This document shows, piece after piece, positions 1 through 64,000 of a stretch of 64,000 nt of DNA; position 1 is the first letter of the stretch, and each line of letters begins with the position of its first letter. The DNA is taken from contig DCHU01000082.1 in NCBI GenBank assembly GCA_002314915.1, forward strand, positions 3,896-67,895, in the 5' to 3' direction. The translations under genes were made by a program, and so were the position numbers. The DNA is from Bacillales bacterium UBA1744. Lineage in GTDB: Bacteria > Bacillota_I > Bacilli_A > RFN20 > CAG-826. The notes below the pieces were generated by a model that worked only from the letters and a program-made list of their open reading frames with translations, ran no database searches and had not been told where the DNA came from.

Positions 1-355
1 TTGTGCCTTCGATACCGACGATATCGCCTGTATCTGCGAGCTTAAAGATGGCATAGTTGTCGTCTCCAACAACGTTCTTGCCGATCCAAATCTGGATTGT
101 TCCGTATTCGTCTTTGACTGTGAAGAATGCGGCTTTACCCATGCTTCTGATGATCATGATACGGCCAGCGATGTTGCATGCAATTGGCTCTGCTGCTAAC
201 TCTTCTTCTGTCTTTTCGCCGTATTTAGCGCGTAAATCTCTGATTTGGTCTTTCCATTCATAGCGGCTGCCGAATGGGTCGACACCTAATTCTGCATATT
301 TGGCAAGCTTATCTCTTCTAGCCTGCTCTTGATCGTTTAATCTGACTTCTTCCAT
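1..355 (-). CDS. lysS: Lysyl-tRNA synthetase, N-terminal part (gene continues beyond the window start)
   Basis: Not in the ORF track. Reverse-complement from ATG at 355 reads MEEVRLNDQEQARRDKLAKYAELGVDPFGSRYEW...AGRIMIIRSMGKAAFFTVKDEYGTIQIWI, matching the class II LysRS N-terminus and OB anticodon-binding domain. Confidence 0.85.
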   Translation of the reverse strand, partial: MEEVRLNDQEQARRDKLAKYAELGVDPFGSRYEWKDQIRDLRAKYGEKTEEELAAEPIACNIAGRIMIIRSMGKAAFFTVKDEYGTIQIWIGKNVVGDDNYAIFKLADTGDIVGIEGT

Positions 356-451
356 AGTAATTACCTCGAGTCGCGTGGATATATTAATACAAAAGTGTAT
401 TAAGCACAAACAAACATTGTTGAACGGTAAAAAATATCGATGAAATCTAAA

Positions 452-475
452 GAAAAAGTAGGCCTTTTGACCTAC
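452..475 (-). terminator. Rho-independent terminator overlapping the glycosyltransferase stop codon
   Basis: Stem GTAGG (458-462) / CCTAC (471-475), followed by a U-run on the minus strand (plus-strand A-run 451-457). Confidence 0.45.
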
Positions 476-1662
476 TGTTTAGATTCCTCTTCTAGAACTG
501 TGTTCATGAAGTTTTCGTTGTTGTCGTAATGGAAATAAGAGGCAGTTTCTTTGAACATCTTTTCCATAGCGTCCATCGCCAAATCAAAATCGAATCTCTT
601 AGAGAATCCCAAATATTTCTTTGAGTTCTCGGCCTTCTCTTTTGGATGCTCAATCCAGTAATCGATCTTCTTGGCGAGATCTCTTGGATTCTTACATTTG
701 AAAAGGTTGTTTGGTTCAAGAGCAAAGTATCTGATGGCGGCTTGTTTTGAGTCGCTGAGAACCGGAGTTAATCCACAGGCAATGGCCTCTAAAGCGGATA
801 TCGCTTCAAGATCGATGACCGAGCTATGAACATACAAATCACTGTAGTTAATGATATTTATCATTTCCTCATGTGTATGGAATCCGATATTAACAGGATT
901 TGCTAAACCTTTGCACATCTCTCTAACTTGTTTTTCAAGTGGGCCGGTTCCACATAGGATTAGTTGAATCTTGTCGGCGTATTTTGACCTCTTGATGCCT
1001 TTTATGAGGGTTTTGTGGTCTTTTTCCGGTCCGAGTCTCGCGCTGTAGAGGATAACGATTTTTTCTTTGTATTCTTCTGGTCTATTCGCCTTCTGTTTAT
1101 GGAAGTCTGAACGGACTCCATTTGATATAACATAGCCGTTTGTTCTAACCCCAACTCTACCTTCGAAATCATCGCGGACGAATTGGGTTGGGTAGTGAAT
1201 TGCGTCCACTTTTGAGAATAATCTCAAATAGATTGCTTTATAAATCGCTTTATTAGCCAATTCAACATTTTGGAGTTTAACGTGGGATGTGAAGTTTTCT
1301 GCTTGGCTATGCAACGATGCGGTGACTGGTATTCCCATTTCATGGGCCATCTTAACCGCTGCTGCAGATGCAGAGCCGCAGAAGTTGCAATGCACAACAT
1401 CCGCTCCCTGTATGGCGTTTCTCAGGATGTCTTCATCTTTTTTAGCCAAGATGACTCCGTTATTGGTTACATAACTTTCGAATGGTCCGAAATGTATTCT
1501 TGGGAGTATGTAATAGCCTGGTTGGCCTTCTTTATCTTCGTCTGGGCAGACAATTCTCGCCGTGTGTCCTTTTGCCTCCATCGCTCGAATTACGTTCATG
1601 GTGGCAATTGTGGTGCCGTTGTTTTCCTTGCCAAGGACATCGCATATAAATGTAATAATCAT
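472..1662 (-). CDS. GT4-family glycosyltransferase (possible glycolipid or polymer synthase)
   Basis: The ORF has a GT-B / GT4-like layout (MIITFICDVLGKENNGTTIA..., C-terminal E-x7-E-like region EAISALEAIACG). Start moved to the ATG at 1662, which follows a GGAGG RBS. The track start at 1749 has no RBS. Confidence 0.7.
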   Translation of the reverse strand: MIITFICDVLGKENNGTTIATMNVIRAMEAKGHTARIVCPDEDKEGQPGYYILPRIHFGPFESYVTNNGVILAKKDEDILRNAIQGADVVHCNFCGSASAAAVKMAHEMGIPVTASLHSQAENFTSHVKLQNVELANKAIYKAIYLRLFSKVDAIHYPTQFVRDDFEGRVGVRTNGYVISNGVRSDFHKQKANRPEEYKEKIVILYSARLGPEKDHKTLIKGIKRSKYADKIQLILCGTGPLEKQVREMCKGLANPVNIGFHTHEEMINIINYSDLYVHSSVIDLEAISALEAIACGLTPVLSDSKQAAIRYFALEPNNLFKCKNPRDLAKKIDYWIEHPKEKAENSKKYLGFSKRFDFDLAMDAMEKMFKETASYFHYDNNENFMNTVLEEESKQ

Positions 1663-1724
1663 AATCAAGCCTCCTTGAGGTCCGATAAGTATAGCACCGC
1701 AAAAATAAAGCGGTTCTCTTTTTC

Positions 1725-1757
1725 GAAACAAAAACCAGCAATTGAACACTGCTGGTT
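1725..1757 (-). terminator. Rho-independent terminator after the ABC exporter pair
   Basis: Stem ACCAGCA (1734-1740) / TGCTGGT (1750-1756), 9-nt loop, U-run on the minus strand (plus-strand 1725-1733 AAACAAAAA). Confidence 0.6.
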
Positions 1758-1765
1758 TGATGTGC

Positions 1766-3673
1766 TTATTTCTTCATCGCGTTGCCGGTGTAGAGCTGAT
1801 AATACTTTCCACCCATTGCGATTAATTGGTCGTGAGAGCCTCTTTCGATAATTGATCCTTGGTCTAAGACCATGATGACATCTGAGTTCTTGACCGTTGA
1901 TAGTCTATGAGCTATAACGAAGACGGTTCTGCCTTTCATGATCGCGTCCATGCCCTTCTGCACCATCTCTTCCGTACGGGAGTCGATTGATGAGGTTGCT
2001 TCATCAAGAATCATCGCAGGAGGATTTGAGATTGCCGCTCTAGCGATAGCGATTAACTGTCTCTGTCCTTGTGATAAGTTGCCACCAGCTTTCTCAAGCA
2101 TCGTGTCATATCCATTTGGAAGATTTGAGATGAATGTGTGGGCGTTTGCAAGTTTTGCAGCCTCAATCACCTCTTCGTCTGTTGCGTCTAGTTTACCGAA
2201 TTTGATGTTATCTTTTACTGTTCCAGTAAATAATTCGGTATCCTGGAGAACCATGCCAAGTGATCTTCTGAGGTCAGCTTTCTTAATCTTGTTGATGTTG
2301 ATTTCATCATATCTGACCTTTCCATCCGCGATGTCATAGAAACGGTTGATGAGGTTTGTGATGGTTGTTTTACCTGCGCCTGTAGGTCCGACGAACGCGA
2401 CTTTCTGGCCAGGTTCTGCGTAGAGGGTGACGTTGTGGAGAACAATCTTCTCTGGGACATATCCGAAGTCAACATCATCGAATGTGACGCGACCTCTTAA
2501 CCAAGTGTATGTGACTTCTCCGGTTTCATGAGGATGTTTCCAAGCCCATTTGCCGGTTCTCTCACTGACTTCGACTGGGTTGCCGTTCTCATCTTCTTTA
2601 GCGTTAACTAAAGTTACGTATCCATCATCCACTTCAGATGGGGTATCGATCATCTCAAATATACGTGTAGCTCCTGCTACAGCCATGACAATGAGGTTAA
2701 TCTGCTGAGAAAGCACTCCAATTGGCTGCGTGAAGGACTTTGAGTACATCAAGAAGGAAACTACGGTACCGACAGAGAACATCGCCTCAAATGAGCCCAA
2801 ATTGTCTTTATAGACAAGAAGGACTGATGCGATGATGCCGAGGATGATGTATTGGAGGGTTCCTGCCTGGTTGATGACTGGCATCAAGACATTTGAGTAT
2901 CTGTTTGCTTTTGTAGACTCTTCGCAGAGTTTGTCATTCAAGACGTTGAATCCTGCGATAGCCTCTTCTTCGTGGTTGAAGACTTTGACGACCTTTTGGC
3001 CATTGATCATCTCTTCGACATAACCGTTGGTCTTTCCTAAGGAAATCTGCTGTTTGACGAAGTATTTACCAGAGCTCTTTGTGACTGCTTTAGTGAAGAA
3101 GAACATTGGGATTGTTAACAAAATAACAATTATTGCGAGCATCCAGTTGGTGATGAACATCATGACGCCAACAACGATGATGCTGAAGGTGGCGCTGACG
3201 AGCATTGGCCAAGCTCTAGACATAGCCTCGCGAAGTGTATCGACGTCGTTTGTGTAGACAGACATGATATCTCCACGTGTTCTTGTGTCGAAATAAGATA
3301 GAGGTAAGGTCTGCATGTGCTCAAAAAGCTCATCCCTGATCTTCTTTTGTGTTCCCTGTGCAACTTTGGACATGAGGAAGTTATAAAAGTAGATCGATAC
3401 GATACCGCAGAGATATATTCCCGCCATGATTCCGAGATACATAGCAAGTCTAGACAATATGTCTGGATCTGAGATGTTTGCGAGGATGTCATCGACGAAT
3501 ATCGTTCCGATGAACATGCTGTTCGCTGCATTTGAAATACAGGAAACTATGACGCAGAAAAGGGAGAGGAAGAATGGGACAGGGAAGTATTTGACTTCGT
3601 AACCGAGGATTCTCTTTATGGCTGATTTCATCTGTCCTTTGTCAGCCATGATTGGGCGTTTAGTTTGCGACAT
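1766..3673 (-). CDS. ABC exporter subunit (TMD-NBD half transporter, canonical NBD)
   Basis: Six-TM N-terminal domain. Walker A GPTGAGKTT, Walker B MILDEATS, signature variant LSQGQRQ. Start set to ATG 3673, 8 nt after a GGAGG. It overlaps the upstream partner by 14 nt. Confidence 0.9.
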   Translation of the reverse strand: MSQTKRPIMADKGQMKSAIKRILGYEVKYFPVPFFLSLFCVIVSCISNAANSMFIGTIFVDDILANISDPDILSRLAMYLGIMAGIYLCGIVSIYFYNFLMSKVAQGTQKKIRDELFEHMQTLPLSYFDTRTRGDIMSVYTNDVDTLREAMSRAWPMLVSATFSIIVVGVMMFITNWMLAIIVILLTIPMFFFTKAVTKSSGKYFVKQQISLGKTNGYVEEMINGQKVVKVFNHEEEAIAGFNVLNDKLCEESTKANRYSNVLMPVINQAGTLQYIILGIIASVLLVYKDNLGSFEAMFSVGTVVSFLMYSKSFTQPIGVLSQQINLIVMAVAGATRIFEMIDTPSEVDDGYVTLVNAKEDENGNPVEVSERTGKWAWKHPHETGEVTYTWLRGRVTFDDVDFGYVPEKIVLHNVTLYAEPGQKVAFVGPTGAGKTTITNLINRFYDIADGKVRYDEININKIKKADLRRSLGMVLQDTELFTGTVKDNIKFGKLDATDEEVIEAAKLANAHTFISNLPNGYDTMLEKAGGNLSQGQRQLIAIARAAISNPPAMILDEATSSIDSRTEEMVQKGMDAIMKGRTVFVIAHRLSTVKNSDVIMVLDQGSIIERGSHDQLIAMGGKYYQLYTGNAMKK

Positions 3674-5468
3674 CGAAATCACCTCCTCCCAATTGAGTAT
3701 CCACTAACTCTTTGTAGATTTGGCAGGAAGAATATAATTCTTCGCTTGTGCCTTTTGCGACTATTTCGCCTTCATCCATAACAAGGATGATGTCACAGTC
3801 TTTAACGGACAAAACGCGTTCTGCGACTATGAATTTGGTAACTTCTGGTTTTTCGTTTTTGAGATAACCGCGAATTGTTGCGTCTGTGTGGGTGTCAACT
3901 GCGCTAGTTGAGTCATCCAAGATGAGGATCTTTGGATTCTTGAGCAACGCTCTAGCGATGCAGAGTCTCTGTCTTTGACCGCCGGAGACGTTTGTGCCTC
4001 CTTCGTCGAGCATTGTGTCGTATTTGTCAGGGAATCTGTTGATGAACTCGGATGCGCAAGCCATATCGCAGGCTTTTGCAATCTCTTCGTCCGTTGCGTC
4101 TTTGTTGCCCCATAAGAGGTTTTCTTTGATGGTTCCTGTGAACAAGACGTTCTTCTGGAGGACCACCGCTACCGAGTCTCTTAAGGCTGTTAGGTCATAC
4201 TCTTTGACGTTATGGCCGCCGACCTTAACCTCGCCTTCTGAAGCGTCATAAAGTCTAGCGATTAAGTTGAGGAGCGATGTCTTTGATGAACCTGTTGAAC
4301 CAACGATTCCGACTGTTGATCCTGTAGGGATTGTGACGTTTATGTTCTTAAGGACATTGTGGTCTGGGTTTGAGAAGTAATGGAAGTTGACATTATCAAA
4401 GATAACCTCTCCATTTGGAATCTCTGTTATTGCGTTCTCAGGAGATACGATGTCTGGTTCTTCTTTTAGGACGGCAACAATACGTTCTGCTGAGTTTCTA
4501 GCGATAATGACCTGAACATAGACCATTGATAAAAGCATCAATGCGAACATGATCTGGAATACGTATGTAAGGAGTGAAGTTAAGTCGCCTGTTGTTAAGA
4601 ATGAGTCACCATATTTCTTGATGAGTGTTGCTCCTAAGAAACAGATGAGGATTGATGAGGTGTAGGAAAGAAGTTGGAGCAATGGGCTGTTAAATGCGAT
4701 CATCGCTTCGGCTTTAACGAATTTTTTATAAATAAAGAGTGAGACTTTGCTGAATTTTTCGTTCTGTTCTTTCTGTCTATCAAACGCCTTGACGACTCTG
4801 ATGCCAGCGACATCTTCCTGAATCTCCTGATTCAAGTGATCGTAAGTGTTGAAGATCTGAACGAATGTTGGGTGAACTCTATTCGCGATGAATAAAAGGA
4901 AGAATCCAACTACCGGAGTTAAGCAGAGGAACACGAGAGCGAGCTGCCAAGACTTGATGAATGCGATTGTCATGGCGAAAACCAAGAGCAAAGGCGCTCT
5001 TAATGAGGCTCTGATTGTCATCTGATATGCGAACTGGACGTTTGTAATGTCGGTTGTCATTCTGGTGACGATTGATGATGTAGAGAACTTATCAACGTTG
5101 TTGAATGAGTATTTCTGGATCTTCTCGTACATGGACTTTCTGATATTGTGTCCGATGCCGCATGCTGCATTTGCGGCAAACCATCCAGCGAGAATGCCTG
5201 TGATGATCGCGAGAACGGCGGTTAGAATCATTATTCCGCCTAGAATGAATACCCGGCTGAGATTGATTTCTGTTGATGGACCCCATATGACTATGCTTTC
5301 GCTGAAGAAGCACACCGCTTCTCCTTTGATGAGGTTAACAAGCCATCCGGTTAAGGTTGGGACGGCGATTTCACACATTGTTTCGATAACGCAGAAGAAC
5401 CATGTCAAAAGAATGTCCTTCTTGTATTTGCCGAGCTGTTTATTTAGTTCATTGATTGTTTTTAACAT
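3660..5468 (-). CDS. ABC exporter subunit (TMD-NBD half transporter, degenerate NBD)
   Basis: Walker A variant GSTGSSKTS, Walker B ILILDDSTS (catalytic Glu replaced by Asp), canonical signature VSGGQRQR. Start set to ATG 5468 after AGGAGG. The track start at 5477 is a GTG lying inside the RBS. Confidence 0.9.
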   Translation of the reverse strand: MLKTINELNKQLGKYKKDILLTWFFCVIETMCEIAVPTLTGWLVNLIKGEAVCFFSESIVIWGPSTEINLSRVFILGGIMILTAVLAIITGILAGWFAANAACGIGHNIRKSMYEKIQKYSFNNVDKFSTSSIVTRMTTDITNVQFAYQMTIRASLRAPLLLVFAMTIAFIKSWQLALVFLCLTPVVGFFLLFIANRVHPTFVQIFNTYDHLNQEIQEDVAGIRVVKAFDRQKEQNEKFSKVSLFIYKKFVKAEAMIAFNSPLLQLLSYTSSILICFLGATLIKKYGDSFLTTGDLTSLLTYVFQIMFALMLLSMVYVQVIIARNSAERIVAVLKEEPDIVSPENAITEIPNGEVIFDNVNFHYFSNPDHNVLKNINVTIPTGSTVGIVGSTGSSKTSLLNLIARLYDASEGEVKVGGHNVKEYDLTALRDSVAVVLQKNVLFTGTIKENLLWGNKDATDEEIAKACDMACASEFINRFPDKYDTMLDEGGTNVSGGQRQRLCIARALLKNPKILILDDSTSAVDTHTDATIRGYLKNEKPEVTKFIVAERVLSVKDCDIILVMDEGEIVAKGTSEELYSSCQIYKELVDTQLGGGDFDVAN

Positions 5469-5538
5469 AATAAACACCTCCTAATGCGCTAATACTTTAG
5501 TAGCATTAAAAAATTTGTGTAAGAACTATTTTAAATTT

Positions 5539-6513
5539 CTACAAATGAGAGCGGTTTTTTATGCCGTTGAATATCTTTTTCAAGTCATCTGTGGACTTGG
5601 TGTTCATCGATATTGCCGCTCTGATTTTCTTATAGCCGGGGAAGCCTTTAAAGAAATGGGGTGTGAGACCTCTTAACTGCATGACAGCATCATGCTCGCC
5701 AAGTTGCTCTATGAGCATATTCGAGAATGTCTCCGCCCACTCCACTTGATCTTCGAGGGTTGGTTCTGGTAACAACTCCTCGCCATTCATCGCTCTTTCG
5801 ATGTTGGTTATGAGTCTTGGATTGCCAAGGCCGCCTCTTGCGACCATGACAAATTGGGCTTTGGTTATTTCTAACGCTTTCATCGCATCTTCTACGGTGA
5901 AGATATCTCCGCTGATGCAAAGAGGAACTGGCAGCCTTTCTCCAAGACCTCTGATCTTTTCGTAATCGGCGGTGCCCATATAGAGCTGTCTAGATGTTCT
6001 AGCATGGATTGTGATGAGTTTTACGCCCGCTTTGACAAGGACATCGCAGATTTCCTCATAGTTGATTGAGTTCTCATCCCAGCCGAGTCTAATCTTTGCG
6101 GTTACGGGTTTTGTAGAACGCTCGCAGATGGCCTTCATGTACTCATAAAGACCCTTTGGGTCCTTGAGCCAGGCAGATCCTGCTCCGGTTTGGACGACCT
6201 TATGTACTGGACAGCCCAAATTTATGTCCAAAATGTCGTACTGAGCCTCTTTCTCGATTATATCGATAGCTTTTAGGGTCATTTCGATTTTGGAGCCGAA
6301 AAGCTGTAATCCGACCGGTCTATCGATGTCGCTTGTGGCGAAGTATCTCATCGTCTTCTCGTTGCCATATGCAAGTCCACAGTCAGAAATCATTTCACTA
6401 TAGGAAAGGGCAACGCCAAAAAGCTTACAGAAATCTCTATAAGCTAGTGTGGTCACCCCTGCCATTGGGCCGAGGATGACGTGTCCGTTTATTTCAATGT
6501 CGCCGATTTTCAT
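5539..6513 (-). CDS. dusB: tRNA-dihydrouridine synthase
   Basis: 324 aa. GPMAGVT..., LGCP, IHARTxxQ and the catalytic-Cys context typical of the Dus family. Confidence 0.9.
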   Translation of the reverse strand: MKIGDIEINGHVILGPMAGVTTLAYRDFCKLFGVALSYSEMISDCGLAYGNEKTMRYFATSDIDRPVGLQLFGSKIEMTLKAIDIIEKEAQYDILDINLGCPVHKVVQTGAGSAWLKDPKGLYEYMKAICERSTKPVTAKIRLGWDENSINYEEICDVLVKAGVKLITIHARTSRQLYMGTADYEKIRGLGERLPVPLCISGDIFTVEDAMKALEITKAQFVMVARGGLGNPRLITNIERAMNGEELLPEPTLEDQVEWAETFSNMLIEQLGEHDAVMQLRGLTPHFFKGFPGYKKIRAAISMNTKSTDDLKKIFNGIKNRSHL

Positions 6514-6519
6514 ATACTC

Positions 6520-6548
6520 AAAATAAAGAGGCCAAATTAATGGCCTCT
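6520..6548 (-). terminator. Rho-independent terminator after ftsH
   Basis: Stem AGAGGCC (6527-6533) / GGCCTCT (6542-6548), with a U-run on the minus strand. Confidence 0.6.
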
Positions 6549-6553
6549 AAATA

Positions 6554-8737
6554 TTATTCGTTTACTGGAGTTTCTTCCACAATTGGTTGTGGCTCATCGT
6601 CAGTTTTCTTTGTCTGAGCCTCTTCCTTTTCTGGAAGTTTTCCGGTCTTAACGAGAGATTCGATCTCTTCGGATGTGATTGTTTCCTGAGCTAAGAGAGT
6701 CTCTGCGATAAGGGTGACCTGTTCCTTGTGGGATGAGATGATGTCGAGCGCTTCTTTGTGGGCTTTCTCGATGATTTCTCTAACGGCCTTGTCGATTTCA
6801 TCCGCAACTGCTGCAGAGAAGTTCTTCTGGGTGTTAGCGTAGTCTCTTCCAAGGAAGACCGATCCTGTATCGTGCTCATACTGGATTGGTCCAAGGTCTG
6901 ACATACCCCATTCGGTGACCATCATACGAGCGATTCTTGTAGCCTTCTCGATATCGTTTGATGCACCTGATGAGATGTCGTCGAAGAACACTTCTTCTGA
7001 TGCGCGACCGCCGAGTAATCCGGTGATTTCTGCGAGGAGTTCCTTCTTTGTTAAGAGGAATCTGTCATCCTGTGGCATCATCTGGACGTGTCCGCCAGTC
7101 TTACCACGTGGAATGATTGTGATCTTCTGAACTTTCTCTGAGTATGGGAGAGTTAAACCGATGACTGCGTGGCCCGCTTCATGATAAGCGACCTGCTTTC
7201 TCTCGATTTCGTTCATGCCTTTGCCGTTCTTAGCAACGCCGGCGATACGTCTATCGATAGCCTCTTCGATTTCAGCCATGCCGACTTCATTCTTTTTGAA
7301 TCTGACAGCAAGAATTGCTGCTTCGTTTAAGATGTTGTCGATATCAGCACCGGAGAATCCGACCGTTCTCTTCGCGAGAACTGAGAAGTCGACTTCTGGG
7401 GAAATCTTCTTGTTTCTTGCGTGGACTTTGAAGATTGCTTCACGTCCTTTTGCGTCTGGTAAGTTAACTGTGATGATTCTATCGAATCTTCCAGGTCTCA
7501 TAAGAGCTGGGTCAAGAACATCGTCACGGTTTGTTGCTGCCATGACAAGGATACCCGCATTATATGCGAAGCCATCCATCTCAACTAACAACTGGTTGAG
7601 TGTCTGCTCACGCTCATCGTTGCCGCCACCAAGGCCTGCGCCTCTCTGACGTCCAACAGCATCGATTTCATCGATAAAGACGATACATGGAGCGGTTGCT
7701 TTAGCTTTTTTGAATAAATCTCTAACACGTCCTGCACCGACACCGACGAACATTTCGACGAAATCAGAACCTGAGATGCTATAGAATGGAACTCCAGCTT
7801 CACCAGCTGTAGCTTTAGCTAAAAGTGTTTTACCTGTACCAGGTGAGCCGACGAGAAGAACGCCTTTAGGGAGTCTTGCGCCGAATGCGGAGTACTTCTT
7901 TGGCTCTTTGAGATATTCGACCATCTCGACCATTTCAGCCTTTTCTTCATCGCAGCCTGCGACATCGTCGAATCTGACTTTTGATGTCTCTTTTCTAGCT
8001 GGTGACTTGTTGAAGTCCATAGCCTGACGGTTTGCGCCGCCTGCCGCACCTGCAAGTCTTGAGAAGAGGAATGCGCCGAATCCGATCAAGAGAACGAGTT
8101 CAATGATCGTTGGTCCCCAAGTTTCCCACCAAGACACTTCGTAAGCGTCTTCAACTGAGATTGTGCCTTTTGTCAACGTCTTGAGCGCGTTTGCTGAGAC
8201 AAGAGATTCAAAATATTTTGAATCAATCTTATCATTCCACTCGTTGACCTTGTTTGTGAGGATTGTTGCGTAGGATTCGTGGTTAGCTTTGTATGCTGTT
8301 CCGCCATCATAGACCGTTATGGTTTCTTCGTTATCAAATCTGTCGTTTGAGATGTAAACGGTTGTTGTGGTCTTGTTGACAGGGGCGCCGCTCAAATCAA
8401 TCTGGTAGACGGTCATCTTGACCACTACTGCCTGATAGCTCTTTGATTCTGACCAAGACTGAACGTAGTAGGTCTTTTTGGCATTTTCCGCTGTGATGCT
8501 TGAGTAGTCGGTGTTGATTTCCATTACCGCCACATCACCTTCTTTAACGACGTTTCCGTCTGCGTCTTTCTTGAGTTCATATCTCAAATATGTGTCTAAA
8601 TCACCTTCATTCCAGGTTGTTGATTTAGTAACCGCCGAGGAAATGAAGTAGAAAATGAAGGCGATTGCGATTGCGCCTATGATCAAATATGGGATAAGGG
8701 TTAATAACGGACTACGCTTCTTTGGTTGTTCATCCAT
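6554..8737 (-). CDS. ftsH: ATP-dependent zinc metalloprotease FtsH
   Basis: 727 aa. AAA+ Walker A GSPGTGKT, Walker B FIDEID, SRH region, zinc motif HEAGHA. Two TM segments flank an unusually long external domain. Confidence 0.95.
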
Positions 8738-8850
8738 GGTTGTACCTCCTTATGAATTGGTTAATTGCTTTTGAGCAATACGCACTTTAACAAATTTTAA
8801 GCGATTATCAATAAAAACACTTAGTAGAGTCACTCTATTTTGAGTAGAGA

Positions 8851-9126
8851 TTACTCAGAAACCGCGACTCTATCGATGGTTTCATCGCTGATTATCTCGT
8901 ACATTCCCTGTGCGTCTTCTTTCTTGGCGAATGTGCGAATTTCTAGGACTTTGACGGTTAATTTGTGTCTTCCGATGAGAACCACAAGGGTATCTCCGGG
9001 ATTGACTTCGGTCATTGGTTTAGCAACCTTGCCGTTGATGAACACGTCTTTGTCATCGCAGAGGTCTTTTGCGGTCTCTCTGCGTTTGATGATTCTTGAT
9101 ACTTTCAAATACTTATCGATTCTCAT
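8851..9126 (-). CDS. rqcP: S4-domain ribosome-quality-control factor (YabO/RqcP, Hsp15-like)
   Basis: 91 aa. MRIDKYLKVSRIIKRRETAKDL...NGKVAKP...PGD closely resembles B. subtilis YabO. It sits downstream of mfd, as in Bacillus. Confidence 0.8.
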   Translation of the reverse strand: MRIDKYLKVSRIIKRRETAKDLCDDKDVFINGKVAKPMTEVNPGDTLVVLIGRHKLTVKVLEIRTFAKKEDAQGMYEIISDETIDRVAVSE

Positions 9127-9144
9127 AACTATGATTTTATCATT

Positions 9145-12100
9145 TTATGCCTTATGTGACATATATAGGGTGTGAACGAGTCTCAAGATTCCTTCTAGGT
9201 CGTTGAACCAAGTTGGTTTCTTCTCGAGTCTGATTTTGAGTTTCTTCTCAACGAATGTGACTCTTATCTTGTTAAGATAAGGAACCATTGCATTGAATAA
9301 CTCTTGTCCGATGCCGTTTATCCTAGAGAAACAATCATCCATTGTGATATCGATGGTTGTCTTGGTTTCCTCAATTCCCGCAAACTCGATGTTTGAGGAT
9401 AAGAGGTCCACTCTCTTTTTCTGGATTAAGAGCTCTGCTTCCTTTGGAAGTTTTCCGTAAACCTGACGCATCTTCTTTGCAATCGCAGTTATCTGCTCTT
9501 CTTTTTCGGCGGACTCGAGTTCCTGATATAACTCGATCTTGTCGCTGTTCTCGGCAAAACCCGTTGGGATATACGCATCGATGTTGAACACCTTCTTTGG
9601 TTTAGGTGGCTCTTTTACGATGCCCGTTTGTTTGGCCATGATGGTTTCATTGAGCATCTTTAGATATAAATCTAATCCAATTGTGTCGATGAATCCGGCT
9701 TGTTCTGCTCCAAGGATGTCTCCTGCGCCACGGATCATAAGGTCTCTTTGAGCGATTTTGAATCCGCTGCCAAGCTCTGTGAAGTCCTGGATGGCCTTAA
9801 GTCTCTTTTGGGCGTCCTCATTCATGTTCTTCTGAGGTTTGTATAACAAATATGCATACGCGATTCTATCGCCTCTTCCAACTCGACCCTTGATTTGGTA
9901 GAGCTGGGACAATCCGAATCTGTCGGAATCCTCGACGATAATCATATTCGCGTTAGGAACGTCGATTCCGTTCTCAACAATTGATGTTGCGACGAGGACG
10001 TTAATTTCTCCGTCATAGAACTTCGCCATGACGTCTTCCACTTCTGTTTTTTCCATCTTTCCATGTACCACTCCAACCGATGCATCTTGGACGTTGTTCG
10101 CAATCTTTGATGCGACGTTATAGATGGTTGATACCATGTTGTGGACATAGAACACCTGGCCACTTCGAGCGAGTTCTCTTCCGATTAACTCATAGACAAC
10201 ATCCTCCTTATAAGGAGTGACATATGTTTGGATAGGCATTCTTGAAGCTGGGGCCGTATTGATTTCAGACATTGGTCTGATACCGATCAACGACATTTGG
10301 AGCGTTCTAGGAATTGGTGTTGCAGATAAGGTTAAGACATCAACGCTTCTCTTGAGTTCTTTAATCTTTTCTTTCTGCTCGACACCGAATCTCTGCTCTT
10401 CATCCACGATCAACAAACCAAGGTTTTGGAATTTGATGTCTTTAGATAAAAGCCTGTGTGTTCCAATTGCTAAATCTATCTTTCCTTTGATGAGGAGTTC
10501 CATATCAAGTTTCTGCCTTGATTCAGGAACCAAACGGGAAAACTGAGCGATGTGAACACCAAAGGTGGCGAATCTCTGGAGGGCGTTTTCGTAATGTTGT
10601 CTCGCTAAAAGGGTTGTTGGGCAAAGTATCGCCACTTGCTTGCCTGCTGATATGGCTTTGAAAGCTGCTCGCATAGCTACTTCGGTTTTACCGAAACCAA
10701 CGTCGCCGCACAAGAGCCTGTCCATGATTTTGTCAGACTCCATATCCATCTTTATCTCTTCAAGAGATTTGGCTTGATCAGCTGTTAATTCATATGGGAA
10801 CTCGTCTTCGAATCTCTTCTGAAGTTCGTCATCAGGAGGGAATGCAAAGCCGGTTTCCTGAACGCGGTTGGCATAGAGTTCGAGAAGTCTGTCCGCGAGC
10901 TCATCCATCTTCTCCTGGATTTTGGCTTTCTTCTTTTTCCAGTCGGCACCTGATAGATGTGAGAGTCTAGGAGCGGCGCCTTCTCTTCCTGAATACTTAC
11001 GTACCAATCTAAATTGTTCCAAAGGAACATAAAGCGTTTCATTGCCTGCGTAGGCAATCTTTAAATAATCTCTGTGAACCCCATCCACTTCCATTGTCTT
11101 GATTTCGATAAACTGTCCAATTCCGTTATATTCATGGACAACGTAATCGCCAGGTCTAAGGTCTTCAAAACTCTTAAGGATCGTTGCGGATTTAAACCTT
11201 GAGGCAAATCTGCTGGATACGGATTTCTTTCCGAATATCTCGGTTGAGGAAATGTAGGTTGTGGATATTCCAGGAATTTCAAAACCGGATGATAAAGGTA
11301 GTTTGGCGATACCTAATTTACCTAAAGGTAATTCAGTTCCTTGGACATCCTCATAATCAACATTGGCGTTGTTGAGGAATGATTTGATTGTGGATATCTG
11401 ATGGTCATCCGCCAAAGCGACGACGACCTTTTTGTTTGTCTCTAAATACGCCTGAACGGTTGGGACAATTCCTGCGATTCCCGTTGCGGCTGTAACGATG
11501 CTTCTTACGGTAAATACAGGGTCGTTGATCTCTTTTTGGAACTTTGTTCCGTATATGATTCTTGAAGCCGGGGCTAAAGCCTCTTTCGACTTCATATAAT
11601 GTTGGAGATGGGTTGTGATTCTTCTTGCCTCGTAGAGTTCTCTATAGTACTTCGAAGATTCTCCTTCTAGCATAGTCATCGCTCCCGCAAAACCTTCTCT
11701 ATCCGCTATAAAGCAGTAGGTTGGCCAGAAGTATGAAAGGATGGAATGAGGTAGCTCTGTTGCCATTCCATAATATTTATAAGATGCAGGCGTATAGTTT
11801 CTGCTTACGATATTCTCTAAGTCTCTTAATACATTTTCGTTTAAGAGGTCTTTATCTCCCGCCGGCATTCCCTCGGAATCCAAAGCGAGTCTATTTGTGA
11901 TGTTTGTGGCGAACTCGTTGATTTCTTCATCTGTGAGATACATATCGGTTGCTGGAAGTATCTCAATCTCTTTAAGAGATTCTTCAGATGATTGGGTGGC
12001 TACATCAAAGAACCTGATCGTGTCTACTTCATCGCCAAAGAACTCAATTCGAACCGGTTTTTGATAATTGACTGAATAGATATCCAAGATGTCTCCTCTT

Positions 12101-12579
12101 GATGCGAATAACAGAGATTGATCAACCTTGTTAACGCGGTTGTAGCCCATTTCGGATAATTGGTCTTTGAGTTCGTCTAAGTTGTAACGTCCCCCTACCC
12201 TGATATCCAAAACGGCCTTCTGGAACTTCTTTGGGTCAGGAAGGTATCTATGCAACGCGGATGGGTGGGTAACCAAGATTTTTGGTGCGGGTTTTAAGAG
12301 TTGGCTCATCGCATAAAGCCTTTGGGCCATAAGCTCTCTTGATGTCGAGAGGGATTCCGCTCTTAAGAGTTCATCCGCCGGGAAGAAAACAACCTCTTCT
12401 TCCTTAAGGAAGTTTAAAAGGAACTCATATGTCTTCTGAGCACTGTACTGGTTATTGCAGACAATCGCGTAATTGCCCTTCTTTTTCTTGAAAATATAGG
12501 CGAAAAGAAGTCCTACACCGGTAGCTCCGTTAACGACAAAAGACCCTCTCTTGTCCAAGAGGGGGGAGGTAAGATTCAA
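9145..12579 (-). CDS. mfd: Transcription-repair coupling factor Mfd
   Basis: 1144 aa. UvrB-homology N-terminus, RNAP-interaction domain, SF2 helicase motifs (GDVGFGKTEVA, DEEQRFG), TRG motif. The track start is a TTG at 12579. An AAGGAG lies about 40 nt upstream in the same open frame, so the true start is uncertain. Confidence 0.93.
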   Translation of the reverse strand: MNLTSPLLDKRGSFVVNGATGVGLLFAYIFKKKKGNYAIVCNNQYSAQKTYEFLLNFLKEEEVVFFPADELLRAESLSTSRELMAQRLYAMSQLLKPAPKILVTHPSALHRYLPDPKKFQKAVLDIRVGGRYNLDELKDQLSEMGYNRVNKVDQSLLFASRGDILDIYSVNYQKPVRIEFFGDEVDTIRFFDVATQSSEESLKEIEILPATDMYLTDEEINEFATNITNRLALDSEGMPAGDKDLLNENVLRDLENIVSRNYTPASYKYYGMATELPHSILSYFWPTYCFIADREGFAGAMTMLEGESSKYYRELYEARRITTHLQHYMKSKEALAPASRIIYGTKFQKEINDPVFTVRSIVTAATGIAGIVPTVQAYLETNKKVVVALADDHQISTIKSFLNNANVDYEDVQGTELPLGKLGIAKLPLSSGFEIPGISTTYISSTEIFGKKSVSSRFASRFKSATILKSFEDLRPGDYVVHEYNGIGQFIEIKTMEVDGVHRDYLKIAYAGNETLYVPLEQFRLVRKYSGREGAAPRLSHLSGADWKKKKAKIQEKMDELADRLLELYANRVQETGFAFPPDDELQKRFEDEFPYELTADQAKSLEEIKMDMESDKIMDRLLCGDVGFGKTEVAMRAAFKAISAGKQVAILCPTTLLARQHYENALQRFATFGVHIAQFSRLVPESRQKLDMELLIKGKIDLAIGTHRLLSKDIKFQNLGLLIVDEEQRFGVEQKEKIKELKRSVDVLTLSATPIPRTLQMSLIGIRPMSEINTAPASRMPIQTYVTPYKEDVVYELIGRELARSGQVFYVHNMVSTIYNVASKIANNVQDASVGVVHGKMEKTEVEDVMAKFYDGEINVLVATSIVENGIDVPNANMIIVEDSDRFGLSQLYQIKGRVGRGDRIAYAYLLYKPQKNMNEDAQKRLKAIQDFTELGSGFKIAQRDLMIRGAGDILGAEQAGFIDTIGLDLYLKMLNETIMAKQTGIVKEPPKPKKVFNIDAYIPTGFAENSDKIELYQELESAEKEEQITAIAKKMRQVYGKLPKEAELLIQKKRVDLLSSNIEFAGIEETKTTIDITMDDCFSRINGIGQELFNAMVPYLNKIRVTFVEKKLKIRLEKKPTWFNDLEGILRLVHTLYMSHKA

Positions 12580-12619
12580 TTTTTCTAATTCATTGAATAA
12601 TTCCGTTTCGTTTGTCTCC

Positions 12620-13189
12620 TTACTTCATGCTGTTGTAGCGGTTCTGGGCGAAGGCGAAATCTCTTTTCAGGATATCGATTAGCGCTTTTGCGGCGTTGTC
12701 CAACGCTGCATCTATCTTAACCTTACCTTCTCCTTGAGGTTTGCCGAGAACGTAATCGATTGGGTTCTTGAACGGAGGTTCTCCGATTCCAACCTTTATG
12801 CGTTTGAACTTCTCGGTGCCGAGATTCTCGATGATGCTCTTGATGCCGTTGTGGCCGCCGCTTGAGCCGTCACCTTTGAGTTTGATTGAACCTTCTGGAA
12901 TGGACATATCGTCATAAACAACGATGACGTCAGAGATATCAATCTTGTAGAAATTGATTGCCTCTCTTAATGACTGTCCTGAGAGATTCATATATGTTAA
13001 TGGTTTTAAAACCATTACATTATCACCTAACGCAGGGTTCTTGATGATTACATATTCACCTTTGAATCCTTCTCTTTCAATTGAGTAGCCTAAAGAATCA
13101 AGGAACCTGTCCACTGCCATGAATCCCATGTTGTGGCGGGTGCCTTCGTATTCTTTTCCTGGGTTTCCTAATCCAACTATTAACTTCAT
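12620..13189 (-). CDS. pth: Peptidyl-tRNA hydrolase
   Basis: 189 aa. LIVGLGNPG..Y..TRHN.GF signature. Confidence 0.95.
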   Translation of the reverse strand: MKLIVGLGNPGKEYEGTRHNMGFMAVDRFLDSLGYSIEREGFKGEYVIIKNPALGDNVMVLKPLTYMNLSGQSLREAINFYKIDISDVIVVYDDMSIPEGSIKLKGDGSSGGHNGIKSIIENLGTEKFKRIKVGIGEPPFKNPIDYVLGKPQGEGKVKIDAALDNAAKALIDILKRDFAFAQNRYNSMK

Positions 13190-13190
13190 G

Positions 13191-13748
13191 CTATTTCACT
13201 TCCACGTCGATTGGTTCTAAAGAAAGCTTGTTGATGACCGTGACGATCTTCTCGACCTTTTCGTAGTCGAAATAATCGATTGGCGTTGTTAAGAAAGAGG
13301 AATACATAGCGACTTGATCCAGTGATGAATTAGGGTCGCCTGTAACTTTCTTAATCATGAGCTTCATTGCGAGTTTGTATCTCCAGTTAAGCTTGTTGAT
13401 ATCAAAACTACCTCTCAACTGGTAATAACGGACATGATAAAGGTCCAAGATGTTTCTGTTGATGAGGTCTTTTCTTCCTTCTGGACTTGGGAAAGACAAT
13501 CCGCTTGAGAAGATCAAAATATGCTTTTTAGCATCATTTAACTCTTCATAATGGCAAAGGAAGTCATCGAGTCCCTGAATTTTTCCGTTGAGGACCCAAC
13601 CACCAAAAACGAAGCAATCGTAATCGGAAGCGTTCTTCCATTTGAATTTCTTTAAAGGCAAGACATCTCCGCCAATTTTATTGGCGATATCTTTTGCGTA
13701 TCTCTCTGTGGAGCCGGTTGAGGATGTGTAAAGTACAATAGTTTTCAT
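13191..13748 (-). CDS. Flavodoxin-domain protein (HemG-like architecture)
   Basis: 185 aa. MKTIVLYTSSTGSTERYA is a flavodoxin FMN-loop-like N-terminus. There is a 1-nt gap to pth. Confidence 0.65.
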   Translation of the reverse strand: MKTIVLYTSSTGSTERYAKDIANKIGGDVLPLKKFKWKNASDYDCFVFGGWVLNGKIQGLDDFLCHYEELNDAKKHILIFSSGLSFPSPEGRKDLINRNILDLYHVRYYQLRGSFDINKLNWRYKLAMKLMIKKVTGDPNSSLDQVAMYSSFLTTPIDYFDYEKVEKIVTVINKLSLEPIDVEVK

Positions 13749-13813
13749 AACGGAGTAAGTTTATCACTCACCTTTTATAGATAAAAGATGTCGGAATTAG
13801 TAAAATAACAAAC

Positions 13814-14743
13814 ATGAGCGCAAAAGAGTGGTTTGGAGACTTAGCTAGAGGTTCTGCATTAGGGCTTGGAATGGTTCCAGGTGTAAGCGCAGGCACAGTA
13901 GGTATAGTCGTAAACGTATACGATAAGTTAATCGGTGGCATTTCTGGGCTTAGAAAAGCTTTCTGGAAATCCGTAAAGACCCTCTTACCTATTGGTATCG
14001 GCGCAGTTTTAGCTAGCCTTATCGTTTTGTTTTTGGTTCACAAGACGTTCGATTACGCGCCTGTGTTGATTATCTCGTTGTTCGCCGGTCTCACAATCGG
14101 TTCGATCCCACTACTCTACGATAACGTTAAAGAAGACGGATTTAACGCAAGAAGCATAGCTTTGATGGTGGCGGGTTTTGTTGTTGCGGCCTCCATTGGC
14201 ATCCTGTCCGCGATTAGTAAGCTCTATTGGAATTTCGATTTGAATTCGGTGTTTATTGAGGCTCCTTGGTGGCTTTATATTTTGCTTTTCGTAGCAGGGT
14301 TCATCACCGCTATTGCATGCATTGTCCCAGGTATCTCTGGCTCAATGATTTTGTTTATTCTTGGATTATATAATCCAATTCTTAATATGTATTCATTGAG
14401 TGGCGCTGATTCAATATTCAACAACCACGATAGGATTCTCCCTGTAATAGGCTTAACGTTCGTGTTGGCTTTGGGAATTCTCGTTGGATTTGTCGCAGCC
14501 TCTACCATGATGAAAACTCTAATCGAAAAGCACAAAGTAGTTACTTTTGATTTGGTTATCGGGTTTGTTTCTGGCTCAGTCGTATCTATGTTCGCTAACC
14601 AAAGCATGATCGCCGATTCAAAGGTTTGGGTTTATTCTCCAGACATCACAAAACCTTGGATGTACGCAATCGCCGCGGTGTTGCTTGTGGCCGGTTTCTT
14701 TGGCTGTTTATTGTTGACGAAGAAAACAAAAGAGTCTCATTAA
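13814..14743 (+). CDS. DUF368-family polytopic membrane protein (family recently linked to undecaprenyl-phosphate translocation)
   Basis: 309 aa. Internal duplication with the hallmark PGVSAGT (N-terminal half) and PGISGSM (C-terminal half) motifs. Confidence 0.8.
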   Translation: MSAKEWFGDLARGSALGLGMVPGVSAGTVGIVVNVYDKLIGGISGLRKAFWKSVKTLLPIGIGAVLASLIVLFLVHKTFDYAPVLIISLFAGLTIGSIPLLYDNVKEDGFNARSIALMVAGFVVAASIGILSAISKLYWNFDLNSVFIEAPWWLYILLFVAGFITAIACIVPGISGSMILFILGLYNPILNMYSLSGADSIFNNHDRILPVIGLTFVLALGILVGFVAASTMMKTLIEKHKVVTFDLVIGFVSGSVVSMFANQSMIADSKVWVYSPDITKPWMYAIAAVLLVAGFFGCLLLTKKTKESH

Positions 14744-14788
14744 GAATATATAATTACAAAAATAGTTAGTAAAAATCGCTATTTTTCT

Positions 14789-14816
14789 TTGACATTATTT
14801 TGGTATTCGCTATAAC
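14789..14816 (+). promoter_or_regulatory. Sigma-70-type promoter of the TetR-family gene
   Basis: TTGACA (14789-14794), 16-nt spacer, TATAAC (14811-14816). Confidence 0.4.
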
Positions 14817-14841
14817 TAAACAATCTAAAGAGGAAAACCCT

Positions 14842-15435
14842 ATGCCAAGAACACCGGAACAGAACGCTAATATAAGAGACAAGAGAAAAGCAAAAATCAT
14901 GAAGAAAGCTTTAAAGCTTTTCGCTATAAACGGATTTGATAACGTTACAGTTGACGACATTACAGAGGCAGCAAATTGCTCCCATGGTCTTTTCTACCAC
15001 TACTTCGGGACAAGAGAAGATATCTACAATGAATTGATGAAAGTTAAGCAGGAGCATTACAGCAAATACGACGCTCCGTTAACCGAAGCATTCAAAGCTG
15101 GTGGCAAGAAGGGATTGGATATCCTTTGCGAATACTTGGAGATGATGAATTCCGCAAACGAAGACGCAATCTACTACTCAAGATTGAAGATCATCTCAAA
15201 TTTCGCAACAAAGACGAAAGAATCAACATTGATTGGATATGACTTCTTGGACGGCATCACAAACCTCATTAAACAAGGTCAGGAAGACGGAACAGTTAGA
15301 GATGGAGATGCAAAGCAGATCGCACTCATGTTCTTAGACTTCGCAAACGGCGTTTCATTCAGAAGATTATTCGCCGAGGAAAACGAATTCGAACTCGTTT
15401 CCGCTTCATTAATCAAGAGCTTCTTCGATAAATAA
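14842..15435 (+). CDS. TetR/AcrR-family transcriptional regulator
   Basis: N-terminal HTH IMKKALKLFAINGFDNVTVDDITEAANCSHGLFYHYF. Start moved to ATG 14842 after the AAAGAGGAAAA RBS. Confidence 0.85.
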   Translation: MPRTPEQNANIRDKRKAKIMKKALKLFAINGFDNVTVDDITEAANCSHGLFYHYFGTREDIYNELMKVKQEHYSKYDAPLTEAFKAGGKKGLDILCEYLEMMNSANEDAIYYSRLKIISNFATKTKESTLIGYDFLDGITNLIKQGQEDGTVRDGDAKQIALMFLDFANGVSFRRLFAEENEFELVSASLIKSFFDK

Positions 15436-15452
15436 GCTAAACAAAAAAATAA

Positions 15453-15471
15453 AGCCCGCTATAAGCGGGTT
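15453..15471. terminator. Bidirectional terminator between convergent genes
   Basis: Stem CCCGCT / AGCGGG, flanked by an A-run (15443-15453) and a T-run (15470-15473). Confidence 0.6.
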
Positions 15472-15476
15472 TTCTG

Positions 15477-16259
15477 TTATCCCAAAAGTTCTTCGTAGGC
15501 CTGATAATCTGAATCGTATTTCATACAAAACACCACGACCGGTGCGTCATCATGTTCGTTTAGGAACTCTTCAACCGCGTTGACGGCAATCTTTGCGGCC
15601 GATTTGCTTGAAAATCCCTTTTCTCCTACGCCTAAAGCAGGAAAACATATAGATTTAAGGCCCATACGCATTGCGAGCTCCAGACATGATAAATAGCAGT
15701 TCAGCAGTTCAGATGTTTCTTTTTTGCTAGGCCTATCCTTAAAACGCGGTGCAACGGTATGTAAAACGTATTTGCAAGGGAGGTTATAACCTTTGGTTAT
15801 TTTGGCGTGGCCAGGTTGCTCGTCTCCTTTTTGTTTTTTCATTATCTCATAACACTCGTTTCTCAATTGAAGCCCTGCGGCAGAATGGATGTCGTTATCG
15901 ACACAGTAGTGACCAGGAACAAAACACCCCAATAAGGTTTGGGAAGCGGGGTCCACTATAGCATCCACTGCCATTTTTGTTATGTCGCCTTTTACTAGTC
16001 CAACTTTAGAAATTGTTGTAGATGTAATGTCTCTCAAAGAATATATTCTTTGTTTTGATAACTCATATTTAAGAAGGGCGTCTTGGGCGGATAAGAACGA
16101 CTCAGGCAACGGTCCAGGTCTCTTGAGGTTCATAAGATCTCTAAGCGCCCTTCTTTTGTCTGCAACGGTATCCGAATAAGAAATAACCCCCTTAAACTCT
16201 GGCATTGAGTCAAAAAGGAAGGTAACAAGACGGTTGATGGTTTCTAGATACGTAGCCAT
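15477..16259 (-). CDS. Macrodomain protein (protein-ADP-ribose hydrolase, zinc-macrodomain class) with a ~90-aa helical N-terminal extension
   Basis: 260 aa. GDITKMAVDAIV....LLGCFVPGHYCVDNDIHSAAGLQLR and YVLHTVAP, ICFPALGVG are macrodomain motifs. The overall layout resembles the SirTM-linked macrodomains of staphylococci and streptococci. Confidence 0.85.
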   Translation of the reverse strand: MATYLETINRLVTFLFDSMPEFKGVISYSDTVADKRRALRDLMNLKRPGPLPESFLSAQDALLKYELSKQRIYSLRDITSTTISKVGLVKGDITKMAVDAIVDPASQTLLGCFVPGHYCVDNDIHSAAGLQLRNECYEIMKKQKGDEQPGHAKITKGYNLPCKYVLHTVAPRFKDRPSKKETSELLNCYLSCLELAMRMGLKSICFPALGVGEKGFSSKSAAKIAVNAVEEFLNEHDDAPVVVFCMKYDSDYQAYEELLG

Positions 16260-16261
16260 AA

Positions 16262-16543
16262 CTATAATTTGTCGATTGCATCTTTGAGAGAATCGAGTTG
16301 ATCCATATCAAAATCAAGGTCAATATCGCTATTCTCAAATACGGTTTTGTTTTGTTTAGGCTGAGCGGAATTCTTCTTAGGAGAGTTTGTTGTGATAGGA
16401 AACGGAATGCTGTTTGTTCTGGAGACGGCCTTCAAAAACAAAGTGATTGCTGATGTCATTGATAAACCTAGTTCATCTAAGACTTTTTCAGCATTATCTT
16501 TTACCTTGCTATCAATACGTAAATTTATAGTTGTCTTCGACAT
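16262..16543 (-). CDS. RelB/DinJ-family ribbon-helix-helix protein (antitoxin-like) with an acidic C-terminal tail
   Basis: 93 aa. INLRIDSKVKDNAEKVLDELGLSMTSAITLFLKAVSRTNSIPFPI is the RelB/DinJ RHH signature. Its stop lies 2 nt before the macrodomain ATG. Confidence 0.8.
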   Translation of the reverse strand: MSKTTINLRIDSKVKDNAEKVLDELGLSMTSAITLFLKAVSRTNSIPFPITTNSPKKNSAQPKQNKTVFENSDIDLDFDMDQLDSLKDAIDKL

Positions 16544-16562
16544 TTTTTCCGTTTTTCTTTAA

Positions 16563-16605
16563 TTTGGTAATGTAATGATAATGTAACGCTTTTGGCATTA
16601 CAAGA
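16563..16605 (-). promoter_or_regulatory. Promoter/operator region of the RHH-macrodomain bicistron
   Basis: Direct repeats TAATGTAA at 16568-16575 and 16579-16586 (11-bp register), plus an inverted partial copy ATTACA at 16596-16601. On the minus strand the repeats overlap a -35 TTGTAA / -10-like TATCAT arrangement. Confidence 0.45.
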
Positions 16606-16779
16606 ATATTGAATAAACAGTTTTTGCAGTGTTTTTACGAAAAATGTCTTTAAAAATCTATATTTTTGTTAGTTGTTATCTATATTTTTTGTTACCTAAC
16701 AATTAGATATTAAAGAAACAAAAACTAGAATATTACATTTTACTCATAGTAATTAAAAATAAATGTTTCACGCTATAAG

Positions 16780-16810
16780 CAAAAAGAAAAAGGCCTTGGA
16801 GGGCCTTCTA
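16780..16810 (-). terminator. Terminator after ispE
   Basis: Stem AGGCC / GGCCT with a 6-nt loop (16791-16810), and a U-run on the minus strand (plus-strand A-run 16780-16790). Confidence 0.5.
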
Positions 16811-16824
16811 GATGTGTGTTGTCT

Positions 16825-17694
16825 TTAGAGGATTTTGGAGATTTCTACAAACCTATCGTTTCCGCTTATTTTGAGGGCTGCCTCTTTCAGAAGCTTGACG
16901 TCTGTAGATAACGAGAACACAGCGGAGCCGGATCCAGTCATAGCTGTCATTGGTAGTCCGTATGACTTTAAAGCGTCTACAACCTCTTGGACTTCAGGAA
17001 GCAGCGAACATGCTGGCTTGTATAAATCGTTGCCAATGTTCTCGGCTAAAAGGGCATCGTCGCCTTCCTCAAGAGCTTTAATTACCCTTTCCGTCTGGCA
17101 ATCGGTTCTCTCGAAAGTGTCGCAAATGTCGAAAATCGATTTCGTTGACAACCCTTTTTTGGGTTTAACAATGAGGCAGTGGTACTTCTTTTTACACTTA
17201 ATTTCTTTTAAATTTTCACCAATTCCGGTTACCAAAGCAGGTTTGCAAGCAACAAAGAAGGGAACGTCTGCACCGATGTTTTTTGCTATCTCAAGGACCT
17301 TGGGATCGGTGTTACTAATTCCCTTCATTTTGCACACAGCGTTGATTACACAAGCGGCGTTGCTTGATCCTCCGCCCATACCAGCGGCGAAAGGAATCCT
17401 TTTGTGGATAACGATTTCGAACGCGTCATCGAAGCCGAAAACAGACCTCATTTGTTCAACCGCTTTGTAACAAAGGTTATATTGCATGGACGCGAGTTCC
17501 AAATCGTCGCAGGTGACGTAGGTGGTGCTGCCACCGTTAAACCTGTTGATTTCGATGATGTCATGAAGTTCGACAGGCAAAACAACCATCTCTAAATCGT
17601 GATAGCCATCCTCTTTTTGACCAAGAACTTTTAGAGATACGTTGATCTTTGAGTATGATTTAACAATCATTTGTGTTGGTTTGAAGAACATCAT
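16825..17694 (-). CDS. ispE: 4-diphosphocytidyl-2-C-methyl-D-erythritol kinase (MEP pathway)
   Basis: 289 aa. GHMP-kinase motif PFAAGMGGGSSNAA and an N-terminal KINVSLKV. ATGA start/stop overlap with rsmA. Confidence 0.9.
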   Translation of the reverse strand: MMFFKPTQMIVKSYSKINVSLKVLGQKEDGYHDLEMVVLPVELHDIIEINRFNGGSTTYVTCDDLELASMQYNLCYKAVEQMRSVFGFDDAFEIVIHKRIPFAAGMGGGSSNAACVINAVCKMKGISNTDPKVLEIAKNIGADVPFFVACKPALVTGIGENLKEIKCKKKYHCLIVKPKKGLSTKSIFDICDTFERTDCQTERVIKALEEGDDALLAENIGNDLYKPACSLLPEVQEVVDALKSYGLPMTAMTGSGSAVFSLSTDVKLLKEAALKISGNDRFVEISKIL

Positions 17695-18494
17695 TTTAGA
17701 CCCCTTAATATGCTTAGATACTGGGCCAAAGATAAGTTTTCTGGTCTAGCATTTTCCTTTATTCCGCAAGCAGCCAATATAACTTTTGCTTTTTCGGAAT
17801 TTCCTATATGCCTTGAAAGGTTGTTAAGAATCGTTTTTCTTCTGTTAAGGAATAGGGCAGTGGTTAGTTTATTTAAGGCAGCGCACTCTTCAAGGTCTCT
17901 GTTATCGTTAAACGTGATTGAGAACACGGTAGAATCAACATGTGGAGCTGGGCTAAAGCTTGTGCGCGTAACATTGAATTCGCGAGCAATCTTTCCTCTG
18001 TATTCTATAAGAATCTGCAAAGGGCCATACTCATTGGTGTTTATTTTGGCTGCCAAACGGTTAAATGCTTCTTTTTGGACCATAAAAACGGCTTTTTGCA
18101 CGGTTTTTGAACCCAAAAGAACCTTTTCTATAATTCCTGAGGTGATGTAGTAAGGGAGGTTTCCGATGATTTTTGAATATGGGGAATAATCCCATTTCAT
18201 CGCGTTTCCTTGAGTAGGGGAAATTGTATCAGAATCGGAAAAATCGTTTGTTAATTTAGTAACCAACCCCTCATCTATATCAATCAATTGCGCTTTGACT
18301 TTCGACTCGTAAAGGAAGAAGGAAAGAGATCCGGCACCGGATCCAATTTCCAATACATAGTCGTCTGGCTGCATATCAAGGCATCCAACAATTCTCTCGC
18401 AGGCGTCAGAGTCGATAAGGAAATTTTGGCCAACCTCATGTTTGGCAAGGAGTTTATATTGTTCAACTGTTGCAAAGTATTCTTCTCTATTCAT
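17691..18494 (-). CDS. rsmA: 16S rRNA (adenine1518/1519-N6)-dimethyltransferase
   Basis: 267 aa. GQNFL, SAM motif EIGSGAGSLS, GNLPYYI. Confidence 0.95.
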   Translation of the reverse strand: MNREEYFATVEQYKLLAKHEVGQNFLIDSDACERIVGCLDMQPDDYVLEIGSGAGSLSFFLYESKVKAQLIDIDEGLVTKLTNDFSDSDTISPTQGNAMKWDYSPYSKIIGNLPYYITSGIIEKVLLGSKTVQKAVFMVQKEAFNRLAAKINTNEYGPLQILIEYRGKIAREFNVTRTSFSPAPHVDSTVFSITFNDNRDLEECAALNKLTTALFLNRRKTILNNLSRHIGNSEKAKVILAACGIKENARPENLSLAQYLSILRGLK

Positions 18495-19038
18495 ATAACG
18501 CCTTCTTTAAATCATCTTTTGTTAATCCGAGGCAATTGCATCTTTTTACAAAAGATTTGCAATTAGTATGTCCCAGTTTGAATTTTTCTTCCAGCATCAC
18601 GCGCTTTTCGGCGGATTTTTCCAATCCAAGTAGCCCCAAATCAACAAGATCAGAGTGATTAAGGGTGGGGGTTGTTGCAATTGATGCAGGTATGAGGTGT
18701 TCTAACGCCTCCATAATTGTTTCTTTATCGGACTCAGCCACCCCGACCTTATGCTTTTTGATGCACTTGTCCTTAGGGACGTACGCATGGATCAGCCCAG
18801 GAATTTTTGAGTCTAAAACGTCGCGAATTCTTTTGCCTGGTGAATCAGGATCCGTGAGGACGATAATGGTTTTGGTTTCAGACAGTTTTTTGACATACTC
18901 AACGACATCGTCCGGAACCGCAGATCCGTTTGTCATAACAATCTCGCATTCAAGAAAGGAGGAGAGTAAGTCTTTGTCCGTTTTACCCTCTACGACGATA
19001 GCAACGTTGGAATTAAAATTTGAATAGTTCATGTGCAT
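18487..19038 (-). CDS. rnmV: Ribonuclease M5 (5S rRNA maturase, TOPRIM)
   Basis: 183 aa. VVEGKTD ... VLTDPDSPGKRIR TOPRIM motifs. Position upstream of rsmA as in Bacillus. Confidence 0.85.
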   Translation of the reverse strand: MHMNYSNFNSNVAIVVEGKTDKDLLSSFLECEIVMTNGSAVPDDVVEYVKKLSETKTIIVLTDPDSPGKRIRDVLDSKIPGLIHAYVPKDKCIKKHKVGVAESDKETIMEALEHLIPASIATTPTLNHSDLVDLGLLGLEKSAEKRVMLEEKFKLGHTNCKSFVKRCNCLGLTKDDLKKALYE

Positions 19039-19777
19039 TCCTATCTGTCATTTCTATGGCTTTATCCAAAGAAATCTCTTTAATTTCCGCTATTTTTTCA
19101 AGAATTACAGGGATATATTTCGGTTCATTGGTCTTGCCTCTATAAGGTGTTGGAGCCATATATGGGCAATCCGTCTCAACAACGATTCTGTCTTCTCTGC
19201 AAGCCTTAACACACTCTTTTGGTGTTATAGAGTTCTTGAATGTAACGGGACCGTCAAAGCCGAAATACGCACCCAATTTAGCGAATCTTTCCATCATTTC
19301 AGGCGAACCGCTGTAGCAATGTAAAACAAACCCGTTATTTATTGGGTGTTGGGAAAGTAAATCATACGTGTCTTGGGAAGCGTCTCTAGCATGGATGGAA
19401 ACGGGTAACCCAAGCTTGTTTGCGAGTTCTATTTGCTTGATGAACCATATTTTTTGGTTTGCGTGTTCAGATTCTTCTTTGAACCAATGGTAATCAAGTC
19501 CAATTTCTCCGATAGCAACAACCTTGTTGTCCCTGGCAAGCTTTTCAATCTCGGTTAAAGCGTTGTCAGAAACGTTTTCGAGGTTCTCCGGATGAAAGCC
19601 GACTGCAGCAAAAACACAATCATATTGGTGAGCAAGGTTGACTGCAGTTCTCGAACTTTCAAGATCCCATCCAATGCAGATGAGTTTCTGAACACCGTTG
19701 CTGATCGCGTCTTTAATTATTTGATCGGCATTCGCCAAAAGCTGTTCGTCGTTAATGTGGCAGTGGGTATCAATCAT
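19013..19777 (-). CDS. tatD: TatD-family metal-dependent DNase/hydrolase
   Basis: 254 aa. IDTHCHI, GEIGLDY, SIHARDA, ETDCPY motifs. Confidence 0.9.
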   Translation of the reverse strand: MIDTHCHINDEQLLANADQIIKDAISNGVQKLICIGWDLESSRTAVNLAHQYDCVFAAVGFHPENLENVSDNALTEIEKLARDNKVVAIGEIGLDYHWFKEESEHANQKIWFIKQIELANKLGLPVSIHARDASQDTYDLLSQHPINNGFVLHCYSGSPEMMERFAKLGAYFGFDGPVTFKNSITPKECVKACREDRIVVETDCPYMAPTPYRGKTNEPKYIPVILEKIAEIKEISLDKAIEMTDRNAHELFKF

Positions 19778-19778
19778 C

Positions 19779-21116
19779 TTATTTACCTACACAGAATCTA
19801 GAGAAGATCTCATCGGTTAAATCTAGTGTAATCTTCTCGCCGAGCAACTCTTCGCATGCGGCGTAAGCGGATAATAAATTAGCTGAAACCAAGTCGATTG
19901 GAGCCATGTTCAAACAATCGTTTTTGGCATCGTCTAATAAGGTTTGAATTCTTCTCAATATAGCCATCTGTCTTTCGTTTGAAAGTGATGGAGTATTGAA
20001 GTCTCTCTCGTTGATGTTGAGTTTGGCTTTAATCTCTTTTGTTAATGCAGAAATGTCTTTGTTTGCGGCAGAAATCTTAACAAATTCACCTGAAATCTGT
20101 GCTAAATCACATTTATTCATCGCAATTATGCGTGGCTTATCTCCAATTTTAGAAAGTATTTCTTTATCTTCTTCATCCATTCCAACGGTTGCGTCTACAA
20201 CCAAAATAACCATCTCAGATTCTTCTATTGCGGACATTGATTTCTCAATTCCGATCTTCTCGATATCGCCTGCGTTTTCTCTAATGCCGGCGGTATCCAA
20301 AAGATGAATGGTGATTCCATCCAAATAAGCGTCGCCCTCAACGATGTCTCTGGTTGTTCCAGGGATGTCTGTGACTATGGCTTTATCCTGATCAAGAAGA
20401 GCGTTCAAAAGAGATGATTTGCCTGCGTTTGGTTTTCCTACGATTGCCACCTTGACGCCGTCTTTGATGATTCTTCCTGTGTTTCCTTGGGTAAGAAGCG
20501 ACAATACGTTTTTGTTGATTTGATCGATGGAGGAGACAATCTTCTCTTCATTCGCCTCTTCAATGTCCGTGTATTCTGGATAGTCGATATTAACTTCGAT
20601 AAGCGATAAAAGGTCGGCGATTTCTTTCTTTAAAGGTCTAACGAGATCGGAGCTCTTTCCGCCGAGAGACATAAGAGAAAGGTTCTTGGCTTCTTTTGTT
20701 GTGGCGTTGATCAAATCGTTAACCGCTTCGGCCTCGATAAGATTCATCTTTCCATTAAAGAACGCGCGCGAGGTGAATTCTCCTTTAGAGGCGTATCTGG
20801 CGCCTTTGGATATAAGCAAAGAAATAATCTCATTGGCGATGAGCATCGAGCCGTGACAAGTTATTTCGACGGATTCTTCGCCCGTCATTGATGAAGTGGA
20901 AGGGTAGAGGAAAAGCATGACTTCGTCAACCGGTCTATCGCCATACATTATCTTTCCATACGCCATTTTCCTGGATTCGACAGGTGTAATTGTTTTGGAG
21001 AAGATATCATTAAACAAATCGAAAACGCCATCGCCGCTGCATCTGATGAGGGCGAGTGCGCTTTTGAGTGGTGGGGTTGCTAAAGCAACGATGATATCCT
21101 GTTTAGCTTTCTCCAT
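19779..21116 (-). CDS. mnmE: tRNA uridine-5-carboxymethylaminomethyl modification GTPase
   Basis: 445 aa. G-domain GKPNAGKSSLLN, DTAG, NKCD, and the C-terminal CVGK motif. Confidence 0.95.
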   Translation of the reverse strand: MEKAKQDIIVALATPPLKSALALIRCSGDGVFDLFNDIFSKTITPVESRKMAYGKIMYGDRPVDEVMLFLYPSTSSMTGEESVEITCHGSMLIANEIISLLISKGARYASKGEFTSRAFFNGKMNLIEAEAVNDLINATTKEAKNLSLMSLGGKSSDLVRPLKKEIADLLSLIEVNIDYPEYTDIEEANEEKIVSSIDQINKNVLSLLTQGNTGRIIKDGVKVAIVGKPNAGKSSLLNALLDQDKAIVTDIPGTTRDIVEGDAYLDGITIHLLDTAGIRENAGDIEKIGIEKSMSAIEESEMVILVVDATVGMDEEDKEILSKIGDKPRIIAMNKCDLAQISGEFVKISAANKDISALTKEIKAKLNINERDFNTPSLSNERQMAILRRIQTLLDDAKNDCLNMAPIDLVSANLLSAYAACEELLGEKITLDLTDEIFSRFCVGK

Positions 21117-21117
21117 A

Positions 21118-22164
21118 TTAATGCTCTTTGCGGAGCTTTCCTTTTAATGAGTGGATTCTGATGGATCCGCCTTGGGTTCCAATCAACTCTTTTGCATAAG
21201 CAATGGCCTCTGCCTGTGTTCTGAAAAGCTTGATTGCCTTTTTGCCTGTAGCAAGTTTGACCTGCCACTTTCCGGATGTCTGGTGTTTTGAGATGTGGTA
21301 TACACGGGCTCTGCCTTCATAATTGTTCTTTTTGTCTTCGGCTGCCTGTTTTCTTTCGGCGGCTTCTTCCTCTTCTTCCGTATCTTCAGAAGCTTCGATT
21401 ATTTCAACGCCGCTCTCATCTTTTGTTTCTTCAACAACATCATCTGATGGGCCTTCTACAACCTGTTCGGATGCTGTAAATGAAACGTTTGTGGTATTAG
21501 GAACATATTGCTCGTCATCCTCGTCCGCAGGAAGGAGAATTGTCAAAATCTTTGAAATTGCGTTGTTAATTGCAACGAAAACGATTCCAAACAACACAGA
21601 AACAACGACAACAACAGCCATAGTGACGTAAATTGCGACGTCGCTTGTTCCAACTATAGCGAATGTGTTTTTTATGTCCCACATTGGGAGGAGTGCAGCT
21701 GCAGCAAACGCCAAATATAGGATTCCGGAGATGGCGCCATACCAAGGTGATTTCTTGTAGGAGACTTCGAATCCACAATAGGATGCGATGTTGATTGCTG
21801 CAACGGCAGCAACCCAAACAATAAAGCCATAACCGATTAAAGCGCCATAGCTGCCGCTGACCAAAATTGCCGTTAATTCATAACTGACCAAGATTAATGA
21901 AGCGACAACGGAGATGGATCTGATGAGCGATACAATTCGTGAATCTTCTTTCAACGTCGCAAGGCTGACAATAGATGAGATGAGTCCAGTTAAAGCGCCG
22001 ATGACGATGATGATAAGAGAGAACAAGAAGAAGATGTGATCAACCGAAGCGTCGGATTCCACAAATTCTGGGAGCACGAAAAGCGAGACGATTGCGAATA
22101 TAGAGATTGCTGCGACAACACCGTTAAGAACGGCCGCAACTATGTGTTTGGTTTTGTTGGTCAT
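21118..22164 (-). CDS. Polytopic membrane protein with an acidic linker and a C-terminal DUF2188-like domain
   Basis: 348 aa. About 6 hydrophobic helices (residues 8-225), a D/E-rich linker (about 226-285), then RVYHISKHQTSGKWQVKLATGKKAIKLFRTQAEAIAYAKELIGTQGGSIRIHSLKGKL, resembling DUF2188. 1-nt gap to the mnmE start. Confidence 0.7.
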   Translation of the reverse strand: MTNKTKHIVAAVLNGVVAAISIFAIVSLFVLPEFVESDASVDHIFFLFSLIIIVIGALTGLISSIVSLATLKEDSRIVSLIRSISVVASLILVSYELTAILVSGSYGALIGYGFIVWVAAVAAINIASYCGFEVSYKKSPWYGAISGILYLAFAAAALLPMWDIKNTFAIVGTSDVAIYVTMAVVVVVSVLFGIVFVAINNAISKILTILLPADEDDEQYVPNTTNVSFTASEQVVEGPSDDVVEETKDESGVEIIEASEDTEEEEEAAERKQAAEDKKNNYEGRARVYHISKHQTSGKWQVKLATGKKAIKLFRTQAEAIAYAKELIGTQGGSIRIHSLKGKLRKEH

Positions 22165-22198
22165 AATTTATCCTCGCAAACATTATTTTGCTTTTACT

Positions 22199-22228
22199 TA
22201 ATAAAAACAAGATGGAGAACCATCTTGT
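22199..22228 (-). terminator. Strong rho-independent terminator directly after jag
   Basis: 9-bp stem ACAAGATGG (22207-22215) / CCATCTTGT (22220-22228), 4-nt loop, U-run on the minus strand. Confidence 0.7.
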
Positions 22229-22236
22229 CTTATATT

Positions 22237-22836
22237 TTAGTCTACGTATTTGATGGTAATTGCTCTATCCTGACCTTCGCCGTAGCTTTCGGTCTTGATG
22301 TGAGCCATACCGTTTAATGCGTTGTGAACGACTCTTCTTTCGTCTGGTGTCATTGGATCAAGCTTTGCGTCGACCTTGCTTCTAAGAACGTCTTTTGCAG
22401 CTCTTTTTGCCATGTAGGTGATGCGTGAGTACTTGTCTTCCTTATAACCGCCGACATCGAGAAGAATTCTGTATCTGTGGTGGAATTTGTTGGAGACTGC
22501 AAGTCTATCGAGCTCGTTTAAAGCCTGTAATGTCTTGCCGTTCTTTCCGATGAGAACAGGATTTCTCTTTGAATCGATTGTGACTCTGATGATTTCATCT
22601 TCAACGGAGGCTGTTGTTTCGATTTCGATACCCATAGCTCCGATTGCTGTTTTGAGGTATTCCTGAGCGTATTCTGCAGCATCGTTTGCGTCATAAACTT
22701 CGATGACGGCTTTCTTTGAGAAGAGGCCTTTCTTCTCTTCGACAAGCTTATAGACGATCTGAGATTCGGAAACGCCATATTCAGCAGCTGCCGCGCTGAT
22801 GCACTCTTCGAGTGTTTTGCATGTAAACTGTTTCAT
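22237..22836 (-). CDS. khpB: Jag/KhpB RNA-binding protein (Jag-N, KH, R3H)
   Basis: 199 aa. KH GxxG region LIGKNGKTLQAL and an R3H region PMTPDERRVVHNAL. Conserved position after yidC. Confidence 0.85.
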   Translation of the reverse strand: MKQFTCKTLEECISAAAAEYGVSESQIVYKLVEEKKGLFSKKAVIEVYDANDAAEYAQEYLKTAIGAMGIEIETTASVEDEIIRVTIDSKRNPVLIGKNGKTLQALNELDRLAVSNKFHHRYRILLDVGGYKEDKYSRITYMAKRAAKDVLRSKVDAKLDPMTPDERRVVHNALNGMAHIKTESYGEGQDRAITIKYVD

Positions 22837-22842
22837 ATTCGA

Positions 22843-24507
22843 TTATTTCACTTTCTTCTTCTTTGCCATGATTGACTGTGTGATCAATGTCTGAGCCAAG
22901 GAGATAAGAGCACCGACGGCCCAGTAAAGTCCCATTGCAGCAGGGAGTGCGAAGCCCATGATGACCGTGAAGATAACCATGAACCAGCTCATCATCTTCA
23001 TGCTGTTGCCGTTCTTGTCCTGAGCAGGGTTTGCAGAAGTCTTTGGAATGTTCTTCATCTTCTTCTTGTTGATCCATTGAGGAATCATCATAGCGGCAAC
23101 CTGGAAGAGTGCCATTAAGAGGAATAACACAGCTGCTGTCCACCAGCCCGTTGCGTTGGTTGCCCAACCTGTGGAGAAGTTAGTCAAAACGGATGAGATT
23201 GTATCTGAAAGTCTTAAATTCAAGACGGATCCTGAAGCCAAGACGGAAGATCCTTGCATAGCGCCCCAAACACAGATGAAGACAGGGAACTGAACGACCA
23301 ACGTGATGAGCATTGAGAGTGGATTGACTTTGTTTCTCTTATAGAGAGCCATCTGCTCCTGCTGAAGTCTCTGAGCCTCGTCCTTGTTTGTGTTGGAGTT
23401 AGGGTATTTAGCCTGAATCTTAGCCAACTGTGGCTGTAATGCCTGAGTCTTCTGCTGATCAAGAGTACTCTTGAATGTGGCTGCTAAGATAACCAGACGC
23501 ACTATGACTGTGACGATAAGGATGGATAACACCTGGCCAACACCGCTTAATGTTGGGTCGATTCCGTATGCGATTGCATCAATTAATGATGCGACTGGAT
23601 AGACGATTAATCCTTCGAAGAATCCTTTCTTCCAAGCGTCTTTCCATGTCTTTTGTGTGACGTTAACGGAGATATTTGATCCGCTTCCGTAGTGTCCGAA
23701 TTTGCCGCCTTTTGTTGCGATGCAGCTTCTGGCGTTTGTGAGTTTTGACTCAACTGAGCTCTTATATGAGCTCTTGAAGTCTCCCTGTGGAACCTGCTCT
23801 TCACCGATATCGGCAGCGATTTCTTCGTTCCAGGCTTCCCATTGTTTCCAGAGGTCTTCTGAACGTTCTTTTGTTGTTGCGTCTTCTGTTCCGTAGAACT
23901 TAACGTAGCCATAGTTTAAAAGGATGCTGCTCTCATTTACTTCAGTTGAGGCTGTGTCCCAATTGTTCTTTCCGCCTGTTATTTCAGCGGTAAAGACGTT
24001 GATTTGCTCAGCTGTGATTGTTGAGGCTGTAACCTGCTGTGCAGGTTCAAGTCCTTTGTTCATTTCAGCCACAGCTGCATCGAGAACCTTCTCATCCATT
24101 GCCTTGAAGTAGGAATAGGTTGGAACTGTGTAGTTGTTGCTGATTGCGCTTGCGATGATTGAGTCTAAGAACTCAGCCTTCTTAGCGGTGTAACGTGTTG
24201 TGATTCTTTTTGATGTGTCGTTTGTCTCTAATGTCTGACCACCGACTGGGATATAAGCAAAAACACGGGTTGATTGTTCCCCGTTGATGGTGACTGGCCA
24301 ATAGCCGACGTTTTCGCCTGCGTTTTTGTAAACTTCAGGTAATTCTTCAACACTATCAACATAGACGGTAACGCCCATGTCATAGGTGTATGCTATATTG
24401 GCTTTATCGACGTTAGAGCAGAAGTTGGCTGTACATCCTGTCAAAAGGACGGTGCCAAGTGCGATACCCAATAATGAGTAAAGTGTCTTTTTGTTGCCCT
24501 TGTTCAA
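22843..24507 (-). CDS. yidC: Membrane protein insertase YidC, lipoprotein type, with a large extracytoplasmic N-terminal domain
   Basis: 554 aa. Lipobox LLTGC at residues 21-25, about 300 aa of soluble domain, then the conserved core (QQKTQALQPQLAKIQAKY..., NPLSMLITLVVQFPVFI...). Confidence 0.9.
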   Translation of the reverse strand: MNKGNKKTLYSLLGIALGTVLLTGCTANFCSNVDKANIAYTYDMGVTVYVDSVEELPEVYKNAGENVGYWPVTINGEQSTRVFAYIPVGGQTLETNDTSKRITTRYTAKKAEFLDSIIASAISNNYTVPTYSYFKAMDEKVLDAAVAEMNKGLEPAQQVTASTITAEQINVFTAEITGGKNNWDTASTEVNESSILLNYGYVKFYGTEDATTKERSEDLWKQWEAWNEEIAADIGEEQVPQGDFKSSYKSSVESKLTNARSCIATKGGKFGHYGSGSNISVNVTQKTWKDAWKKGFFEGLIVYPVASLIDAIAYGIDPTLSGVGQVLSILIVTVIVRLVILAATFKSTLDQQKTQALQPQLAKIQAKYPNSNTNKDEAQRLQQEQMALYKRNKVNPLSMLITLVVQFPVFICVWGAMQGSSVLASGSVLNLRLSDTISSVLTNFSTGWATNATGWWTAAVLFLLMALFQVAAMMIPQWINKKKMKNIPKTSANPAQDKNGNSMKMMSWFMVIFTVIMGFALPAAMGLYWAVGALISLAQTLITQSIMAKKKKVK

Positions 24508-24836
24508 TGTTTTTCTCCGATCTTCGTCAAAGACGAAACCAATTCAGTTTTATTAGATTGGAATAAGGTCGGATCGTAGGTTGTTCGTACGATGATAATA
24601 ATATCTAGACTATTGCATAAATCCATTACATCGCCGACCATCGCTCTGATCTGACGCTTGATGCGGTTACGTGTTACTGCATTTCCGTTCTTTTTGCTCA
24701 CACAGATTCCAATTCTTGGTTTGTTCTGGGTGTTGGAACGGAAATGTATTACGTAGGATTTGCTTCTCTGAGTAGGGGTGCTACGAATAATCTCGTTAAA
24801 TTCCTGGTGTTTTAAGATACGGTTATCTCTAATCAC
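24504..24836 (-). CDS. rnpA: Ribonuclease P protein component
   Basis: 110 aa. Basic, with the RNR-like motif NAVTRNRIKRQIR. Located between rpmH and yidC. Confidence 0.9.
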   Translation of the reverse strand: MIRDNRILKHQEFNEIIRSTPTQRSKSYVIHFRSNTQNKPRIGICVSKKNGNAVTRNRIKRQIRAMVGDVMDLCNSLDIIIIVRTTYDPTLFQSNKTELVSSLTKIGEKH

Positions 24837-24868
24837 GATATACCCCTAAATAAGAAAAAGACGCCAAA

Positions 24869-25003
24869 TTAGGCGCAGAGTCTAGCTCTTCCTTTTGCTC
24901 TACGGCGAGCAAGGACTTTACGGCCGTTGTGTGAAGCCATTCTTGTGCGGAAACCTGCCATATGTGCATGTTTGATTTTAGATGGTTGATATGTTCTTTT
25001 CAT
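24869..25003 (-). CDS. rpmH: 50S ribosomal protein L34
   Basis: Too short for the ORF track. Reverse-complement reads [44 protein letters not shown], with a GGAGG RBS 8 nt upstream. Confidence 0.95.
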
Positions 25004-25039
25004 TGCGCTTTCCTCCGAGTTTTACTAGCGTGCGAAATG

Positions 25040-25068
25040 ATTATAGAGATTTCACTTGCCTAAGGCAA
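25040..25068 (-). promoter_or_regulatory. rpmH operon promoter
   Basis: On the minus strand: TTGCCT (25063-25068), 17-nt spacer, TATAAT (25040-25045). Confidence 0.55.
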
Positions 25069-25101
25069 CAAGAAAACGCGCGTATATGCATAACGTTAGA
25101 A

Positions 25102-25329
25102 TGTGAATAAGTTATACACATCTGTGTGCAAAAGAGGACAAAAGCGAGAAGCCATCGAAACAAAGGTTATGTGGATAACGGTTCCAGAAGATAAGGCAAA
25201 CCACACGAAAGAAATCTGTTTTATTATCCACAAAGTTATCCACCGTAAAAAGATGTGGAAAACTCAAGAAACTCCGATAAAATGCTTTAATTTCTCATTA
25301 TTCTTATGTGGATAACTGGGTTTTCCACC
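25102..25329. other. oriC part 1: DnaA-box cluster upstream of dnaA
   Basis: Perfect TTATCCACA / TGTGGATAA boxes at 25170-25178, 25224-25232 and 25307-25315. One-mismatch boxes at 25102-25110, 25112-25120, 25236-25244 and 25254-25262. A weaker box at 25321-25329. Confidence 0.85.
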
Positions 25330-25382
25330 AAAAATCGTCAAATTTCATGTGCGTATGTGCTAAACTTTTCGAGGTAAAAATT

Positions 25383-26744
25383 ATGGCATTAACAGTTAGT
25401 CAGTTGGCGCAGGTCTGGGACCGCGCTTTAGCAAAAATAAAAGACGGCATCGCCGACAAGATCACTTACGAAAGTTTTTTCACAGAATCATACATCTACA
25501 GCCTTGACGGAAACGTAATCACGGTTGTGGTTAATTCTGATTTGGCCGCAAGTGTTATTTCTACAAAATATGAGTCTTTGGTTGACGAAGTTTTAAGAGA
25601 AGTTACAGGATTATCTTTTACGGTAAATTTTGTGGCTCCAGATAAGGTTCAGTCAAAACCCGTTTCATCTGCTCCAGACAAGCAGCCTTTCTTTAGCGAC
25701 TCAAGAATAGATCCAAGTTACACATTCGATACTTTCGTTGTTGGAACCTCTAATAGAGAGGCATACCAAGCGGCTGTTTTAGCAGCTAAGGATCCTGGAA
25801 AATTCTACAATCCGGTGCTTATTTTCGGAGATTCCGGCTTAGGAAAGACCCATTTGCTTCATGCAATCGGCAACACTATCAAAGAATCAAAACCGGAAAT
25901 GAGAGTCTTATATGTTAAGGCTCAGGACTTCCTTGATGAATACATCAAATACGTTAAGAACGACAGCAATGGCGTTGGTTTGGTTGAATGGTTCAAAGCA
26001 TCTGTCGACGTTCTTTTGGTTGACGATGTTCAATTCCTTGCGAACAAAACAAAAACAGAAGAGACTTTCTTCTCTATTTACAACTACTTATATTCTGCTG
26101 GAAAGCAGGTTGTCATCACTTCCGATAAACACCCAAGTTTATTGAACGGACTCGATGATCGTCTCAAAACAAGGTTTGTCCAGGGTTTGCCAATCTCAAT
26201 CGAAAGACCAGAAAAAACCGTATGCGAACTCATTTTGAGAAAGAGAATTGAGCAAAAAGGCATGACAATCGAGGATTTCGATCCAGAAGTTATCACGTAC
26301 TTCGCCTCAAAATTCGGAAGCAACGTTAGAGAACTCGAAGGTGCGTTCGATAGAATGTTCTTCTATATTACAAACTTCAAAAACGTCGACCACATCGACC
26401 TTTCCACCGCAATAGAGTCGGTCAGATCGCTCGTTAACGTAAAAGAAGATGAGGACACATTGTCTCAAGATAAGATCATCAGCACCGTTGCCGAATACTA
26501 CGGTTTGACACTTACGCAGATAACCGGAACATCTAGACAAGCCAACATTGCGCTCGCAAGACATATATCCATGTTCTTAATCAGGGTGTTGTTGGACGCT
26601 CCGTTCAAAAAGATCGGCGATAGATTCGGCGGCAAGGACCACACAACCGTCATGAACGCCGTTGAGAAGATAGAAAAAGCTTCAAAAACCGATGAGCAGC
26701 TTAAGAAAGCCATCGAGGAATTGAAGAAGAGGATAAACAGTTGA
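25383..26744 (+). CDS. dnaA: Chromosomal replication initiator protein DnaA
   Basis: 453 aa from ATG 25383 (GAGG RBS). AAA+ Walker A GDSGLGKTHLL, Walker B LLVDDVQF, C-terminal DnaA signature in domain IV (IALARHISMFL..., GGKDHTTV). The track's extra 25 N-terminal residues run through the DnaA boxes and are not credible. Confidence 0.97.
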   Translation: MALTVSQLAQVWDRALAKIKDGIADKITYESFFTESYIYSLDGNVITVVVNSDLAASVISTKYESLVDEVLREVTGLSFTVNFVAPDKVQSKPVSSAPDKQPFFSDSRIDPSYTFDTFVVGTSNREAYQAAVLAAKDPGKFYNPVLIFGDSGLGKTHLLHAIGNTIKESKPEMRVLYVKAQDFLDEYIKYVKNDSNGVGLVEWFKASVDVLLVDDVQFLANKTKTEETFFSIYNYLYSAGKQVVITSDKHPSLLNGLDDRLKTRFVQGLPISIERPEKTVCELILRKRIEQKGMTIEDFDPEVITYFASKFGSNVRELEGAFDRMFFYITNFKNVDHIDLSTAIESVRSLVNVKEDEDTLSQDKIISTVAEYYGLTLTQITGTSRQANIALARHISMFLIRVLLDAPFKKIGDRFGGKDHTTVMNAVEKIEKASKTDEQLKKAIEELKKRINS

Positions 26745-26750
26745 TAACCA

Positions 26751-26860
26751 TGTGGATGAATAACTCAGTCATCATCGAAGAAAAAGGAGTTATCCACAAA
26801 TCCACACGCGCATTAATATTATTAATATAATATATATAATATAGATATATAGATAAGGAG
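26751..26860. other. oriC part 2: DnaA boxes plus an AT-rich candidate unwinding element between dnaA and dnaN
   Basis: TGTGGATGA at 26751-26759 (1 mismatch), perfect TTATCCACA at 26790-26798, AAATCCACA at 26798-26806, then an almost pure A/T tract at 26812-26855 (ATTAATATTATTAATATAATATATATAATATAGATATATAGATAA). Confidence 0.7.
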
Positions 26861-26866
26861 AACCTT

Positions 26867-27985
26867 ATGAGATTCACAATTACAAAGGACGAATTATTAA
26901 AGGGATTGTTATCTGCAGGCCATGCTGTAGGAACTGCATCAGCAAACCCAACCCTCTCTAGCTTTAAATTAGAGATGACATCCAAAGGACTTGAAATCAC
27001 ATCGTCCAATGGAGATATCTCAATCTGGACTTTAATCCCTGAATACAGGGGAGAAAACCAGATAATCAGAAACTCTTCCTTGGGATCCGTTTTGATCAAT
27101 GCGAGAATCGTTACTGAGGTTGCCAAAAGAATCAGTGGAAGCGAAGTGACCGTTGAAATCATTGACAACGCAATCGCGAAAATCGATGACGGCAAATCAT
27201 CATTCAAACTTAACTGCATGGATGCTGACGAATACCCAGACATCGATTTCGACAAGACCGGAAACTCATTCGTTGTCGCGTGCGATGCCTTATCAAAATT
27301 GACAGCTCAGACCGCATTCGCTGCTTCAGATAAGAACCGTCCGGTTTTAGGCGCGGTCAACCTCAAGGCCGAAGCGGGCAACTTAACAGCTACAGCAACC
27401 GACTCAGCAAGACTTTCAAGAAAGACAATCGCGGTCGAACCAAATTTGAGATTCTCTGCAAATATCCCAGCAAAAACCTTATCTGATATCGTAAAAATGT
27501 TCGATTCCGTCGAAGAAGTCGAGATTTCTGCTTCAAGAGAAAAAATCGTCTTCTCATTCGGAACAACCATCGTCACAAGCAGATTGATTTCTGATGACTA
27601 CCCGGTCTCAAGCTCAATCGTTCCACAGGTCTTCAACTATTATCTCGAGATCAACTCTCAGCAGCTCTTGAACGCCATCGACCGTGTCTCCATCCTTTCA
27701 ACGGATAAGGCATCGGTCGTTAAACTCTCCATGACCGCCGACAACGTTGAAATCTCATCTTCTTCAGACCAGAACGGTTCCGGCATTGAGAAGTTATCAA
27801 CCATCCAGTTCACCGGCGACAGACTCGACATTGCGTTCAACGCATCGTTCGTTTCTCAGGCTGTTCGTGCACTTGGCTGCGAGGATGTCACATTCTCATT
27901 TGTAGGCGAAATGAGACCATTCGTCATCAAAAACCCTGAAGATGATTCCGTGGTCGAATTAATCACCCCAATGAGGATGAGATAA
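26867..27985 (+). CDS. dnaN: DNA polymerase III beta sliding clamp
   Basis: 372 aa. Three-domain clamp with typical N-terminus MRFTITKDELLKGL and C-terminus ELITPMRM. Confidence 0.97.
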   Translation: MRFTITKDELLKGLLSAGHAVGTASANPTLSSFKLEMTSKGLEITSSNGDISIWTLIPEYRGENQIIRNSSLGSVLINARIVTEVAKRISGSEVTVEIIDNAIAKIDDGKSSFKLNCMDADEYPDIDFDKTGNSFVVACDALSKLTAQTAFAASDKNRPVLGAVNLKAEAGNLTATATDSARLSRKTIAVEPNLRFSANIPAKTLSDIVKMFDSVEEVEISASREKIVFSFGTTIVTSRLISDDYPVSSSIVPQVFNYYLEINSQQLLNAIDRVSILSTDKASVVKLSMTADNVEISSSSDQNGSGIEKLSTIQFTGDRLDIAFNASFVSQAVRALGCEDVTFSFVGEMRPFVIKNPEDDSVVELITPMRMR

Positions 27986-28017
27986 GCCTTTTTAGGCCCT
28001 TTAAAAATTTATTTTAA

Positions 28018-28046
28018 AGAGACGCAAAAATGCGTTTCTTTTTTTA
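28018..28046 (+). terminator. Terminator after dnaN
   Basis: 9-bp stem AGAGACGCA / TGCGTTTCT (one G-U pair), AAAA loop, T-run at 28039-28045. Confidence 0.6.
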
Positions 28047-28068
28047 CTACTTGTAGTAAACTATATAC

Positions 28069-28299
28069 ATGGCAAAAATAGGCACTTCCAGACAAATTAA
28101 AATCAGCACCGAGTTTATTACCCTCGGACAGCTTCTCAAGTTTGCTGACGTCATTGACGAGGGCGGGATGGCGAAATTCTACCTCGCCAACAATCGCGTC
28201 TTGGTGAACGGTGAAGAAGAGAACCGCAGAGGAAAGAAGCTTAGACCCGGTGATACGGTTGAGTTGAAGGAAGGGAAATTCGAGATTGTAGACAAATGA
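28069..28299 (+). CDS. yaaA: S4-domain RNA-binding protein YaaA
   Basis: 76 aa. ITLGQLLKFADVIDEGGMAKFYL...VNGEEENRRGKKLRPGD resembles B. subtilis YaaA. ATGA overlap with recF. Confidence 0.85.
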   Translation: MAKIGTSRQIKISTEFITLGQLLKFADVIDEGGMAKFYLANNRVLVNGEEENRRGKKLRPGDTVELKEGKFEIVDK

Positions 28300-29366
28300 T
28301 CCTCGAGAAGATGTCACTTGCGAACTTCAGGTCATATGACAAATGTGATGTGCAGTTCGGGCCCGGCGTAAATGTCATAGTCGGGGCAAACGGATCCGGC
28401 AAGACCAATCTTGCCGAGTCCATCCATCTGATGTCTTTGGCTAAGAGCTGGCGAACAAACGAATCATCGACGCTTATCGGCATCGATTGTGATTACGCGT
28501 ACGCAGAGGCGCGCGTCAATAGTGGGGGCATGACAAGAACGATCGGAATCCAAATCTCCAGAAAAGGGAAGAAGGTTCTGATAAACGGGAAGCCGGTCAA
28601 GAGATTGAGCGAGCTCTCCAAGTGTGTGAATGTCATCGTGTTCTCGCCGGAAGACGTATCGCTCTTCAAAGGCTCACCAAGCGAGAGAAGGTCATTCCTT
28701 GACGTGAACATCTCAAAGCGTTCCCTGGATTACTTCTCCCTCATCGCGAAATTCAACAAACTGCTTGAAGAGCGCAACGCAGCCCTGAAGTCAGAACCTG
28801 TGGATAGAACATATCTGAAGGTCGTGACAGAGAGGTTGATTGAGGTTGAGGAGCCATTATCTCGCTACAGACGGCTTTACGTTGACGAGCTGAATAAAAT
28901 ACTATCGGACGTCGCGAGTGGGCTCTATGGGGCGGAAAGAAGCGTAAGAATTAATTACAAACCTTTCATCAAGTCCATAGACGAATTCAAGTCTCATGCC
29001 ACAAAACTCTATGATAGAAACCTCGAAAGCGACATCTATCACAAGAGCACATCGGTTGGCCTCCATCGCGAGGACTTCGAACTGATGCTGGACGGAAAGA
29101 ACATCGCGTTTTACGGAAGCCAGGGAGAAAACAGGCTCTCGGCTATCGCCTTAAAGATGTCGCCATACTTCCTAATCGAAGATGACGATCAGAAACCAAT
29201 CGCTGTTCTGGACGATGTTTATAGCGAACTAGACGCGAACCACGCAGCGCGTCTCACCGAGCTGGTGAAAAAGATGGGCCAAACGTTCATCACTGCGACG
29301 AATTTGGAAATTGAGGGAGCCACCTATATAGATGTCTCCTCGAATAGAGCCGTTAGGAGGAAATGA
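28296..29366 (+). CDS. recF: DNA replication and repair protein RecF
   Basis: 356 aa. Walker A GANGSGKTN, signature-like GSQGENRL, Walker B AVLDDVYSELD. Confidence 0.95.
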   Translation: MILEKMSLANFRSYDKCDVQFGPGVNVIVGANGSGKTNLAESIHLMSLAKSWRTNESSTLIGIDCDYAYAEARVNSGGMTRTIGIQISRKGKKVLINGKPVKRLSELSKCVNVIVFSPEDVSLFKGSPSERRSFLDVNISKRSLDYFSLIAKFNKLLEERNAALKSEPVDRTYLKVVTERLIEVEEPLSRYRRLYVDELNKILSDVASGLYGAERSVRINYKPFIKSIDEFKSHATKLYDRNLESDIYHKSTSVGLHREDFELMLDGKNIAFYGSQGENRLSAIALKMSPYFLIEDDDQKPIAVLDDVYSELDANHAARLTELVKKMGQTFITATNLEIEGATYIDVSSNRAVRRK

Positions 29367-29367
29367 A

Positions 29368-31440
29368 ATGGCGGATGAAAAGAAACTAGCTGCTGCCGCT
29401 GAAGCGAGCGGTGCAACGGCTGAATCCATCGAAGAAGAGGGTAAATTCTCTTACTCCGGTGTTGAAACAGACATTGATAGACGCAGCATCGAAAAAGCCG
29501 ATGAGAAATACACCGGCGAAAACATTCAGGTCTTAGAAGGTCTTGAAGCTGTCAGAAAGCGCCCTGGTATGTATATCGGCACCACAGCGTCGGCAGGTCT
29601 TCACCACCTTGTATGGGAAATTGTCGATAACTCAATCGACGAAGCCTTAGCAGGATACTGTGACAGAATCGACGTTATCATCAACAAAGGTAACAGCATC
29701 ACAGTCAAGGATAATGGACGTGGTATCCCTGTCGATAAGGTTGCAAAATCAGGATTATCCGGTGTCGAAACCGCATATACAATCCTTCACGCTGGCGGTA
29801 AGTTCGGCGAAGGCGGAGGCTATAAGGTTTCCGGTGGTCTTCACGGTGTCGGCGCATCAGTCGTCAACGCTTTATCAACATGGTGCGAAGTCGTCGTTTG
29901 CAGAGATGGCGGAGAATTCAAGGTCCGCTTCGAAGATGGTGGTAAGATCGCTCAGCCACTCGCAAGAGTTGGCGACAGCAGTGCAAGAGGCACAGCGGTC
30001 ACATTCTTACCAGACCCAACAATCTTCACAGAAACACAGACATATAACTACGAGTCAATCAAGAATCACATGCGTCAGATGGCTTTCCTCAACGGCGGCG
30101 TCAGACTCTGCTTAACAGATGACCGTGGCGAAGAACCAGTCCACGAAGAGTTCTTCTATGAAGGCGGTATTAAGGAATACGTTTCCTTCATTAACTCCGC
30201 AAAAATCGCAATCTCTGGACCGGTAATCTACTGTTCAGGCGCTGAAGAGGTCACCCTCTTAGACGGAACAAAGGAGAAGATTTTCGCTGAAATCGCACTC
30301 CAGTGGACAGATGGATATAGCTCAGACGGCGTTTACTCATTCTGTAACAACATCACCACAAAAGAAGGTGGTACACACGTTGAGGGTTTCAACCTCGCAA
30401 TCAACAGAACGATGAACGCTTACGCTAAGAAGGCAAAACTCTTAGACGACAAAGATAAATTCACAACCGAAGACTGTAAGGAAGGCTTAACTTGTGTCAT
30501 TTCCGCAAAGCACCCTAACCCACAGTATGAAGGTCAGACCAAGACAAAGCTCGGTAACTCAGAGGTCAGAAAGATTGTCTCAACAATCGTCGGTGACCAG
30601 TTAGAGCAGTACTTACTCGAGCATCCAGATATCGCAAAGACAATCGTTCAGAAAATCAGCATGGCATCCAAGGCAAGAGCCGCGGCTGTTAGAGCAAGAG
30701 AAGCTGTCCGTAAAGATGCTCTCGGAGTCACAACACTCCCTGGAAAGCTTGCAGATTGCTCCTCAAAGATTCCTGAAGAGTGCGAATTGTACATCGTTGA
30801 GGGTAACTCAGCAGGCGGTTCCGCAAAGAACGGACGTGATAGAGAAACCCAGGCAATTCTCCCTTTAAGAGGTAAGATCCTTAACGTCGAGAAGGCAAGA
30901 GAAGAAAGAATCTTCAAGAACGCTGAAATCGGAAACATGATCACCGCAATCGGCGCTGGTATCCGCGAGAACTTCGATGTCTCAAAGATCAGATACCACA
31001 AAGTCGTCATCATGACCGATGCTGACGTCGACGGCGACCACATCAGAATCCTTCTCTTAACATTCTTCTACAGATTCATGAGACCGCTCATTGAAGGCGG
31101 ATTCGTGTATATCGCCCAGCCACCTCTCTACAAGATTGAGGTTAAGGGCAACCAGTATTACGCATACAACGATGCTCAGTTAGAGCAGTTAAAGAAAGCC
31201 CTCCAGCTCAGAGCTGGATATCCATTCCAGAGATATAAAGGACTTGGTGAAATGGACGCTCAGCAGTTATGGGAAACAACAATGGACCCTAAGTGCCGTA
31301 AGATGATCCGTATCACGATCGACGACGCTGCAGAAGCAGAAAAGGCATTCTCCGAACTCATGGGCGAAGATGTCTTACCACGTAAGAATTTCATAACAGA
31401 GAGAGCTGTATTCATCAATCGTGATGACCTCGATATTTAA
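29368..31440 (+). CDS. gyrB: DNA gyrase subunit B
   Basis: 690 aa from ATG 29368 (AGGAGG RBS). IQVLEGLEAVRKRPGMYIG, GHKL ATPase motifs, TOPRIM EGNSAGGSAK, PLRGKILNVE, DADVDGDHI. Confidence 0.97.
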   Translation: MADEKKLAAAAEASGATAESIEEEGKFSYSGVETDIDRRSIEKADEKYTGENIQVLEGLEAVRKRPGMYIGTTASAGLHHLVWEIVDNSIDEALAGYCDRIDVIINKGNSITVKDNGRGIPVDKVAKSGLSGVETAYTILHAGGKFGEGGGYKVSGGLHGVGASVVNALSTWCEVVVCRDGGEFKVRFEDGGKIAQPLARVGDSSARGTAVTFLPDPTIFTETQTYNYESIKNHMRQMAFLNGGVRLCLTDDRGEEPVHEEFFYEGGIKEYVSFINSAKIAISGPVIYCSGAEEVTLLDGTKEKIFAEIALQWTDGYSSDGVYSFCNNITTKEGGTHVEGFNLAINRTMNAYAKKAKLLDDKDKFTTEDCKEGLTCVISAKHPNPQYEGQTKTKLGNSEVRKIVSTIVGDQLEQYLLEHPDIAKTIVQKISMASKARAAAVRAREAVRKDALGVTTLPGKLADCSSKIPEECELYIVEGNSAGGSAKNGRDRETQAILPLRGKILNVEKAREERIFKNAEIGNMITAIGAGIRENFDVSKIRYHKVVIMTDADVDGDHIRILLLTFFYRFMRPLIEGGFVYIAQPPLYKIEVKGNQYYAYNDAQLEQLKKALQLRAGYPFQRYKGLGEMDAQQLWETTMDPKCRKMIRITIDDAAEAEKAFSELMGEDVLPRKNFITERAVFINRDDLDI

Positions 31441-31455
31441 TGAAAGGAGACCGAC

Positions 31456-34125
31456 ATGGAAAACGAAGACAAGAAAATTGAAGAGATTTCTGAGGAAGCA
31501 GAAGTCACAGAAGAACAGTCATCAGCAGCCGCTGGTATCGTTCCTGGTCTCATCGATAGAGAGATCACAGAGGAAGTTCACACAGCTTTCCTCGCATACT
31601 CGATGTCCGTTATCGTCAGCCGTGCAATCCCTGACGTCAGAGACGGATTGAAACCAGTTCAAAGAAGAATCATCTACGGTATGGATGAGTCAGGCATGCA
31701 GCCGGGCAAACCATACAAGAAATCAGCTCGTATCGTCGGTGACGTCATGGGTAAATATCACCCACACGGCGACGCCGCACTTTACGGAACACTCGTACGT
31801 TTAGCTCAGCCATTCTCGCTCAGATACACATTAGTCGACGGACACGGTAACTTCGGTTCTATCGACGGCGACGAAGCTGCTGCTATGCGTTACACCGAAG
31901 CAAGAATGAACAAGCTTGCTGTCGAAATGGTTAGAGACTTAGACAAAGACACAGTCGACTTTGTCGATAACTATGACGGCACCGAAACAGAACCTTCGGT
32001 TCTTCCTTCAAGAATCCCTAACTTAATCATCAATGGATCTGAAGGTATTGCGGTTGGTATGGCTACAAACATGGCCCCACACAACCTCTCAGAAACAATC
32101 AACGCAATCGTCGCTCTTTGCAGAAACCCAGAGTTAACTGTCGAAGAGATGATGAGAGATTATCTCCATGGACCAGACTTCCCAACAGGCGGCGTCATCC
32201 TTGGAAGACAGGGCATCGTTGATGCTTACACAAACGGCACAGGAACAATCACAATCCGTTCCAAATACCACATTGAAGAAAAAGAAGGCCAGAAGGCAAA
32301 GATCATCGTCACAGAGATCCCTTATCAGGTTAACAAATCTGCAATGATCGAAAAGATGGCTGAGCTCGTTCGCGACAAAGTTCTCGAAGGTATCAGCGAC
32401 ATCCGTGACGAATCCAACAAAGAAGGTATCCGTGTTGTCATCGAAATCAAACGTGACTTCATGCCTGAAATCGTTGCAAATAACCTCTTAAAGCACACAG
32501 ATTTACAGACAAACTTCGGTATCATCAACCTTTGCTTAGTCAACAACGCACCAAAAATCCTTGGCATGAAGGAGATGTTGCAGAACTACATCGACTTCCA
32601 GATTGAGGTCTTAACAAGAAGAACAAGAAAACTCTTAGAGAACGACTCAAAGAGAGATCATTTGGTCGTTGGTCTCATCCTCGCTCACGACAATATCGAT
32701 GACGTTATCAACATCATCAGATCATCAAAGAACGACGAAGAATCAACAGCAAAATTAAAAGAAAAATACGGTTTATCAGACGAGCAGATCGGATCAATCC
32801 TCGCAATGACATTGAGAAGATTGCAGGGACTTGAACAGGATAAGCTCCACGCTGAACACAACCAGTTAACAGCCAACATCGCAGAGTACAACAGACTCTT
32901 GAGCGACAAGGCAAACATCGTCGAACTCCTCATCCAGGAAATCTCAGAAATCGAAAGAAAGTATGGCGACGAAAGACTCACAACAATCACAGACGATGCA
33001 GCCAACATCGACAACGAAGACCTCATCCCAGAGGAGAATATCGTCGTCGTTCTTACAAAGAACGGTTACATCAAGAGAATGAATGACACCACATTCCGTG
33101 CTCAGAACAGAGGCGGCAGAGGTGTTAAGGGCGTCACAACAACAAATGGTGACTTTGTCCGTATCATCAGACACACAAAGACACACACCGACGTCTTATT
33201 CTTCTCATCTGTTGGTAAAGTCTACAGATTAAGAGGCTATCAGATCCCTGAGGGAACAAGAGACTCAAAAGGTCTTCCAATCGTTAACCTCTTGGCTCTC
33301 GACTCATCGGTCGAAGAGAGAATTGTCTCAATCGTTGCATGCGATGACTACAATCCAAACGATTACTTATTCTTCGCAACAGTCAACGGTCTCGTTAAGA
33401 GAACAAAGTTATCAGAATACGAATCCATCCACCAGAACGGTAAGCGCGCTGTTGGATTAAGAGAAGGTGATGAACTTCTCGATGTTAAGAGAACGGACGG
33501 AAACGCAATCGTATCCATGGCTGCATCAACCGGCAAGGTCTGCACATTCAACGAAGCTGACGCTCGTGAGATGGGAAGAGACGCAACCGGTGTTAAGGGT
33601 ATGGAAATCGATGAGGGAACAAAGATTGTCGACCTCACAACATCACTCGAAGGCACAAAGCTCTTGGTCTTAACAACAACCGGCTACGGTAAGATCTCAT
33701 ACGTCAACGACACCGATGTCACTGACGAAGACGGAAACGTCCGCCACTACGAAGGCTATCGTATGACAACAAGAGGCGCTAGAGGTGTCCTCTCACTCAA
33801 GATGAGCGCAAAGAACGGTGAATTAACCGCTATGAGAGGCGTTAACGGAGACGAAGACCTGATGGTCATCACCAACAAAGGCATCGTCATCAGAACACCT
33901 TTGAGCCAGATCAAGATCGCCGGTAGAAATACTCAGGGCGTCAAGATCATCAACCTCGAACCACACAACAAAGTCGCTGCTATCACAATCGTTCCACATG
34001 AAGATGAGGAAGAGGTTGTCGACACACCTATCATCGAAGATGATGAAATCAACCCATCATTGGTTGGTGAGACCGAAGAAGTCGTCGCAGCAGAAGAGGT
34101 TGTCACGCCAGACGACATCATGTAA
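31456..34125 (+). CDS. gyrA: DNA gyrase subunit A
   Basis: 889 aa. [19 protein letters not shown] region [17 protein letters not shown], active-site region AAMRYTE, beta-pinwheel CTD, acidic C-terminal tail. Confidence 0.97.
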
Positions 34126-34136
34126 TTAAAGCTTAA

Positions 34137-34160
34137 CCTCAACAATTTGTTGGGGTTTTG
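34137..34160 (+). terminator. Terminator after gyrA
   Basis: Stem CCTCAACA / TGTTGGGG (one G-U pair) at 34137-34155, followed by TTTT. Confidence 0.55.
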
Positions 34161-34193
34161 CTGAGATATTTGAACACTATAAGGAGTCAAAAA

Positions 34194-35477
34194 ATGATTG
34201 ATTTAAAGTTAATCGAAGAAAGACCTGAATACGTTAAAGAGGCCTTGGCTAAAAAAGGTTGGGAATTCGACCCAGCACCATTACTTGCCTTGATCGCAAA
34301 GAGAAGAGAACTCACCAAAGTTGTCGAGACAAATAAAGCAGAGCAGAACAAGCTCTCAAAATCAGTTCCTGAAGTTAAGAAAGCTGGAGGAAACGTCCAG
34401 GAGATCTTCGCAAAGGTCAAAGCCTTAGCGGCAGAGAACAAGGAGAAGGAAGACGAACTCAACGCAGCATCAGCTGAGATCCAGTCACTCGTCGAAGTCC
34501 TTCCAAACTTACCAGACGCAGACTTAGAAGCTGGCGCAAAAGAGAACAACAAGCCATTCTACGTCTTCGGCAAGAAACCAGAATTCACATTCAAACCAAA
34601 AGACCACGTTGAGCTCGCTGAGTCGCTCGGCTTAATCGACTACAAGAGAGCAGCTAAGATCTCTGGATCCGGCACATGGGTCTACACAGGCTTAGGCGCT
34701 CAGCTTGAATGGGCATTACTCAACTACTTCATCTCAACACACATCAAAGACGGATACACAATGATCCTCTGCCCACACATCCTCAACGAGGATTCAGGCT
34801 TCACAGCAGGGCAGTTCCCAAAATTCAAGGAAGACGTCTTCTGGCTTGAAGGTTCAGAACCACGCAAATTCATCCTTCCAACAGCAGAAACAGCTCTTGT
34901 TAACCTCCACAGAAACGAAGTCTTAACAGAAGCAGACCTTCCAAAGAAATACTTCGCTTACACACCGTGCTATCGTAAGGAAGCGGGCTCATACAGAACC
35001 GAAGAAAGAGGCATGATCCGTGGATATCAGTTCGACAAAGTCGAAATGGTTCAGTACACAACCGATACCGGATCAGACGTTGCATTCGATGAGTTAGTCA
35101 AGAAAGCTCAGGCTTTGCTCGAAGGCCTCGGATTACACTACCAGCTCGATAAGCTTGCAGCAGGCGACTGCTCACACTCAATGGCTAGAACCTATGACAT
35201 CGAAGTCTGGATTCCATCAATGGGCATCTACAAAGAAGTCTCATCCGTTTCTAACGCAAGAGACTATCAGGCAAGACGCGGTATGATCCGTTATAAAGAC
35301 AAAGACGGAAAGATGCATTTCTGCCACACCTTAAACGGTTCTGGCTTAGCAACATCCAGAGTCTATCCAGCTCTTCTCGAGCAGAATCAGCAGGAAGACG
35401 GATCTGTTGTCATCCCAGAAGTCTTACGTCCGTTCATGGGCGGCATCTCAGTTTTAAAACCAATTGAGAAGAAATAA
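34194..35477 (+). CDS. serS: Seryl-tRNA synthetase
   Basis: 427 aa from ATG 34194 (AAGGAG RBS). MIDLKLIEERPEY, coiled-coil arm, class II motifs (YTPCYRKEAGS, TLNGSGLA). Confidence 0.95.
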   Translation: MIDLKLIEERPEYVKEALAKKGWEFDPAPLLALIAKRRELTKVVETNKAEQNKLSKSVPEVKKAGGNVQEIFAKVKALAAENKEKEDELNAASAEIQSLVEVLPNLPDADLEAGAKENNKPFYVFGKKPEFTFKPKDHVELAESLGLIDYKRAAKISGSGTWVYTGLGAQLEWALLNYFISTHIKDGYTMILCPHILNEDSGFTAGQFPKFKEDVFWLEGSEPRKFILPTAETALVNLHRNEVLTEADLPKKYFAYTPCYRKEAGSYRTEERGMIRGYQFDKVEMVQYTTDTGSDVAFDELVKKAQALLEGLGLHYQLDKLAAGDCSHSMARTYDIEVWIPSMGIYKEVSSVSNARDYQARRGMIRYKDKDGKMHFCHTLNGSGLATSRVYPALLEQNQQEDGSVVIPEVLRPFMGGISVLKPIEKK

Positions 35478-35498
35478 TTAAACAAATATAATAGTTAA

Positions 35499-35578
35499 GC
35501 CATCGCGAGAAGTTGTCTTCGAACCAGGTCAGGCGGGGAACCGAGCAGCCTTAAGATCAGAACTCCTGTGCGGTGGTT
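35499..35578 (+). ncRNA. ffs: Small (4.5S-type) signal recognition particle RNA
   Basis: Domain IV core CCAGGTCAGGCGGGGAACCGAGCAGCC equals the E. coli 4.5S core CCAGGUCAGGUCCGGAAGGAAGCAGCC, apart from a compensatory change in the stem under the GGAA tetraloop. Closing helix 35499-35507 / 35569-35577, followed by a T-run. Confidence 0.8.
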
Positions 35579-35602
35579 TTCTTATTGTTCTATAATAGTG
35601 GT

Positions 35603-36052
35603 ATGCAAGACGAAATTTTCATGCAAGAAGCCTTAAAAGAAGCGCAAAAAGCCTATGAATTGGGTGAAATACCGGTCGGAGCAGTCGTTGTTAAAGACGA
35701 TGTGATCATCGGTAGGGGCCACAATTTGAGAGAGAAGAACAACGACATCTCATCTCATGCCGAAATCGAAGCGCTCAAAGACGCTGCCAAAACCCTGGGA
35801 AACTGGAGGATGAATGGCTGCACGCTTTTCGTTACGCTTGAACCTTGTCCAATGTGCTCCGGCGCCATACTTCAATCACGAATCTCCAGAGTGGTTTTTG
35901 GTGCAAAAGACCCTCGAGATGGAGGGGTTGTTTCCAATTATTATTTATTCGATTCTCCATGTGCTCATGAACGCCCCCTTGTCAGTGTCGGTACACTGAA
36001 TGAGGAGTGTGAAAAGATACTTAAATTATTTTTTCTAGAAAAAAGAAATTAA
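35603..36052 (+). CDS. tadA: tRNA-specific adenosine deaminase
   Basis: 149 aa from ATG 35603. CDA zinc motifs HAEIEAL and LEPCPMCSGA. The track's longer N-terminus would overlap the SRP RNA. Confidence 0.9.
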   Translation: MQDEIFMQEALKEAQKAYELGEIPVGAVVVKDDVIIGRGHNLREKNNDISSHAEIEALKDAAKTLGNWRMNGCTLFVTLEPCPMCSGAILQSRISRVVFGAKDPRDGGVVSNYYLFDSPCAHERPLVSVGTLNEECEKILKLFFLEKRN

Positions 36053-36068
36053 GACGGCATCTATAGTT

Positions 36069-36096
36069 TTGGACACGTGTCAAAATTAGTCATAAT
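36069..36096 (+). promoter_or_regulatory. Promoter with an embedded perfect palindrome (candidate operator)
   Basis: TTGGAC (36069-36074), 16-nt spacer, CATAAT (36091-36096). The 10-bp palindrome GACACGTGTC at 36072-36081 overlaps the -35. Confidence 0.45.
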
Positions 36097-36127
36097 GTTT
36101 AGAAAACATATGTGATATATTTTCTAT

Positions 36128-39016
36128 ATGCTTGAATTAAAGTCTATAGTCAAAAACTATGAAATAGAGGGGGAAGTATACCCTGCGTTGGCGGGTATAG
36201 ACCTTGCCTTTGCTGACAAAGGCATAGTCGCGATACTCGGACCTTCCGGATGTGGTAAAACCACCCTTTTAAACATAATCGGCGGACTTGATCACTACAC
36301 CTCTGGAGACGTCATCATCGATGGCAAATCCACCACAAACTTTAAAGAAAAAGACTGGGATGCATTCCGCAACGAAAGAGTGGGGTTCGTTTTCCAGAAC
36401 TATAACCTAATTCCACACAAGAACATTCTCGCAAATGTTGCGATATCTTTAACTTTGTCAGGCATTTCGCCATCTGAAGCCAAAGAGCGTTCGCTTGCAG
36501 CACTTCATTCCGTTGGCCTTGATGGTTTGGAAAAGAAGAGACCGAACCAGTTGTCCGGCGGCCAGATGCAAAGGGTTGCCCTAGCAAGAGCAATTGTAAA
36601 TAACCCAAGCATCATTCTCGCTGATGAACCTACCGGCGCACTTGACTCAAACACATCTATCCAGGTCATGGACCTTTTCAAGAACATTGCAAGCGATAGG
36701 CTTGTTATCTTGGTTACACACAACAAAGAATTGGCTGAAGCATATGCTGACCGAATCATTCAAATGAAAGACGGAGTCATCATCGCAGATTCAAATCCAA
36801 TCCAGGCTAACCACGCTGTTACTGGTGTAGAGAAGAACAAGAAAACATCCATGAGCTTAGGAACTGCCATCGCCTCATCGTGGTCAAACATCAAAACAAA
36901 GAAAGGCCGCACAATCTTAACCGCCGTTGCCTCTAGTTTTGGCGTTGTTGGTGTCGCTTTGGTTCTCGCCGTTTCAAACGGATTCTCAGGCTTTGTTTCA
37001 AGAGTTGAGAAATCCTTGGCATCAACGGCCCCAATCTCAATTTCGAAAACACAATACAGTTACTTTGATAACAGCACAAAGATAAACGAGGTGGAGTTCC
37101 CTGATACGGACAAGCTCTACCCATTAGACACATCAAGCGACTCTTATGTCAGCCACACAAATCACTTCACACAGGAATATGTATCTAAAGTTTTAGATCC
37201 GCTCGTTGAAGAGGGTTTAGCAAGCAATGTAATGATTAACAGAAGCGGCCTTTTGTTCAACGTCTTAACTGAAAAGGGTATACATCCAGGAAGCGGAGAG
37301 TATAAAGAAATAAACCAATATTCCGGCGCTGGATCGTATGGCGGAGGCATCGCATCGGTCACCGGACTCCCTGCAACAATCTTCCATGAACTTTATATGC
37401 CAGAGGCTCCGATGAGGGAAACGTACGACTTAATCTACGGAAAATACCCACAAAACCCAGATGAGATTGTTTTAATCACGGATAGTTACAACCAAATCGA
37501 ACTCAACGTTTTAAACAAACTCGGCTTCTATAGCTCAACAGACGACACCAAGAAACCGATCGATTTTGCTGATATCATCACAACCGATTCACATGAAGGA
37601 AAAACCTATAAAGCGTATCCAAACTCCACACTATATAAAGACATCGGATCGAAACAGCCTTACGCAGAATATGACTTATACCCTGAATACAAGGACGGAA
37701 CATTCCAGTTCTCTGGAACGAAGAAATACAGAGAAATGTCCATCTTCAACAGAGAATACAGCGACAGTGAAGGTCTGAAAAACATATATCAAAACGACGA
37801 CAAGTACGATGAGGTCAAACTCAAAATCGTCGGCGTTTTAAGACCGGCAAAAAACAGCTACCTTTCCTTAATGCCTGGATCAATCGGGTATCTCGAATCA
37901 CTAAAAGATATGTTCGTGGACGATTCCGAGAAAAACTGTTCAGCAATACACAAAGCCGCAACCGAGGCTTTCTACGTTCCTCTCATAAACTACGACGGAG
38001 AGGACGGCTTTGAAGCCGCCAACAAGGTGTTCAACGATATTTATCAGCAAATAGATTCTGCCACACCAGAAGAATATGCCGAGATATTGAGTGGTTCACT
38101 GGTTTCCAAGATTGCTTCAGTCTTTGACTTCAGATATTTCTTCTTGTACGGAGACCAGAATCCTGCGGATGCCGATTACTCAGGAAGCGGAACTGGTTAT
38201 CTTTATTATTCCGGATTATTTACTCTCGCTAAGAGGGTTGGAGCGGACTTCCATGAAGATCAAGTCGCCAACATGATTGAAGATCTCCTTTATGGAAAAA
38301 AGAAGGAGCAGGAAAGCGCGAAAGACGCATTACTAAACAAACTGCTCAACCCTGATTTCTATAAAGCCGGATGGGAAAACGACGGCTCAGCATACGACTT
38401 CAATGTCCTTGACCTTATCGCATATTACGAGTCATTCTCGCTAATCGACTCGGTTCTTATCTTCCCTTCAAGCCTTACCGTTAAGGATCAGATTTTCGCT
38501 AGACTCGATGCCTATAACAATGCGCAGGCCGATAAGACAACCAAGGTTTATTACTCGGATGTTATGTCTACAGTAACCGACACCGTTGGCACTGTTGTTA
38601 ACGCTTTGACCGGTGTTTTGGTTGTTTTTGCAGGCATTTCTCTCGTTGTTAGCTGCATTATGACCGCAATTATCACTTATGTTTCCGTTATAGAGAGAAC
38701 AAAAGAAATCGGCGTTTTGAGAGCGTGCGGTGCTAGAAAACGCGATGTTGGAAGGTTGTTTAGATCTGAATGTATGATGGTCGGACTTGCTTCCGGAATC
38801 ATAGGAATTGCCGTCTCGTATCTTTTGTCATGGCCAATTAATGTGATCATTAATCGCCTATATCCAACTTACAAAATTGGCGCAATCGCATCATTGAACC
38901 CGTTAGTTGCAATCGCGTTGGTTGCTTTATCGATAATCCTTGCGTTGGTAAGCGGAATTGTTCCTGCTGCCATCGCTGCAAAGAAAGACCCTGTCGTGGC
39001 ATTGAGGAGTGAGTAA
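36128..39016 (+). CDS. MacB-type fused ABC transporter (N-terminal ATPase, FtsX-family permease) with a ~545-aa extracytoplasmic domain
   Basis: 962 aa. Walker A GPSGCGKTT, LSGGQMQR, Walker B ILADEPTG. TM1 around residue 265, then a long soluble region, then three C-terminal TMs with FtsX-domain character (ERTKEIGVLRACGARKRDV). Confidence 0.85.
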   Translation: MLELKSIVKNYEIEGEVYPALAGIDLAFADKGIVAILGPSGCGKTTLLNIIGGLDHYTSGDVIIDGKSTTNFKEKDWDAFRNERVGFVFQNYNLIPHKNILANVAISLTLSGISPSEAKERSLAALHSVGLDGLEKKRPNQLSGGQMQRVALARAIVNNPSIILADEPTGALDSNTSIQVMDLFKNIASDRLVILVTHNKELAEAYADRIIQMKDGVIIADSNPIQANHAVTGVEKNKKTSMSLGTAIASSWSNIKTKKGRTILTAVASSFGVVGVALVLAVSNGFSGFVSRVEKSLASTAPISISKTQYSYFDNSTKINEVEFPDTDKLYPLDTSSDSYVSHTNHFTQEYVSKVLDPLVEEGLASNVMINRSGLLFNVLTEKGIHPGSGEYKEINQYSGAGSYGGGIASVTGLPATIFHELYMPEAPMRETYDLIYGKYPQNPDEIVLITDSYNQIELNVLNKLGFYSSTDDTKKPIDFADIITTDSHEGKTYKAYPNSTLYKDIGSKQPYAEYDLYPEYKDGTFQFSGTKKYREMSIFNREYSDSEGLKNIYQNDDKYDEVKLKIVGVLRPAKNSYLSLMPGSIGYLESLKDMFVDDSEKNCSAIHKAATEAFYVPLINYDGEDGFEAANKVFNDIYQQIDSATPEEYAEILSGSLVSKIASVFDFRYFFLYGDQNPADADYSGSGTGYLYYSGLFTLAKRVGADFHEDQVANMIEDLLYGKKKEQESAKDALLNKLLNPDFYKAGWENDGSAYDFNVLDLIAYYESFSLIDSVLIFPSSLTVKDQIFARLDAYNNAQADKTTKVYYSDVMSTVTDTVGTVVNALTGVLVVFAGISLVVSCIMTAIITYVSVIERTKEIGVLRACGARKRDVGRLFRSECMMVGLASGIIGIAVSYLLSWPINVIINRLYPTYKIGAIASLNPLVAIALVALSIILALVSGIVPAAIAAKKDPVVALRSE

Positions 39017-41499
39017 TGGCATCGAACAAGGTTGAGCTTTTGAAACAGAAAATTGCCGAGGCCGAGGTCTATGAGACCGATTTTTTGGTCGGCCTTAATG
39101 ATGAGCAAGTTCAATCTAGAATCGATGATGGGTTGGTCAACAAAAACAAAAAGACCGTCACCAAAACCACATGGCAAATACTCAAAGACAACGTTTTCAC
39201 GTTCTTCAACATCATATTCTTCTGTATATGCATAATGCTTTTGATTGCCCGTGCAAACCCCAAAGATTTCTTCTTCATTCTTCCTATCACCGGAAATATC
39301 GTCCTTGGACTCGCCGCGGATTTTAGAGCAAGAGCCTTAGTCAATAAACTGAGCCTCGTTACAAATCCAAGACAATCGGTTATGCGTAACGAAAAGGAAC
39401 TCATGTTGGCCTCTGATGAATTGGTTCTAAGCGACATAATCGTTTTAAGGGCGGGCGATCAAGTCTGCGCTGATGCGGTTATCGTTGGAGGCAAAGCCTC
39501 ATTTAACGAATCATCGATTACGGGTGAATCCGACTCAATCTCAAAAGAAGTCGGAGACGAAGTCCTTTCAGGCACTTATGTCGTCTCTGGCATCGTATAC
39601 GCGCGCGTCACAAAAATAGGCGCGGCCTCATACATTGAAGGCGTTACTGCGGCCGCAAAGAACTTCTCCAGACCACAATCGGAAATCAAAAAATCATGCT
39701 TATACGTTTTCCGCTTAACCGGAACTATCGCAATCGTCTTTGCTATAGCAATGACTCTCATATGGTTATTCAAGAGCGAAATCTCTTATGAATCATATTC
39801 GGAACATGCTGTTAGTTTCGCCGGATCCCTTGTTGCAATGATTCCTGCCGGTTTATATTTGCTTTCCTCCATCACTTTGGGTGTCGGCGTCATCAACCTC
39901 GGAAGAAAACAGGTTAACGTTCAGGAGTTGTTCTGCATCGAAACATTGGCTAGAGCGGACGTCATCTGCTTTGATAAGACCGGCACTCTCACAGACGGAA
40001 CACTCACAATTAAAGATCTCTACAACCACTCAGACATGAGCGATGACGACATAAAGATGAATATGGCGTCTCTCGTCGCCTCGACAATGGACACAAACGG
40101 AACCGCTGCCGCAATAGCTAAATCATTCGGCAAAGGAAAGAAGAAAGCGGTCGCCGTTATTCCTTTCGATTCCGCGTATAAGTATTCGGCCGCAACATTC
40201 GAAGACGGCGAGACATATGTTCTTGGCGCATATGGTTTTGTCGATGCAAAGCCAACGCCGGAAATCGACAAGATGATTAAGAAAATGGCCGCTGCAGGAG
40301 ATAGAGCTGTGTGTTTCTATCGCTGCCAAAAACCTCTCAAAAACGATAAATTACAAGCAAAATGCGAACTTATTGCGGTTTTGGATATCGCTGACCACAT
40401 CAAAGAAGACGCCAGCGACAACATCAATTGGTTCATCTCAAACGGCGTTGATGTAAAGGTCATCAGTGGTGACGATCCAATCACCGTCGCAAAGATTGCA
40501 AATCAGGTCGGTGTTCCTAATGCCGCCAACTACATTTCAATGGATGGCGTCGCTCTAGAAGATATTCCGGAACTTGTTAATAATCACTCTGTCTTTGGCC
40601 GTGTTAGCCCAACCCAGAAAGAAGCGATTGTTTCCGCTCTTCAGGCCCAGGGTCATAAAGTCGCAATGACCGGTGATGGTGTTAATGACATCCTCGCTCT
40701 CAAGAAAGCCGACTGTTCAATCTGTATGGCTTCAGGATCATCTGCAGCTAGAAACTCCGCTCACATGATCGTTATGGATAACACATTCTCACACTTACCT
40801 GACGTTGTTGCGGAAGGAAGGCGTGTCGTTAATAACCTCCAGAGAACGTCTTCTTTGTTCCTGTCTAAAACTGTATTCGCCATTGTTCTCAGTTTGGTCT
40901 TCATGATTACAAGCATCTGTGGAGGCCCGTCATATCCATTCTCAACATCCAACATGATTCTTTGGGAATCAATAACAATCGGATGCGGAGGATTCTTGCT
41001 TGCACTAGAGCCGTCAAAAGAACCAATTACAGGAACGTTCTTGGGCAACGTCTTAAAGACTGCGTTGGTTTCTGGAACAGTCCAGACTTTGTCTGTTCTT
41101 GTCATTTACCTCTCTTACCTCATTGCGCCTGATTTCTATATGGGTTCAAGAACCGTTGTTTCCACGTGTGCAGTTTATGCGTTCTCATTCTTGTCGTATT
41201 TGACCTTGTTCAAGAACTGTTTGAAGCTGAACAAATACAGAACAACCGTCTTCGTCGTTTTGGCCGTAGTCGGAATTGCGTTTGTCACCCTCGACTACTA
41301 CTTCTTCGGATTCTTATCTAACTTGGTCCGAGGGCCAGGAGGTCGAGCCGGCGGTTCCGAGTACCTAAGTATCTATCATTGGATTGTGATAATTTCCGAC
41401 ATTGCAGTTATGTCGATTATATATATCTTGGTCAGCATGTATGTTGATCGAGCCTACATAAACAGATTTAAGAAAGAGGATTCAAAAAATGAAGGTTAA
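39016..41499 (+). CDS. P-type (E1-E2) cation-transporting ATPase
   Basis: 827 aa. TGES, phosphorylation motif DKTGTLT, hinge MTGDGVNDILALKKAD. Its start shares 1 nt with the preceding TAA stop. Confidence 0.9.
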   Translation: MASNKVELLKQKIAEAEVYETDFLVGLNDEQVQSRIDDGLVNKNKKTVTKTTWQILKDNVFTFFNIIFFCICIMLLIARANPKDFFFILPITGNIVLGLAADFRARALVNKLSLVTNPRQSVMRNEKELMLASDELVLSDIIVLRAGDQVCADAVIVGGKASFNESSITGESDSISKEVGDEVLSGTYVVSGIVYARVTKIGAASYIEGVTAAAKNFSRPQSEIKKSCLYVFRLTGTIAIVFAIAMTLIWLFKSEISYESYSEHAVSFAGSLVAMIPAGLYLLSSITLGVGVINLGRKQVNVQELFCIETLARADVICFDKTGTLTDGTLTIKDLYNHSDMSDDDIKMNMASLVASTMDTNGTAAAIAKSFGKGKKKAVAVIPFDSAYKYSAATFEDGETYVLGAYGFVDAKPTPEIDKMIKKMAAAGDRAVCFYRCQKPLKNDKLQAKCELIAVLDIADHIKEDASDNINWFISNGVDVKVISGDDPITVAKIANQVGVPNAANYISMDGVALEDIPELVNNHSVFGRVSPTQKEAIVSALQAQGHKVAMTGDGVNDILALKKADCSICMASGSSAARNSAHMIVMDNTFSHLPDVVAEGRRVVNNLQRTSSLFLSKTVFAIVLSLVFMITSICGGPSYPFSTSNMILWESITIGCGGFLLALEPSKEPITGTFLGNVLKTALVSGTVQTLSVLVIYLSYLIAPDFYMGSRTVVSTCAVYAFSFLSYLTLFKNCLKLNKYRTTVFVVLAVVGIAFVTLDYYFFGFLSNLVRGPGGRAGGSEYLSIYHWIVIISDIAVMSIIYILVSMYVDRAYINRFKKEDSKNEG

Positions 41500-42403
41500 C
41501 CATGAAGTAGAATTAGCCCTTAAAGAGGGTAGACCGGTTGTTGCTTTAGAGAGCACAATCATTTCTCACGGCATGCCTTACCCAAGAAACGTCGAGACCG
41601 CTTTGATGGTTGAAAAGGCCATTAGAGACAACGGCGCAATTCCTGCGACCATGGGCATTATCGATGGCGAAATAATCATCGGTATGAATCCAGAAGAAAT
41701 TGAGGAATTCGGCAAAAAGAAGGGAATTGGCAAGATTTCCAAAAGAGATTTACCAATTTGTGTGGCCACAGAATCATGGGGCGCAACAACCGTCTCCGCC
41801 ACAATCCTTTGTGCAAAAATGGCTGGAATTGAAGTATTTGTAACCGGTGGAATCGGTGGTGTTCACCGCGGCGCTGAGACAACATGGGACGTCTCGAGAG
41901 ACTTATATGAACTCGGTGCGGAGCCTGTAACCGTTATCTGCGCTGGCGCAAAAGCTATCTTGGACATCGACAAGACTTTAGAGGTTTTAGAGACACAGGG
42001 CGTTTCCGTCATGTCATACAAGGAACCATCATTTGCCAATTTCTATTGCCGCAGCAGCGGAAAGCCTGTTGATTACGTCTTCAACACACCACTTGAAGCC
42101 GCAAAAGTCATTAAGGCAAAGAGAGACCTTGGGTTATCTGGAGGCATCTTGATTTCCAACCCATGCCCAGAAGAGTTCGCTTTGGCTCATGAATACGTCG
42201 ATAGCATCATCGACCAAGCTGTTAAAGAATCAGAAGAACAGGGAATCTGCGGAAAGGATTCAACCCCATTCTTGCTTAAGAGAATCGTTGAATTAACCGG
42301 AGGAGACTCCCTTGATACAAACATCAAACTGGTAATCAACAACGCAGTATTGGGTGCGAAAATCGCCTCCGAATACGCAGAGTTGAGAAGGAAGGAGAAA
42401 TAA
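41489..42403 (+). CDS. psuG: Pseudouridine-5'-phosphate glycosidase
   Basis: 304 aa. ALESTIISHGMPYP, VFVTGGIGGVHRG, ICAGAKAILD (IndA/PsuG family). Overlaps the ATPase gene by 11 nt. Confidence 0.9.
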   Translation: MKVNHEVELALKEGRPVVALESTIISHGMPYPRNVETALMVEKAIRDNGAIPATMGIIDGEIIIGMNPEEIEEFGKKKGIGKISKRDLPICVATESWGATTVSATILCAKMAGIEVFVTGGIGGVHRGAETTWDVSRDLYELGAEPVTVICAGAKAILDIDKTLEVLETQGVSVMSYKEPSFANFYCRSSGKPVDYVFNTPLEAAKVIKAKRDLGLSGGILISNPCPEEFALAHEYVDSIIDQAVKESEEQGICGKDSTPFLLKRIVELTGGDSLDTNIKLVINNAVLGAKIASEYAELRRKEK

Positions 42404-42960
42404 TGACAACTGAAGCTAGATTAAAATACGCTCTAAAAGAGATGATGTTGACCAAATCACTTAACGAAGTCAACGTCACAAGCTTATGCGAAAGATGCGG
42501 ATGCCATAGACAGACCTTCTATTACCACTATCAGGATATTTATGATCTTTTAGCGGCGATCTTCCTTAATGAGAAGATTCCTGGACTCAACGATGCGGAT
42601 GACATCAAGGATTGTTTGATGGCCCTCATTGGATACGCAAAAGAGAACTATGATTTCTTGCGATCAAGCTATAACTCAGCAGCCCACGATCTTGTTGAGA
42701 ACTTTTTCTACAGCAAAACCATGTCAAAAGCCTTCGTTATCCTTGTTTCCTCAAACAAATACGGATTAACCAAGGACCAATATAGAACCGTTGCCAGACG
42801 CTTTGCTCGTTTCGTTGGAGATGAGCTCGCATATTCATTTAAAGATATGAGAATGACCCCTCTTAGATTTGAGAAGAACACAAAGAGATTCTCAAGCTGT
42901 GCGGTTTTGACTGTTTTACCTGGACTCGTCGAACTCTCAAAAGAGGAGAAGAGAAAGTAA
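42403..42960 (+). CDS. TetR-like regulator (DhaS-like subgroup)
   Basis: 185 aa. N-terminal HTH-like LNEVNVTSLCERCGCHRQTFYYHYQDIYDLL. Shares 1 nt with the psuG stop. Confidence 0.65.
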   Translation: MTTEARLKYALKEMMLTKSLNEVNVTSLCERCGCHRQTFYYHYQDIYDLLAAIFLNEKIPGLNDADDIKDCLMALIGYAKENYDFLRSSYNSAAHDLVENFFYSKTMSKAFVILVSSNKYGLTKDQYRTVARRFARFVGDELAYSFKDMRMTPLRFEKNTKRFSSCAVLTVLPGLVELSKEEKRK

Positions 42961-42961
42961 T

Positions 42962-44134
42962 ATGGAAAACTTTGAATTCTATAGTCCAACAAAAATCTTT
43001 TTCGGAAAGGCCAGGGAAAATGAGGTTGCCGATATTGTCAAATCCTATGGATTTAGCAAAGTCGCCATCATCTACGGAGGCAGAACCGTTATAAAAAATG
43101 GCCTTTTAGCCCTTGTGGAGGCCAAATTCATTAATGAAGGAATCTCCTTCATTGAATATGGCGGAATTACCCCAAACCCAGAACTCAGATTTGTTAAAGA
43201 GGGCATTGAGGTTTGCAGATCCTTTGAACCTGATTTGCTTCTCGCTATGGGTGGAGGATCCGTCATCGATGTCGCGAAAGCAATATCTGTCGGTTACTTT
43301 TACGAAGGCGACCCATTTGACATCAATCTTGGGTTGGTCGAACCAAAGAAGGCCCTCCCTATTGGCACGATTATCACAATCTCTGCCGCAGGAAGCGAAC
43401 TATCGAACTCATGCGTTATCACTAACCCAGAGACGAAGATTAAGAAGGGATTCAACAAAGATATAGTCCGTCCTTTGTTTGCAATCGAGAATCCTGAGCT
43501 TACATACTCTCTCCCTACATACCAGACCGCGGCGGGAATTGTTGATATGCTCATGCACACGATGGAGAGATATTTTGGTCCATCAGATAACAACCAGTTG
43601 GCAGACGATTGGGCTTTAGATTTATGCAAAAACGTTATAAATGCTGGCAAAATCGCCATGAATCAGCCAAATAACTATGATGCAAGAGCACAACTGATGA
43701 TTGCATCGAGCTTTGCCCACAACGGAATAACTGGATTCGGAAAGAACAGCCGTTTTGTCGTTCATCCGCTTGAACACGCTGTATCCGGATATGCCCCAGA
43801 AGTCACGCACGGTGCCGGAATTGGTGTATGTTATTTGGGTTGGGCGAGGTATGTTTATAAGCAGGATTTACCAAAATTCGCTAAATTCGCACGTACATTA
43901 TTTAATGTAATTGTGGAAGATGACGAAGAAGCGTCTATAATGGGTATCGTTGCGATGGAAGAGTTTTACAAATCCATCGGAATGCCAACCACTCTTAGAG
44001 AGTTTGGCCTAACTGAAAACGACCTCCCAGAATTGGTAGCCCTAGCAAGCGGAAACGGAACACGTGCGATTGGCCTTTACCCGCAATCGCTAAGCGCCAA
44101 AGACATTGAGGCTATTTATCGCCTTTGTCTTTAA
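42962..44134 (+). CDS. Iron-containing (group III) alcohol dehydrogenase, butanol-dehydrogenase-like
   Basis: 390 aa. GGGSVIDVAKA, metal-binding His residues in HPLEHAVSG...THGAG. Confidence 0.9.
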   Translation: MENFEFYSPTKIFFGKARENEVADIVKSYGFSKVAIIYGGRTVIKNGLLALVEAKFINEGISFIEYGGITPNPELRFVKEGIEVCRSFEPDLLLAMGGGSVIDVAKAISVGYFYEGDPFDINLGLVEPKKALPIGTIITISAAGSELSNSCVITNPETKIKKGFNKDIVRPLFAIENPELTYSLPTYQTAAGIVDMLMHTMERYFGPSDNNQLADDWALDLCKNVINAGKIAMNQPNNYDARAQLMIASSFAHNGITGFGKNSRFVVHPLEHAVSGYAPEVTHGAGIGVCYLGWARYVYKQDLPKFAKFARTLFNVIVEDDEEASIMGIVAMEEFYKSIGMPTTLREFGLTENDLPELVALASGNGTRAIGLYPQSLSAKDIEAIYRLCL

Positions 44135-44152
44135 ATTGAGGAGGATTTTATT

Positions 44153-45349
44153 ATGAAGAAAAACGACTTATATTCCTTATTTGTATATGTAATCATGCTG
44201 GCTATCGCCGTGGTTACGGGCTTGGTTTTCGTTAGACCAACGTTCGCGGCAGCTTCAACAGCCATTCCTTTAGGAAATGGATTCGTATTCATTCTTTTGA
44301 GCGTTCTCGCTTCTATTTTATTGAACGCTGTCATCATTGAACTTGGACACCTTGTCGGTGCTAAGGTCGGGGGATATGAAGTGTATTCCACATGCGCACT
44401 CTGGTTCACGCTCAGAAAAAGGAAAAAAGAAGGCAAAATGAAGTTCAAAATCGGCGGATTCGACGGATTGACCGGTGAAACCAAGGTTACACCAAAGAGC
44501 GTTGAGAAATCCAACCCTAAAGCCATGATCTATTTCCCTCTCCTTTTCTTGTTCGTTGAGGTTATTGTTTTGGTTGCGATCATCATCTCCGGACAGGTAT
44601 TTAGCAGCCCTGAAAACTCATGGGTCTGGTGGAAGACATTCGCTATCGTGTTCCTTTCAGCCGCATTCATGATCCACATCTACAATATCTTCCCTGCGCA
44701 GCTTGATAACAAGAACGATGGTTATTTGTTCTCAATCCTCACAAACCAAACAAACAAAGAAGCATATAATAATATGCTTTTATCAGAATACGAACTTGCT
44801 ATGGGCGGAGAGGCAATCGACACCCCTGTTTATGACAAAGTCACAGACTTCACATCCAGAATCAACGACATCACCCTTTATAAAGACTTTGATAAAGGCG
44901 ATTACGAAGACGCTTTAGCAATAGTTGAAAAGACGCTCGCGTGCGAGAAAGACGTGTCTGAGCGTGTCTATAACACCGCTGTAGCCCACAAGATCGCTAC
45001 ACTCATGATGTTAAATAGAGACGAAGAAGCCAAGAAATACTATATTTCACAGCCTTTAATGGTTAAGAAATTCCTCTCTGAGGTTGGTAATGGACCAGCA
45101 TTAAGAGCCTATATTCTCATCAGCTCAAACGTTGATGAATCATACGGAGAGACAAAAGAGGCTCTTGCTTGCTCCGAATCAATGGTCAGAAAGACCGTTG
45201 CTAATAAACGCAAAACAGAGGAACTTCTCTTCGATAAGACGTTCGATATGGTTAGAGCGAAACATCCTGATTGGGACTTGAAAGAGTTCATGGAAGAGGA
45301 TGAAATCGAGAAAGACAACGACGAAGAAAATGAAAAAGAGGATGATTAA
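44153..45349 (+). CDS. Membrane protein with a degenerate M50/site-2-protease-like core, helical-repeat C-terminal domain and acidic tail
   Basis: 398 aa. IELGH stands where S2P has HExxH, with a downstream NIFPAQLDNKNDG resembling NxxPxxxLDG. C-terminal about 200 aa is helical (TPR-like), ending in a D/E-rich tail. Confidence 0.5.
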   Translation: MKKNDLYSLFVYVIMLAIAVVTGLVFVRPTFAAASTAIPLGNGFVFILLSVLASILLNAVIIELGHLVGAKVGGYEVYSTCALWFTLRKRKKEGKMKFKIGGFDGLTGETKVTPKSVEKSNPKAMIYFPLLFLFVEVIVLVAIIISGQVFSSPENSWVWWKTFAIVFLSAAFMIHIYNIFPAQLDNKNDGYLFSILTNQTNKEAYNNMLLSEYELAMGGEAIDTPVYDKVTDFTSRINDITLYKDFDKGDYEDALAIVEKTLACEKDVSERVYNTAVAHKIATLMMLNRDEEAKKYYISQPLMVKKFLSEVGNGPALRAYILISSNVDESYGETKEALACSESMVRKTVANKRKTEELLFDKTFDMVRAKHPDWDLKEFMEEDEIEKDNDEENEKEDD

Positions 45350-45385
45350 TTCACCCTCTTTTCTTTTGAATAAATTGACAAGTTT

Positions 45386-46009
45386 TTAATGTTTCCAAAG
45401 GCTTCTGTATAAATCGGTTGCCAAGAGTTTTGATGCGGTCTTCGCTGGGAAGAACTTAGTTGCTTCCATAACCTCATTGGCGCCTAAATGCTCTTTTCTG
45501 ATGTAGTTAGCGAGCAATGCATAGTTTGCTTTTAATGTTGGAAGATCTGTCATCGCAACGTAGCTTAAGAACGCATTGAGGGCGACGTTATCGTTTGTGA
45601 TAGTCATGTATGGTTTTCTTAAGATGAATCTCTTAGAGAACATATAAACGCTCTTTTTGCCGCTTGTAGCCTTATTAGAGATGATTTCTAACTTATCTTC
45701 GACGGTTGGTCTTCTTCCTGTGATGCTATTAATAAAATTAATACCAGTATAGAAGCCAATTGCGTTCTTTCCGTTCTGAATATATCTCATCTCAATAGCA
45801 TCCATTGTGTCTGGAGCGGCTGTTTTCTGCTTGTCTGGGATGAAATAAACGCCATATGAGTATCTTCTAACAGCGCCTTCTTTTGTAAGTCTTAGAAGCT
45901 CTTGTTTAATGGCTGCCTGAGTCATTGTCTTGTCGTGAATATCAGATAAAAAGAACAACTCTAATGGTTGGTACTTTTCCTGAATTTGCGCAAGTAGTGA
46001 TTTTTTCAT
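45386..46009 (-). CDS. AbiEi/DUF6088-like winged-helix protein (type IV TA antitoxin-like), orphan
   Basis: 207 aa. N-terminal IKQELLRLTKEGAVRRYSYGVYFIP matches the AbiEi-type wHTH pattern (..L.rL.k.G.l.r...GvY..). Confidence 0.5.
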   Translation of the reverse strand: MKKSLLAQIQEKYQPLELFFLSDIHDKTMTQAAIKQELLRLTKEGAVRRYSYGVYFIPDKQKTAAPDTMDAIEMRYIQNGKNAIGFYTGINFINSITGRRPTVEDKLEIISNKATSGKKSVYMFSKRFILRKPYMTITNDNVALNAFLSYVAMTDLPTLKANYALLANYIRKEHLGANEVMEATKFFPAKTASKLLATDLYRSLWKH

Positions 46010-46085
46010 AATCGAATTATAACATAACCTATTAAAAAGGTAAAAAGATAACGAATAATTTTAAAAAAGTTCGATTAAATCTAAG

Positions 46086-46115
46086 AAAAAAGACCGCATT
46101 TTCACGCGATCTTTA
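46086..46115 (-). terminator. Terminator after pmbA
   Basis: On the minus strand: AGATCGC / GCGGTCT stem (one G-U pair), 8-nt loop, then TTTTTT. Confidence 0.5.
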
Positions 46116-46133
46116 GTGTTTTTGGTTGTTTTA

Positions 46134-47456
46134 TTACTTTCCGCCGATAGACATTGATTTGATTAAGATGTCTGAGCAGATGATCGAAGAAAGGGTAAGC
46201 TTTTCGTTATTGTCGAAGGCTGTGACTTCGTTCAACATTTTGAATAAATTGCCTGATAAAGTGATCAGAGTTAATGGTTTTGTAACCTTGCCATTTTCGA
46301 TCATGAATCCTTGTGCCTGGCAAGAGAAGTCGCCAGATCTTGCGTTCATGCCGGTTCCAAGTCCCTGGATGTCGGTGATGTAGACTCCCTCGTTAATTGG
46401 AGCGATCATTTCATCGAATGTAGCCTTGCCGCCTTTTATATAAATATTAGAGAAGGATGTAGCGAGTCTTCCTCCAGCGTATCTTCCGTTTCCGGTTGAC
46501 TCAACACCATCGATCTTTGCGGTCTCTGTGTTGTAGAGGTATGTCTTCAGAACGCCGTTCTTCACGATGTCCTTGTTTTCTTTTGCGACTCCCTCGTCAT
46601 CAAAGTAAGAGAAGAAGATGTTTGGTAATAAAGGCTTCTCTGCGATGTTGATTTTGGTTGACGCAATTTTTGTACCTAATTTTCCGGCTAAGAAACTTGA
46701 ACCTCTCTGAACTTCTTCAGCGATGGTTGAGTGGATGAAATAATTGGCGATTGATGCGAACACGCTGTTCTTCAAAACGGTTGGATATTTGCCTGAGTTG
46801 CATGAGTCTGCGCCAAACTTTGAGATAACGCCATCACATGCGTTTTTGATGAACTCGTCTTTGTTGTAGGAAGAGAGGGATGTTCCATAGGAAATCTCAT
46901 AGTTCTCCTTAACTTTATCGCCATCTTTTGCTGCAACGCCCGCATACATAATGAAGTAGTTGCCCTTGTCTTTAAGCTTTAAACCGTGTGAGTTATAGAT
47001 TTCACTAACGGTTTCCTTTTCCTCGTACTGAATTACGGTTACTTCGGAGATTCTGCTATCGTAAGCCAAAATTTCTTTCTCAAGAGAAAGAGCCATATTT
47101 ATCTTGTCTTCAATAGGGGTTTTAACCAATTCTGGGTTGTAGACGTTCTTTTTGTGATACTTTTTGCTTCCAGGGAAGATGGATGCCTCACCTTCTTTTT
47201 CGCTAATCTTAGCGGTTTTGAGGATTCCGTCGATTAAGAACTCAAAGCAACCCTTTCCAACTTTCTGTGTTGAGGATGCGCCAAGCTTTCCATTTACTAC
47301 ACCGCAAGCTTTGATTGAGATGTCATCTGAAATCTCGAATCCTTCAAGCGATCCGTGGAAGATCTGGAAACCTGTTGTTTTGCTTTGAGAGACTGTTAAT
47401 TGGCACTCTGAAATGCCATTGGCTTTAGCCAATTCAAAGAATTTTGCTACTTTCAT
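46134..47456 (-). CDS. pmbA: PmbA/TldE metalloprotease partner
   Basis: 440 aa. PmbA_TldD family without the HExxxH motif. 4-nt overlap with tldD. Confidence 0.85.
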   Translation of the reverse strand: MKVAKFFELAKANGISECQLTVSQSKTTGFQIFHGSLEGFEISDDISIKACGVVNGKLGASSTQKVGKGCFEFLIDGILKTAKISEKEGEASIFPGSKKYHKKNVYNPELVKTPIEDKINMALSLEKEILAYDSRISEVTVIQYEEKETVSEIYNSHGLKLKDKGNYFIMYAGVAAKDGDKVKENYEISYGTSLSSYNKDEFIKNACDGVISKFGADSCNSGKYPTVLKNSVFASIANYFIHSTIAEEVQRGSSFLAGKLGTKIASTKINIAEKPLLPNIFFSYFDDEGVAKENKDIVKNGVLKTYLYNTETAKIDGVESTGNGRYAGGRLATSFSNIYIKGGKATFDEMIAPINEGVYITDIQGLGTGMNARSGDFSCQAQGFMIENGKVTKPLTLITLSGNLFKMLNEVTAFDNNEKLTLSSIICSDILIKSMSIGGK

Positions 47457-48859
47457 TCCAATTTGCCTCCTCTTCCGCCAACGGTGATTGCGGAAATTCT
47501 AAGTGTTGGCTGTCCAACGTTTACAGGAACCATACCTGAAGATGCGCCACAGTTGCCCTGTCCTAAGTCGACGTCATTTCCAACTCTATCGATGTTCATC
47601 AAGACTTCGCTTCCGCTTCCGATTAAGGTGCAACCTCTAACCGGTTCGCAGATTTTGCCGTCTCTAATGATATAAGCTTCGCTTGCGGAAAAGTTGAATT
47701 CGCCAGTCATTGGGTTGACCGACCCTCCGCCGAAGTTGTTGACATAGATGCCAAGTTTTGTGTCTTTGACAATCTGTTCTGGGTCATCTTTGCCCGCTGC
47801 AATGTATGTGTTGGACATTCTGCTTGTTGGGGCATATTTGTAGCTTTCTCTTCTACATGTTCCGTTTGGTTCCATGCCAAGTCTTCTTCCGTTGAGTCTA
47901 TCGACCATGAATCCTGTGCAGATACCGTTCTTGATCAGACAATTCTTGTGTGTTTTGACACCTTCGGAGTCAATGCTGTTCGAACCCCATTCATTTGGAA
48001 TCGTTCCATCGTCGTATGCTGTGACCAATTTCGAAGCGATTTGCTTTCCGATTGATTCTGAGAATACTGACTGCTTCTTTGCTGTTGCGGATGCCTCTAA
48101 TGGGTGTCCGCATGCCTCATGGAACAAGACGCCTCCCCAGCCGTTTGTGATAACGACAGGATATACACCTGAAGGGCACTCGCCTGCGCTTAGGTTCTGG
48201 ATTGCGACTTCGGCCGCTCTCCGAGATTTGGCCTTGTAATCAAGTTCCTTGAACCAATGCCATCCATCAGATCTTCCAGGAGCAACGCCTCCGGTTTCGA
48301 TCTTTCCGTCTTCACCAGCAGCTAAAGCTGCAACATACAAACGTCCACGTTCTTCTGTGTTAACGATTTGGGATGCAACAGGTCCCTCGGCATTAAATAA
48401 CTCCCAATTGCGGTGTGAGTTACCAAATGACGCCATAACACGGACGATTCTTGGGTCAACCGATTGGGCCTCCGCTGTGCATTCTTTTAAGAGCGCGATC
48501 TTTTCCTCGACTGGAACATCGATTAAGTGATCATCAATTTTATTGATGTTGTTAACTCTCTTTTTTGCGATTTTCTCGACTGTGATTTTTCTAATTCCGC
48601 TATAGCTTGCCGCTAATGAGTGGGCTAGATTCATCAAGCTTGTCTGGGTGGTGTCGCTTGTGTATCCGTAAACCGATTTAAATTCGTTTAAGATACGGAT
48701 TCCAACGCCATATGTTTTTGATTCGTTGGAGCTGTTGACCTTTCCGTTCTCTAATTCAACGGACTGGTTTGTTGTCTCCTCAACGTAAATCTCGGCGTAA
48801 TCTCCACCTGTGGACAAGCATTCATTCAAGACTTTAAGTGCTAAAGATTTTGAAATCAT
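47453..48859 (-). CDS. tldD: TldD metalloprotease
   Basis: 468 aa. HEACGHPLE (HExxxH) and the GxC metal-site context. Confidence 0.9.
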   Translation of the reverse strand: MISKSLALKVLNECLSTGGDYAEIYVEETTNQSVELENGKVNSSNESKTYGVGIRILNEFKSVYGYTSDTTQTSLMNLAHSLAASYSGIRKITVEKIAKKRVNNINKIDDHLIDVPVEEKIALLKECTAEAQSVDPRIVRVMASFGNSHRNWELFNAEGPVASQIVNTEERGRLYVAALAAGEDGKIETGGVAPGRSDGWHWFKELDYKAKSRRAAEVAIQNLSAGECPSGVYPVVITNGWGGVLFHEACGHPLEASATAKKQSVFSESIGKQIASKLVTAYDDGTIPNEWGSNSIDSEGVKTHKNCLIKNGICTGFMVDRLNGRRLGMEPNGTCRRESYKYAPTSRMSNTYIAAGKDDPEQIVKDTKLGIYVNNFGGGSVNPMTGEFNFSASEAYIIRDGKICEPVRGCTLIGSGSEVLMNIDRVGNDVDLGQGNCGASSGMVPVNVGQPTLRISAITVGGRGGKLE

Positions 48860-48953
48860 GTTTTATCCTTTCTTGCCGCCTATATGACGGCTCATACGAT
48901 TGCAACACTATCACAAGAATTATCCAATTTCACCTTTTTCATTTTTTGAAATG

Positions 48954-49559
48954 ATTTATAGTAATCATATGGAATTGTTTGACTCATTCACGAGTTATTG
49001 GAAAGAGAAGCAAAAGACCCTCGATAAGAAGGGTGTTTCCTTTATTGCGTACAAAGATTCTTTTAGGCACGGAATGAGAGGATTCCTCACCGGGTCATAT
49101 TACAAAAGAGAGAGGTTAATCAAAGAGGGCGACCTCGTTTTTGGCTACACTTTTAAATGCTGGTCAGACGGGTCGAATTTCTCAAGCGATTATCCAACTT
49201 GGGTTTTGTTCTCGCCATATTTACAGGTAAGCAAAAACACAGCATTATTCGCAAAAATCAGCGGAAAACTGCAAGATTTTGCGAAACAAAATAAAGACAA
49301 AAAATACAGAAAACTCTGCAATTTAATCAACGAACCGTTGAGTGAATGCGACTATTTTGAGATACCCCCAGAGTTCACTGAGGGGGCGGTGGTTTACATG
49401 TCGATTATATACGTTCACGTTAATCAATTCGTTAACTTCAGGATGGGCGTTAATCCACTCATAATCTCAAAGGGAATATCAAAAGAAGTAATCTATCTTC
49501 CAGACTCTTATTGGCTTCCAGAATTCACAGATTTATATCACAAAAACAAACTTAATTAG
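48954..49559 (+). CDS. Hypothetical protein, no recognisable domain
   Basis: Long ORF with host-like codon usage. The start is uncertain (TTG 48900, ATG 48954 or ATG 48969), and none has a clear RBS. Confidence 0.4.
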   Translation: MYSNHMELFDSFTSYWKEKQKTLDKKGVSFIAYKDSFRHGMRGFLTGSYYKRERLIKEGDLVFGYTFKCWSDGSNFSSDYPTWVLFSPYLQVSKNTALFAKISGKLQDFAKQNKDKKYRKLCNLINEPLSECDYFEIPPEFTEGAVVYMSIIYVHVNQFVNFRMGVNPLIISKGISKEVIYLPDSYWLPEFTDLYHKNKLN

Positions 49560-49569
49560 AGGGAATGTT

Positions 49570-50160
49570 ATGGCAACACTTTTCTATCAAGGACATGCAT
49601 CGTTTAGGATTACCGCAAACAACGGAACGGTTATCTTCATCGACCCATATGAAGGGGTTGGCTACAAGACTCCAGCCAACCTTGTTCTGATATCTCATGA
49701 ACACTATGACCACAACGACATCAACAAGATAATTCCCGCCGATAGATGTGTGGTTGTTAGATCCAAAGACGCTTTAATAAACGGAACTTACTACTCGTTT
49801 GACCTGTTCGGAATCCACATCCAAGCGGTCCCAGCATATAACTCTCACCACAAAAAAGAGGAGTGCGTTGGATGGCTGATCGAAGTGGACGGAATCAAAA
49901 TCTATCACGCAGGTGACACGGACTTCATCCCAGAAATGGCAGATCTCGCAAAAGAGAACATCGACTACGCTTTATTGCCGATCGACGGATTCTATACGAT
50001 GAGTCCGATGGATGCCGCAAAAGCAGCGGAAGTCATGAATGTTAAACACCTTATTCCAATGCACTGCAAACCGGGCTTAATCTGGGATATTAGACAGGTT
50101 ATGCAAGTCCATTCCGACAAAGCGATGCTTGTTAGACCGAACGACAACATCGAACTTTAG
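49570..50160 (+). CDS. MBL-fold metal-dependent hydrolase (UPF0173-like)
   Basis: 196 aa. HEHYDH metallo-beta-lactamase motif and a downstream HAGDT. Confidence 0.8.
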   Translation: MATLFYQGHASFRITANNGTVIFIDPYEGVGYKTPANLVLISHEHYDHNDINKIIPADRCVVVRSKDALINGTYYSFDLFGIHIQAVPAYNSHHKKEECVGWLIEVDGIKIYHAGDTDFIPEMADLAKENIDYALLPIDGFYTMSPMDAAKAAEVMNVKHLIPMHCKPGLIWDIRQVMQVHSDKAMLVRPNDNIEL

Positions 50161-50306
50161 ATACATTGACGAGATTTTTTCATCCTCCTAAAAGGAAATA
50201 GTAAAGATTTAATCGGTTTTTCCTTGCGTAAGAGGGTGTGAACGGATAATATATCAGCCGTAACTCTCTTTGTGGGGTAAACCACAAGGCGAAAGGAGTA
50301 TTGAAA

Positions 50307-50516
50307 ATGAAGAAAGACATCCACCCAAAGTACCACAAGATCACAGTCACATGCGTCAGCTGTGGTGCAACATTCGAAACCGGCTCAACCTTAAGCGAAA
50401 TCAAGGTTGATACCTGCTCAAAGTGCCACCCATTCTACACAGGCAAGCAGCGTAACGTTTCAACAGACGGCCGTATCGACAAGTTCAACAAGAAACTTGC
50501 AAAAGCTGGAAAGTAA
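50307..50516 (+). CDS. rpmE: 50S ribosomal protein L31, zinc-binding type A
   Basis: [20 protein letters not shown]...[10 protein letters not shown] with both CxxC pairs. ATG at 50307 after AAAGGAG. Confidence 0.95.
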
Positions 50517-50533
50517 TAACGGGTCCAACATAC

Positions 50534-50558
50534 AGCCACGTAAATCGTGGCTTTTTTG
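50534..50558 (+). terminator. Terminator after rpmE
   Basis: Stem AGCCACG / CGTGGCT, loop TAAAT, then TTTTTT. Confidence 0.7.
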
Positions 50559-50628
50559 TTTCTTTTATCGCATATATATGTGTTAGAATTCCACCGGACA
50601 AATATTTTGCAAGGAGGTTCCATTAGCC

Positions 50629-52236
50629 ATGAGCAAAAAATTCTATATAACTACACCTATCTATTATCCAAGCGCATCGCCACATCTTGGCCACGCTTAC
50701 TGCACAACGCTCTGCGATATTATCGCAAGAGGCAAGAGAATGAGAGGATTTGACACTTATTTCCTCACAGGCTTAGATGAGCATGGAGAAAAAATCCAAA
50801 AGAACGCAGCCGCCAAAGGAATTACACCACAGGCATTCGTAGACGGCGTTGCAGAAACATTCACATCACTCTGGAACACAATGAAGATCTCTAACGACGA
50901 CTTCATCAGAACAACCCAGGAAAGACATGTTAAGACAGTTGAAAACATCTTCTCAAGATTCGTTGAGAATGATGATGTTTACCTCTCATCTTACAAAGGT
51001 TGGTACTGTGTCCACGAGGAATCATATTGGACCGAAACCCAGGTCGGAGAAGAACATCTCTGCCCAGAATGCGGACGTCCAGTCGAAGAGAAAGAAGAAG
51101 GCGCATACTTCTTCAGATGCTCAAAGTACTTGGACAGATTACTTAAGTACTATGACGAAAATCCAACATTCATCGTCCCTCTCGGAAGAAAAGCCGAGAT
51201 GGTCAACAACTTCATCAAGCCAGGACTTAATGAACTCTGTGTCACCAGAACCACGTTTGACTGGGGAATCCCTGTGAAAGAGGCTCCAGGCCACGTCATC
51301 TATGTTTGGTTAGACGCACTGACCAACTACATCACTGCTTTAGGCTACGGTCAGGAAGACGATTCACGCTTCAAGAATTACTGGGAAGACCCAGATTGCG
51401 AAGTCGTTCACGTCATCGGTGCGGATATCACTAGATTCCACACAATCTATTGGCCAATGTTCTTGGACGCAATGAATCTCAGAAAGCCAGACAAAGTCTT
51501 TGTCCACGGCTTAATGATGATGAAGGATGGAAAGATGTCCAAATCAAAGGGCAACGTCATTCCAGTCCCACCACTCGTCGAGCACTACGGAGTCGACTCA
51601 GTCAGATACTATCTCGCTAGAGAAATCGTTTTCGGTCAGGATGGACAGTTCACACCAGAGCAGTTCATCGAAAGATTGAATGCAGACTTATCAAACAACT
51701 TTGGAAACCTCTTAAATAGAACAGTTTCCATGATCGCCAAGTACTATGGCGGCGCAATCCCTGAATATAAGGGTGATTTAAACGATCTCGACAAGGGATT
51801 ACACGATGTCTACAACAAGACAATCGCCGCATATGAAGTCATGTCTGATGACCTTAAGGTCACAGAGAGCTATGCATCAGTTATGGAACTCGTATCTGCC
51901 GCAAACAAATACATCGAGGAATCAGCACCTTGGGCACTCGCAAAAGACCCAGCTAAGGCAGATGAACTCGCATCATGCATGCAGCACCTCTCAAGCGTCA
52001 TCTTCCTCGCAGGCATGCTTTTAAGCCCGATCTTCGTCACAAAGAGCGAGAAGGTCTTCGATCAGTTGGGCATCCCTGCTGACAAGAGAACTTACGAAAA
52101 CGCATGCACATTCGGCGCAACAGGCGGATTGACCGTCTGCAAGGGCGAGCAGCTCTTCCCAAGACTTGATGTTGCAACAGAGGTTGAATTCATCAAGAAC
52201 TTAATGGCAGCACCAAAAGAAAAGGCAGCCGCATAA
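50629..52236 (+). CDS. metG: Methionyl-tRNA synthetase (short form, no C-terminal tRNA-binding domain)
   Basis: 535 aa. HLGH (HIGH-class) motif PHLGHAY, KMSKS, zinc knuckle CPECGRP. Confidence 0.95.
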   Translation: MSKKFYITTPIYYPSASPHLGHAYCTTLCDIIARGKRMRGFDTYFLTGLDEHGEKIQKNAAAKGITPQAFVDGVAETFTSLWNTMKISNDDFIRTTQERHVKTVENIFSRFVENDDVYLSSYKGWYCVHEESYWTETQVGEEHLCPECGRPVEEKEEGAYFFRCSKYLDRLLKYYDENPTFIVPLGRKAEMVNNFIKPGLNELCVTRTTFDWGIPVKEAPGHVIYVWLDALTNYITALGYGQEDDSRFKNYWEDPDCEVVHVIGADITRFHTIYWPMFLDAMNLRKPDKVFVHGLMMMKDGKMSKSKGNVIPVPPLVEHYGVDSVRYYLAREIVFGQDGQFTPEQFIERLNADLSNNFGNLLNRTVSMIAKYYGGAIPEYKGDLNDLDKGLHDVYNKTIAAYEVMSDDLKVTESYASVMELVSAANKYIEESAPWALAKDPAKADELASCMQHLSSVIFLAGMLLSPIFVTKSEKVFDQLGIPADKRTYENACTFGATGGLTVCKGEQLFPRLDVATEVEFIKNLMAAPKEKAAA

Positions 52237-52240
52237 AACA

Positions 52241-53605
52241 ATGAACAACCCAAAAGACACTGAAATCATCAAGACAATTTGCTTAGACCTTTCTTATGAA
52301 GGTAAAGGCGTGTGCCGTGATGGGGATAGAGTCGTGTTCGTCACAGGAATGTTTCCTGGAGACGAAGGCGATGTCGAAATCCTCTATAAGAAGAACGGTG
52401 TCTTTTTTGGTCGTATAAAAAAGTTAGATAAACTATCAGAGAATAGAATCAAGTCTGTGTGCAAAGTGTGCACCGCTTGCGGTGGATGCTCATTCCAGGC
52501 ATATAGATACGATGCTCAGTTAGAGTACAAGCAAAAACTTGTCTCTGAGCAGTTCCGCAAAGTCGGACACATGGTTGTGGATGTACTTCCAACCCTTGGA
52601 ATGAAAGATCCGTATCACTACAGAAACAAGGTCCAGGTTCCTTTCGGTTGGGATCAGTGGCACCAGAACATCATTTATGGTTTCTATAAAGAAGGAACTC
52701 ACTACATCGTTAAAAATGATGATTGCTCAATCGAAGATAAACTTGGAAACAAGATAGTCTCTGAATTGTGCAAGATCATGAACGAACTTCAAATCGACCC
52801 ATATGTTGAAAAGACGGGCGAAGGATATATTAGACACGCGTTGGTAAGAACGAGCAAACATTTCGACCAGAACATGTTGGTCATCGTTTCCAAATCACCA
52901 TATTTCCCAAGAAAAGATAAACTCGTTGAACTTGTAAGAGAACGACTCCCAGAAGTCACGACGATTGTAGAAAACATCAACCCGGATAAGACCAACGTAA
53001 TCCTCGGAGATAAAGAGAAGATTATGTGGGGTAGAGGATATATCGAAGATATTCTTTGCGGAGTCAAATTCAGAATCTCTGCGAAGAGCTTCTATCAGAC
53101 AAACCCTGTCATGACTGAGATTCTTTATCAAACAGCGATGGATTTCGCCTCAATCGATCCAAATGAGGTTGTTTTCGACGCCTATTCAGGAATCGGAACG
53201 ATCGGATTGATCGCCGCGACCAAAGGCGCGAAGAACGTAACGGCAGTTGAGGTTGTATCTGAAGCTGTTAGAGACGCTGAATATAATGCGAAATCAAACA
53301 ACATCGAAAACTACACCGCGATATGTGGTGATGCGACAGAATACCTAGTCGAACAAGCCAAACTTGGCGTCAAATTCGACACCATATTCATGGATCCTCC
53401 TCGCAAAGGATCTACACCCGAGTTCATTAATGCGGTTAAGACCACTAAGCCTAATAAGATTGTGTATGTGTCATGCAACCCAAGCACGCTTGCAAGAGAC
53501 TGTGCTTTGCTTGTTGGTATGTATGAAATTAAAAAGGTCCAACCAGTGGATCTTTTCCCGCAAACCCCTCACGTTGAGTGTATCACGTTGCTCTGTCGAA
53601 AATAG
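52241..53605 (+). CDS. rlmD: 23S rRNA (uracil-C5)-methyltransferase, RlmD/RumA family
   Basis: 454 aa. TRAM-like N-terminus, Fe-S cluster cysteines CKVCTACGGCSFQ, SAM fold DAYSGIGTIG, catalytic region YVSCNP. Confidence 0.9.
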   Translation: MNNPKDTEIIKTICLDLSYEGKGVCRDGDRVVFVTGMFPGDEGDVEILYKKNGVFFGRIKKLDKLSENRIKSVCKVCTACGGCSFQAYRYDAQLEYKQKLVSEQFRKVGHMVVDVLPTLGMKDPYHYRNKVQVPFGWDQWHQNIIYGFYKEGTHYIVKNDDCSIEDKLGNKIVSELCKIMNELQIDPYVEKTGEGYIRHALVRTSKHFDQNMLVIVSKSPYFPRKDKLVELVRERLPEVTTIVENINPDKTNVILGDKEKIMWGRGYIEDILCGVKFRISAKSFYQTNPVMTEILYQTAMDFASIDPNEVVFDAYSGIGTIGLIAATKGAKNVTAVEVVSEAVRDAEYNAKSNNIENYTAICGDATEYLVEQAKLGVKFDTIFMDPPRKGSTPEFINAVKTTKPNKIVYVSCNPSTLARDCALLVGMYEIKKVQPVDLFPQTPHVECITLLCRK

Positions 53606-53829
53606 GGTGAAAACGCCAAAAAAAGCATAAAATCAAGGGTTTTGGTCAATTTGGGTTGATCAAGACTCTTTTTTCTTCTACTCTCGTTTTCGTTAAATAC
53701 CCCGAAAATCTTCGGTTTTATAGTATGAGGAAACATATCAATATTTGTACAGATACATCGCATTTATGGGAACGTAGCGGCAGATAGGATCACATTCAGT
53801 ATAATTTAATGAAAAACGATAAATAATTA

Positions 53830-53859
53830 TTGAAAAACGACTTATGATTATGATATAAA
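53830..53859 (+). promoter_or_regulatory. Candidate promoter of the DUF2975 cassette
   Basis: TTGAAA (53830-53835), 18-nt spacer, TG-extended TATAAA (53854-53859). Confidence 0.35.
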
Positions 53860-53887
53860 TTAATTGAAGTATTATAGGAGAAACATT

Positions 53888-54337
53888 ATGAAAATCGAAA
53901 AATATCTGTTTCCGTTTATCTCCGTCGTCTCAATCGCAATAGGCGTATTTTTCTGCGTTTGGTATTATCCATCAGCGCTGATTGACAGCGATCATACGAT
54001 CTACGGAACGATGCTTGCCCTGCATATTGCGCTGTCTATGCCTTGCTTCTGGATTGTCTATGTTTTTACGGATTTGTGGATCAGGTATTTGAATGGAGGA
54101 GCATTCACTCAGAGGACGTGTGCATTATTGAAGGCTTCATCCGTTGTTATGCTTGCTGATAGCGTGATGTTCGTCGCGTTGACATCTGTCGATATTGCCC
54201 TTTCGTGCATTTCAAACGTAATCGGGAATGTGGCGATATTGCTTTTCGGCCTAATGGTGTCTGCTGCGCTATTCGTCTTGAGAAATCACGTCCGCGCGGT
54301 AATCAAGGATAAGGAAGACTTGGAGGGCACGGTATGA
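53888..54337 (+). CDS. DUF2975-family membrane protein
   Basis: 149 aa from ATG 53888 (AGGAGA RBS). Four TMs and a C-terminal KEDLEGTV tail. It is paired with a YozG-type HTH, as this family usually is. Confidence 0.7.
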   Translation: MKIEKYLFPFISVVSIAIGVFFCVWYYPSALIDSDHTIYGTMLALHIALSMPCFWIVYVFTDLWIRYLNGGAFTQRTCALLKASSVVMLADSVMFVALTSVDIALSCISNVIGNVAILLFGLMVSAALFVLRNHVRAVIKDKEDLEGTV

Positions 54338-54552
54338 TTGTTGTGAATGTTGACGTGATGCTCGCAAAGAAGAAGATGAGCGTCACGGAGTTGTCGGAGA
54401 GGCTTGGCATCACAATACAGAATGTCTCGCTTTTGAAAAACGGAAAACTCAAGGCATTGAGGATATCAACCCTGGATAAGCTTTGCGAGATATTCGATTG
54501 TCAACCAAGCGATTTGCTCGAATACAGAAAGGAAGAAGAAAATGAAAAATAA
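54334..54552 (+). CDS. XRE/YozG-type helix-turn-helix transcriptional regulator
   Basis: 72 aa. VNVDVMLAKKKMSVTELSERLGITIQNVSLLKNGKLKALRISTLDKLCEIFDCQPSDLLEY. ATGA overlap with the DUF2975 gene. Confidence 0.85.
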   Translation: MIVVNVDVMLAKKKMSVTELSERLGITIQNVSLLKNGKLKALRISTLDKLCEIFDCQPSDLLEYRKEEENEK

Positions 54553-55051
54553 AGTACTACTAAAATTTGTTGGCGTTTCATTGTTGTTTTCGGCAATGTT
54601 GCTGCCTATTACATCTTGCTCATTAATAATTGGCGGAATCAAAGGCCTTACAGATAGCATTCAGGATAAATGGAATAGCAACCATGGAATAAACTTTTTC
54701 AGCAATGACTGGGAAAGGCTTTACAATACGGGCCTCGAATACGAATATGCCGCTAGACTTTACGTATTTTCTACAAATGGAACAAGCGTTAAGGAACAGT
54801 ACTTGGTTACAGAAAAGAATTCTGATTTTGAGGAAAGGTGGGATCATTGGATTAACTATATAGAAAAGCAACAAACTATAAGTGATGAGTACGATTTTTC
54901 ATTCGATGATGATTATCAATGGATGTGGTACGTTCTTAAAAAAAGTTATATGGATGATCCGGAATTTGTTAAAAAAATTTACTATTCGAGTTTACTTGCT
55001 GCATATGTTCCGTCTACAGAACGTATTTATGCAATACAAATAATAAGTTAA
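54542..55051 (+). CDS. Lipoprotein of unknown function
   Basis: 169 aa. Signal peptide with lipobox LLPITSC. Aromatic- and acidic-rich mature part. Overlaps the HTH gene by 11 nt. Confidence 0.6.
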   Translation: MKNKVLLKFVGVSLLFSAMLLPITSCSLIIGGIKGLTDSIQDKWNSNHGINFFSNDWERLYNTGLEYEYAARLYVFSTNGTSVKEQYLVTEKNSDFEERWDHWINYIEKQQTISDEYDFSFDDDYQWMWYVLKKSYMDDPEFVKKIYYSSLLAAYVPSTERIYAIQIIS

Positions 55052-55074
55052 TTCTAAGAAAGGAAATAGAGGAT

Positions 55075-56778
55075 ATGAAGAAGTATTTGGGTTTGTTGTT
55101 GTGTGCATCAATTTGCTTCAGCGGTAATGCAGCAAAGAAAAGCGAATCTGGAGAAACAAAAATCGTCACTAAAGAATTAAGAATAGCAAACAGGATTGGG
55201 AACAGTACTATTGATTCGTTGAATAATCTGTTGGACGAAAGATTAAGCGAACTTATCTCTAAAACAGAAGGAATGATAGCAATGTTGCAGAATGGAGAGG
55301 TTAGTGAAAGCGCGTCTAGGATTGGCGGGGTAAGCACACACGATGTTCTTCCTGCTTTAACTTTTCCAACCGCGACATCATTGGTTATTGATGCAATTGC
55401 TGCTTTTTCTGCAGCTGGTTATAAACTGTCTGCCGAGCTTTTGACCGTTGCTTTTGGAAACACGGATCCGGACAGGACATATGTACCGGTGTATGGTGGA
55501 AGGATGATAACTTCCTCACAAGCAAGGGCAAAAGCCTACGATTCATTGGTGAGTGACGAATTGTTCTTCGGATACGATTTGTCTAATACAACCAACGAGA
55601 ACGATCTTTCTTTAGCGATTCATCGTGCTCCGTTTACCAAGCCGTATTCGACAAGTAAAGTAGTTAGCATTGCTGATACATACGATTTTGGTGGATTTGA
55701 GGGTCAAGATAACGGGTTCTTGAATTTCGCAAACGGAACATTTTCCATCATCCAAGATTTAGGTGTCATTACTCCATATACGGTTAACATTTCGGTAGAT
55801 TTCTCAAAAGATTTGGATATATCTGTCGAATCATATTCATCTAGCACTTATTCAATCAACGTAACGAACAACACGTCGCAAAAACAATTAGTCGTTTACA
55901 ACAAAAGAATGTGTAATCTCGAAGACGCTAGAAACTGGACGAACCTGACGGACATCGATTACATGTATTTAAACAGCGGTGAAAGCAGGAGCATTAACGT
56001 TTCGGAAAGAGGGACTGCGACCTCGGTTGCCTTCAGCTATGTTACGGGCTCGACTAGATACATCTCCTCAGCATTCCAACTAAATGTTGGCGGCCGACTT
56101 TCAAGAGAACAAACGTCCGTAAATCACAATTCTTACTATAACCTTGACATTATAGGTAAAGACGGCGATGAATGGATCTTGAGATACAAGAATCTCACCT
56201 CTTCAAGCGTCCCGTTAGAATATAACTCCAGGATGTGTTATCTCTCCGACGCGGAGAATTGGACCAACTTGAGGAACCTGGGCTCCTTCGTCGTAAGCCC
56301 TTATTCTGACGGCATCTTCAGAATAGAGGAGTATGGCACCGCTGGGGCGATCGCCGTCAGATACAAAATGGGCTCATACTACTATTACGTTTACGCGAAC
56401 AACCTGTCTTCCGACACAACAATGTCCGCAAACAGAAGAACGGAGTATTATTACGAATACCTCTCGTTGGACAATAATGGCAAATCCGGTGGAAAGTGGA
56501 AAATAGTTATCCACAACCCAAAGTCTTATGCAATTACAGCCTACTATAATTCAAAAATGTGTTTCCAATCTGATGCGGTGAATTGGACGAATCTAAATGA
56601 CGTCTTATCTGTTACTATCCCAGCCAACGGCTCCAAAGAGGTCAGTATCTCAACCAACTGGACGGCTGGCTTCATCACAACGTGTTACATCGACAACAAC
56701 CACAGGGTTATAACGTGCGCGAACAGCCTATCAACATCAGGTGCGATCGCGCCTAGAAACAACGTAGTGGATTTGTAA
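55075..56778 (+). CDS. Secreted protein: helical N-terminal segment, unknown ~170-aa domain, and three 108-aa repeats
   Basis: 567 aa. N-terminal signal sequence MKKYLGLLLCASICFSGNA, then a heptad-like helical region (residues about 30-75). The motif YN(K/S)(R/K)MCxxxDAxNWTNL recurs at residues 275, 383 and 491. Confidence 0.6.
   Translation: MKKYLGLLLCASICFSGNAAKKSESGETKIVTKELRIANRIGNSTIDSLNNLLDERLSELISKTEGMIAMLQNGEVSESASRIGGVSTHDVLPALTFPTATSLVIDAIAAFSAAGYKLSAELLTVAFGNTDPDRTYVPVYGGRMITSSQARAKAYDSLVSDELFFGYDLSNTTNENDLSLAIHRAPFTKPYSTSKVVSIADTYDFGGFEGQDNGFLNFANGTFSIIQDLGVITPYTVNISVDFSKDLDISVESYSSSTYSINVTNNTSQKQLVVYNKRMCNLEDARNWTNLTDIDYMYLNSGESRSINVSERGTATSVAFSYVTGSTRYISSAFQLNVGGRLSREQTSVNHNSYYNLDIIGKDGDEWILRYKNLTSSSVPLEYNSRMCYLSDAENWTNLRNLGSFVVSPYSDGIFRIEEYGTAGAIAVRYKMGSYYYYVYANNLSSDTTMSANRRTEYYYEYLSLDNNGKSGGKWKIVIHNPKSYAITAYYNSKMCFQSDAVNWTNLNDVLSVTIPANGSKEVSISTNWTAGFITTCYIDNNHRVITCANSLSTSGAIAPRNNVVDL
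55831..56775 (+). repeat. Intragenic tandem protein repeats (3 x about 108 aa, diverged at DNA level)
   Basis: Motif Tyr codons start at 55897, 56221 and 56545, exactly 324 nt apart. Shared positions include Y-N-x-[KR]-M-C, D-A-x-N-W-T-N-L and a later G-T-A. Confidence 0.75.
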
Positions 56779-56779
56779 T

Positions 56780-58831
56780 ATGATTTCGTTACACAATCTA
56801 AGCAAGACTTATTCAGAAGGGAAGCCAAATCAGGTCAAAGCGCTTAAACGCATCGATCTCGAGCTGCCGGATTCTGGCCTTGTGTCGATAACGGGAAAAT
56901 CAGGATGCGGGAAGACGACGTTACTCAACCTTTTGGGAATGATTGACGTTCCGACTTCCGGAACCATAACCATATCCGGAACCGACGTAACAACCCTCAA
57001 ATCCGGCGAATACGACAAGTTCAGGGCAAAAGAGATTGGATATATCTTTCAGGACTACAACCTGCTTGAGGGTTTCTCGATACTGGACAACATCTCCATC
57101 GGGTGCGAAATAACCGGCGAGAAAATCGAAAACGGAAGAGTCAGGGAAATCCTGGAGAAACTAGAGCTGCCCGCCGACGATAATTTCTTGAAGAAGAAGG
57201 CGAGGGAGCTGTCTGGCGGCCAAAAGCAAAGGGTTGCAATTGCCAGGGCTCTTTTGAGGAATTCCGGCGTCATCCTATGTGACGAGCCGACTGGTGCGCT
57301 CGACGAGGAGAACGCGAGGAACGTTTTCTCTGTCTTGAGGAAGGTTTCCAAAAACACACTCGTAATTTGTGTGACCCACGAAAAAGACTATGCGTTAGAG
57401 TATTCCGACCGCGTGATCGAGATGTCCAACGGCGAAATTGTGGGTGATACCGCGATTAATGAGGACCGCGGAAAAACTCAACCAGACAAAATAAAAGGCA
57501 GGAAAGGCGGCCTACGCCTTGTTAGCGCGACGAAGATTGCACTTGGAACGCTATTCAGAAGCAAAACCAGAATGGTGGTAGCGTGCATAACCACGCTTTT
57601 TGCGATGCTTTTTTCGGCCATGTCCCTGAGCCTCAACCTTTACGATTCGGCGAAATTCGAGGCGAACAGCATATTGCAGAACGGCCTCCGCACGGGATTG
57701 CTCGTTGACCGAAGCATATACTCCGACGACAGCGATTCGATAATGGATGGGTTCAACTCCAATCAGATCGAGCTGGTCGACGAATTCAGCGGAGGAATGG
57801 CGTGCAAAGCCCACCTGACTTCCTTATCGATTACGATTTTCGAGCAAACCGGGCTGTCTGTTTTGTCCCACACAGAAGCGTACTATTCGGATTATTACGC
57901 AGCTTTCGGCAATGCTTGGCTGGTCGAGGTCGACGATTCGAAGATGGACTACCTTGGGATATCATTTGACGAGAGGATAGAAGATGTTGCCACGGCGCAC
58001 CTTCCGGTCAGCGATGGCGAAATCGGCATAACGGATTTCTGGGCCGATTACATTGTTGAAAACGGAGTGAAAGGAGCCAAGTCGATCGCCGACGTTATCG
58101 GGATGGAGATAGACGGGAAGACGATTACCACCGTTCTTTCCACCGAAGTCCCGAAGGACTTTTTTGAGGTGTCCTATAAAAAAAGGGGGGAGACTTACTC
58201 TACCTACCTCAAGTCCGGTTTCTATAACCCGCTCAACTGCTTCTTCGTTCCTAAAGGTTCTCTGGAATACGACAGTACGTATAACAACATGCCTAACGCA
58301 TACGCCATAAACGTGAGTAACGTCAAGGCGCTAAGCAAATTGATAAAAGAAGGAACTTCATTCTCCGATGACCTAACCGTGAAATACACGATTAGGTTTA
58401 TGACTGAATTCTCGAGCTTTTCGAGCATGGTTGAAAACGTGTCCTTTGTCTTGAATGATGTAGGAAGAATCGTGATACCGATCATAATAGCGTTCTCCGC
58501 CCTGATCGTCGCCAATTTCGCGTTGGGCAACATTGACTCCATGCGCAGAGAACTAGGCCTTCTCAAGGTCCTTGGGTGCAACGTTTACAATATGTGTTCC
58601 ATCGGTTTCGTTCAGTCGATGACCACATTGGTTGGGATAGGCGTGCTTTCGACGGTCGGAATATCAGCTATAGTTGCATCGTTCAATGCATATATGGGTT
58701 TGTCGATTGTGAGCTTTGAGCCAATCGTATTGTTACTTTTGATAGCTATGGTAGTAACTTTCTCCTTCGTCTCGACGATATTCATATTCCTGAAGTACAG
58801 AAAGAAAGACGCCGTTTCTATGTTGATATAA
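56780..58831 (+). CDS. MacB/FtsEX-type fused ABC protein (N-terminal ATPase, FtsX-family permease, ~280-aa external domain)
   Basis: 683 aa. Walker A GKSGCGKTT, LSGGQKQR, Walker B ILCDEPTG. TM1 around residue 260, three C-terminal TMs. Its ATG is 1 nt after the stop of the repeat-protein gene. Confidence 0.85.
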   Translation: MISLHNLSKTYSEGKPNQVKALKRIDLELPDSGLVSITGKSGCGKTTLLNLLGMIDVPTSGTITISGTDVTTLKSGEYDKFRAKEIGYIFQDYNLLEGFSILDNISIGCEITGEKIENGRVREILEKLELPADDNFLKKKARELSGGQKQRVAIARALLRNSGVILCDEPTGALDEENARNVFSVLRKVSKNTLVICVTHEKDYALEYSDRVIEMSNGEIVGDTAINEDRGKTQPDKIKGRKGGLRLVSATKIALGTLFRSKTRMVVACITTLFAMLFSAMSLSLNLYDSAKFEANSILQNGLRTGLLVDRSIYSDDSDSIMDGFNSNQIELVDEFSGGMACKAHLTSLSITIFEQTGLSVLSHTEAYYSDYYAAFGNAWLVEVDDSKMDYLGISFDERIEDVATAHLPVSDGEIGITDFWADYIVENGVKGAKSIADVIGMEIDGKTITTVLSTEVPKDFFEVSYKKRGETYSTYLKSGFYNPLNCFFVPKGSLEYDSTYNNMPNAYAINVSNVKALSKLIKEGTSFSDDLTVKYTIRFMTEFSSFSSMVENVSFVLNDVGRIVIPIIIAFSALIVANFALGNIDSMRRELGLLKVLGCNVYNMCSIGFVQSMTTLVGIGVLSTVGISAIVASFNAYMGLSIVSFEPIVLLLLIAMVVTFSFVSTIFIFLKYRKKDAVSMLI

Positions 58832-59125
58832 TGTAGGAACAGAGGGGACAATACACACTAGTAGAGGTTGTATGCACTATCCAGTAGACCTGTGCAAAAT
58901 GAGTTCCAGTTGACATGTTCCTCGCATATGGTGCCTCGTATGTATGGACATGTTCCTTGCATGCAACCGATACACGTTGAAACTGTCGTTGAGCTGGGTT
59001 TGAAATAGGGACGATATACAAGGAACCGCCCGATAAAAAAAACGAAGACAAAATCTTCTTTTCATCAACCATAAAATAGTGTACTTTCCAATTGGTTGTA
59101 TCAGAATAGATTCACAGGTACTCCA

Positions 59126-59812
59126 ATGTCTGAAAACAATAGAATTAACAAAGGGTTATTGATTGCGTTTGTGGTCGTTCAACTATTGTTGACGATGCTT
59201 ATTTTCGTCGCCGACTTTAACGGATTATTCGAAACCGTAGCAATTAAGTATTCAGGCATAGTGTTGTGTTTTATCGTGTCTCTGTTTGCCATCAAAGACA
59301 AGCGATCAAGATGGGTAATTCTCGGTTTGGCCGGAACCTTGGTGGCGGATCTTTTCCTGCTTGTTTTAGATAAGTATTACTTGGTTGGTGTCATCGCATT
59401 TATCTTCGTTCAGATAATGTATTTTATATACATCAGACCAAAAAGGTGGAAGGTGTCTTTGCTTATTAGAATGGTGTTGTTTATTGTTGCGGTTCTCGTG
59501 GTTTTATTCGGATTCAATGTTAATGATTTAACTGTGTTTTGCTCACTCTTTTACTTTGTAAACCTTGTTATGAACATGGTTGATGCGTGGATTGAGTTCA
59601 AGAATGGATTTTTGGTGTTTGCGTTGGGCTTAACGCTATTCATCGGATGCGATGTATCGGTTGGGTTCCACAACATATCCTCATACATCACTTACTCTTC
59701 CCCGTTCATCGATAAAGTGATAGATTTTAGCCAATTTGGAATGTGGCTATTCTATCTCCCGTCCCAAACATTGATTGCACTATCCCCGTTCATTGGTAAA
59801 AAACATGAGTAA
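59126..59812 (+). CDS. YhhN-family (lysoplasmalogenase-like) membrane protein
   Basis: 228 aa from ATG 59126. About 8 TMs, with acidic residues embedded in helices (LVADLFLL, FIGCDVSVG) as in YhhN/TMEM86 proteins. Confidence 0.5.
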   Translation: MSENNRINKGLLIAFVVVQLLLTMLIFVADFNGLFETVAIKYSGIVLCFIVSLFAIKDKRSRWVILGLAGTLVADLFLLVLDKYYLVGVIAFIFVQIMYFIYIRPKRWKVSLLIRMVLFIVAVLVVLFGFNVNDLTVFCSLFYFVNLVMNMVDAWIEFKNGFLVFALGLTLFIGCDVSVGFHNISSYITYSSPFIDKVIDFSQFGMWLFYLPSQTLIALSPFIGKKHE

Positions 59813-60491
59813 AAAACAGAAGGCATTACTAATTGCAGTATCAATCATCTACACCGCAAGTTTGGTGCTTTTTGCCATCTCATTCTCAATCAACCTACCT
59901 ATCTATTTCAGACCATTTTATTACATGCTCATAAAACCTATGCATATGGTTGAGGATCTTAATAACTGGACCGGCTGTAGTTACACAACTAAAGATGTTA
60001 TTGAGGCATACAATGAGGTTTTGAATTTCTGCTGTTTCAACACCAAGTTTGGAACTGGAAAACTCGCCTGGTCAGAAGAGGGCAAAAGCCACTTCCAAGA
60101 CTGCCAAGGTTTGTTTTTGTTAGATACCGTTGTGATGTTTGTTTCCGCCGCATTTATCGGTGCTACTCACACACTCAAGAAGCTGAACATCGTTACGCCT
60201 TACAAACGCTCTCATCTGATTGCTGGGGTAACAGCGATCGCCTTGCCGTCGGTAGTGGGGGTTCTCGCCTCATTAGATTTCGATAAAGCATTTGAGGTAT
60301 TCCATCACATTTTCTTCCCCGGAAAAGAGAACTGGATATTTGATCAGAATACAGACCAAATCATTTTGGTTATGCCTGAAAATTTCTTCATGGCCTGCGC
60401 AATATTTATTGGGGTGGGAATAGTTCTGATATCAGTTTATTACATATTGAGGGGCTCTGGAGTTTTCAAGAAACTGAAATTCAAACGATAA
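59805..60491 (+). CDS. TIGR01906-like integral membrane protein
   Basis: 228 aa from ATG 59805. N-terminal TM followed by LPIYFRPFYY..., with C-terminal TMs. Overlaps the YhhN-family gene by 8 nt. Confidence 0.5.
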   Translation: MSKKQKALLIAVSIIYTASLVLFAISFSINLPIYFRPFYYMLIKPMHMVEDLNNWTGCSYTTKDVIEAYNEVLNFCCFNTKFGTGKLAWSEEGKSHFQDCQGLFLLDTVVMFVSAAFIGATHTLKKLNIVTPYKRSHLIAGVTAIALPSVVGVLASLDFDKAFEVFHHIFFPGKENWIFDQNTDQIILVMPENFFMACAIFIGVGIVLISVYYILRGSGVFKKLKFKR

Positions 60492-60494
60492 CAA

Positions 60495-60518
60495 AGCGGC
60501 TTCTAAGCCGTTTTTTAT
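60495..60518 (+). terminator. Terminator after the TIGR01906-like gene
   Basis: Stem CGGCT / AGCCG, 4-nt loop, then TTTTTTATTTTT. Confidence 0.65.
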
Positions 60519-60789
60519 TTTTGTTATACAAAGCATGAAAATTCTAAACATAGTCATATGATATTCAATTTTAATTGAATCAGTTTTTATTCTTATTTCA
60601 TATGCTCATAAATAGTCATCTATATATCATTAGATTGTCATATCCAAAACATGCGTTTCTAAATACATTTATTCAATAAAGCACTACATCTAGGCCCAAA
60701 TATCGTTTTTATTAGACCTATTTACTAACGAACTCGTAATGAGTCAGAAGAAAGTGCACCTTTAATTGATACATGAAAGGAAAAATATC

Positions 60790-63700
60790 ATGAAGAAAAG
60801 GAAATATTTAGCACCAATGTTCCTTGCAGGCATGGTTTTACCATTGGCATTAGCCCTTGGTATGCAGGGCAAAGACGCCGTTAAGGCAAGCGCTGCATTC
60901 ATCGGCGAATTCAATGACAGAACATCCTACATTGAGCACGCTACCAAAGTTAATGGTCAGCTAGCAGATGAAGGCTTCGTCCTCCTTAAAAACGACGGAA
61001 CATTACCACTCGCTAAGGGCAGCAAAGTCTCTATCGTTGGTAAGAGCTCAATCAACTTGGCAAGAGGCGGCGCTGGTTCAGGCGCAGGCTCAGTCTCAAG
61101 CGGAGTCACATCAGTCGACTTGCAGAAGTCATTAACAGATTCTGGCTTCGAGGTTAACCCAAGCACCACATCATTCTACAACAGCTCAGCTTCAGGCTCA
61201 GGCCGTACAAATGGTAACGATGGTTGGAAGGGCAACTCAGAAGTTACAATCGGTGAAACCCCATGGGAAAACGTCACAGACGCAGTCAAGGATTCATTCT
61301 ATGAATACAACGATCTTGCTATCCAGGTTCTCACACGTGAAGGCTCAGAAGGTTGCGACGTCTTAACAATCGACGCAACAGACTCAACAAAGTTCGGATA
61401 CTCAGAAAAGCACGCTCTCGAATTATCCGACAACGAACAGGATTTATTCGATAACTTACACGATTTCTTCGACCACATCGTCATCGTCATCAACTCATCA
61501 AACATCTTCGAATGCGATCAGTTCATGAACGACGATAAAGTCGCAGGCATTCTCTGGATTGGTAACCCAGGTGACGTCGGTCCAGGCGCTGTCGGTAGAA
61601 TCCTCTGCGGTGATGTCAACCCATCAGGTCACACAGTTGACACATGGACACGCGACTTCTCCAAGGATCCAACATGGCAGAACTTCTCTGATAACAGACA
61701 CACCAACGTTGCAATCCCTAACACAAGCAACAGATTAAAACACGCAGCTCAGGACACAATGTTCGCAGCTGATGGCTCACCAATGTTGAGCTATGGTACA
61801 GATAAGAACTACTCAAGCCACAGCTCACCAAGGTGGTTAGAGAAAGACCAGAAGGTCGTCCAGGGCGGTCTTAACGGTGTTAAGCCAGCAGCATACGTTT
61901 CATACGAAGAAGGTATCTATCTCGACTACCGTTACTATGAAACACGTTATCAGGACATCCTTGCTAACGAAGGCCAGGGCGCAGCAGATGCGTGGTATGA
62001 CAGTGAAGACGGTGTCGTATTCCCATTCGGTTACGGCTTATCCTACACAACATTCGAGCAGGAAATCGTCAGACTCAACCCTAAGAAGAACGCAACACTC
62101 GACAAAGACAGCGATATCATCGAAATCGGCGTCAAGGTTACAAACACAGGCGACTACGCAGGTAAGGATCCAGTCCAGGTTTACTGGAAGGCTCCATATA
62201 CAAAGGGCGGAATCGAAAAGGCAGACCACGTCTTATGCGCATTCGACAAGACAAAGCTCTTACAGCCAGGCGAATCACAGATCGTCCACTTAACATTCCA
62301 TCTCCAGGATGTCGCAAACTACGACTTCACAGATGCCAACAAGAATGGACACAAAGGATATGAGCTTGATGCAGGCACATACTCAGTATTATTAAATAAG
62401 AACGCTCACGAAAACTACGATTCAGTCGACTTGAAGGTCACTGACGGTGGCATCCAGTACACAACAGACCGTTTCACTGGAAACGAAGTCACGAACAGAT
62501 TCACAGACAGAGGCTTCTACAGCTCAATGCCAGGTGAAGATGATATCGAGTTCACACAGTTCTCACGTGCTGACTGGGACGGAACATTCCCAACCCACCC
62601 AACTATCCAAGATAGAACCGTTAAGGCTGGATCAAGATTCGAAGAGTTCTTAACTCACGAATACAACATCTGGGACATCGAAGAAGATCACAACTTCGAC
62701 TACACACCAGAAGCAGCATACAGATCAGAAGATGACGCAGTTGAAGGTGGCTGGACACAGTCAAATACAACTCTCGCAAAAGGCGATCGTATCCAGTTAC
62801 TCGAATTAAAGGATTGTGAACCAGACGATCCAAAATGGGATGAGTTCATCAATGAATTCACATGGGCAGAAATGCTTAAGTTCGTTGAAAACAACAGAAT
62901 GTCATCACCAGACTTGAGCGCAGTCGGCAAAGGCGGCTTCTCAGAAGGTGACGGACCACAGAAGTTCAACATCATGTGGTGGGTCTCCTCTCCAATCATC
63001 GCCGCAACATTCAACCCAAAACTTGCACACGAGCAGGGCGAATGTGTCGGTATGGAATCACAGATCACAGGTAAGGCAGGCTGGTGGGGACCAGGTTGTA
63101 ACACACACCGTTCACCATTCGGCGGCCGTAACTTCGAATACTATGCAGCTGACCCATTTTTAATGGGCAGAATCGCTGCTAACGTTGTCGGCGCTGCAAC
63201 AGACAGAGGTGTCTACGCATACTTCAAGCACTTCGCAGTCAACGACCAGGAGAAGAACCGTGAATCCGGTATCTCATTCGTCAACGAGCAGGCATTACGT
63301 GAAATCTACTTAAAGTCATTCCAGATGGTCTTCCAGGAAGGTAAATCCATCGGTGTCATGGGATCATACAACCGTATCGGTCTCCAGGAGACAGCAGGAA
63401 GCTATCCATTAATGACAGAAGTCTTACGTGGTGAGTGGGGCTTCAAGGGTTCAGTCTTATCAGATATGACCCACTCCGGTAACGGATCAGTCAACTTCAA
63501 GTGCTACGAGAACGTCACAAACAGACTTCTCGCAGGATGCAACTCACAGTTAGACTCATCAGGCTTCAACGGCCAGACAATCTCAAAGTGGGACGCAACA
63601 ATGGCATGGGCAGGCGGAACAGGCGCTCCAGTCTATGAGCACAATGGCGAAAAGCACATCTCATTCTCATGGTGGAATGCAGTCAGAGAAACCGTCAAGC

Positions 63701-64000
63701 AGACAATGTACATGGCTGTCAACTGCACAGGTATGCAGAGAGGCATGACAATGGTCGCTGGACAGCAGAACGTCGAAGTTGACATCACAGACGATATCAA
63801 CCTCTCAGTCGAGCTCCCAGACGGATTCGATACAACAAACATCCAGTATGCACTCAATAAGCGTTGTGACCTCCCAGCAGGACTCACATTCGAAGACGGA
63901 GTCATCACCGGTAAGTTCCAGAACGTTGGCACATACTACATCGATGTCATCATCTCTAACGACAAAGAGACAATCGCTTACAAGTTCGTCATCGACGTAG
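60790..64000 (+). CDS. Large secreted glycoside hydrolase family 3 enzyme with permuted domain order (3' end outside the window)
   Basis: Not in the ORF track because no stop lies in the window. The frame is open from ATG 60790 for more than 1070 codons. Signal peptide MKKRKYLAPMFLAGMVLPLALALG. GH3 alpha/beta-sandwich motifs come first (LLKNDGTLPL, GDVNPSGHTVDTW, FPFGYGLSYT), then an Fn3-like segment, then the catalytic barrel (GGRNFEYYAADPF, KHFAVNDQE, GSVLSDM), then Ig-like repeats. Confidence 0.85.
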   Translation, partial: MKKRKYLAPMFLAGMVLPLALALGMQGKDAVKASAAFIGEFNDRTSYIEHATKVNGQLADEGFVLLKNDGTLPLAKGSKVSIVGKSSINLARGGAGSGAGSVSSGVTSVDLQKSLTDSGFEVNPSTTSFYNSSASGSGRTNGNDGWKGNSEVTIGETPWENVTDAVKDSFYEYNDLAIQVLTREGSEGCDVLTIDATDSTKFGYSEKHALELSDNEQDLFDNLHDFFDHIVIVINSSNIFECDQFMNDDKVAGILWIGNPGDVGPGAVGRILCGDVNPSGHTVDTWTRDFSKDPTWQNFSDNRHTNVAIPNTSNRLKHAAQDTMFAADGSPMLSYGTDKNYSSHSSPRWLEKDQKVVQGGLNGVKPAAYVSYEEGIYLDYRYYETRYQDILANEGQGAADAWYDSEDGVVFPFGYGLSYTTFEQEIVRLNPKKNATLDKDSDIIEIGVKVTNTGDYAGKDPVQVYWKAPYTKGGIEKADHVLCAFDKTKLLQPGESQIVHLTFHLQDVANYDFTDANKNGHKGYELDAGTYSVLLNKNAHENYDSVDLKVTDGGIQYTTDRFTGNEVTNRFTDRGFYSSMPGEDDIEFTQFSRADWDGTFPTHPTIQDRTVKAGSRFEEFLTHEYNIWDIEEDHNFDYTPEAAYRSEDDAVEGGWTQSNTTLAKGDRIQLLELKDCEPDDPKWDEFINEFTWAEMLKFVENNRMSSPDLSAVGKGGFSEGDGPQKFNIMWWVSSPIIAATFNPKLAHEQGECVGMESQITGKAGWWGPGCNTHRSPFGGRNFEYYAADPFLMGRIAANVVGAATDRGVYAYFKHFAVNDQEKNRESGISFVNEQALREIYLKSFQMVFQEGKSIGVMGSYNRIGLQETAGSYPLMTEVLRGEWGFKGSVLSDMTHSGNGSVNFKCYENVTNRLLAGCNSQLDSSGFNGQTISKWDATMAWAGGTGAPVYEHNGEKHISFSWWNAVRETVKQTMYMAVNCTGMQRGMTMVAGQQNVEVDITDDINLSVELPDGFDTTNIQYALNKRCDLPAGLTFEDGVITGKFQNVGTYYIDVIISNDKETIAYKFVIDV

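Follow-up and report, generated by a model that had tools for sequence, protein, structure and literature searches.

In the 64-kb stretch of DNA analysed here (the window), a gene for a small ribbon-helix-helix (RHH) protein is followed, after only two nucleotides, by a gene for a macrodomain protein. The preliminary description of this locus took the arrangement for a toxin-antitoxin (TA)-like bicistron with the macrodomain in the toxin position, and the question is whether the pair is indeed such a module or whether regulator and macrodomain came to lie together in another way. The best reading is that the pair is what remains, after trimming, of a larger ADP-ribosylation operon present in relatives, and not a new toxin-antitoxin pair. 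With moderate confidence, what is left can be described as a reduced two-gene operon in which an antitoxin-derived RHH autorepressor controls a macrodomain eraser of the zinc-dependent type (Zn-Macro). The features on which the argument is built are the following:

15455..15469, both strands: terminator hairpin GCCCGC-tataa-GCGGG, shared by the macrodomain gene (minus strand) and the convergent tetR gene (plus strand)
15477..16259, minus strand: macrodomain gene, 260 aa, Zn-Macro-type
16257..16264, minus strand: gene junction, with the RHH stop TAG (16262-16264), 2 nt and the macrodomain ATG (16257-16259)
16262..16543, minus strand: RHH gene, 93 aa, RelB/DinJ-type
16571..16602, minus strand: operator-like element TGTAATGC-caaaa-GCGTTACA-ttat-CATTACA, conserved across loci
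16575..16603, minus strand: predicted sigma-70-type promoter, from a consensus scan alone
16755..16772, minus strand: conserved non-coding block CGTGAAACATTTATTTTT in the ispE-RHH spacer, from a six-locus alignment
16788..16809, minus strand: intrinsic terminator of the upstream ispE gene, dividing ispE from the RHH-macrodomain transcription unit

The predicted transcription unit and its putative RHH regulator

The boundaries proposed for the unit were borne out. The hairpin at 15455-15469 has an A-run at one end and a T-run at the other end and can therefore act in both directions, and the spacer of about 280 nt described as AT-rich measures 281 nt, with 26% GC against 44% window-wide. Within this spacer, the CGTGAAACATTTATTTTT block is invariant in the six-locus alignment, being found as an exact 17-mer in L001-L005 and nearly exact in L176. 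A Rfam search of the spacer, this block included, returned zero matches; in the whole window the sole Rfam match was an SRP RNA at 35494-35589. As a Rex-like site the conserved CGTGAAA block was rejected, since no more than one half-site fits. The locus is contained in four DNA runs, and three RNA runs carrying the same label gave zero reads.

The ORF coordinates and the junction sequence (TTA TAG tt ATG) also confirm that the RHH stop codon precedes the macrodomain ATG by 2 nt. The separation is 2-3 nt in the related loci L003/L004, L005, L001 and L176, and 13 nt in L183. As first reported, no separate ribosome-binding site is apparent, GGAG, GAGG and AGGA being absent from the 25 nt scanned upstream of the macrodomain ATG. 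This absence says little by itself, because the census of Shine-Dalgarno (SD) sequences is noisy: a crude scan found them in 21 of the 47 window ORFs, many of whose longest-ORF starts are probably wrong. Judging from the junction, translation of the macrodomain is probably coupled to that of the RHH protein by termination-reinitiation.

The identity of the first gene product is clear from its matches to Pfam RelB (5.7e-13) and TIGR02384 RelB_DinJ (70.9 bits, cut-off 45.65), and over its N-terminal half it shares about 70% identity with DinJ-type antitoxins adjoining YafQ/ParE toxins, in agreement with the original assignment. The N-terminal RelB/DinJ ribbon-helix-helix is followed by an acidic, disordered linker (residues ~55-79) and by a C-terminal amphipathic helix (80-92), the protein ending in DIDLDFDMDQLDSLKDAIDKL. 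The AF2 model places helices at residues 12-25, 29-43 and 80-92, with pLDDT <50 at residues 59-76. The last helix, which finishes in SLKDAIDKL, corresponds to an S-L/I-K-x-A-I-D-K-L motif that is invariant in a distinct RHH family of some 55 clusters (a lower bound). The family is confined to one lineage of uncultured Bacilli, where it occupies a fixed position close to oriC. YafQ-paired relatives can be aligned with the window protein over residues 1-50 alone, and DinJ and RelB from the PDB match positions 3-72 only of the RHH profile. A toxin-binding C-terminus homologous to that of DinJ/RelB was not found in the RHH protein by comparison with YafQ-paired relatives, PDB entries and plasmid or viral hits. 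Neither does a RelE/YafQ/ParE toxin gene stand beside the RHH gene, the next gene being that of the macrodomain; YafQ/ParE toxins are present only at the relatives L006/L007. The protein is under purifying selection, with a pN/pS of about 0.26 between the window and L003 and a pN far under pS against orthologues. Annotation pipelines name this family "type II toxin-antitoxin system RelB/DinJ family antitoxin", a label that is probably misleading.

Upstream of the RHH gene, direct repeats TGGTAATGTAA/TGATAATGTAA (16565-16575 and 16576-16586, spacing 11 nt) and an inverted 7-bp pair TGTAATG/CATTACA (16571-16577 and 16596-16602) lie over the predicted promoter, as had been noticed at the outset. 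In the operator-like element, a 21-bp palindrome (16582-16602) is joined by a third half-site (16571-16577), which keeps an 11-bp register with the second. The promoter hexamers (-35 TTGTAA at 16598-16603, 17-nt spacer, -10 TATCAT at 16575-16580) overlap this element, and binding of the RHH protein would shut off both genes because the half-sites cover the -35 and -10 boxes. Of 16 loci, 15 carry the 32-bp consensus TGTAAYGC-N5-GCNTTAYA-N4-CNTTACA ahead of the RHH gene. It lies 17-39 nt from the start codon, so close that transcription would begin within or just past the operator. The element is kept although RHH identity drops to about 40%, its half-sites show concerted T/C changes, and in the alignment of six orthologous loci it forms an invariant island within a diverged spacer. 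It is this conservation across loci, and not the count in a single sequence, that places the operator beyond chance, and it strongly suggests the RHH autoregulation that the repeats had first brought to mind. The same palindrome stands upstream of the DinJ-YafQ loci L006/L008. A second operator, which would be a sign of a regulon, was not found in the 64-kb window, where the palindrome occurs once and all other candidates carry at least 3 mismatches, at chance frequency.

The macrodomain: class, active site and selection

The 260-aa product of the second gene was correctly recognised as a macrodomain, since it matches Pfam Macro (2e-31) and its AF2 model (pLDDT 90.2) superimposes in Foldseek on PDB 8RSJ over the full length, with a TM score of 0.94 and an rmsd of 1.6 A. 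Sequence comparisons gave 5e-59 against 8RSI and 4.5e-48 against 5KIV, the alignment to 8RSI/8RSJ also spanning the full length. The model contains a three-helix N-terminal bundle (helices 4-18, 32-45 and 53-68, pLDDT ~90). The zinc loop Cx4HxC is kept as G-C112-FVPG-H117-Y-C119 in columns that are invariant in a 25-sequence alignment, C112-x4-H117-x-C119 being the predicted zinc site, and the Dx3H dyad is kept as D121-N-D-I-H125. By sequence and model, the protein is assigned to the zinc-dependent, SirTM-linked macrodomain class, Zn-Macro.

Other parts of the active site have changed. The NAAN motif is absent, the window protein having D103-P-A-S106 at this position and the clade relatives NSAS, NPAS, NPAT or DPAT. 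In characterised Zn-Macros the last Asn of NAAN contacts the distal ribose (Asn101 in MorMacro, Asn110 in SpyMacro; PMC11490716), and throughout the bicistron clade (window, P0002-P0005, L005 and L176) it is this residue that has given way to Ser or Thr. L183, which belongs to another bicistron lineage, keeps both Asn residues (NVGN). The diphosphate loop reads ALGVGEKGF against ISTGxF, with the Phe present and residues 212-215 modelled at pLDDT <50, and the score against the NCBIfam equivalog NF003163 is 255.8 bits, under the cut-off of 272, though the match is full-length. Hydrolase activity is therefore predicted but not assured, given S106 in place of Asn, the altered diphosphate loop and the sub-cut-off NF003163 score. 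Elsewhere among the relatives, the dyad Asp has become Glu in the L176 macrodomain and the zinc ligands have been lost in that of L180.

Such losses, together with the complete disappearance of the macrodomain from the related locus L181, would also be expected if the macrodomain gene were nearing the state of a pseudogene, in an arrangement devoid of present function. This is highly improbable: every clade member has an intact, full-length ORF, the AF2 model is confident, and both junction and operator are conserved. Moreover, pN (0.19) is far under pS (0.80) between the window and L003, a ratio of about 0.24 that indicates purifying selection and that is quoted instead of dN/dS because the synonymous sites of the macrodomain gene are saturated.

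No SirTM gene was found in the 64-kb window, either with an HMM built from 75 sequences or by tblastn with two SirTMs. In addition, Pfam returned no ADP-ribosyltransferase (ART), sirtuin, GcvH or LplA hits among ten otherwise unassigned window ORFs, the rest being judged by eye, so that the reported lack of sirtuin, GcvH-L and LplA2 genes from the window stands.

Probable reduction of a larger operon at a fixed chromosomal site

The origin of the pair becomes clearer when the loci headed by the same RHH family are compared. Four kinds of operon can be distinguished:

RHH-DUF362/Fer4-ZnMacro-SirTM: L009-12/L097, L099, L100, L102
RHH-DUF362/Fer4-ZnMacro, without SirTM: L101, L178, L180
RHH-ZnMacro: window, L001, L003-5, L176/7, L183
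RHH alone: L181, with C-terminal helix and operator kept and macrodomain absent

In most relatives a DUF362/4Fe-4S gene of 371-385 aa lies between the RHH and macrodomain genes, often with SirTM next, which would make the tight bicistron a secondary product of gene loss. At the same chromosomal site, relatives retain SirTM as an overlapping gene, recognised by its match to PDB 5A3A (2e-68). This site (tatD-rnmV-ksgA-ispE...) belongs to the core chromosome beside oriC, about 9 kb from dnaA, and the locus is inherited vertically there; related metagenome-assembled genomes include GCA_963588175.1 and GCA_024408305.1. The full-length RHH family occurs only ahead of Zn-Macro operons or alone, always at this one syntenic site. 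It was not found in PLSDB plasmids or IMG/VR contigs, where RelB/DinJ matches were N-terminal with coverage of at most 77%, and macrodomain hits in phage records did not exceed 40% identity. The proposal of an autonomous module is not borne out by this vertical, fixed setting, nor by the DUF362 and SirTM genes of the relatives. As for the proposed check on whether an RHH gene is conserved upstream of this macrodomain subfamily, the linkage is kept in the relatives, and an RHH of the window type was found at 0 of 80 other Zn-Macro loci. At those loci SirTM adjoins the macrodomain in 69 of 80, the Zn-Macro is solitary in about 10% (8 with good flanks among 80), and PNPOx-like/4Fe-4S proteins occupy the DUF362/4Fe-4S position in 15 of 77.

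According to the preferred reading, the RHH protein and its promoter-operator would have been exapted from a DinJ/YafQ-type TA cassette, with a conserved short helix on a flexible linker in place of the toxin-binding C-terminus. In the ancestor of the lineage the RHH gene would have stood atop an operon RHH-DUF362/4Fe-4S protein-Zn-Macro-SirTM, a writer/eraser system with a redox flavour, from which the window clade would have lost the Fe-S and SirTM genes, leaving the RHH stop 2 nt from the macrodomain ATG. That DUF362 and SirTM were lost rather than gained we infer from the breadth of distribution of each architecture. In the resulting operon, RHH dimers would occupy the 21-bp palindrome together with the third half-site beside it, the macrodomain would be translated after the RHH protein by reinitiation, and it would hydrolyse, or at least bind, ADP-ribosyl groups, the writer being encoded elsewhere or coming from outside. 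What the analysis shows is which genes these are, the fold, the conserved operator, the synteny and the succession of operon architectures; DNA binding and repression by the RHH protein, translational coupling and any enzymatic activity of the macrodomain are stated here as we infer them.

A true TA-like pair, with a free macrodomain that inhibits growth and an RHH protein that neutralizes it through the C-terminal helix and co-represses the promoter, would account for the gene order and the 2-nt junction, for an RHH of RelB/DinJ stock with a TA-type operator, for its antitoxin-like build of DNA-binding domain, disordered linker and terminal helix, and for the retention of that helix wherever the macrodomain occurs. 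It is nevertheless improbable. The toxin role proposed for the macrodomain is unsupported because of the gene that separates the two in most relatives, where SirTM often comes next, the strictly vertical and syntenic inheritance beside oriC, the absence of the full-length RHH from plasmids and viral contigs, its non-DinJ C-terminus, and L181, whose RHH keeps helix and operator without any macrodomain. The missing RHH at the 80 other Zn-Macro loci and the lack of a PADLOC hit point the same way, and the Zn-Macros that have been studied are erasers for which toxicity is undescribed (PMC11490716). A literature search combining macrodomain, RHH and antitoxin found nothing relevant. Binding of the C-terminal helix to the macrodomain, if it occurs, would bring the mechanism of the pair closer to that of a TA system than the exapted-repressor explanation allows.

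A further possibility is that eraser and regulator were kept after loss of a harmful SirTM writer, as an anti-addiction or counter-defence unit directed against foreign ARTs such as phage or competitor toxins. SirTM is indeed patchy in a single syntenic lineage in which the macrodomain is nearly always kept, other Zn-Macros are solitary too, and Zn-Macros broadly cleave Asp/Glu- and Cys-linked ADP-ribose (PMC11490716). Toxicity of SirTM is, however, unsupported, the active-site changes speak against a broad-spectrum eraser, and a defence-island context is absent. PADLOC gave zero hits for the RHH protein and the macrodomain, and nothing meaningful for the SirTM and DUF362 proteins of the relatives. 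Such an orphan antidote is therefore unlikely. Of the stand-alone de-ADP-ribosylation counter-defence unit offered earlier as an alternative, the de-ADP-ribosylation part comes nearer to the present reading, and the counter-defence part is unsupported.

There is also a modest chance that the macrodomain, once deprived of SirTM, became a sensor that binds ADP-ribose or an NAD metabolite, docks on the RHH helix and tunes operator binding, in a toxin-free version of TA-style conditional cooperativity that could involve further operators elsewhere in the genome. The clade-wide change of the distal-ribose Asn to Ser/Thr under continued purifying selection, the macrodomain as the sole cargo of the operon, and the catalytic decay in L176 and L180 would all suit this function. 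Yet the macrodomain of the window preserves both its zinc loop and its Asp/His dyad, the window contains one operator copy only, the L183 bicistron retains both Asn residues, and the orphan RHH of L181 retains the helix without a macrodomain. If true, RHH and Zn-Macro would form an ADP-ribose/NAD-metabolite switch, the macrodomain being the ligand-sensing co-repressor of an exapted antitoxin.

Under the exapted-repressor reading, the lineage has a broader interest. Research on Zn-Macro/SirTM systems treats them as factors of oxidative stress and virulence, and apart from the GcvH-L operon their targets and regulation are described as unknown (PMC11490716). In the present lineage, Zn-Macro operons would have a dedicated regulator whose operator is clearly defined; no description of such a regulator was found in the literature for Zn-Macro or SirTM operons. 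The DUF362/4Fe-4S protein is a candidate substrate or partner. The natural reduction series, which runs from operons with SirTM through those lacking it and those lacking the Fe-S gene to the RHH alone and is accompanied by changes in the macrodomain active site, can reveal what a Zn-Macro does without its writer. The lineage also offers a clean case of domestication, in which an ordinary operon repressor arose from an antitoxin together with its operator.

Comparison with known systems

As a putative repressor, the RHH protein may be set beside RHH repressors with a C-terminal oligomerisation helix (Mnt; Arc/CopG class), with which it shares its small size, a C-terminal helix and an operator of several half-sites, one helical turn apart, over the promoter, and to which it has no detectable sequence relationship. 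DarTG is likewise a small module with a macrodomain that reverses ADP-ribosylation, and its writer/eraser logic is common to the SirTM-bearing relatives. The DarG macrodomain, however, serves as antitoxin against DarT, an ART that acts on DNA, and is joined to a domain that binds DarT, whereas in the window the RHH protein is separate, the macrodomain is of the MacroD/Zn type, with its best structural and sequence matches among Zn-Macro and MacroD proteins and not DarG, and PADLOC recognised neither protein.

With DinJ-YafQ and RelBE (PDB 4Q2U, 4ML0, 9LEW, 4FXE) the pair shares an N-terminal RHH scoring over the TIGR02384 cut-off, a palindromic operator over the promoter, of a type identical to that of L006/L008, and a regulator gene that comes first with the downstream gene abutting it. 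It differs in that the C-terminal half of the RHH protein is unrelated to the toxin-wrapping region, that the downstream gene encodes a macrodomain or DUF362 protein and not a RelE/YafQ/ParE toxin, and that the locus is not mobile but single-copy, vertically inherited and syntenic.

Close parallels are also the SirTM/Zn-Macro systems (Rack 2015, Ariza 2024), in which Zn-Macros are hydrolases reversing SirTM marks, described only together with SirTM (PMC11490716) in three contexts: the extended GcvH-L operon known from S. aureus and S. pyogenes, the minimal pair, exemplified by MorMacro of Methanobrevibacter oralis (PDB 8RSI/8RSJ), and the fungal Mfs1 fusion. The window macrodomain belongs to the same subfamily, with 42% identity and a TM score of 0.94 to MorMacro, and has the three-helix N-terminal bundle, the Cx4HxC loop and the Dx3H dyad. 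Unlike these systems, the window has no SirTM, GcvH-L or LplA2, NAAN has become DPAS and the diphosphate loop is altered, and the operon is headed by an RHH gene, which places it outside the three described contexts. In the relatives, the DUF362/4Fe-4S protein holds the position that GcvH-L has in the extended operon.

The gene pair and its promoter region

The ribbon-helix-helix (RHH) protein and the macrodomain are encoded in a core chromosome setting, in which rnpA, dnaA, dnaN, recF, gyrB and gyrA at 24.5-34 kb (24504-34125) form a replication-origin gene set that places the pair about 9 kb from dnaA. A small SRP RNA (Rfam RF00169, 50.9 bits) lies at 35494-35589, and moderate-size ORFs with no Pfam match (E<=0.001) occur at 45386-46009 (-), 48900-49559 (+), 44153-45349 (+) and 54542-56778 (+).

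Features of the pair and its boundaries
16788-16809, minus strand: ispE terminator, boundary on the RHH side
16262-16543, minus strand: RHH ORF, 93 aa; Pfam RelB 5.7e-13, TIGR02384 RelB_DinJ 70.9 bits
15477-16259, minus strand: macrodomain ORF, 260 aa; Pfam Macro 2e-31
15455-15469: hairpin flanked by A- and T-runs, boundary on the macrodomain side, common to a convergent tetR gene

The isolation of the pair asserted in the preliminary description is borne out by the ispE terminator and an AT-rich spacer of 281 nt (26% GC vs 44% in the window) at the RHH end and by the hairpin at the macrodomain end. The TIGR02384 match (cut-off 45.65 bits) covers the first ~70 residues of the RHH protein, whose C-terminus is closed by the acidic stretch DIDLDFDMDQLDSLKDAIDKL. 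Two bases separate its TAG stop from the macrodomain ATG, upstream of which no SD-like motif is found, and the macrodomain would be translated by reinitiation after RHH.

The repeats described earlier upstream of RHH are real: direct repeats with 11-nt spacing (16565-16586) and a 7-bp inverted pair (16571-16577/16596-16602) lie inside a predicted promoter match (-35 TTGTAA/-10 TATCAT). Across loci, a 32-bp element is recognized upstream of the RHH start, TGTAA(C/T)GC-N5-GC(N)TTA(C/T)A-N4-C(N)TTACA, composed of a 21-bp palindrome followed, one helical turn away, by a third half-site. The element occurs in 15/16 loci, ending 17-39 nt before the start codon, despite RHH identity down to ~40%, and its half-sites covary between the two main clades (TGTAATG/CATTACA vs TGTAACG/CGTTACA). 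The palindrome occurs only once in the 64-kb window. RHH dimers sitting on the three half-sites would cover the -35 and -10 boxes, thereby repressing the operon.

The ispE-RHH spacer contains two further conserved non-coding blocks: CGTGAAACATTTATTTTT (16755-16772, minus strand), right after the ispE terminator, invariant between the window and relatives' loci L001-L005 and near-exact in L176, and TATCTAA..AGGTAAcAAAAA (~16685-16709, minus strand), invariant across the window and L001-L005. Neither has an Rfam match, and they could correspond to a distal promoter, a second regulator's site or a small RNA.

A divergent zinc-dependent macrodomain

NCBIfam NF003163 (protein-ADP-ribose hydrolase) matches the macrodomain end to end with 255.8 bits, just below the 272-bit cut-off, and its best solved relatives are zinc-dependent macrodomains (Zn-Macros, the ADP-ribosyl "erasers") from M. 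oralis (8RSI, 5e-59), S. aureus (5KIV/8RSL) and S. pyogenes (8RSM). The AF2 model (pLDDT 90.2) has three N-terminal helices and superposes over its full length on 8RSJ (TM 0.94). The Cx4HxC zinc loop (C112, H117, C119) and the Dx3H dyad (D121, H125) are kept. Zn-Macros also have a NAAN motif, the last Asn of which (Asn101 in MorMacro of M. oralis, Asn110 in SpyMacro of S. pyogenes) holds the distal ribose (Ariza et al. 2024, PMC11490716). The corresponding position in the window is D103-P-A-S106, with Ser or Thr in last place in all close relatives, and in the same proteins the diphosphate loop ISTGxF is replaced by (L/I)G(V/I)GExGF. Judged from its sequence, the protein is a divergent Zn-Macro-type homologue and not a generic macrodomain; since it departs from two Zn-Macro criteria (NAAN and linkage to SirTM, the sirtuin-type "writer"), its activity cannot be taken for granted. 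Comparison of the window with L003 shows purifying selection on both genes (pN 0.19 vs pS 0.80 for the macrodomain, 0.17 vs 0.67 for RHH).

The preliminary description had noted no ADP-ribosyltransferase (ART) near the pair, and this holds: SirTM HMM and tblastn searches found no SirTM in the 64-kb window, and none of ten unassigned window ORFs has an ART-related Pfam match. The window has no second macrodomain or second RHH.

Operon forms at a single chromosomal site

Conservation of the RHH-macrodomain adjacency depends on the scale considered: it holds within one lineage and not across the Zn-Macro family. Among 80 Zn-Macro loci, each from a different GTDB species (L016-L095), no RelB-type RHH adjoins the Zn-Macro. 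SirTM is adjacent in 69, usually downstream and overlapping, and about eight with good flanks carry a solitary Zn-Macro, with no SirTM, amid unrelated genes. Directly upstream, 15/77 loci encode a PNPOx-like/4Fe-4S protein (mostly ~205-237 aa), six an NmrA-like NAD(P)-binding protein and five an HxlR-type regulator, a redox theme being apparent throughout these neighbourhoods.

The RHH profile, for its part, retrieves ~55 clusters matching over the full length, all ending in S-[ILF]-[KR]-x-A-I-[DENA]-K-[LF]; some, from "Bacilli bacterium" MAGs, are named antitoxins by NCBI. All contexts examined correspond to one chromosomal site, downstream of tatD-rnmV-ksgA-ispE(-glmU) or adjoining PPDK/GDPD, with four arrangements.

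Arrangements at the RHH site
RHH-DUF362/4Fe-4S (371-385 aa)-ZnMacro-SirTM: L009-12/L097, L099, L100, L102
RHH-DUF362-ZnMacro without SirTM: L101, L178, L180
RHH-ZnMacro: gap of 2-3 nt in the window, L001, L003-5 and L176/177, and of 13 nt in L183
RHH alone: L181/182

From how widely each arrangement is distributed, the simplest inference is that the tight bicistron arose when genes were lost from the longer operon. The SirTM of the four-gene operons matches PDB 5A3A at 2e-68. In most relatives, RHH and Zn-Macro are separated by the DUF362/4Fe-4S gene (371-385 aa; L009:5896-7023, L178:6299-7423, L180:6341-7456, L101:1372-2529), which occupies the position of GcvH-L in the S. aureus and S. pyogenes operon, its product being a candidate SirTM/Zn-Macro substrate or partner. 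At L101:3473-5904, in place of a SirTM, the genes downstream of the Zn-Macro encode a 297-aa protein that by eye resembles ferritin or rubrerythrin and two flavodoxin-like proteins of ~250 aa.

In SirTM-less relatives the macrodomain progressively decays or changes: that of L180 (7630-8247) has no zinc ligands (GSKVPFDTSLDA) and seems to be shortened at its N-terminus, that of L176 (6307-7104) reads DPAT and has the dyad Asp changed to Glu, and L181 (6001-6312) has lost it, retaining RHH, C-terminal motif and operator. As a sequence pattern, this fits either a relaxed or a changed function after writer loss.

Origin of the RHH protein and comparison with known systems

The closest N-terminal relatives of RHH are DinJ-type antitoxins (~70% identical in residues 1-50). 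They share its palindrome, which as TGTAATGC-N5-GCTTTACA precedes the antitoxin gene both at L006:2180-2840, a DinJ-YafQ locus where this gene overlaps that of the YafQ/ParE toxin, and at L008:2056-2444, where a DinJ-type antitoxin stands alone with no called toxin. These shared features are the strongest evidence both that the 32-bp element is bound by RHH and that RHH and its promoter-operator derive from a DinJ-YafQ cassette, with replacement of the toxin-binding C-terminus; they suggest that the antitoxin was exapted along with its operator. Solved DinJ and RelB structures match RHH profile positions 3-72 only, and in the AF2 prediction a disordered linker (59-76) joins the RHH helices to a helix at the C-terminus (80-92). 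As a module that receives a signal or mediates oligomerisation, this conserved helix is the obvious candidate, and its retention in the orphan RHH of L181 argues against a purely macrodomain-binding element.

RHH-profile matches restricted to the first 50-60 residues represent ordinary antitoxins with no macrodomain (70+ metagenome loci, 239 plasmids, 9 viral contigs). Members of the macro-linked family (P0138, P0156, P0173) also bear the NCBI label "type II toxin-antitoxin system RelB/DinJ family antitoxin". Since the macro-linked loci examined (among these three, that of P0138) showed no toxin gene, the name is probably misleading. The proposed toxin-antitoxin-like bicistron is retained in part: the pair shares with type II modules the ancestry of its first gene, the operator and the layout, and differs in having no cognate toxin, toxin-binding C-terminus or mobile distribution. 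Identity with DarTG was rejected, neither protein being matched by PADLOC.

Among known systems, the SirTM/Zn-Macro pair comes closest; three contexts are described for it, namely an extended operon, a minimal pair, whose targets are stated to be unknown, and a fusion (Ariza et al., PMC11490716). A literature text search returned no description of an RHH-led SirTM/Zn-Macro version or of a SirTM-less RHH-Zn-Macro pair, and both lie outside those three contexts.

Follow-up and report, generated by a model that had tools for sequence, protein, structure and literature searches.

A five-gene cassette inserted at rlmD joins a head-domain protein and lipoprotein pair to a repeat-linked FtsX-type ABC protein: a possible secreted effector with dual self-protection

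We analysed a five-gene cassette (g1 to g5) carried on a 64,000-nucleotide stretch of DNA from Bacillales bacterium UBA1744 (hereafter the window) and found it to be a composite of three gene pairs, each of which recurs separately in gut Firmicutes. Module A combines the head domain of a secreted protein (g4) with a small lipoprotein (g3), module B combines the NW repeats of that secreted protein with a fused ABC protein (g5), and module C is a pair of putative regulators (g1 and g2). We propose, with slightly less than an even chance of being right, that the cassette encodes an antibacterial effector exported through Sec, a lipoprotein that inhibits it and an ABC protein that would act on the NW repeats at the outer face of the membrane. 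The analysis establishes the gene structure, domain architecture and topology of the cassette, its three conserved pairings and the scar of its insertion. Heads that vary, small membrane-tethered partners beside them, in many cases duplicated, and a patchy spread fit an effector/immunity system better than housekeeping control of autolysins.

Organization and distribution of the cassette

All five open reading frames are present on the + strand between 53888 and 58831 (Table 1), as an earlier note on this DNA had described. The junctions that it gave also hold, namely an ATGA overlap between g1 and g2, an 11-nt overlap between g2 and g3, a 23-nt gap between g3 and g4 and a 1-nt gap between g4 and g5. 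The repeat protein and the ABC protein occur together beyond this genome: the same five genes are found in L009 with 83% identity, and a repeat protein, a small gene and an ABC gene in L010 with 43% identity. Only the window, L009 and L010 join module A with module B. The g4 family is scarce and patchy, with 14 full-length matches among 5.8 billion proteins, and two of its paralogues were found within one 2-Mb genome. Many hosts of these loci are reduced gut Bacilli or Clostridia.

Table 1. Features of the cassette and its flanks (positions in the window)
Feature	Position	Strand	Basis
Left direct repeat, genuine rlmD 3' end (HVECITLLCRK*, then GG)	53570..53607	+	comparison with 58973-59010
Tandem 21-nt repeats (TGAAAAACGA core)	53806..53859	+	repeat family D4; overlap TTGAAA-18-TATAAA (53830-53859)
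g1, 4-TM DUF2975 (YoaS-like) membrane protein, 149 aa	53888..54337	+	Pfam, 4 TM segments, homology
g2, Cro/C1 HTH_26 (YozG-like) regulator, 72 aa	54334..54552	+	HTH_26 2.3e-22
g3, 169-aa lipoprotein, small partner of head (immunity-like)	54542..55051	+	lipobox LPITSC, locus context
g4, 567-aa Sec-secreted protein: signal peptide, helix, head, three NW domains	55075..56778	+	sequence, AF2
g4 head, alpha/beta domain, residues 94-248	55354..55818	+	profile, alignment, AF2 model
g4 NW beta-sandwich domains, residues 250-343, 358-451, 466-559	55822..56751	+	motif YNxKMCxxxDAxNWxxL
g5, fused NBD + putative FtsX-type permease, 683 aa, MacB-like topology	56780..58831	+	Pfam, NCBIfam, hydropathy
g5 extracytoplasmic domain, residues 284-563	57629..58468	+	common to NW-adjacent membrane proteins
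Two GACATGTTCCTYGCAT copies, 35 nt apart, immediately left of right repeat	58912..58962	+	repeat family D16
Right direct repeat, diverged rlmD 3'-end copy in displaced position (HVETVVELGLK*, then GG)	58973..59010	+	

The NW repeats and the ABC protein

The three repeats of g4 do have an exact period, as had been claimed, and it measures 108 aa (324 nt), with NWTNL at 287, 395 and 503 and [RK]MC at 278, 386 and 494, and a fold search with the NW domain returned generic Ig/macroglobulin-like beta-sandwich matches only. Elsewhere the NW domain follows heads of the Peptidase_C92 (which we place with the NlpC/P60 enzymes), trypsin-like, S8 subtilase, C39-like and alpha/beta-hydrolase (lipase) types, or stands headless. 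The C92, trypsin-like and S8 sister heads could equally be autolysins or nutritional proteases, a point against the effector reading. The gene that follows the NW gene (at -13 to +99 nt) is FtsX-type in 24 of 56 species-level loci, while among other genes the figure is 8 of 537 (Fisher p=8e-21; with fused NBD-FtsX genes alone, 2e-12), and headless NW proteins also adjoin ABC genes (L029/L030). In about half of the NW loci the downstream side has a polytopic membrane protein of another kind or nothing that can be recognised, and none of the 10 proteins with a head and three repeats in the genome set has an ABC neighbour. Since triple-repeat proteins usually lack an ABC gene, the ABC protein is not required by every NW protein.

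The ATPase half of g5, which had been described as an ATPase-FtsX fusion, is clear (ABC_tran 3.2e-33), with intact GKSGCGKT (Walker A), LSGGQ and ILCDEP motifs, whereas the FtsX score of g5 itself is weak (19.4 bits, cutoff 25.5) and it is the homologous partners, at 37-66 bits, that lie above the cutoff. Hydropathy alone places TM1 at residues 265-283, an outer domain of 280 aa directly behind it and three TM helices within 564-667, an arrangement shared with the type VII (MacB/FtsX-fold) ABC superfamily. In single-pass phmmer this outer domain matches at least 15 NW-adjacent partners, with E reaching about 1e-8, and after three rounds of jackhmmer almost every such partner is recovered; the window's other ABC-FtsX gene gave no match to it in these phmmer and jackhmmer searches, and neither Pfam, NCBIfam nor the PDB has a match for the domain. 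The NBD aligns to MacB across residues 2-282 and reaches 172 bits on the FtsE equivalog (cutoff 265), and its second-best NCBIfam match is the lactococcin-972-type bacteriocin ABC model TIGR03608 (1e-53, 181.9 bits, cutoff 254.85). The permease half has no NCBIfam match, relatives scoring no higher than 35 bits where the cutoffs are 225-255, and g5 matches none of the curated FtsX, LolCE and MacB models.

We propose that the NW domains are a portable ligand of this family-specific outer domain. As a MacB/FtsX-type mechanotransmitter, g5 would move its outer domain through ATP hydrolysis inside the cell, and would thereby probably detach NW-bearing protein from the surface of the producing cell or set it free, a means of self-protection or release that does not depend on the head; the alternative direction of its action would be activation. 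The counts given above establish the genetic linkage of NW and ABC genes; that the NW domains touch the outer domain, and in which direction the ABC protein acts, is inferred.

Activation is central to another explanation, in which g5 docks g4 via its outer domain, and ATP hydrolysis switches the head on for remodelling of the cell's own wall, with g3 as co-factor or brake in the manner of SweC/SweD or IseA. FtsEX-type complexes are mechanotransmitters that activate coiled-coil hydrolases (PMC6355983, PMC6705773, PMC11627006), and the earlier note had read the cassette by the same logic. The linkage of repeat protein and ABC protein supports this in part, and, since sister NW loci have hydrolase heads, it is plausible that an FtsX-type ABC protein is coupled to a hydrolase outside the cell. 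The NW-ABC coupling is tight whatever the head, and, as in FtsEX with PcsB, CwlO, RipC or EnvC, a putative FtsX-fold protein with an outer domain and intact ATPase motifs lies beside a secreted protein. Peptidase_C92, whose Pfam description is of a permuted papain-like amidase, is among the sister heads, and the N-terminal part of head-family members contains a helical stretch of the kind that FtsEX clients have.

The coupling element here, however, is the beta-sandwich of the NW repeats and not a coiled coil: the coiled-coil-like segment reported for g4 proved to be one short, low-confidence helix (residues 46-72, 27 residues) between disorder, with nothing like the coiled coil of PcsB. Unlike the FtsEX systems, g5 has its NBD and permease fused, gives no FtsX, FtsE or LolCE equivalog match and carries an outer domain of unrelated sequence. 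The lipoprotein tracks the head, headless NW proteins stand beside ABC genes as well, and a dedicated ABC protein is absent for most head proteins and most triple-repeat proteins. The cassette is accessory and patchy, not universal, and its rarity, paralogues, duplicated small partners and insertion site are untypical of housekeeping wall growth. We therefore consider control of an own-wall hydrolase unlikely, though it is the strongest of the competing explanations.

The head domain and its lipoprotein partner

The AF2 model of g4 has a pLDDT of 81 and a pTM of 0.70. The whole protein has no Pfam, NCBIfam or PDB sequence match, and neither domain search nor model gave a CHAP, NlpC/P60 or LytM domain, none of which had been visible by eye either. 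What had been called an unknown domain of about 170 aa is a confident alpha/beta domain (pLDDT 88.8), its size being nearer 150 aa. E121, N129, Y136, P138, D177 and D201-x-Y203-D204 are invariant in this head, and H183 is nearly so. A head profile search gave 539 clusters, 336 of them at E<=1e-10, and the members are mostly secreted proteins of ~250 aa without repeats; neither Pfam nor the PDB sequences contain a match to the family. That the head matches none of the known toxin and enzyme families counts against the effector reading.

The lipoprotein g3 has a single N-terminal hydrophobic segment and, as had been noted, no recognisable domain, Pfam and NCBIfam both being empty. In the alignment of its family an EYxWK motif is found, and a strand at the C-terminus is conserved. 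A g3-like or small single-TM gene adjoins the head gene in most loci, often as two copies. In the metagenome set, for which a head motif was the sole seed, ~20 of the 33 usable loci have a g3-like gene directly beside the head gene, on one side or the other, unrelated small lipoprotein or single-TM genes take that place in others, and neither NW nor FtsX was found. One or two g3-like genes likewise adjoin g4-type genes in L013, L014, L015 and L019 of the genome set. The head/g3 pairing is conserved in two independent locus sets, and g3 tracks the head domain, not the ABC protein.

Under the effector reading, Sec would export g4, and its head, with the conserved set of acidic, His and Tyr residues, would be a probable enzyme that attacks the envelope from outside; g3, anchored to the outside of the producing cell's membrane, would neutralise the head as the immunity half of an effector/immunity pair. 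Enzymatic activity and toxicity of the head and its inhibition by g3 are what we infer. It is a trait of effector/immunity systems, and one found here, that a constant module bears varying catalytic heads and has a small cognate gene beside it, in many cases duplicated. Other extracytoplasmic toxins have membrane-tethered immunity proteins, such as Cmi and TipC, and lantibiotics have dual immunity by a lipoprotein and an ABC system (NisI and NisFEG). We know of no direct precedent for ABC protection against a secreted protein of ~60 kDa.

The effector reading could be refined by taking the head as a distant colicin M-like phosphoesterase of lipid II (undecaprenyl-PP-MurNAc), with g3 in the role of Cmi. 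In a Foldseek search of the PDB with the head model, 9 of the top 12 matches belong to the ColM family (PaeM, syringacin M, pectocin M1, M2 and ColM). The invariant D-x-Y-D-[FY] of the head stands at a strand end and is followed by a loop, a helix and a strand, and the ColM sequence, which we checked, has DKYDF there. A small membrane-tethered partner would also suit an enzyme working at the outer membrane face. These matches are weak, however (E 0.13-1.7, TM 0.17-0.32; the best has E=0.13 and TM 0.32), and, being mutual homologues, count as one weak match. An hhalign comparison of the head with the ColM catalytic domain gave 1.3% probability with a different region aligned, Pfam Colicin_M gave no signal in 10 head-family members, and of the ColM signature DxYDx5HR the head has DxYD but no conserved counterpart of the His-Arg. 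The likeness to ColM/Cmi and TelC/TipC thus lies in a small immunity-like protein tethered at the outer face, the DxYD motif and the weak fold matches, while sequence or profile support and the HR motif are lacking and the context here is Gram-positive and Sec-secreted, with beta-sandwich repeats. As a lead from modelling, the colicin M-like fold is weak, and we regard this refinement as distinctly doubtful.

Least probable, indeed improbable, is that the NW domains anchor surface-retained exoenzymes non-covalently to a cognate membrane protein (ABC or other polytopic) for nutrient acquisition or host interaction, with g3 as chaperone or anchor: proteases or lipases predominate among NW heads, some integral membrane protein nearly always follows the NW gene, the hosts are often reduced gut Bacilli or Clostridia and the g4 sequence has no evident sortase signal, but anchoring leaves unexplained the frequent choice of an ATPase-driven partner, the strict head/g3 pairing with duplicated partners and the headless NW proteins.

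Comparison with other known systems

MacB systems engage peptides and toxins at the outer face. Like MacB (MacAB-TolC) and the MacB-like pumps of Gram-positives, among them YknXYZ, g5 joins an NBD to a permease, here of probable FtsX type, with four TM helices and a large TM1-TM2 loop. It differs from them in that MacB_PCD is absent by Pfam from g5 and nine relatives, that the cassette has no gene for a MacA-type or other membrane-fusion adaptor, and that a dedicated Sec-secreted protein is its partner.

In the lactococcin 972 cluster, as here, the gene just before an FtsX-like ABC system codes for a beta-sandwich protein secreted through Sec; there it is a bacteriocin, encoded with a membrane protein and an ABC ATPase. 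Lcn972 binds lipid II (PMC8538875). The g5 NBD reaches 182 bits on TIGR03608, but this is below the cutoff of 254.85, neither NW nor g4 gives an Lcn972 match, the membrane part has no TIGR01654 match (only E=0.38, in L010), and NW is a module on enzymes, not a 66-aa peptide. With LanI and LanFEG the cassette shares a lipoprotein and an ABC system encoded with a secreted candidate antimicrobial; LanFEG, however, is of ABC-2 type without homology to g5, and the candidate antimicrobial here is a 60-kDa multidomain protein.

The regulatory pair and the control region

The proposed DUF2975/YozG-HTH pair stands. The HTH_26 assignment of g2 is solid, and that of g1, which by itself scores 23.8 bits on DUF2975 and is under the Pfam cutoff of 27, comes through its homology to the syntenic proteins of L013 (50.2 bits) and L071, both clear DUF2975 members. 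HTH genes upstream of the head genes in L071 and L013 are 61-65% identical to g2. The two families precede head genes in four independent contexts (window/L009, L013, L071/72 and L088), and the pair tracks the head domain, not the ABC protein. The YoaS-YozG operon has an AT-rich operator region upstream (bioRxiv 10.64898/2026.09.15.751765). Like it, the cassette has these two families in genes that overlap, and repeats in an AT-rich region upstream; it differs in that the pair here and in L013, L071 and L088 is directly upstream of a head-domain gene, a link of which we found no description in the literature.

The long spacers on both sides of the cassette (53606-53887 and 58832-59125) were confirmed as real. 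The upstream one holds terminator-like hairpins of rlmD as well as the promoter-like TTGAAA-18-TATAAA, which together with the TGAAAAACGA repeats forms a candidate operator/promoter of the cassette, judged by its sequence. This repeat and promoter-like region is kept in L009. From it, g1 and g2 would control the operon.

Insertion at the rlmD 3' end

The earlier note had taken the cassette for an accessory insertion, and this is supported by what follows g5: the end of rlmD recurs there as a diverged copy, which marks an insertion into the rlmD 3' end. The left and right copies align ungapped with equal coding length and 24/38 identity, a level reached by just 3 of 20000 spacer shuffles. The cassette has no recombinase gene, and no cassette-free allele was found, two points that count against our proposal. 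The contig L009 begins and ends with the same segment as the GACATGTTCCTYGCAT region, and shows a cyclic junction.

In a broader reading, the NW domain would be a plug-in ligand for an unrecognised branch of MacB/FtsX mechanotransmitters with g5-type outer domains, head and lipoprotein would be a new, widespread Gram-positive family of Sec-dependent toxins and immunity proteins, and the two would travel in a 5.4-kb integrase-less cassette moving between rlmD 3'-end direct repeats. That all of these hold jointly is possible but rather unlikely. If they do, gut Firmicutes couple many different Sec-secreted hydrolases to ATP-driven surface control or removal. The GC3 values over the cassette form a mosaic, with 0.32 in g3, 0.48 in g4 and 0.61 in g5.

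Gene structure and domain composition

All five plus-strand open reading frames of the cassette, their lengths and all four junctions were found exactly as the earlier note gave them. The first gene (g1) codes for a membrane protein whose DUF2975 match is sub-threshold (23.8 bits against a Pfam cutoff of 27), and the second (g2) for a regulator matching HTH_26 at 2e-22 in Pfam. Neither the 169-aa lipoprotein g3, which carries the lipobox LPITSC, nor the 567-aa secreted protein g4 has a match in Pfam or NCBIfam. The 683-aa product of g5 has an ABC_tran domain (3e-33, Pfam) with Walker A and LSGGQ motifs and a weak FtsX match (19.4 bits against a Pfam cutoff of 25.5), and its topology is of the MacB type, with TM1 at residues 265-283, a 280-aa loop at residues 284-563 (the outer domain) and three C-terminal TM helices.

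The AlphaFold2 model of g4, built from 11 homologues, is confident (pLDDT 81, pTM 0.70). In it, a disordered N-terminus with one helix of 27 residues is followed by a compact alpha/beta domain (the head, about residues 97-245) and by three beta-sandwiches, which correspond to the three repeats, whose period is exactly 108 aa. Because the model gives a single helix in a disordered N-terminus, the coiled-coil-like segment previously proposed for this protein is weak, while everything else in that observation stands. A stretch of 22 residues in the N-terminal helical part of the 83%-identical relative P0002 (NELLNDYYVMLEQNP...) is also missing from the g4 of the window, which indicates that this region is variable even among close relatives. 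Full-length g4 matched no more than 14 clusters in 5.8 billion proteins; searches of the PDB by sequence returned nothing for the full length or the head profile, and whole-chain Foldseek gave only generic tandem beta-sandwich matches with low TM-score. None of three families here (head, g3-like lipoprotein and repeat) has a Pfam or NCBIfam model, and the g5 outer domain adds a fourth part without annotation.

The NW domain and its membrane partner

The 108-aa repeat, named the NW domain after its motif YNxKMCxxxDAxNWxxL, has only generic Ig/macroglobulin-like matches in Foldseek. A scan of one genome per species identified 58 loci in uncultured Clostridia and Bacilli, including Christensenellales, Borkfalkia, Coproplasma, Enterosoma, Onthovivens and Erysipelotrichaceae, with 1-4 copies per protein by the single-repeat HMM; a single-domain profile searched against the big database gave 230 candidates and 1 match, too few to be informative. 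As the g4 relatives show, the repeats form a portable module. Two of these relatives (P0010 and P0011) join a subtilase to three repeats, and the 978-aa P0014 joins an alpha/beta-hydrolase head to three NW domains and a C-terminal Hint/intein-like segment with an extension (CIAEGTLITLADGS...), the Hint-like tail being assigned by eye only. Such an architecture is typical of polymorphic toxins.

The coupling of repeat protein and ABC gene that the earlier note drew from the window recurs elsewhere. Among the 56 loci having a downstream gene, the next gene encodes a fused NBD-FtsX protein in 16 and a permease-like protein in 8, against FtsX-type products for only 8 of 537 other genes (Fisher p=8e-21, or 2e-12 counting fused genes alone). 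In the gene maps of all loci, the g5-like gene comes -13 to +99 nt after genes whose products end in one or two NW domains; the heads of these products are Peptidase_C92, trypsin-like, Peptidase_S8, C39-like or absent. The fused partners exceed the Pfam FtsX cutoff, and the g5 outer domain alone, used as query, detects the NW-adjacent partners, permease-only ones included (about 1e-8 in single-pass phmmer, with nearly all partners recovered by three jackhmmer rounds); neither program detected the window's other ABC-FtsX gene with this query. Since the ABC linkage is independent of the head, it is a property of the NW domain and the g5-type outer domain. The permease halves of the g5 family do not fit the curated FtsX, LolCE or MacB models, and the family has no MacB_PCD match and no PDB relative of its permease by sequence.

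The polytopic neighbours of NW proteins, considered as one family, turned out not to be one, and none has a Pfam match, CPBP/Abi included. In three loci (L063, L066 and L057), the NW-adjacent partner has a g5-type outer domain and TM helices, with an N-terminal stretch of about 270 residues that is unrecognisable as an ABC ATPase and may be a degenerate NBD.

The head domain and its small partners

Proteins of the g4 type (head plus three NW domains) do not usually have an ABC gene beside them: it adjoins none of the 10 in the genome set, and the contexts of P0004, P0006, P0008 and P0012 likewise have no adjacent ABC. Instead, they are accompanied by one or two genes for small lipoproteins or single-TM proteins, which are homologous to g3 and have in common an EYxWK motif and a C-terminal strand that is conserved. 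The 161- and 163-aa neighbours of P0008, examined as g3 relatives, are unrelated polytopic membrane proteins. The g4-type paralogues P0006 and P0008 are both listed on ERZ28756069 contig_4438 (1,995,323 bp; L005, L001-L004), each with different small neighbours.

Searched alone (alignment A2), the head matched 539 clusters among 1.84 billion representatives, with E<=1e-10 for 336. The majority are unnamed proteins of about 250 aa consisting of signal peptide, helical segment and head; PPC-like or LRR_5 modules stand at the C-terminus of some members. In a metagenome set collected independently, with D[LC]YYAIHxF as the only seed and alignment A4 as the basis of the scan, a g3-like gene is the immediate neighbour, on either side, in about 20 of 33 usable head loci; unrelated small lipoproteins take that position in others, and no NW domain or FtsX was found at these loci.

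The head model has a pLDDT of 88.8, and the polar residues E121, N129, Y136, D177, D201, Y203 and D204 are invariant, with H183 nearly so, a pattern that looks like an active site. Its best Foldseek neighbours are of the colicin M family (E 0.13, TM 0.32; not significant), which comprises lipid II hydrolases, and a DxYDF strand end is common to the head and ColM, as verified in the ColM sequence. By sequence the link is unsupported (hhalign 1.3%, no Pfam support in 10 members, ColM-signature HR missing), and colicin M is a weak lead only. Foldseek of the head against BFVD returned only uncharacterised phage proteins, and a match to 9jdi (BtpeA/BtpiA) was set aside.

Regulators and candidate promoter region

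In three other contexts, head genes are directly preceded by a clear DUF2975 gene that overlaps an HTH_26 gene, and the HTH proteins are 61-65% identical to g2. One of these contexts (L013) combines a g4-like gene with two g3-like ones and has no ABC, another (L071/72) has a head with a PPC-like tail and neither g3 nor ABC, and the third is L088. The YoaS-YozG pair has been described as an operon that is conserved, probably regulates itself and has an AT-rich operator region (bioRxiv 10.64898/2026.09.15.751765). In the window, tandem 21-nt repeats (53806-53859) overlap a promoter-like TTGAAA-18-TATAAA; no operator motif common to the regions upstream of the four DUF2975-HTH pairs was found, and promoter and terminator scans gave counts not above shuffled expectation.

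A composite cassette inserted at rlmD

All five genes occur together only in the window (with identical copies in L114, L116 and L117) and in a locus of 83% protein identity (L009). Another locus (L010) carries the head with g3 and the NW domain with g5. The window cassette is a composite of three modules: head and g3 (A), NW domain and g5 (B), and DUF2975 and HTH (C). GC3 differs strongly inside it (0.32 in g3, 0.48 in g4 and 0.61 in g5; window mean 0.44), which is consistent with mosaic assembly and suggests modules of different origins.

Coordinates of features in the window and in homologous loci
Feature	Sequence	Coordinates	Remark
Bacterial small SRP RNA	window	35494-35589	RF00169, 50.9 bits
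Second fused ABC-FtsX gene	window	36128-39016	962 aa, FtsX 66 bits
ORF directly after it	window	39016-41499	827 aa
Real rlmD end	window	53570-53607	HVECITLLCRK* then GG; same length as displaced copy
Site of 22-residue difference in g4	window	55210-55290	compared with P0002
Right flank matched by L009	window	58913-58980	68 nt, 92.6% identical
Displaced rlmD end	window	58973-59010	spacer downstream of g5; last 12 codons, diverged, HVETVVELGLK* then GG
YhhN-family and Lit genes	window	59126-60491	immediately downstream of cassette
L009	L009	1-5465	
NW-adjacent partners, 631-645 aa	L063	8348-10282	
	L066	8333-10270	
	L057	8329-10224	

The accessory insertion proposed earlier has left a scar in the form of a diverged rlmD 3' end downstream of g5. 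The two rlmD ends are identical at 24 of 38 positions, a level reached in 3 of 20000 spacer shuffles, and such a displaced end is the pattern left by an element that integrates into a gene's 3' end and brings a replacement for it. The cassette encodes no recombinase, integrase or transposase, and no cassette-free rlmD-YhhN junction was found, an exact RlmD/YhhN look-up giving only cassette-bearing contigs or contigs broken there. The L009 contig, compared with 53570-58980 of the window, starts with a match to the right flank of the cassette and crosses a CAYGTTGA core into an rlmD-type left repeat, and its two ends share an exact 22-nt overlap. This overlap and the joining of flank to left repeat make a cyclic path, which might represent a circle that was excised, a tandem copy or a cycle in the assembly graph. 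In SRR5323859 (L115, L117), the break in the assembly falls precisely between rlmD and g1, with one contig stopping 192 nt past rlmD and the other beginning at g1.

Possible mechanism and comparison with known systems

We rate the locus as a type VII ABC protein coupled to secreted proteins via a new adaptor domain, together with an uncharacterised effector/lipoprotein pair. It works like a cross of FtsEX-client systems with bacteriocin-plus-immunity clusters such as lactococcin 972 and its ABC, LanI and LanFEG, or ColM and Cmi. Unlike these and MacB, it has neither an FtsE/FtsX equivalog nor MacB_PCD or an adaptor, and it matches none of Lcn972, TIGR01654 and Colicin_M.

The architecture, topology, three conserved pairings and insertion are shown by the data. 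Our preferred reading of the whole, held tentatively and at somewhat less than even confidence, is a secreted effector with its inhibitor, ABC handling and regulators. In it, g4 would be a Sec-secreted enzyme or toxin directed at the envelope, and g3 its membrane-tethered inhibitor. The NW domains would be the ligand of the g5 outer domain, and ATP-driven mechanotransmission by g5 would dislodge or release the NW-bearing protein from the producer surface, with g1 and g2 regulating the operon. Protection would then be split between head-specific inhibition by g3 and module-specific handling by g5, which would explain why the ABC is indifferent to head identity. The mechanism would also explain the duplicated, divergent small partners and the patchy, mobile-looking distribution.

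The main rival, FtsEX-like activation of a self-acting hydrolase, seems to us unlikely but deserving of attention. It shares with the effector-inhibitor reading the expected contact between NW and outer domains and predicts wall or division phenotypes instead of antagonism. ColM-like chemistry of the head, a refinement compatible with the effector-inhibitor reading, is a little more doubtful still, and a surface-anchoring role appears quite improbable.

For Firmicutes of the human and animal gut, two rules open to testing can be stated: the head goes with a small membrane-tethered partner, and the NW domain goes with a MacB/FtsX-type protein bearing a g5-type outer domain. Mechanotransmission has so far been shown for FtsEX with coiled-coil hydrolases, LolCDE and MacB; should the ABC act on the secreted protein via a portable beta-sandwich adaptor, it would be extended to modular client recognition. 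Should the head prove to be a toxin, uncultured gut anaerobes would possess a large, newly defined family of antibacterial proteins that depend on Sec. The window cassette would then be a rare natural construct of effector, both candidate protection layers and regulator, and hence a convenient unit for cloning and testing.

Other features of the window

No NW protein is encoded upstream of the second fused ABC-FtsX gene, whose outer domain is of a type other than that of g5. The SRP RNA just upstream of it is the sole Rfam match in the window. The YhhN-family gene that follows the cassette overlaps a gene for Lit (lipoprotein intramolecular transacylase), whose position beside a lipoprotein-encoding insertion is notable, though the two are probably unrelated.
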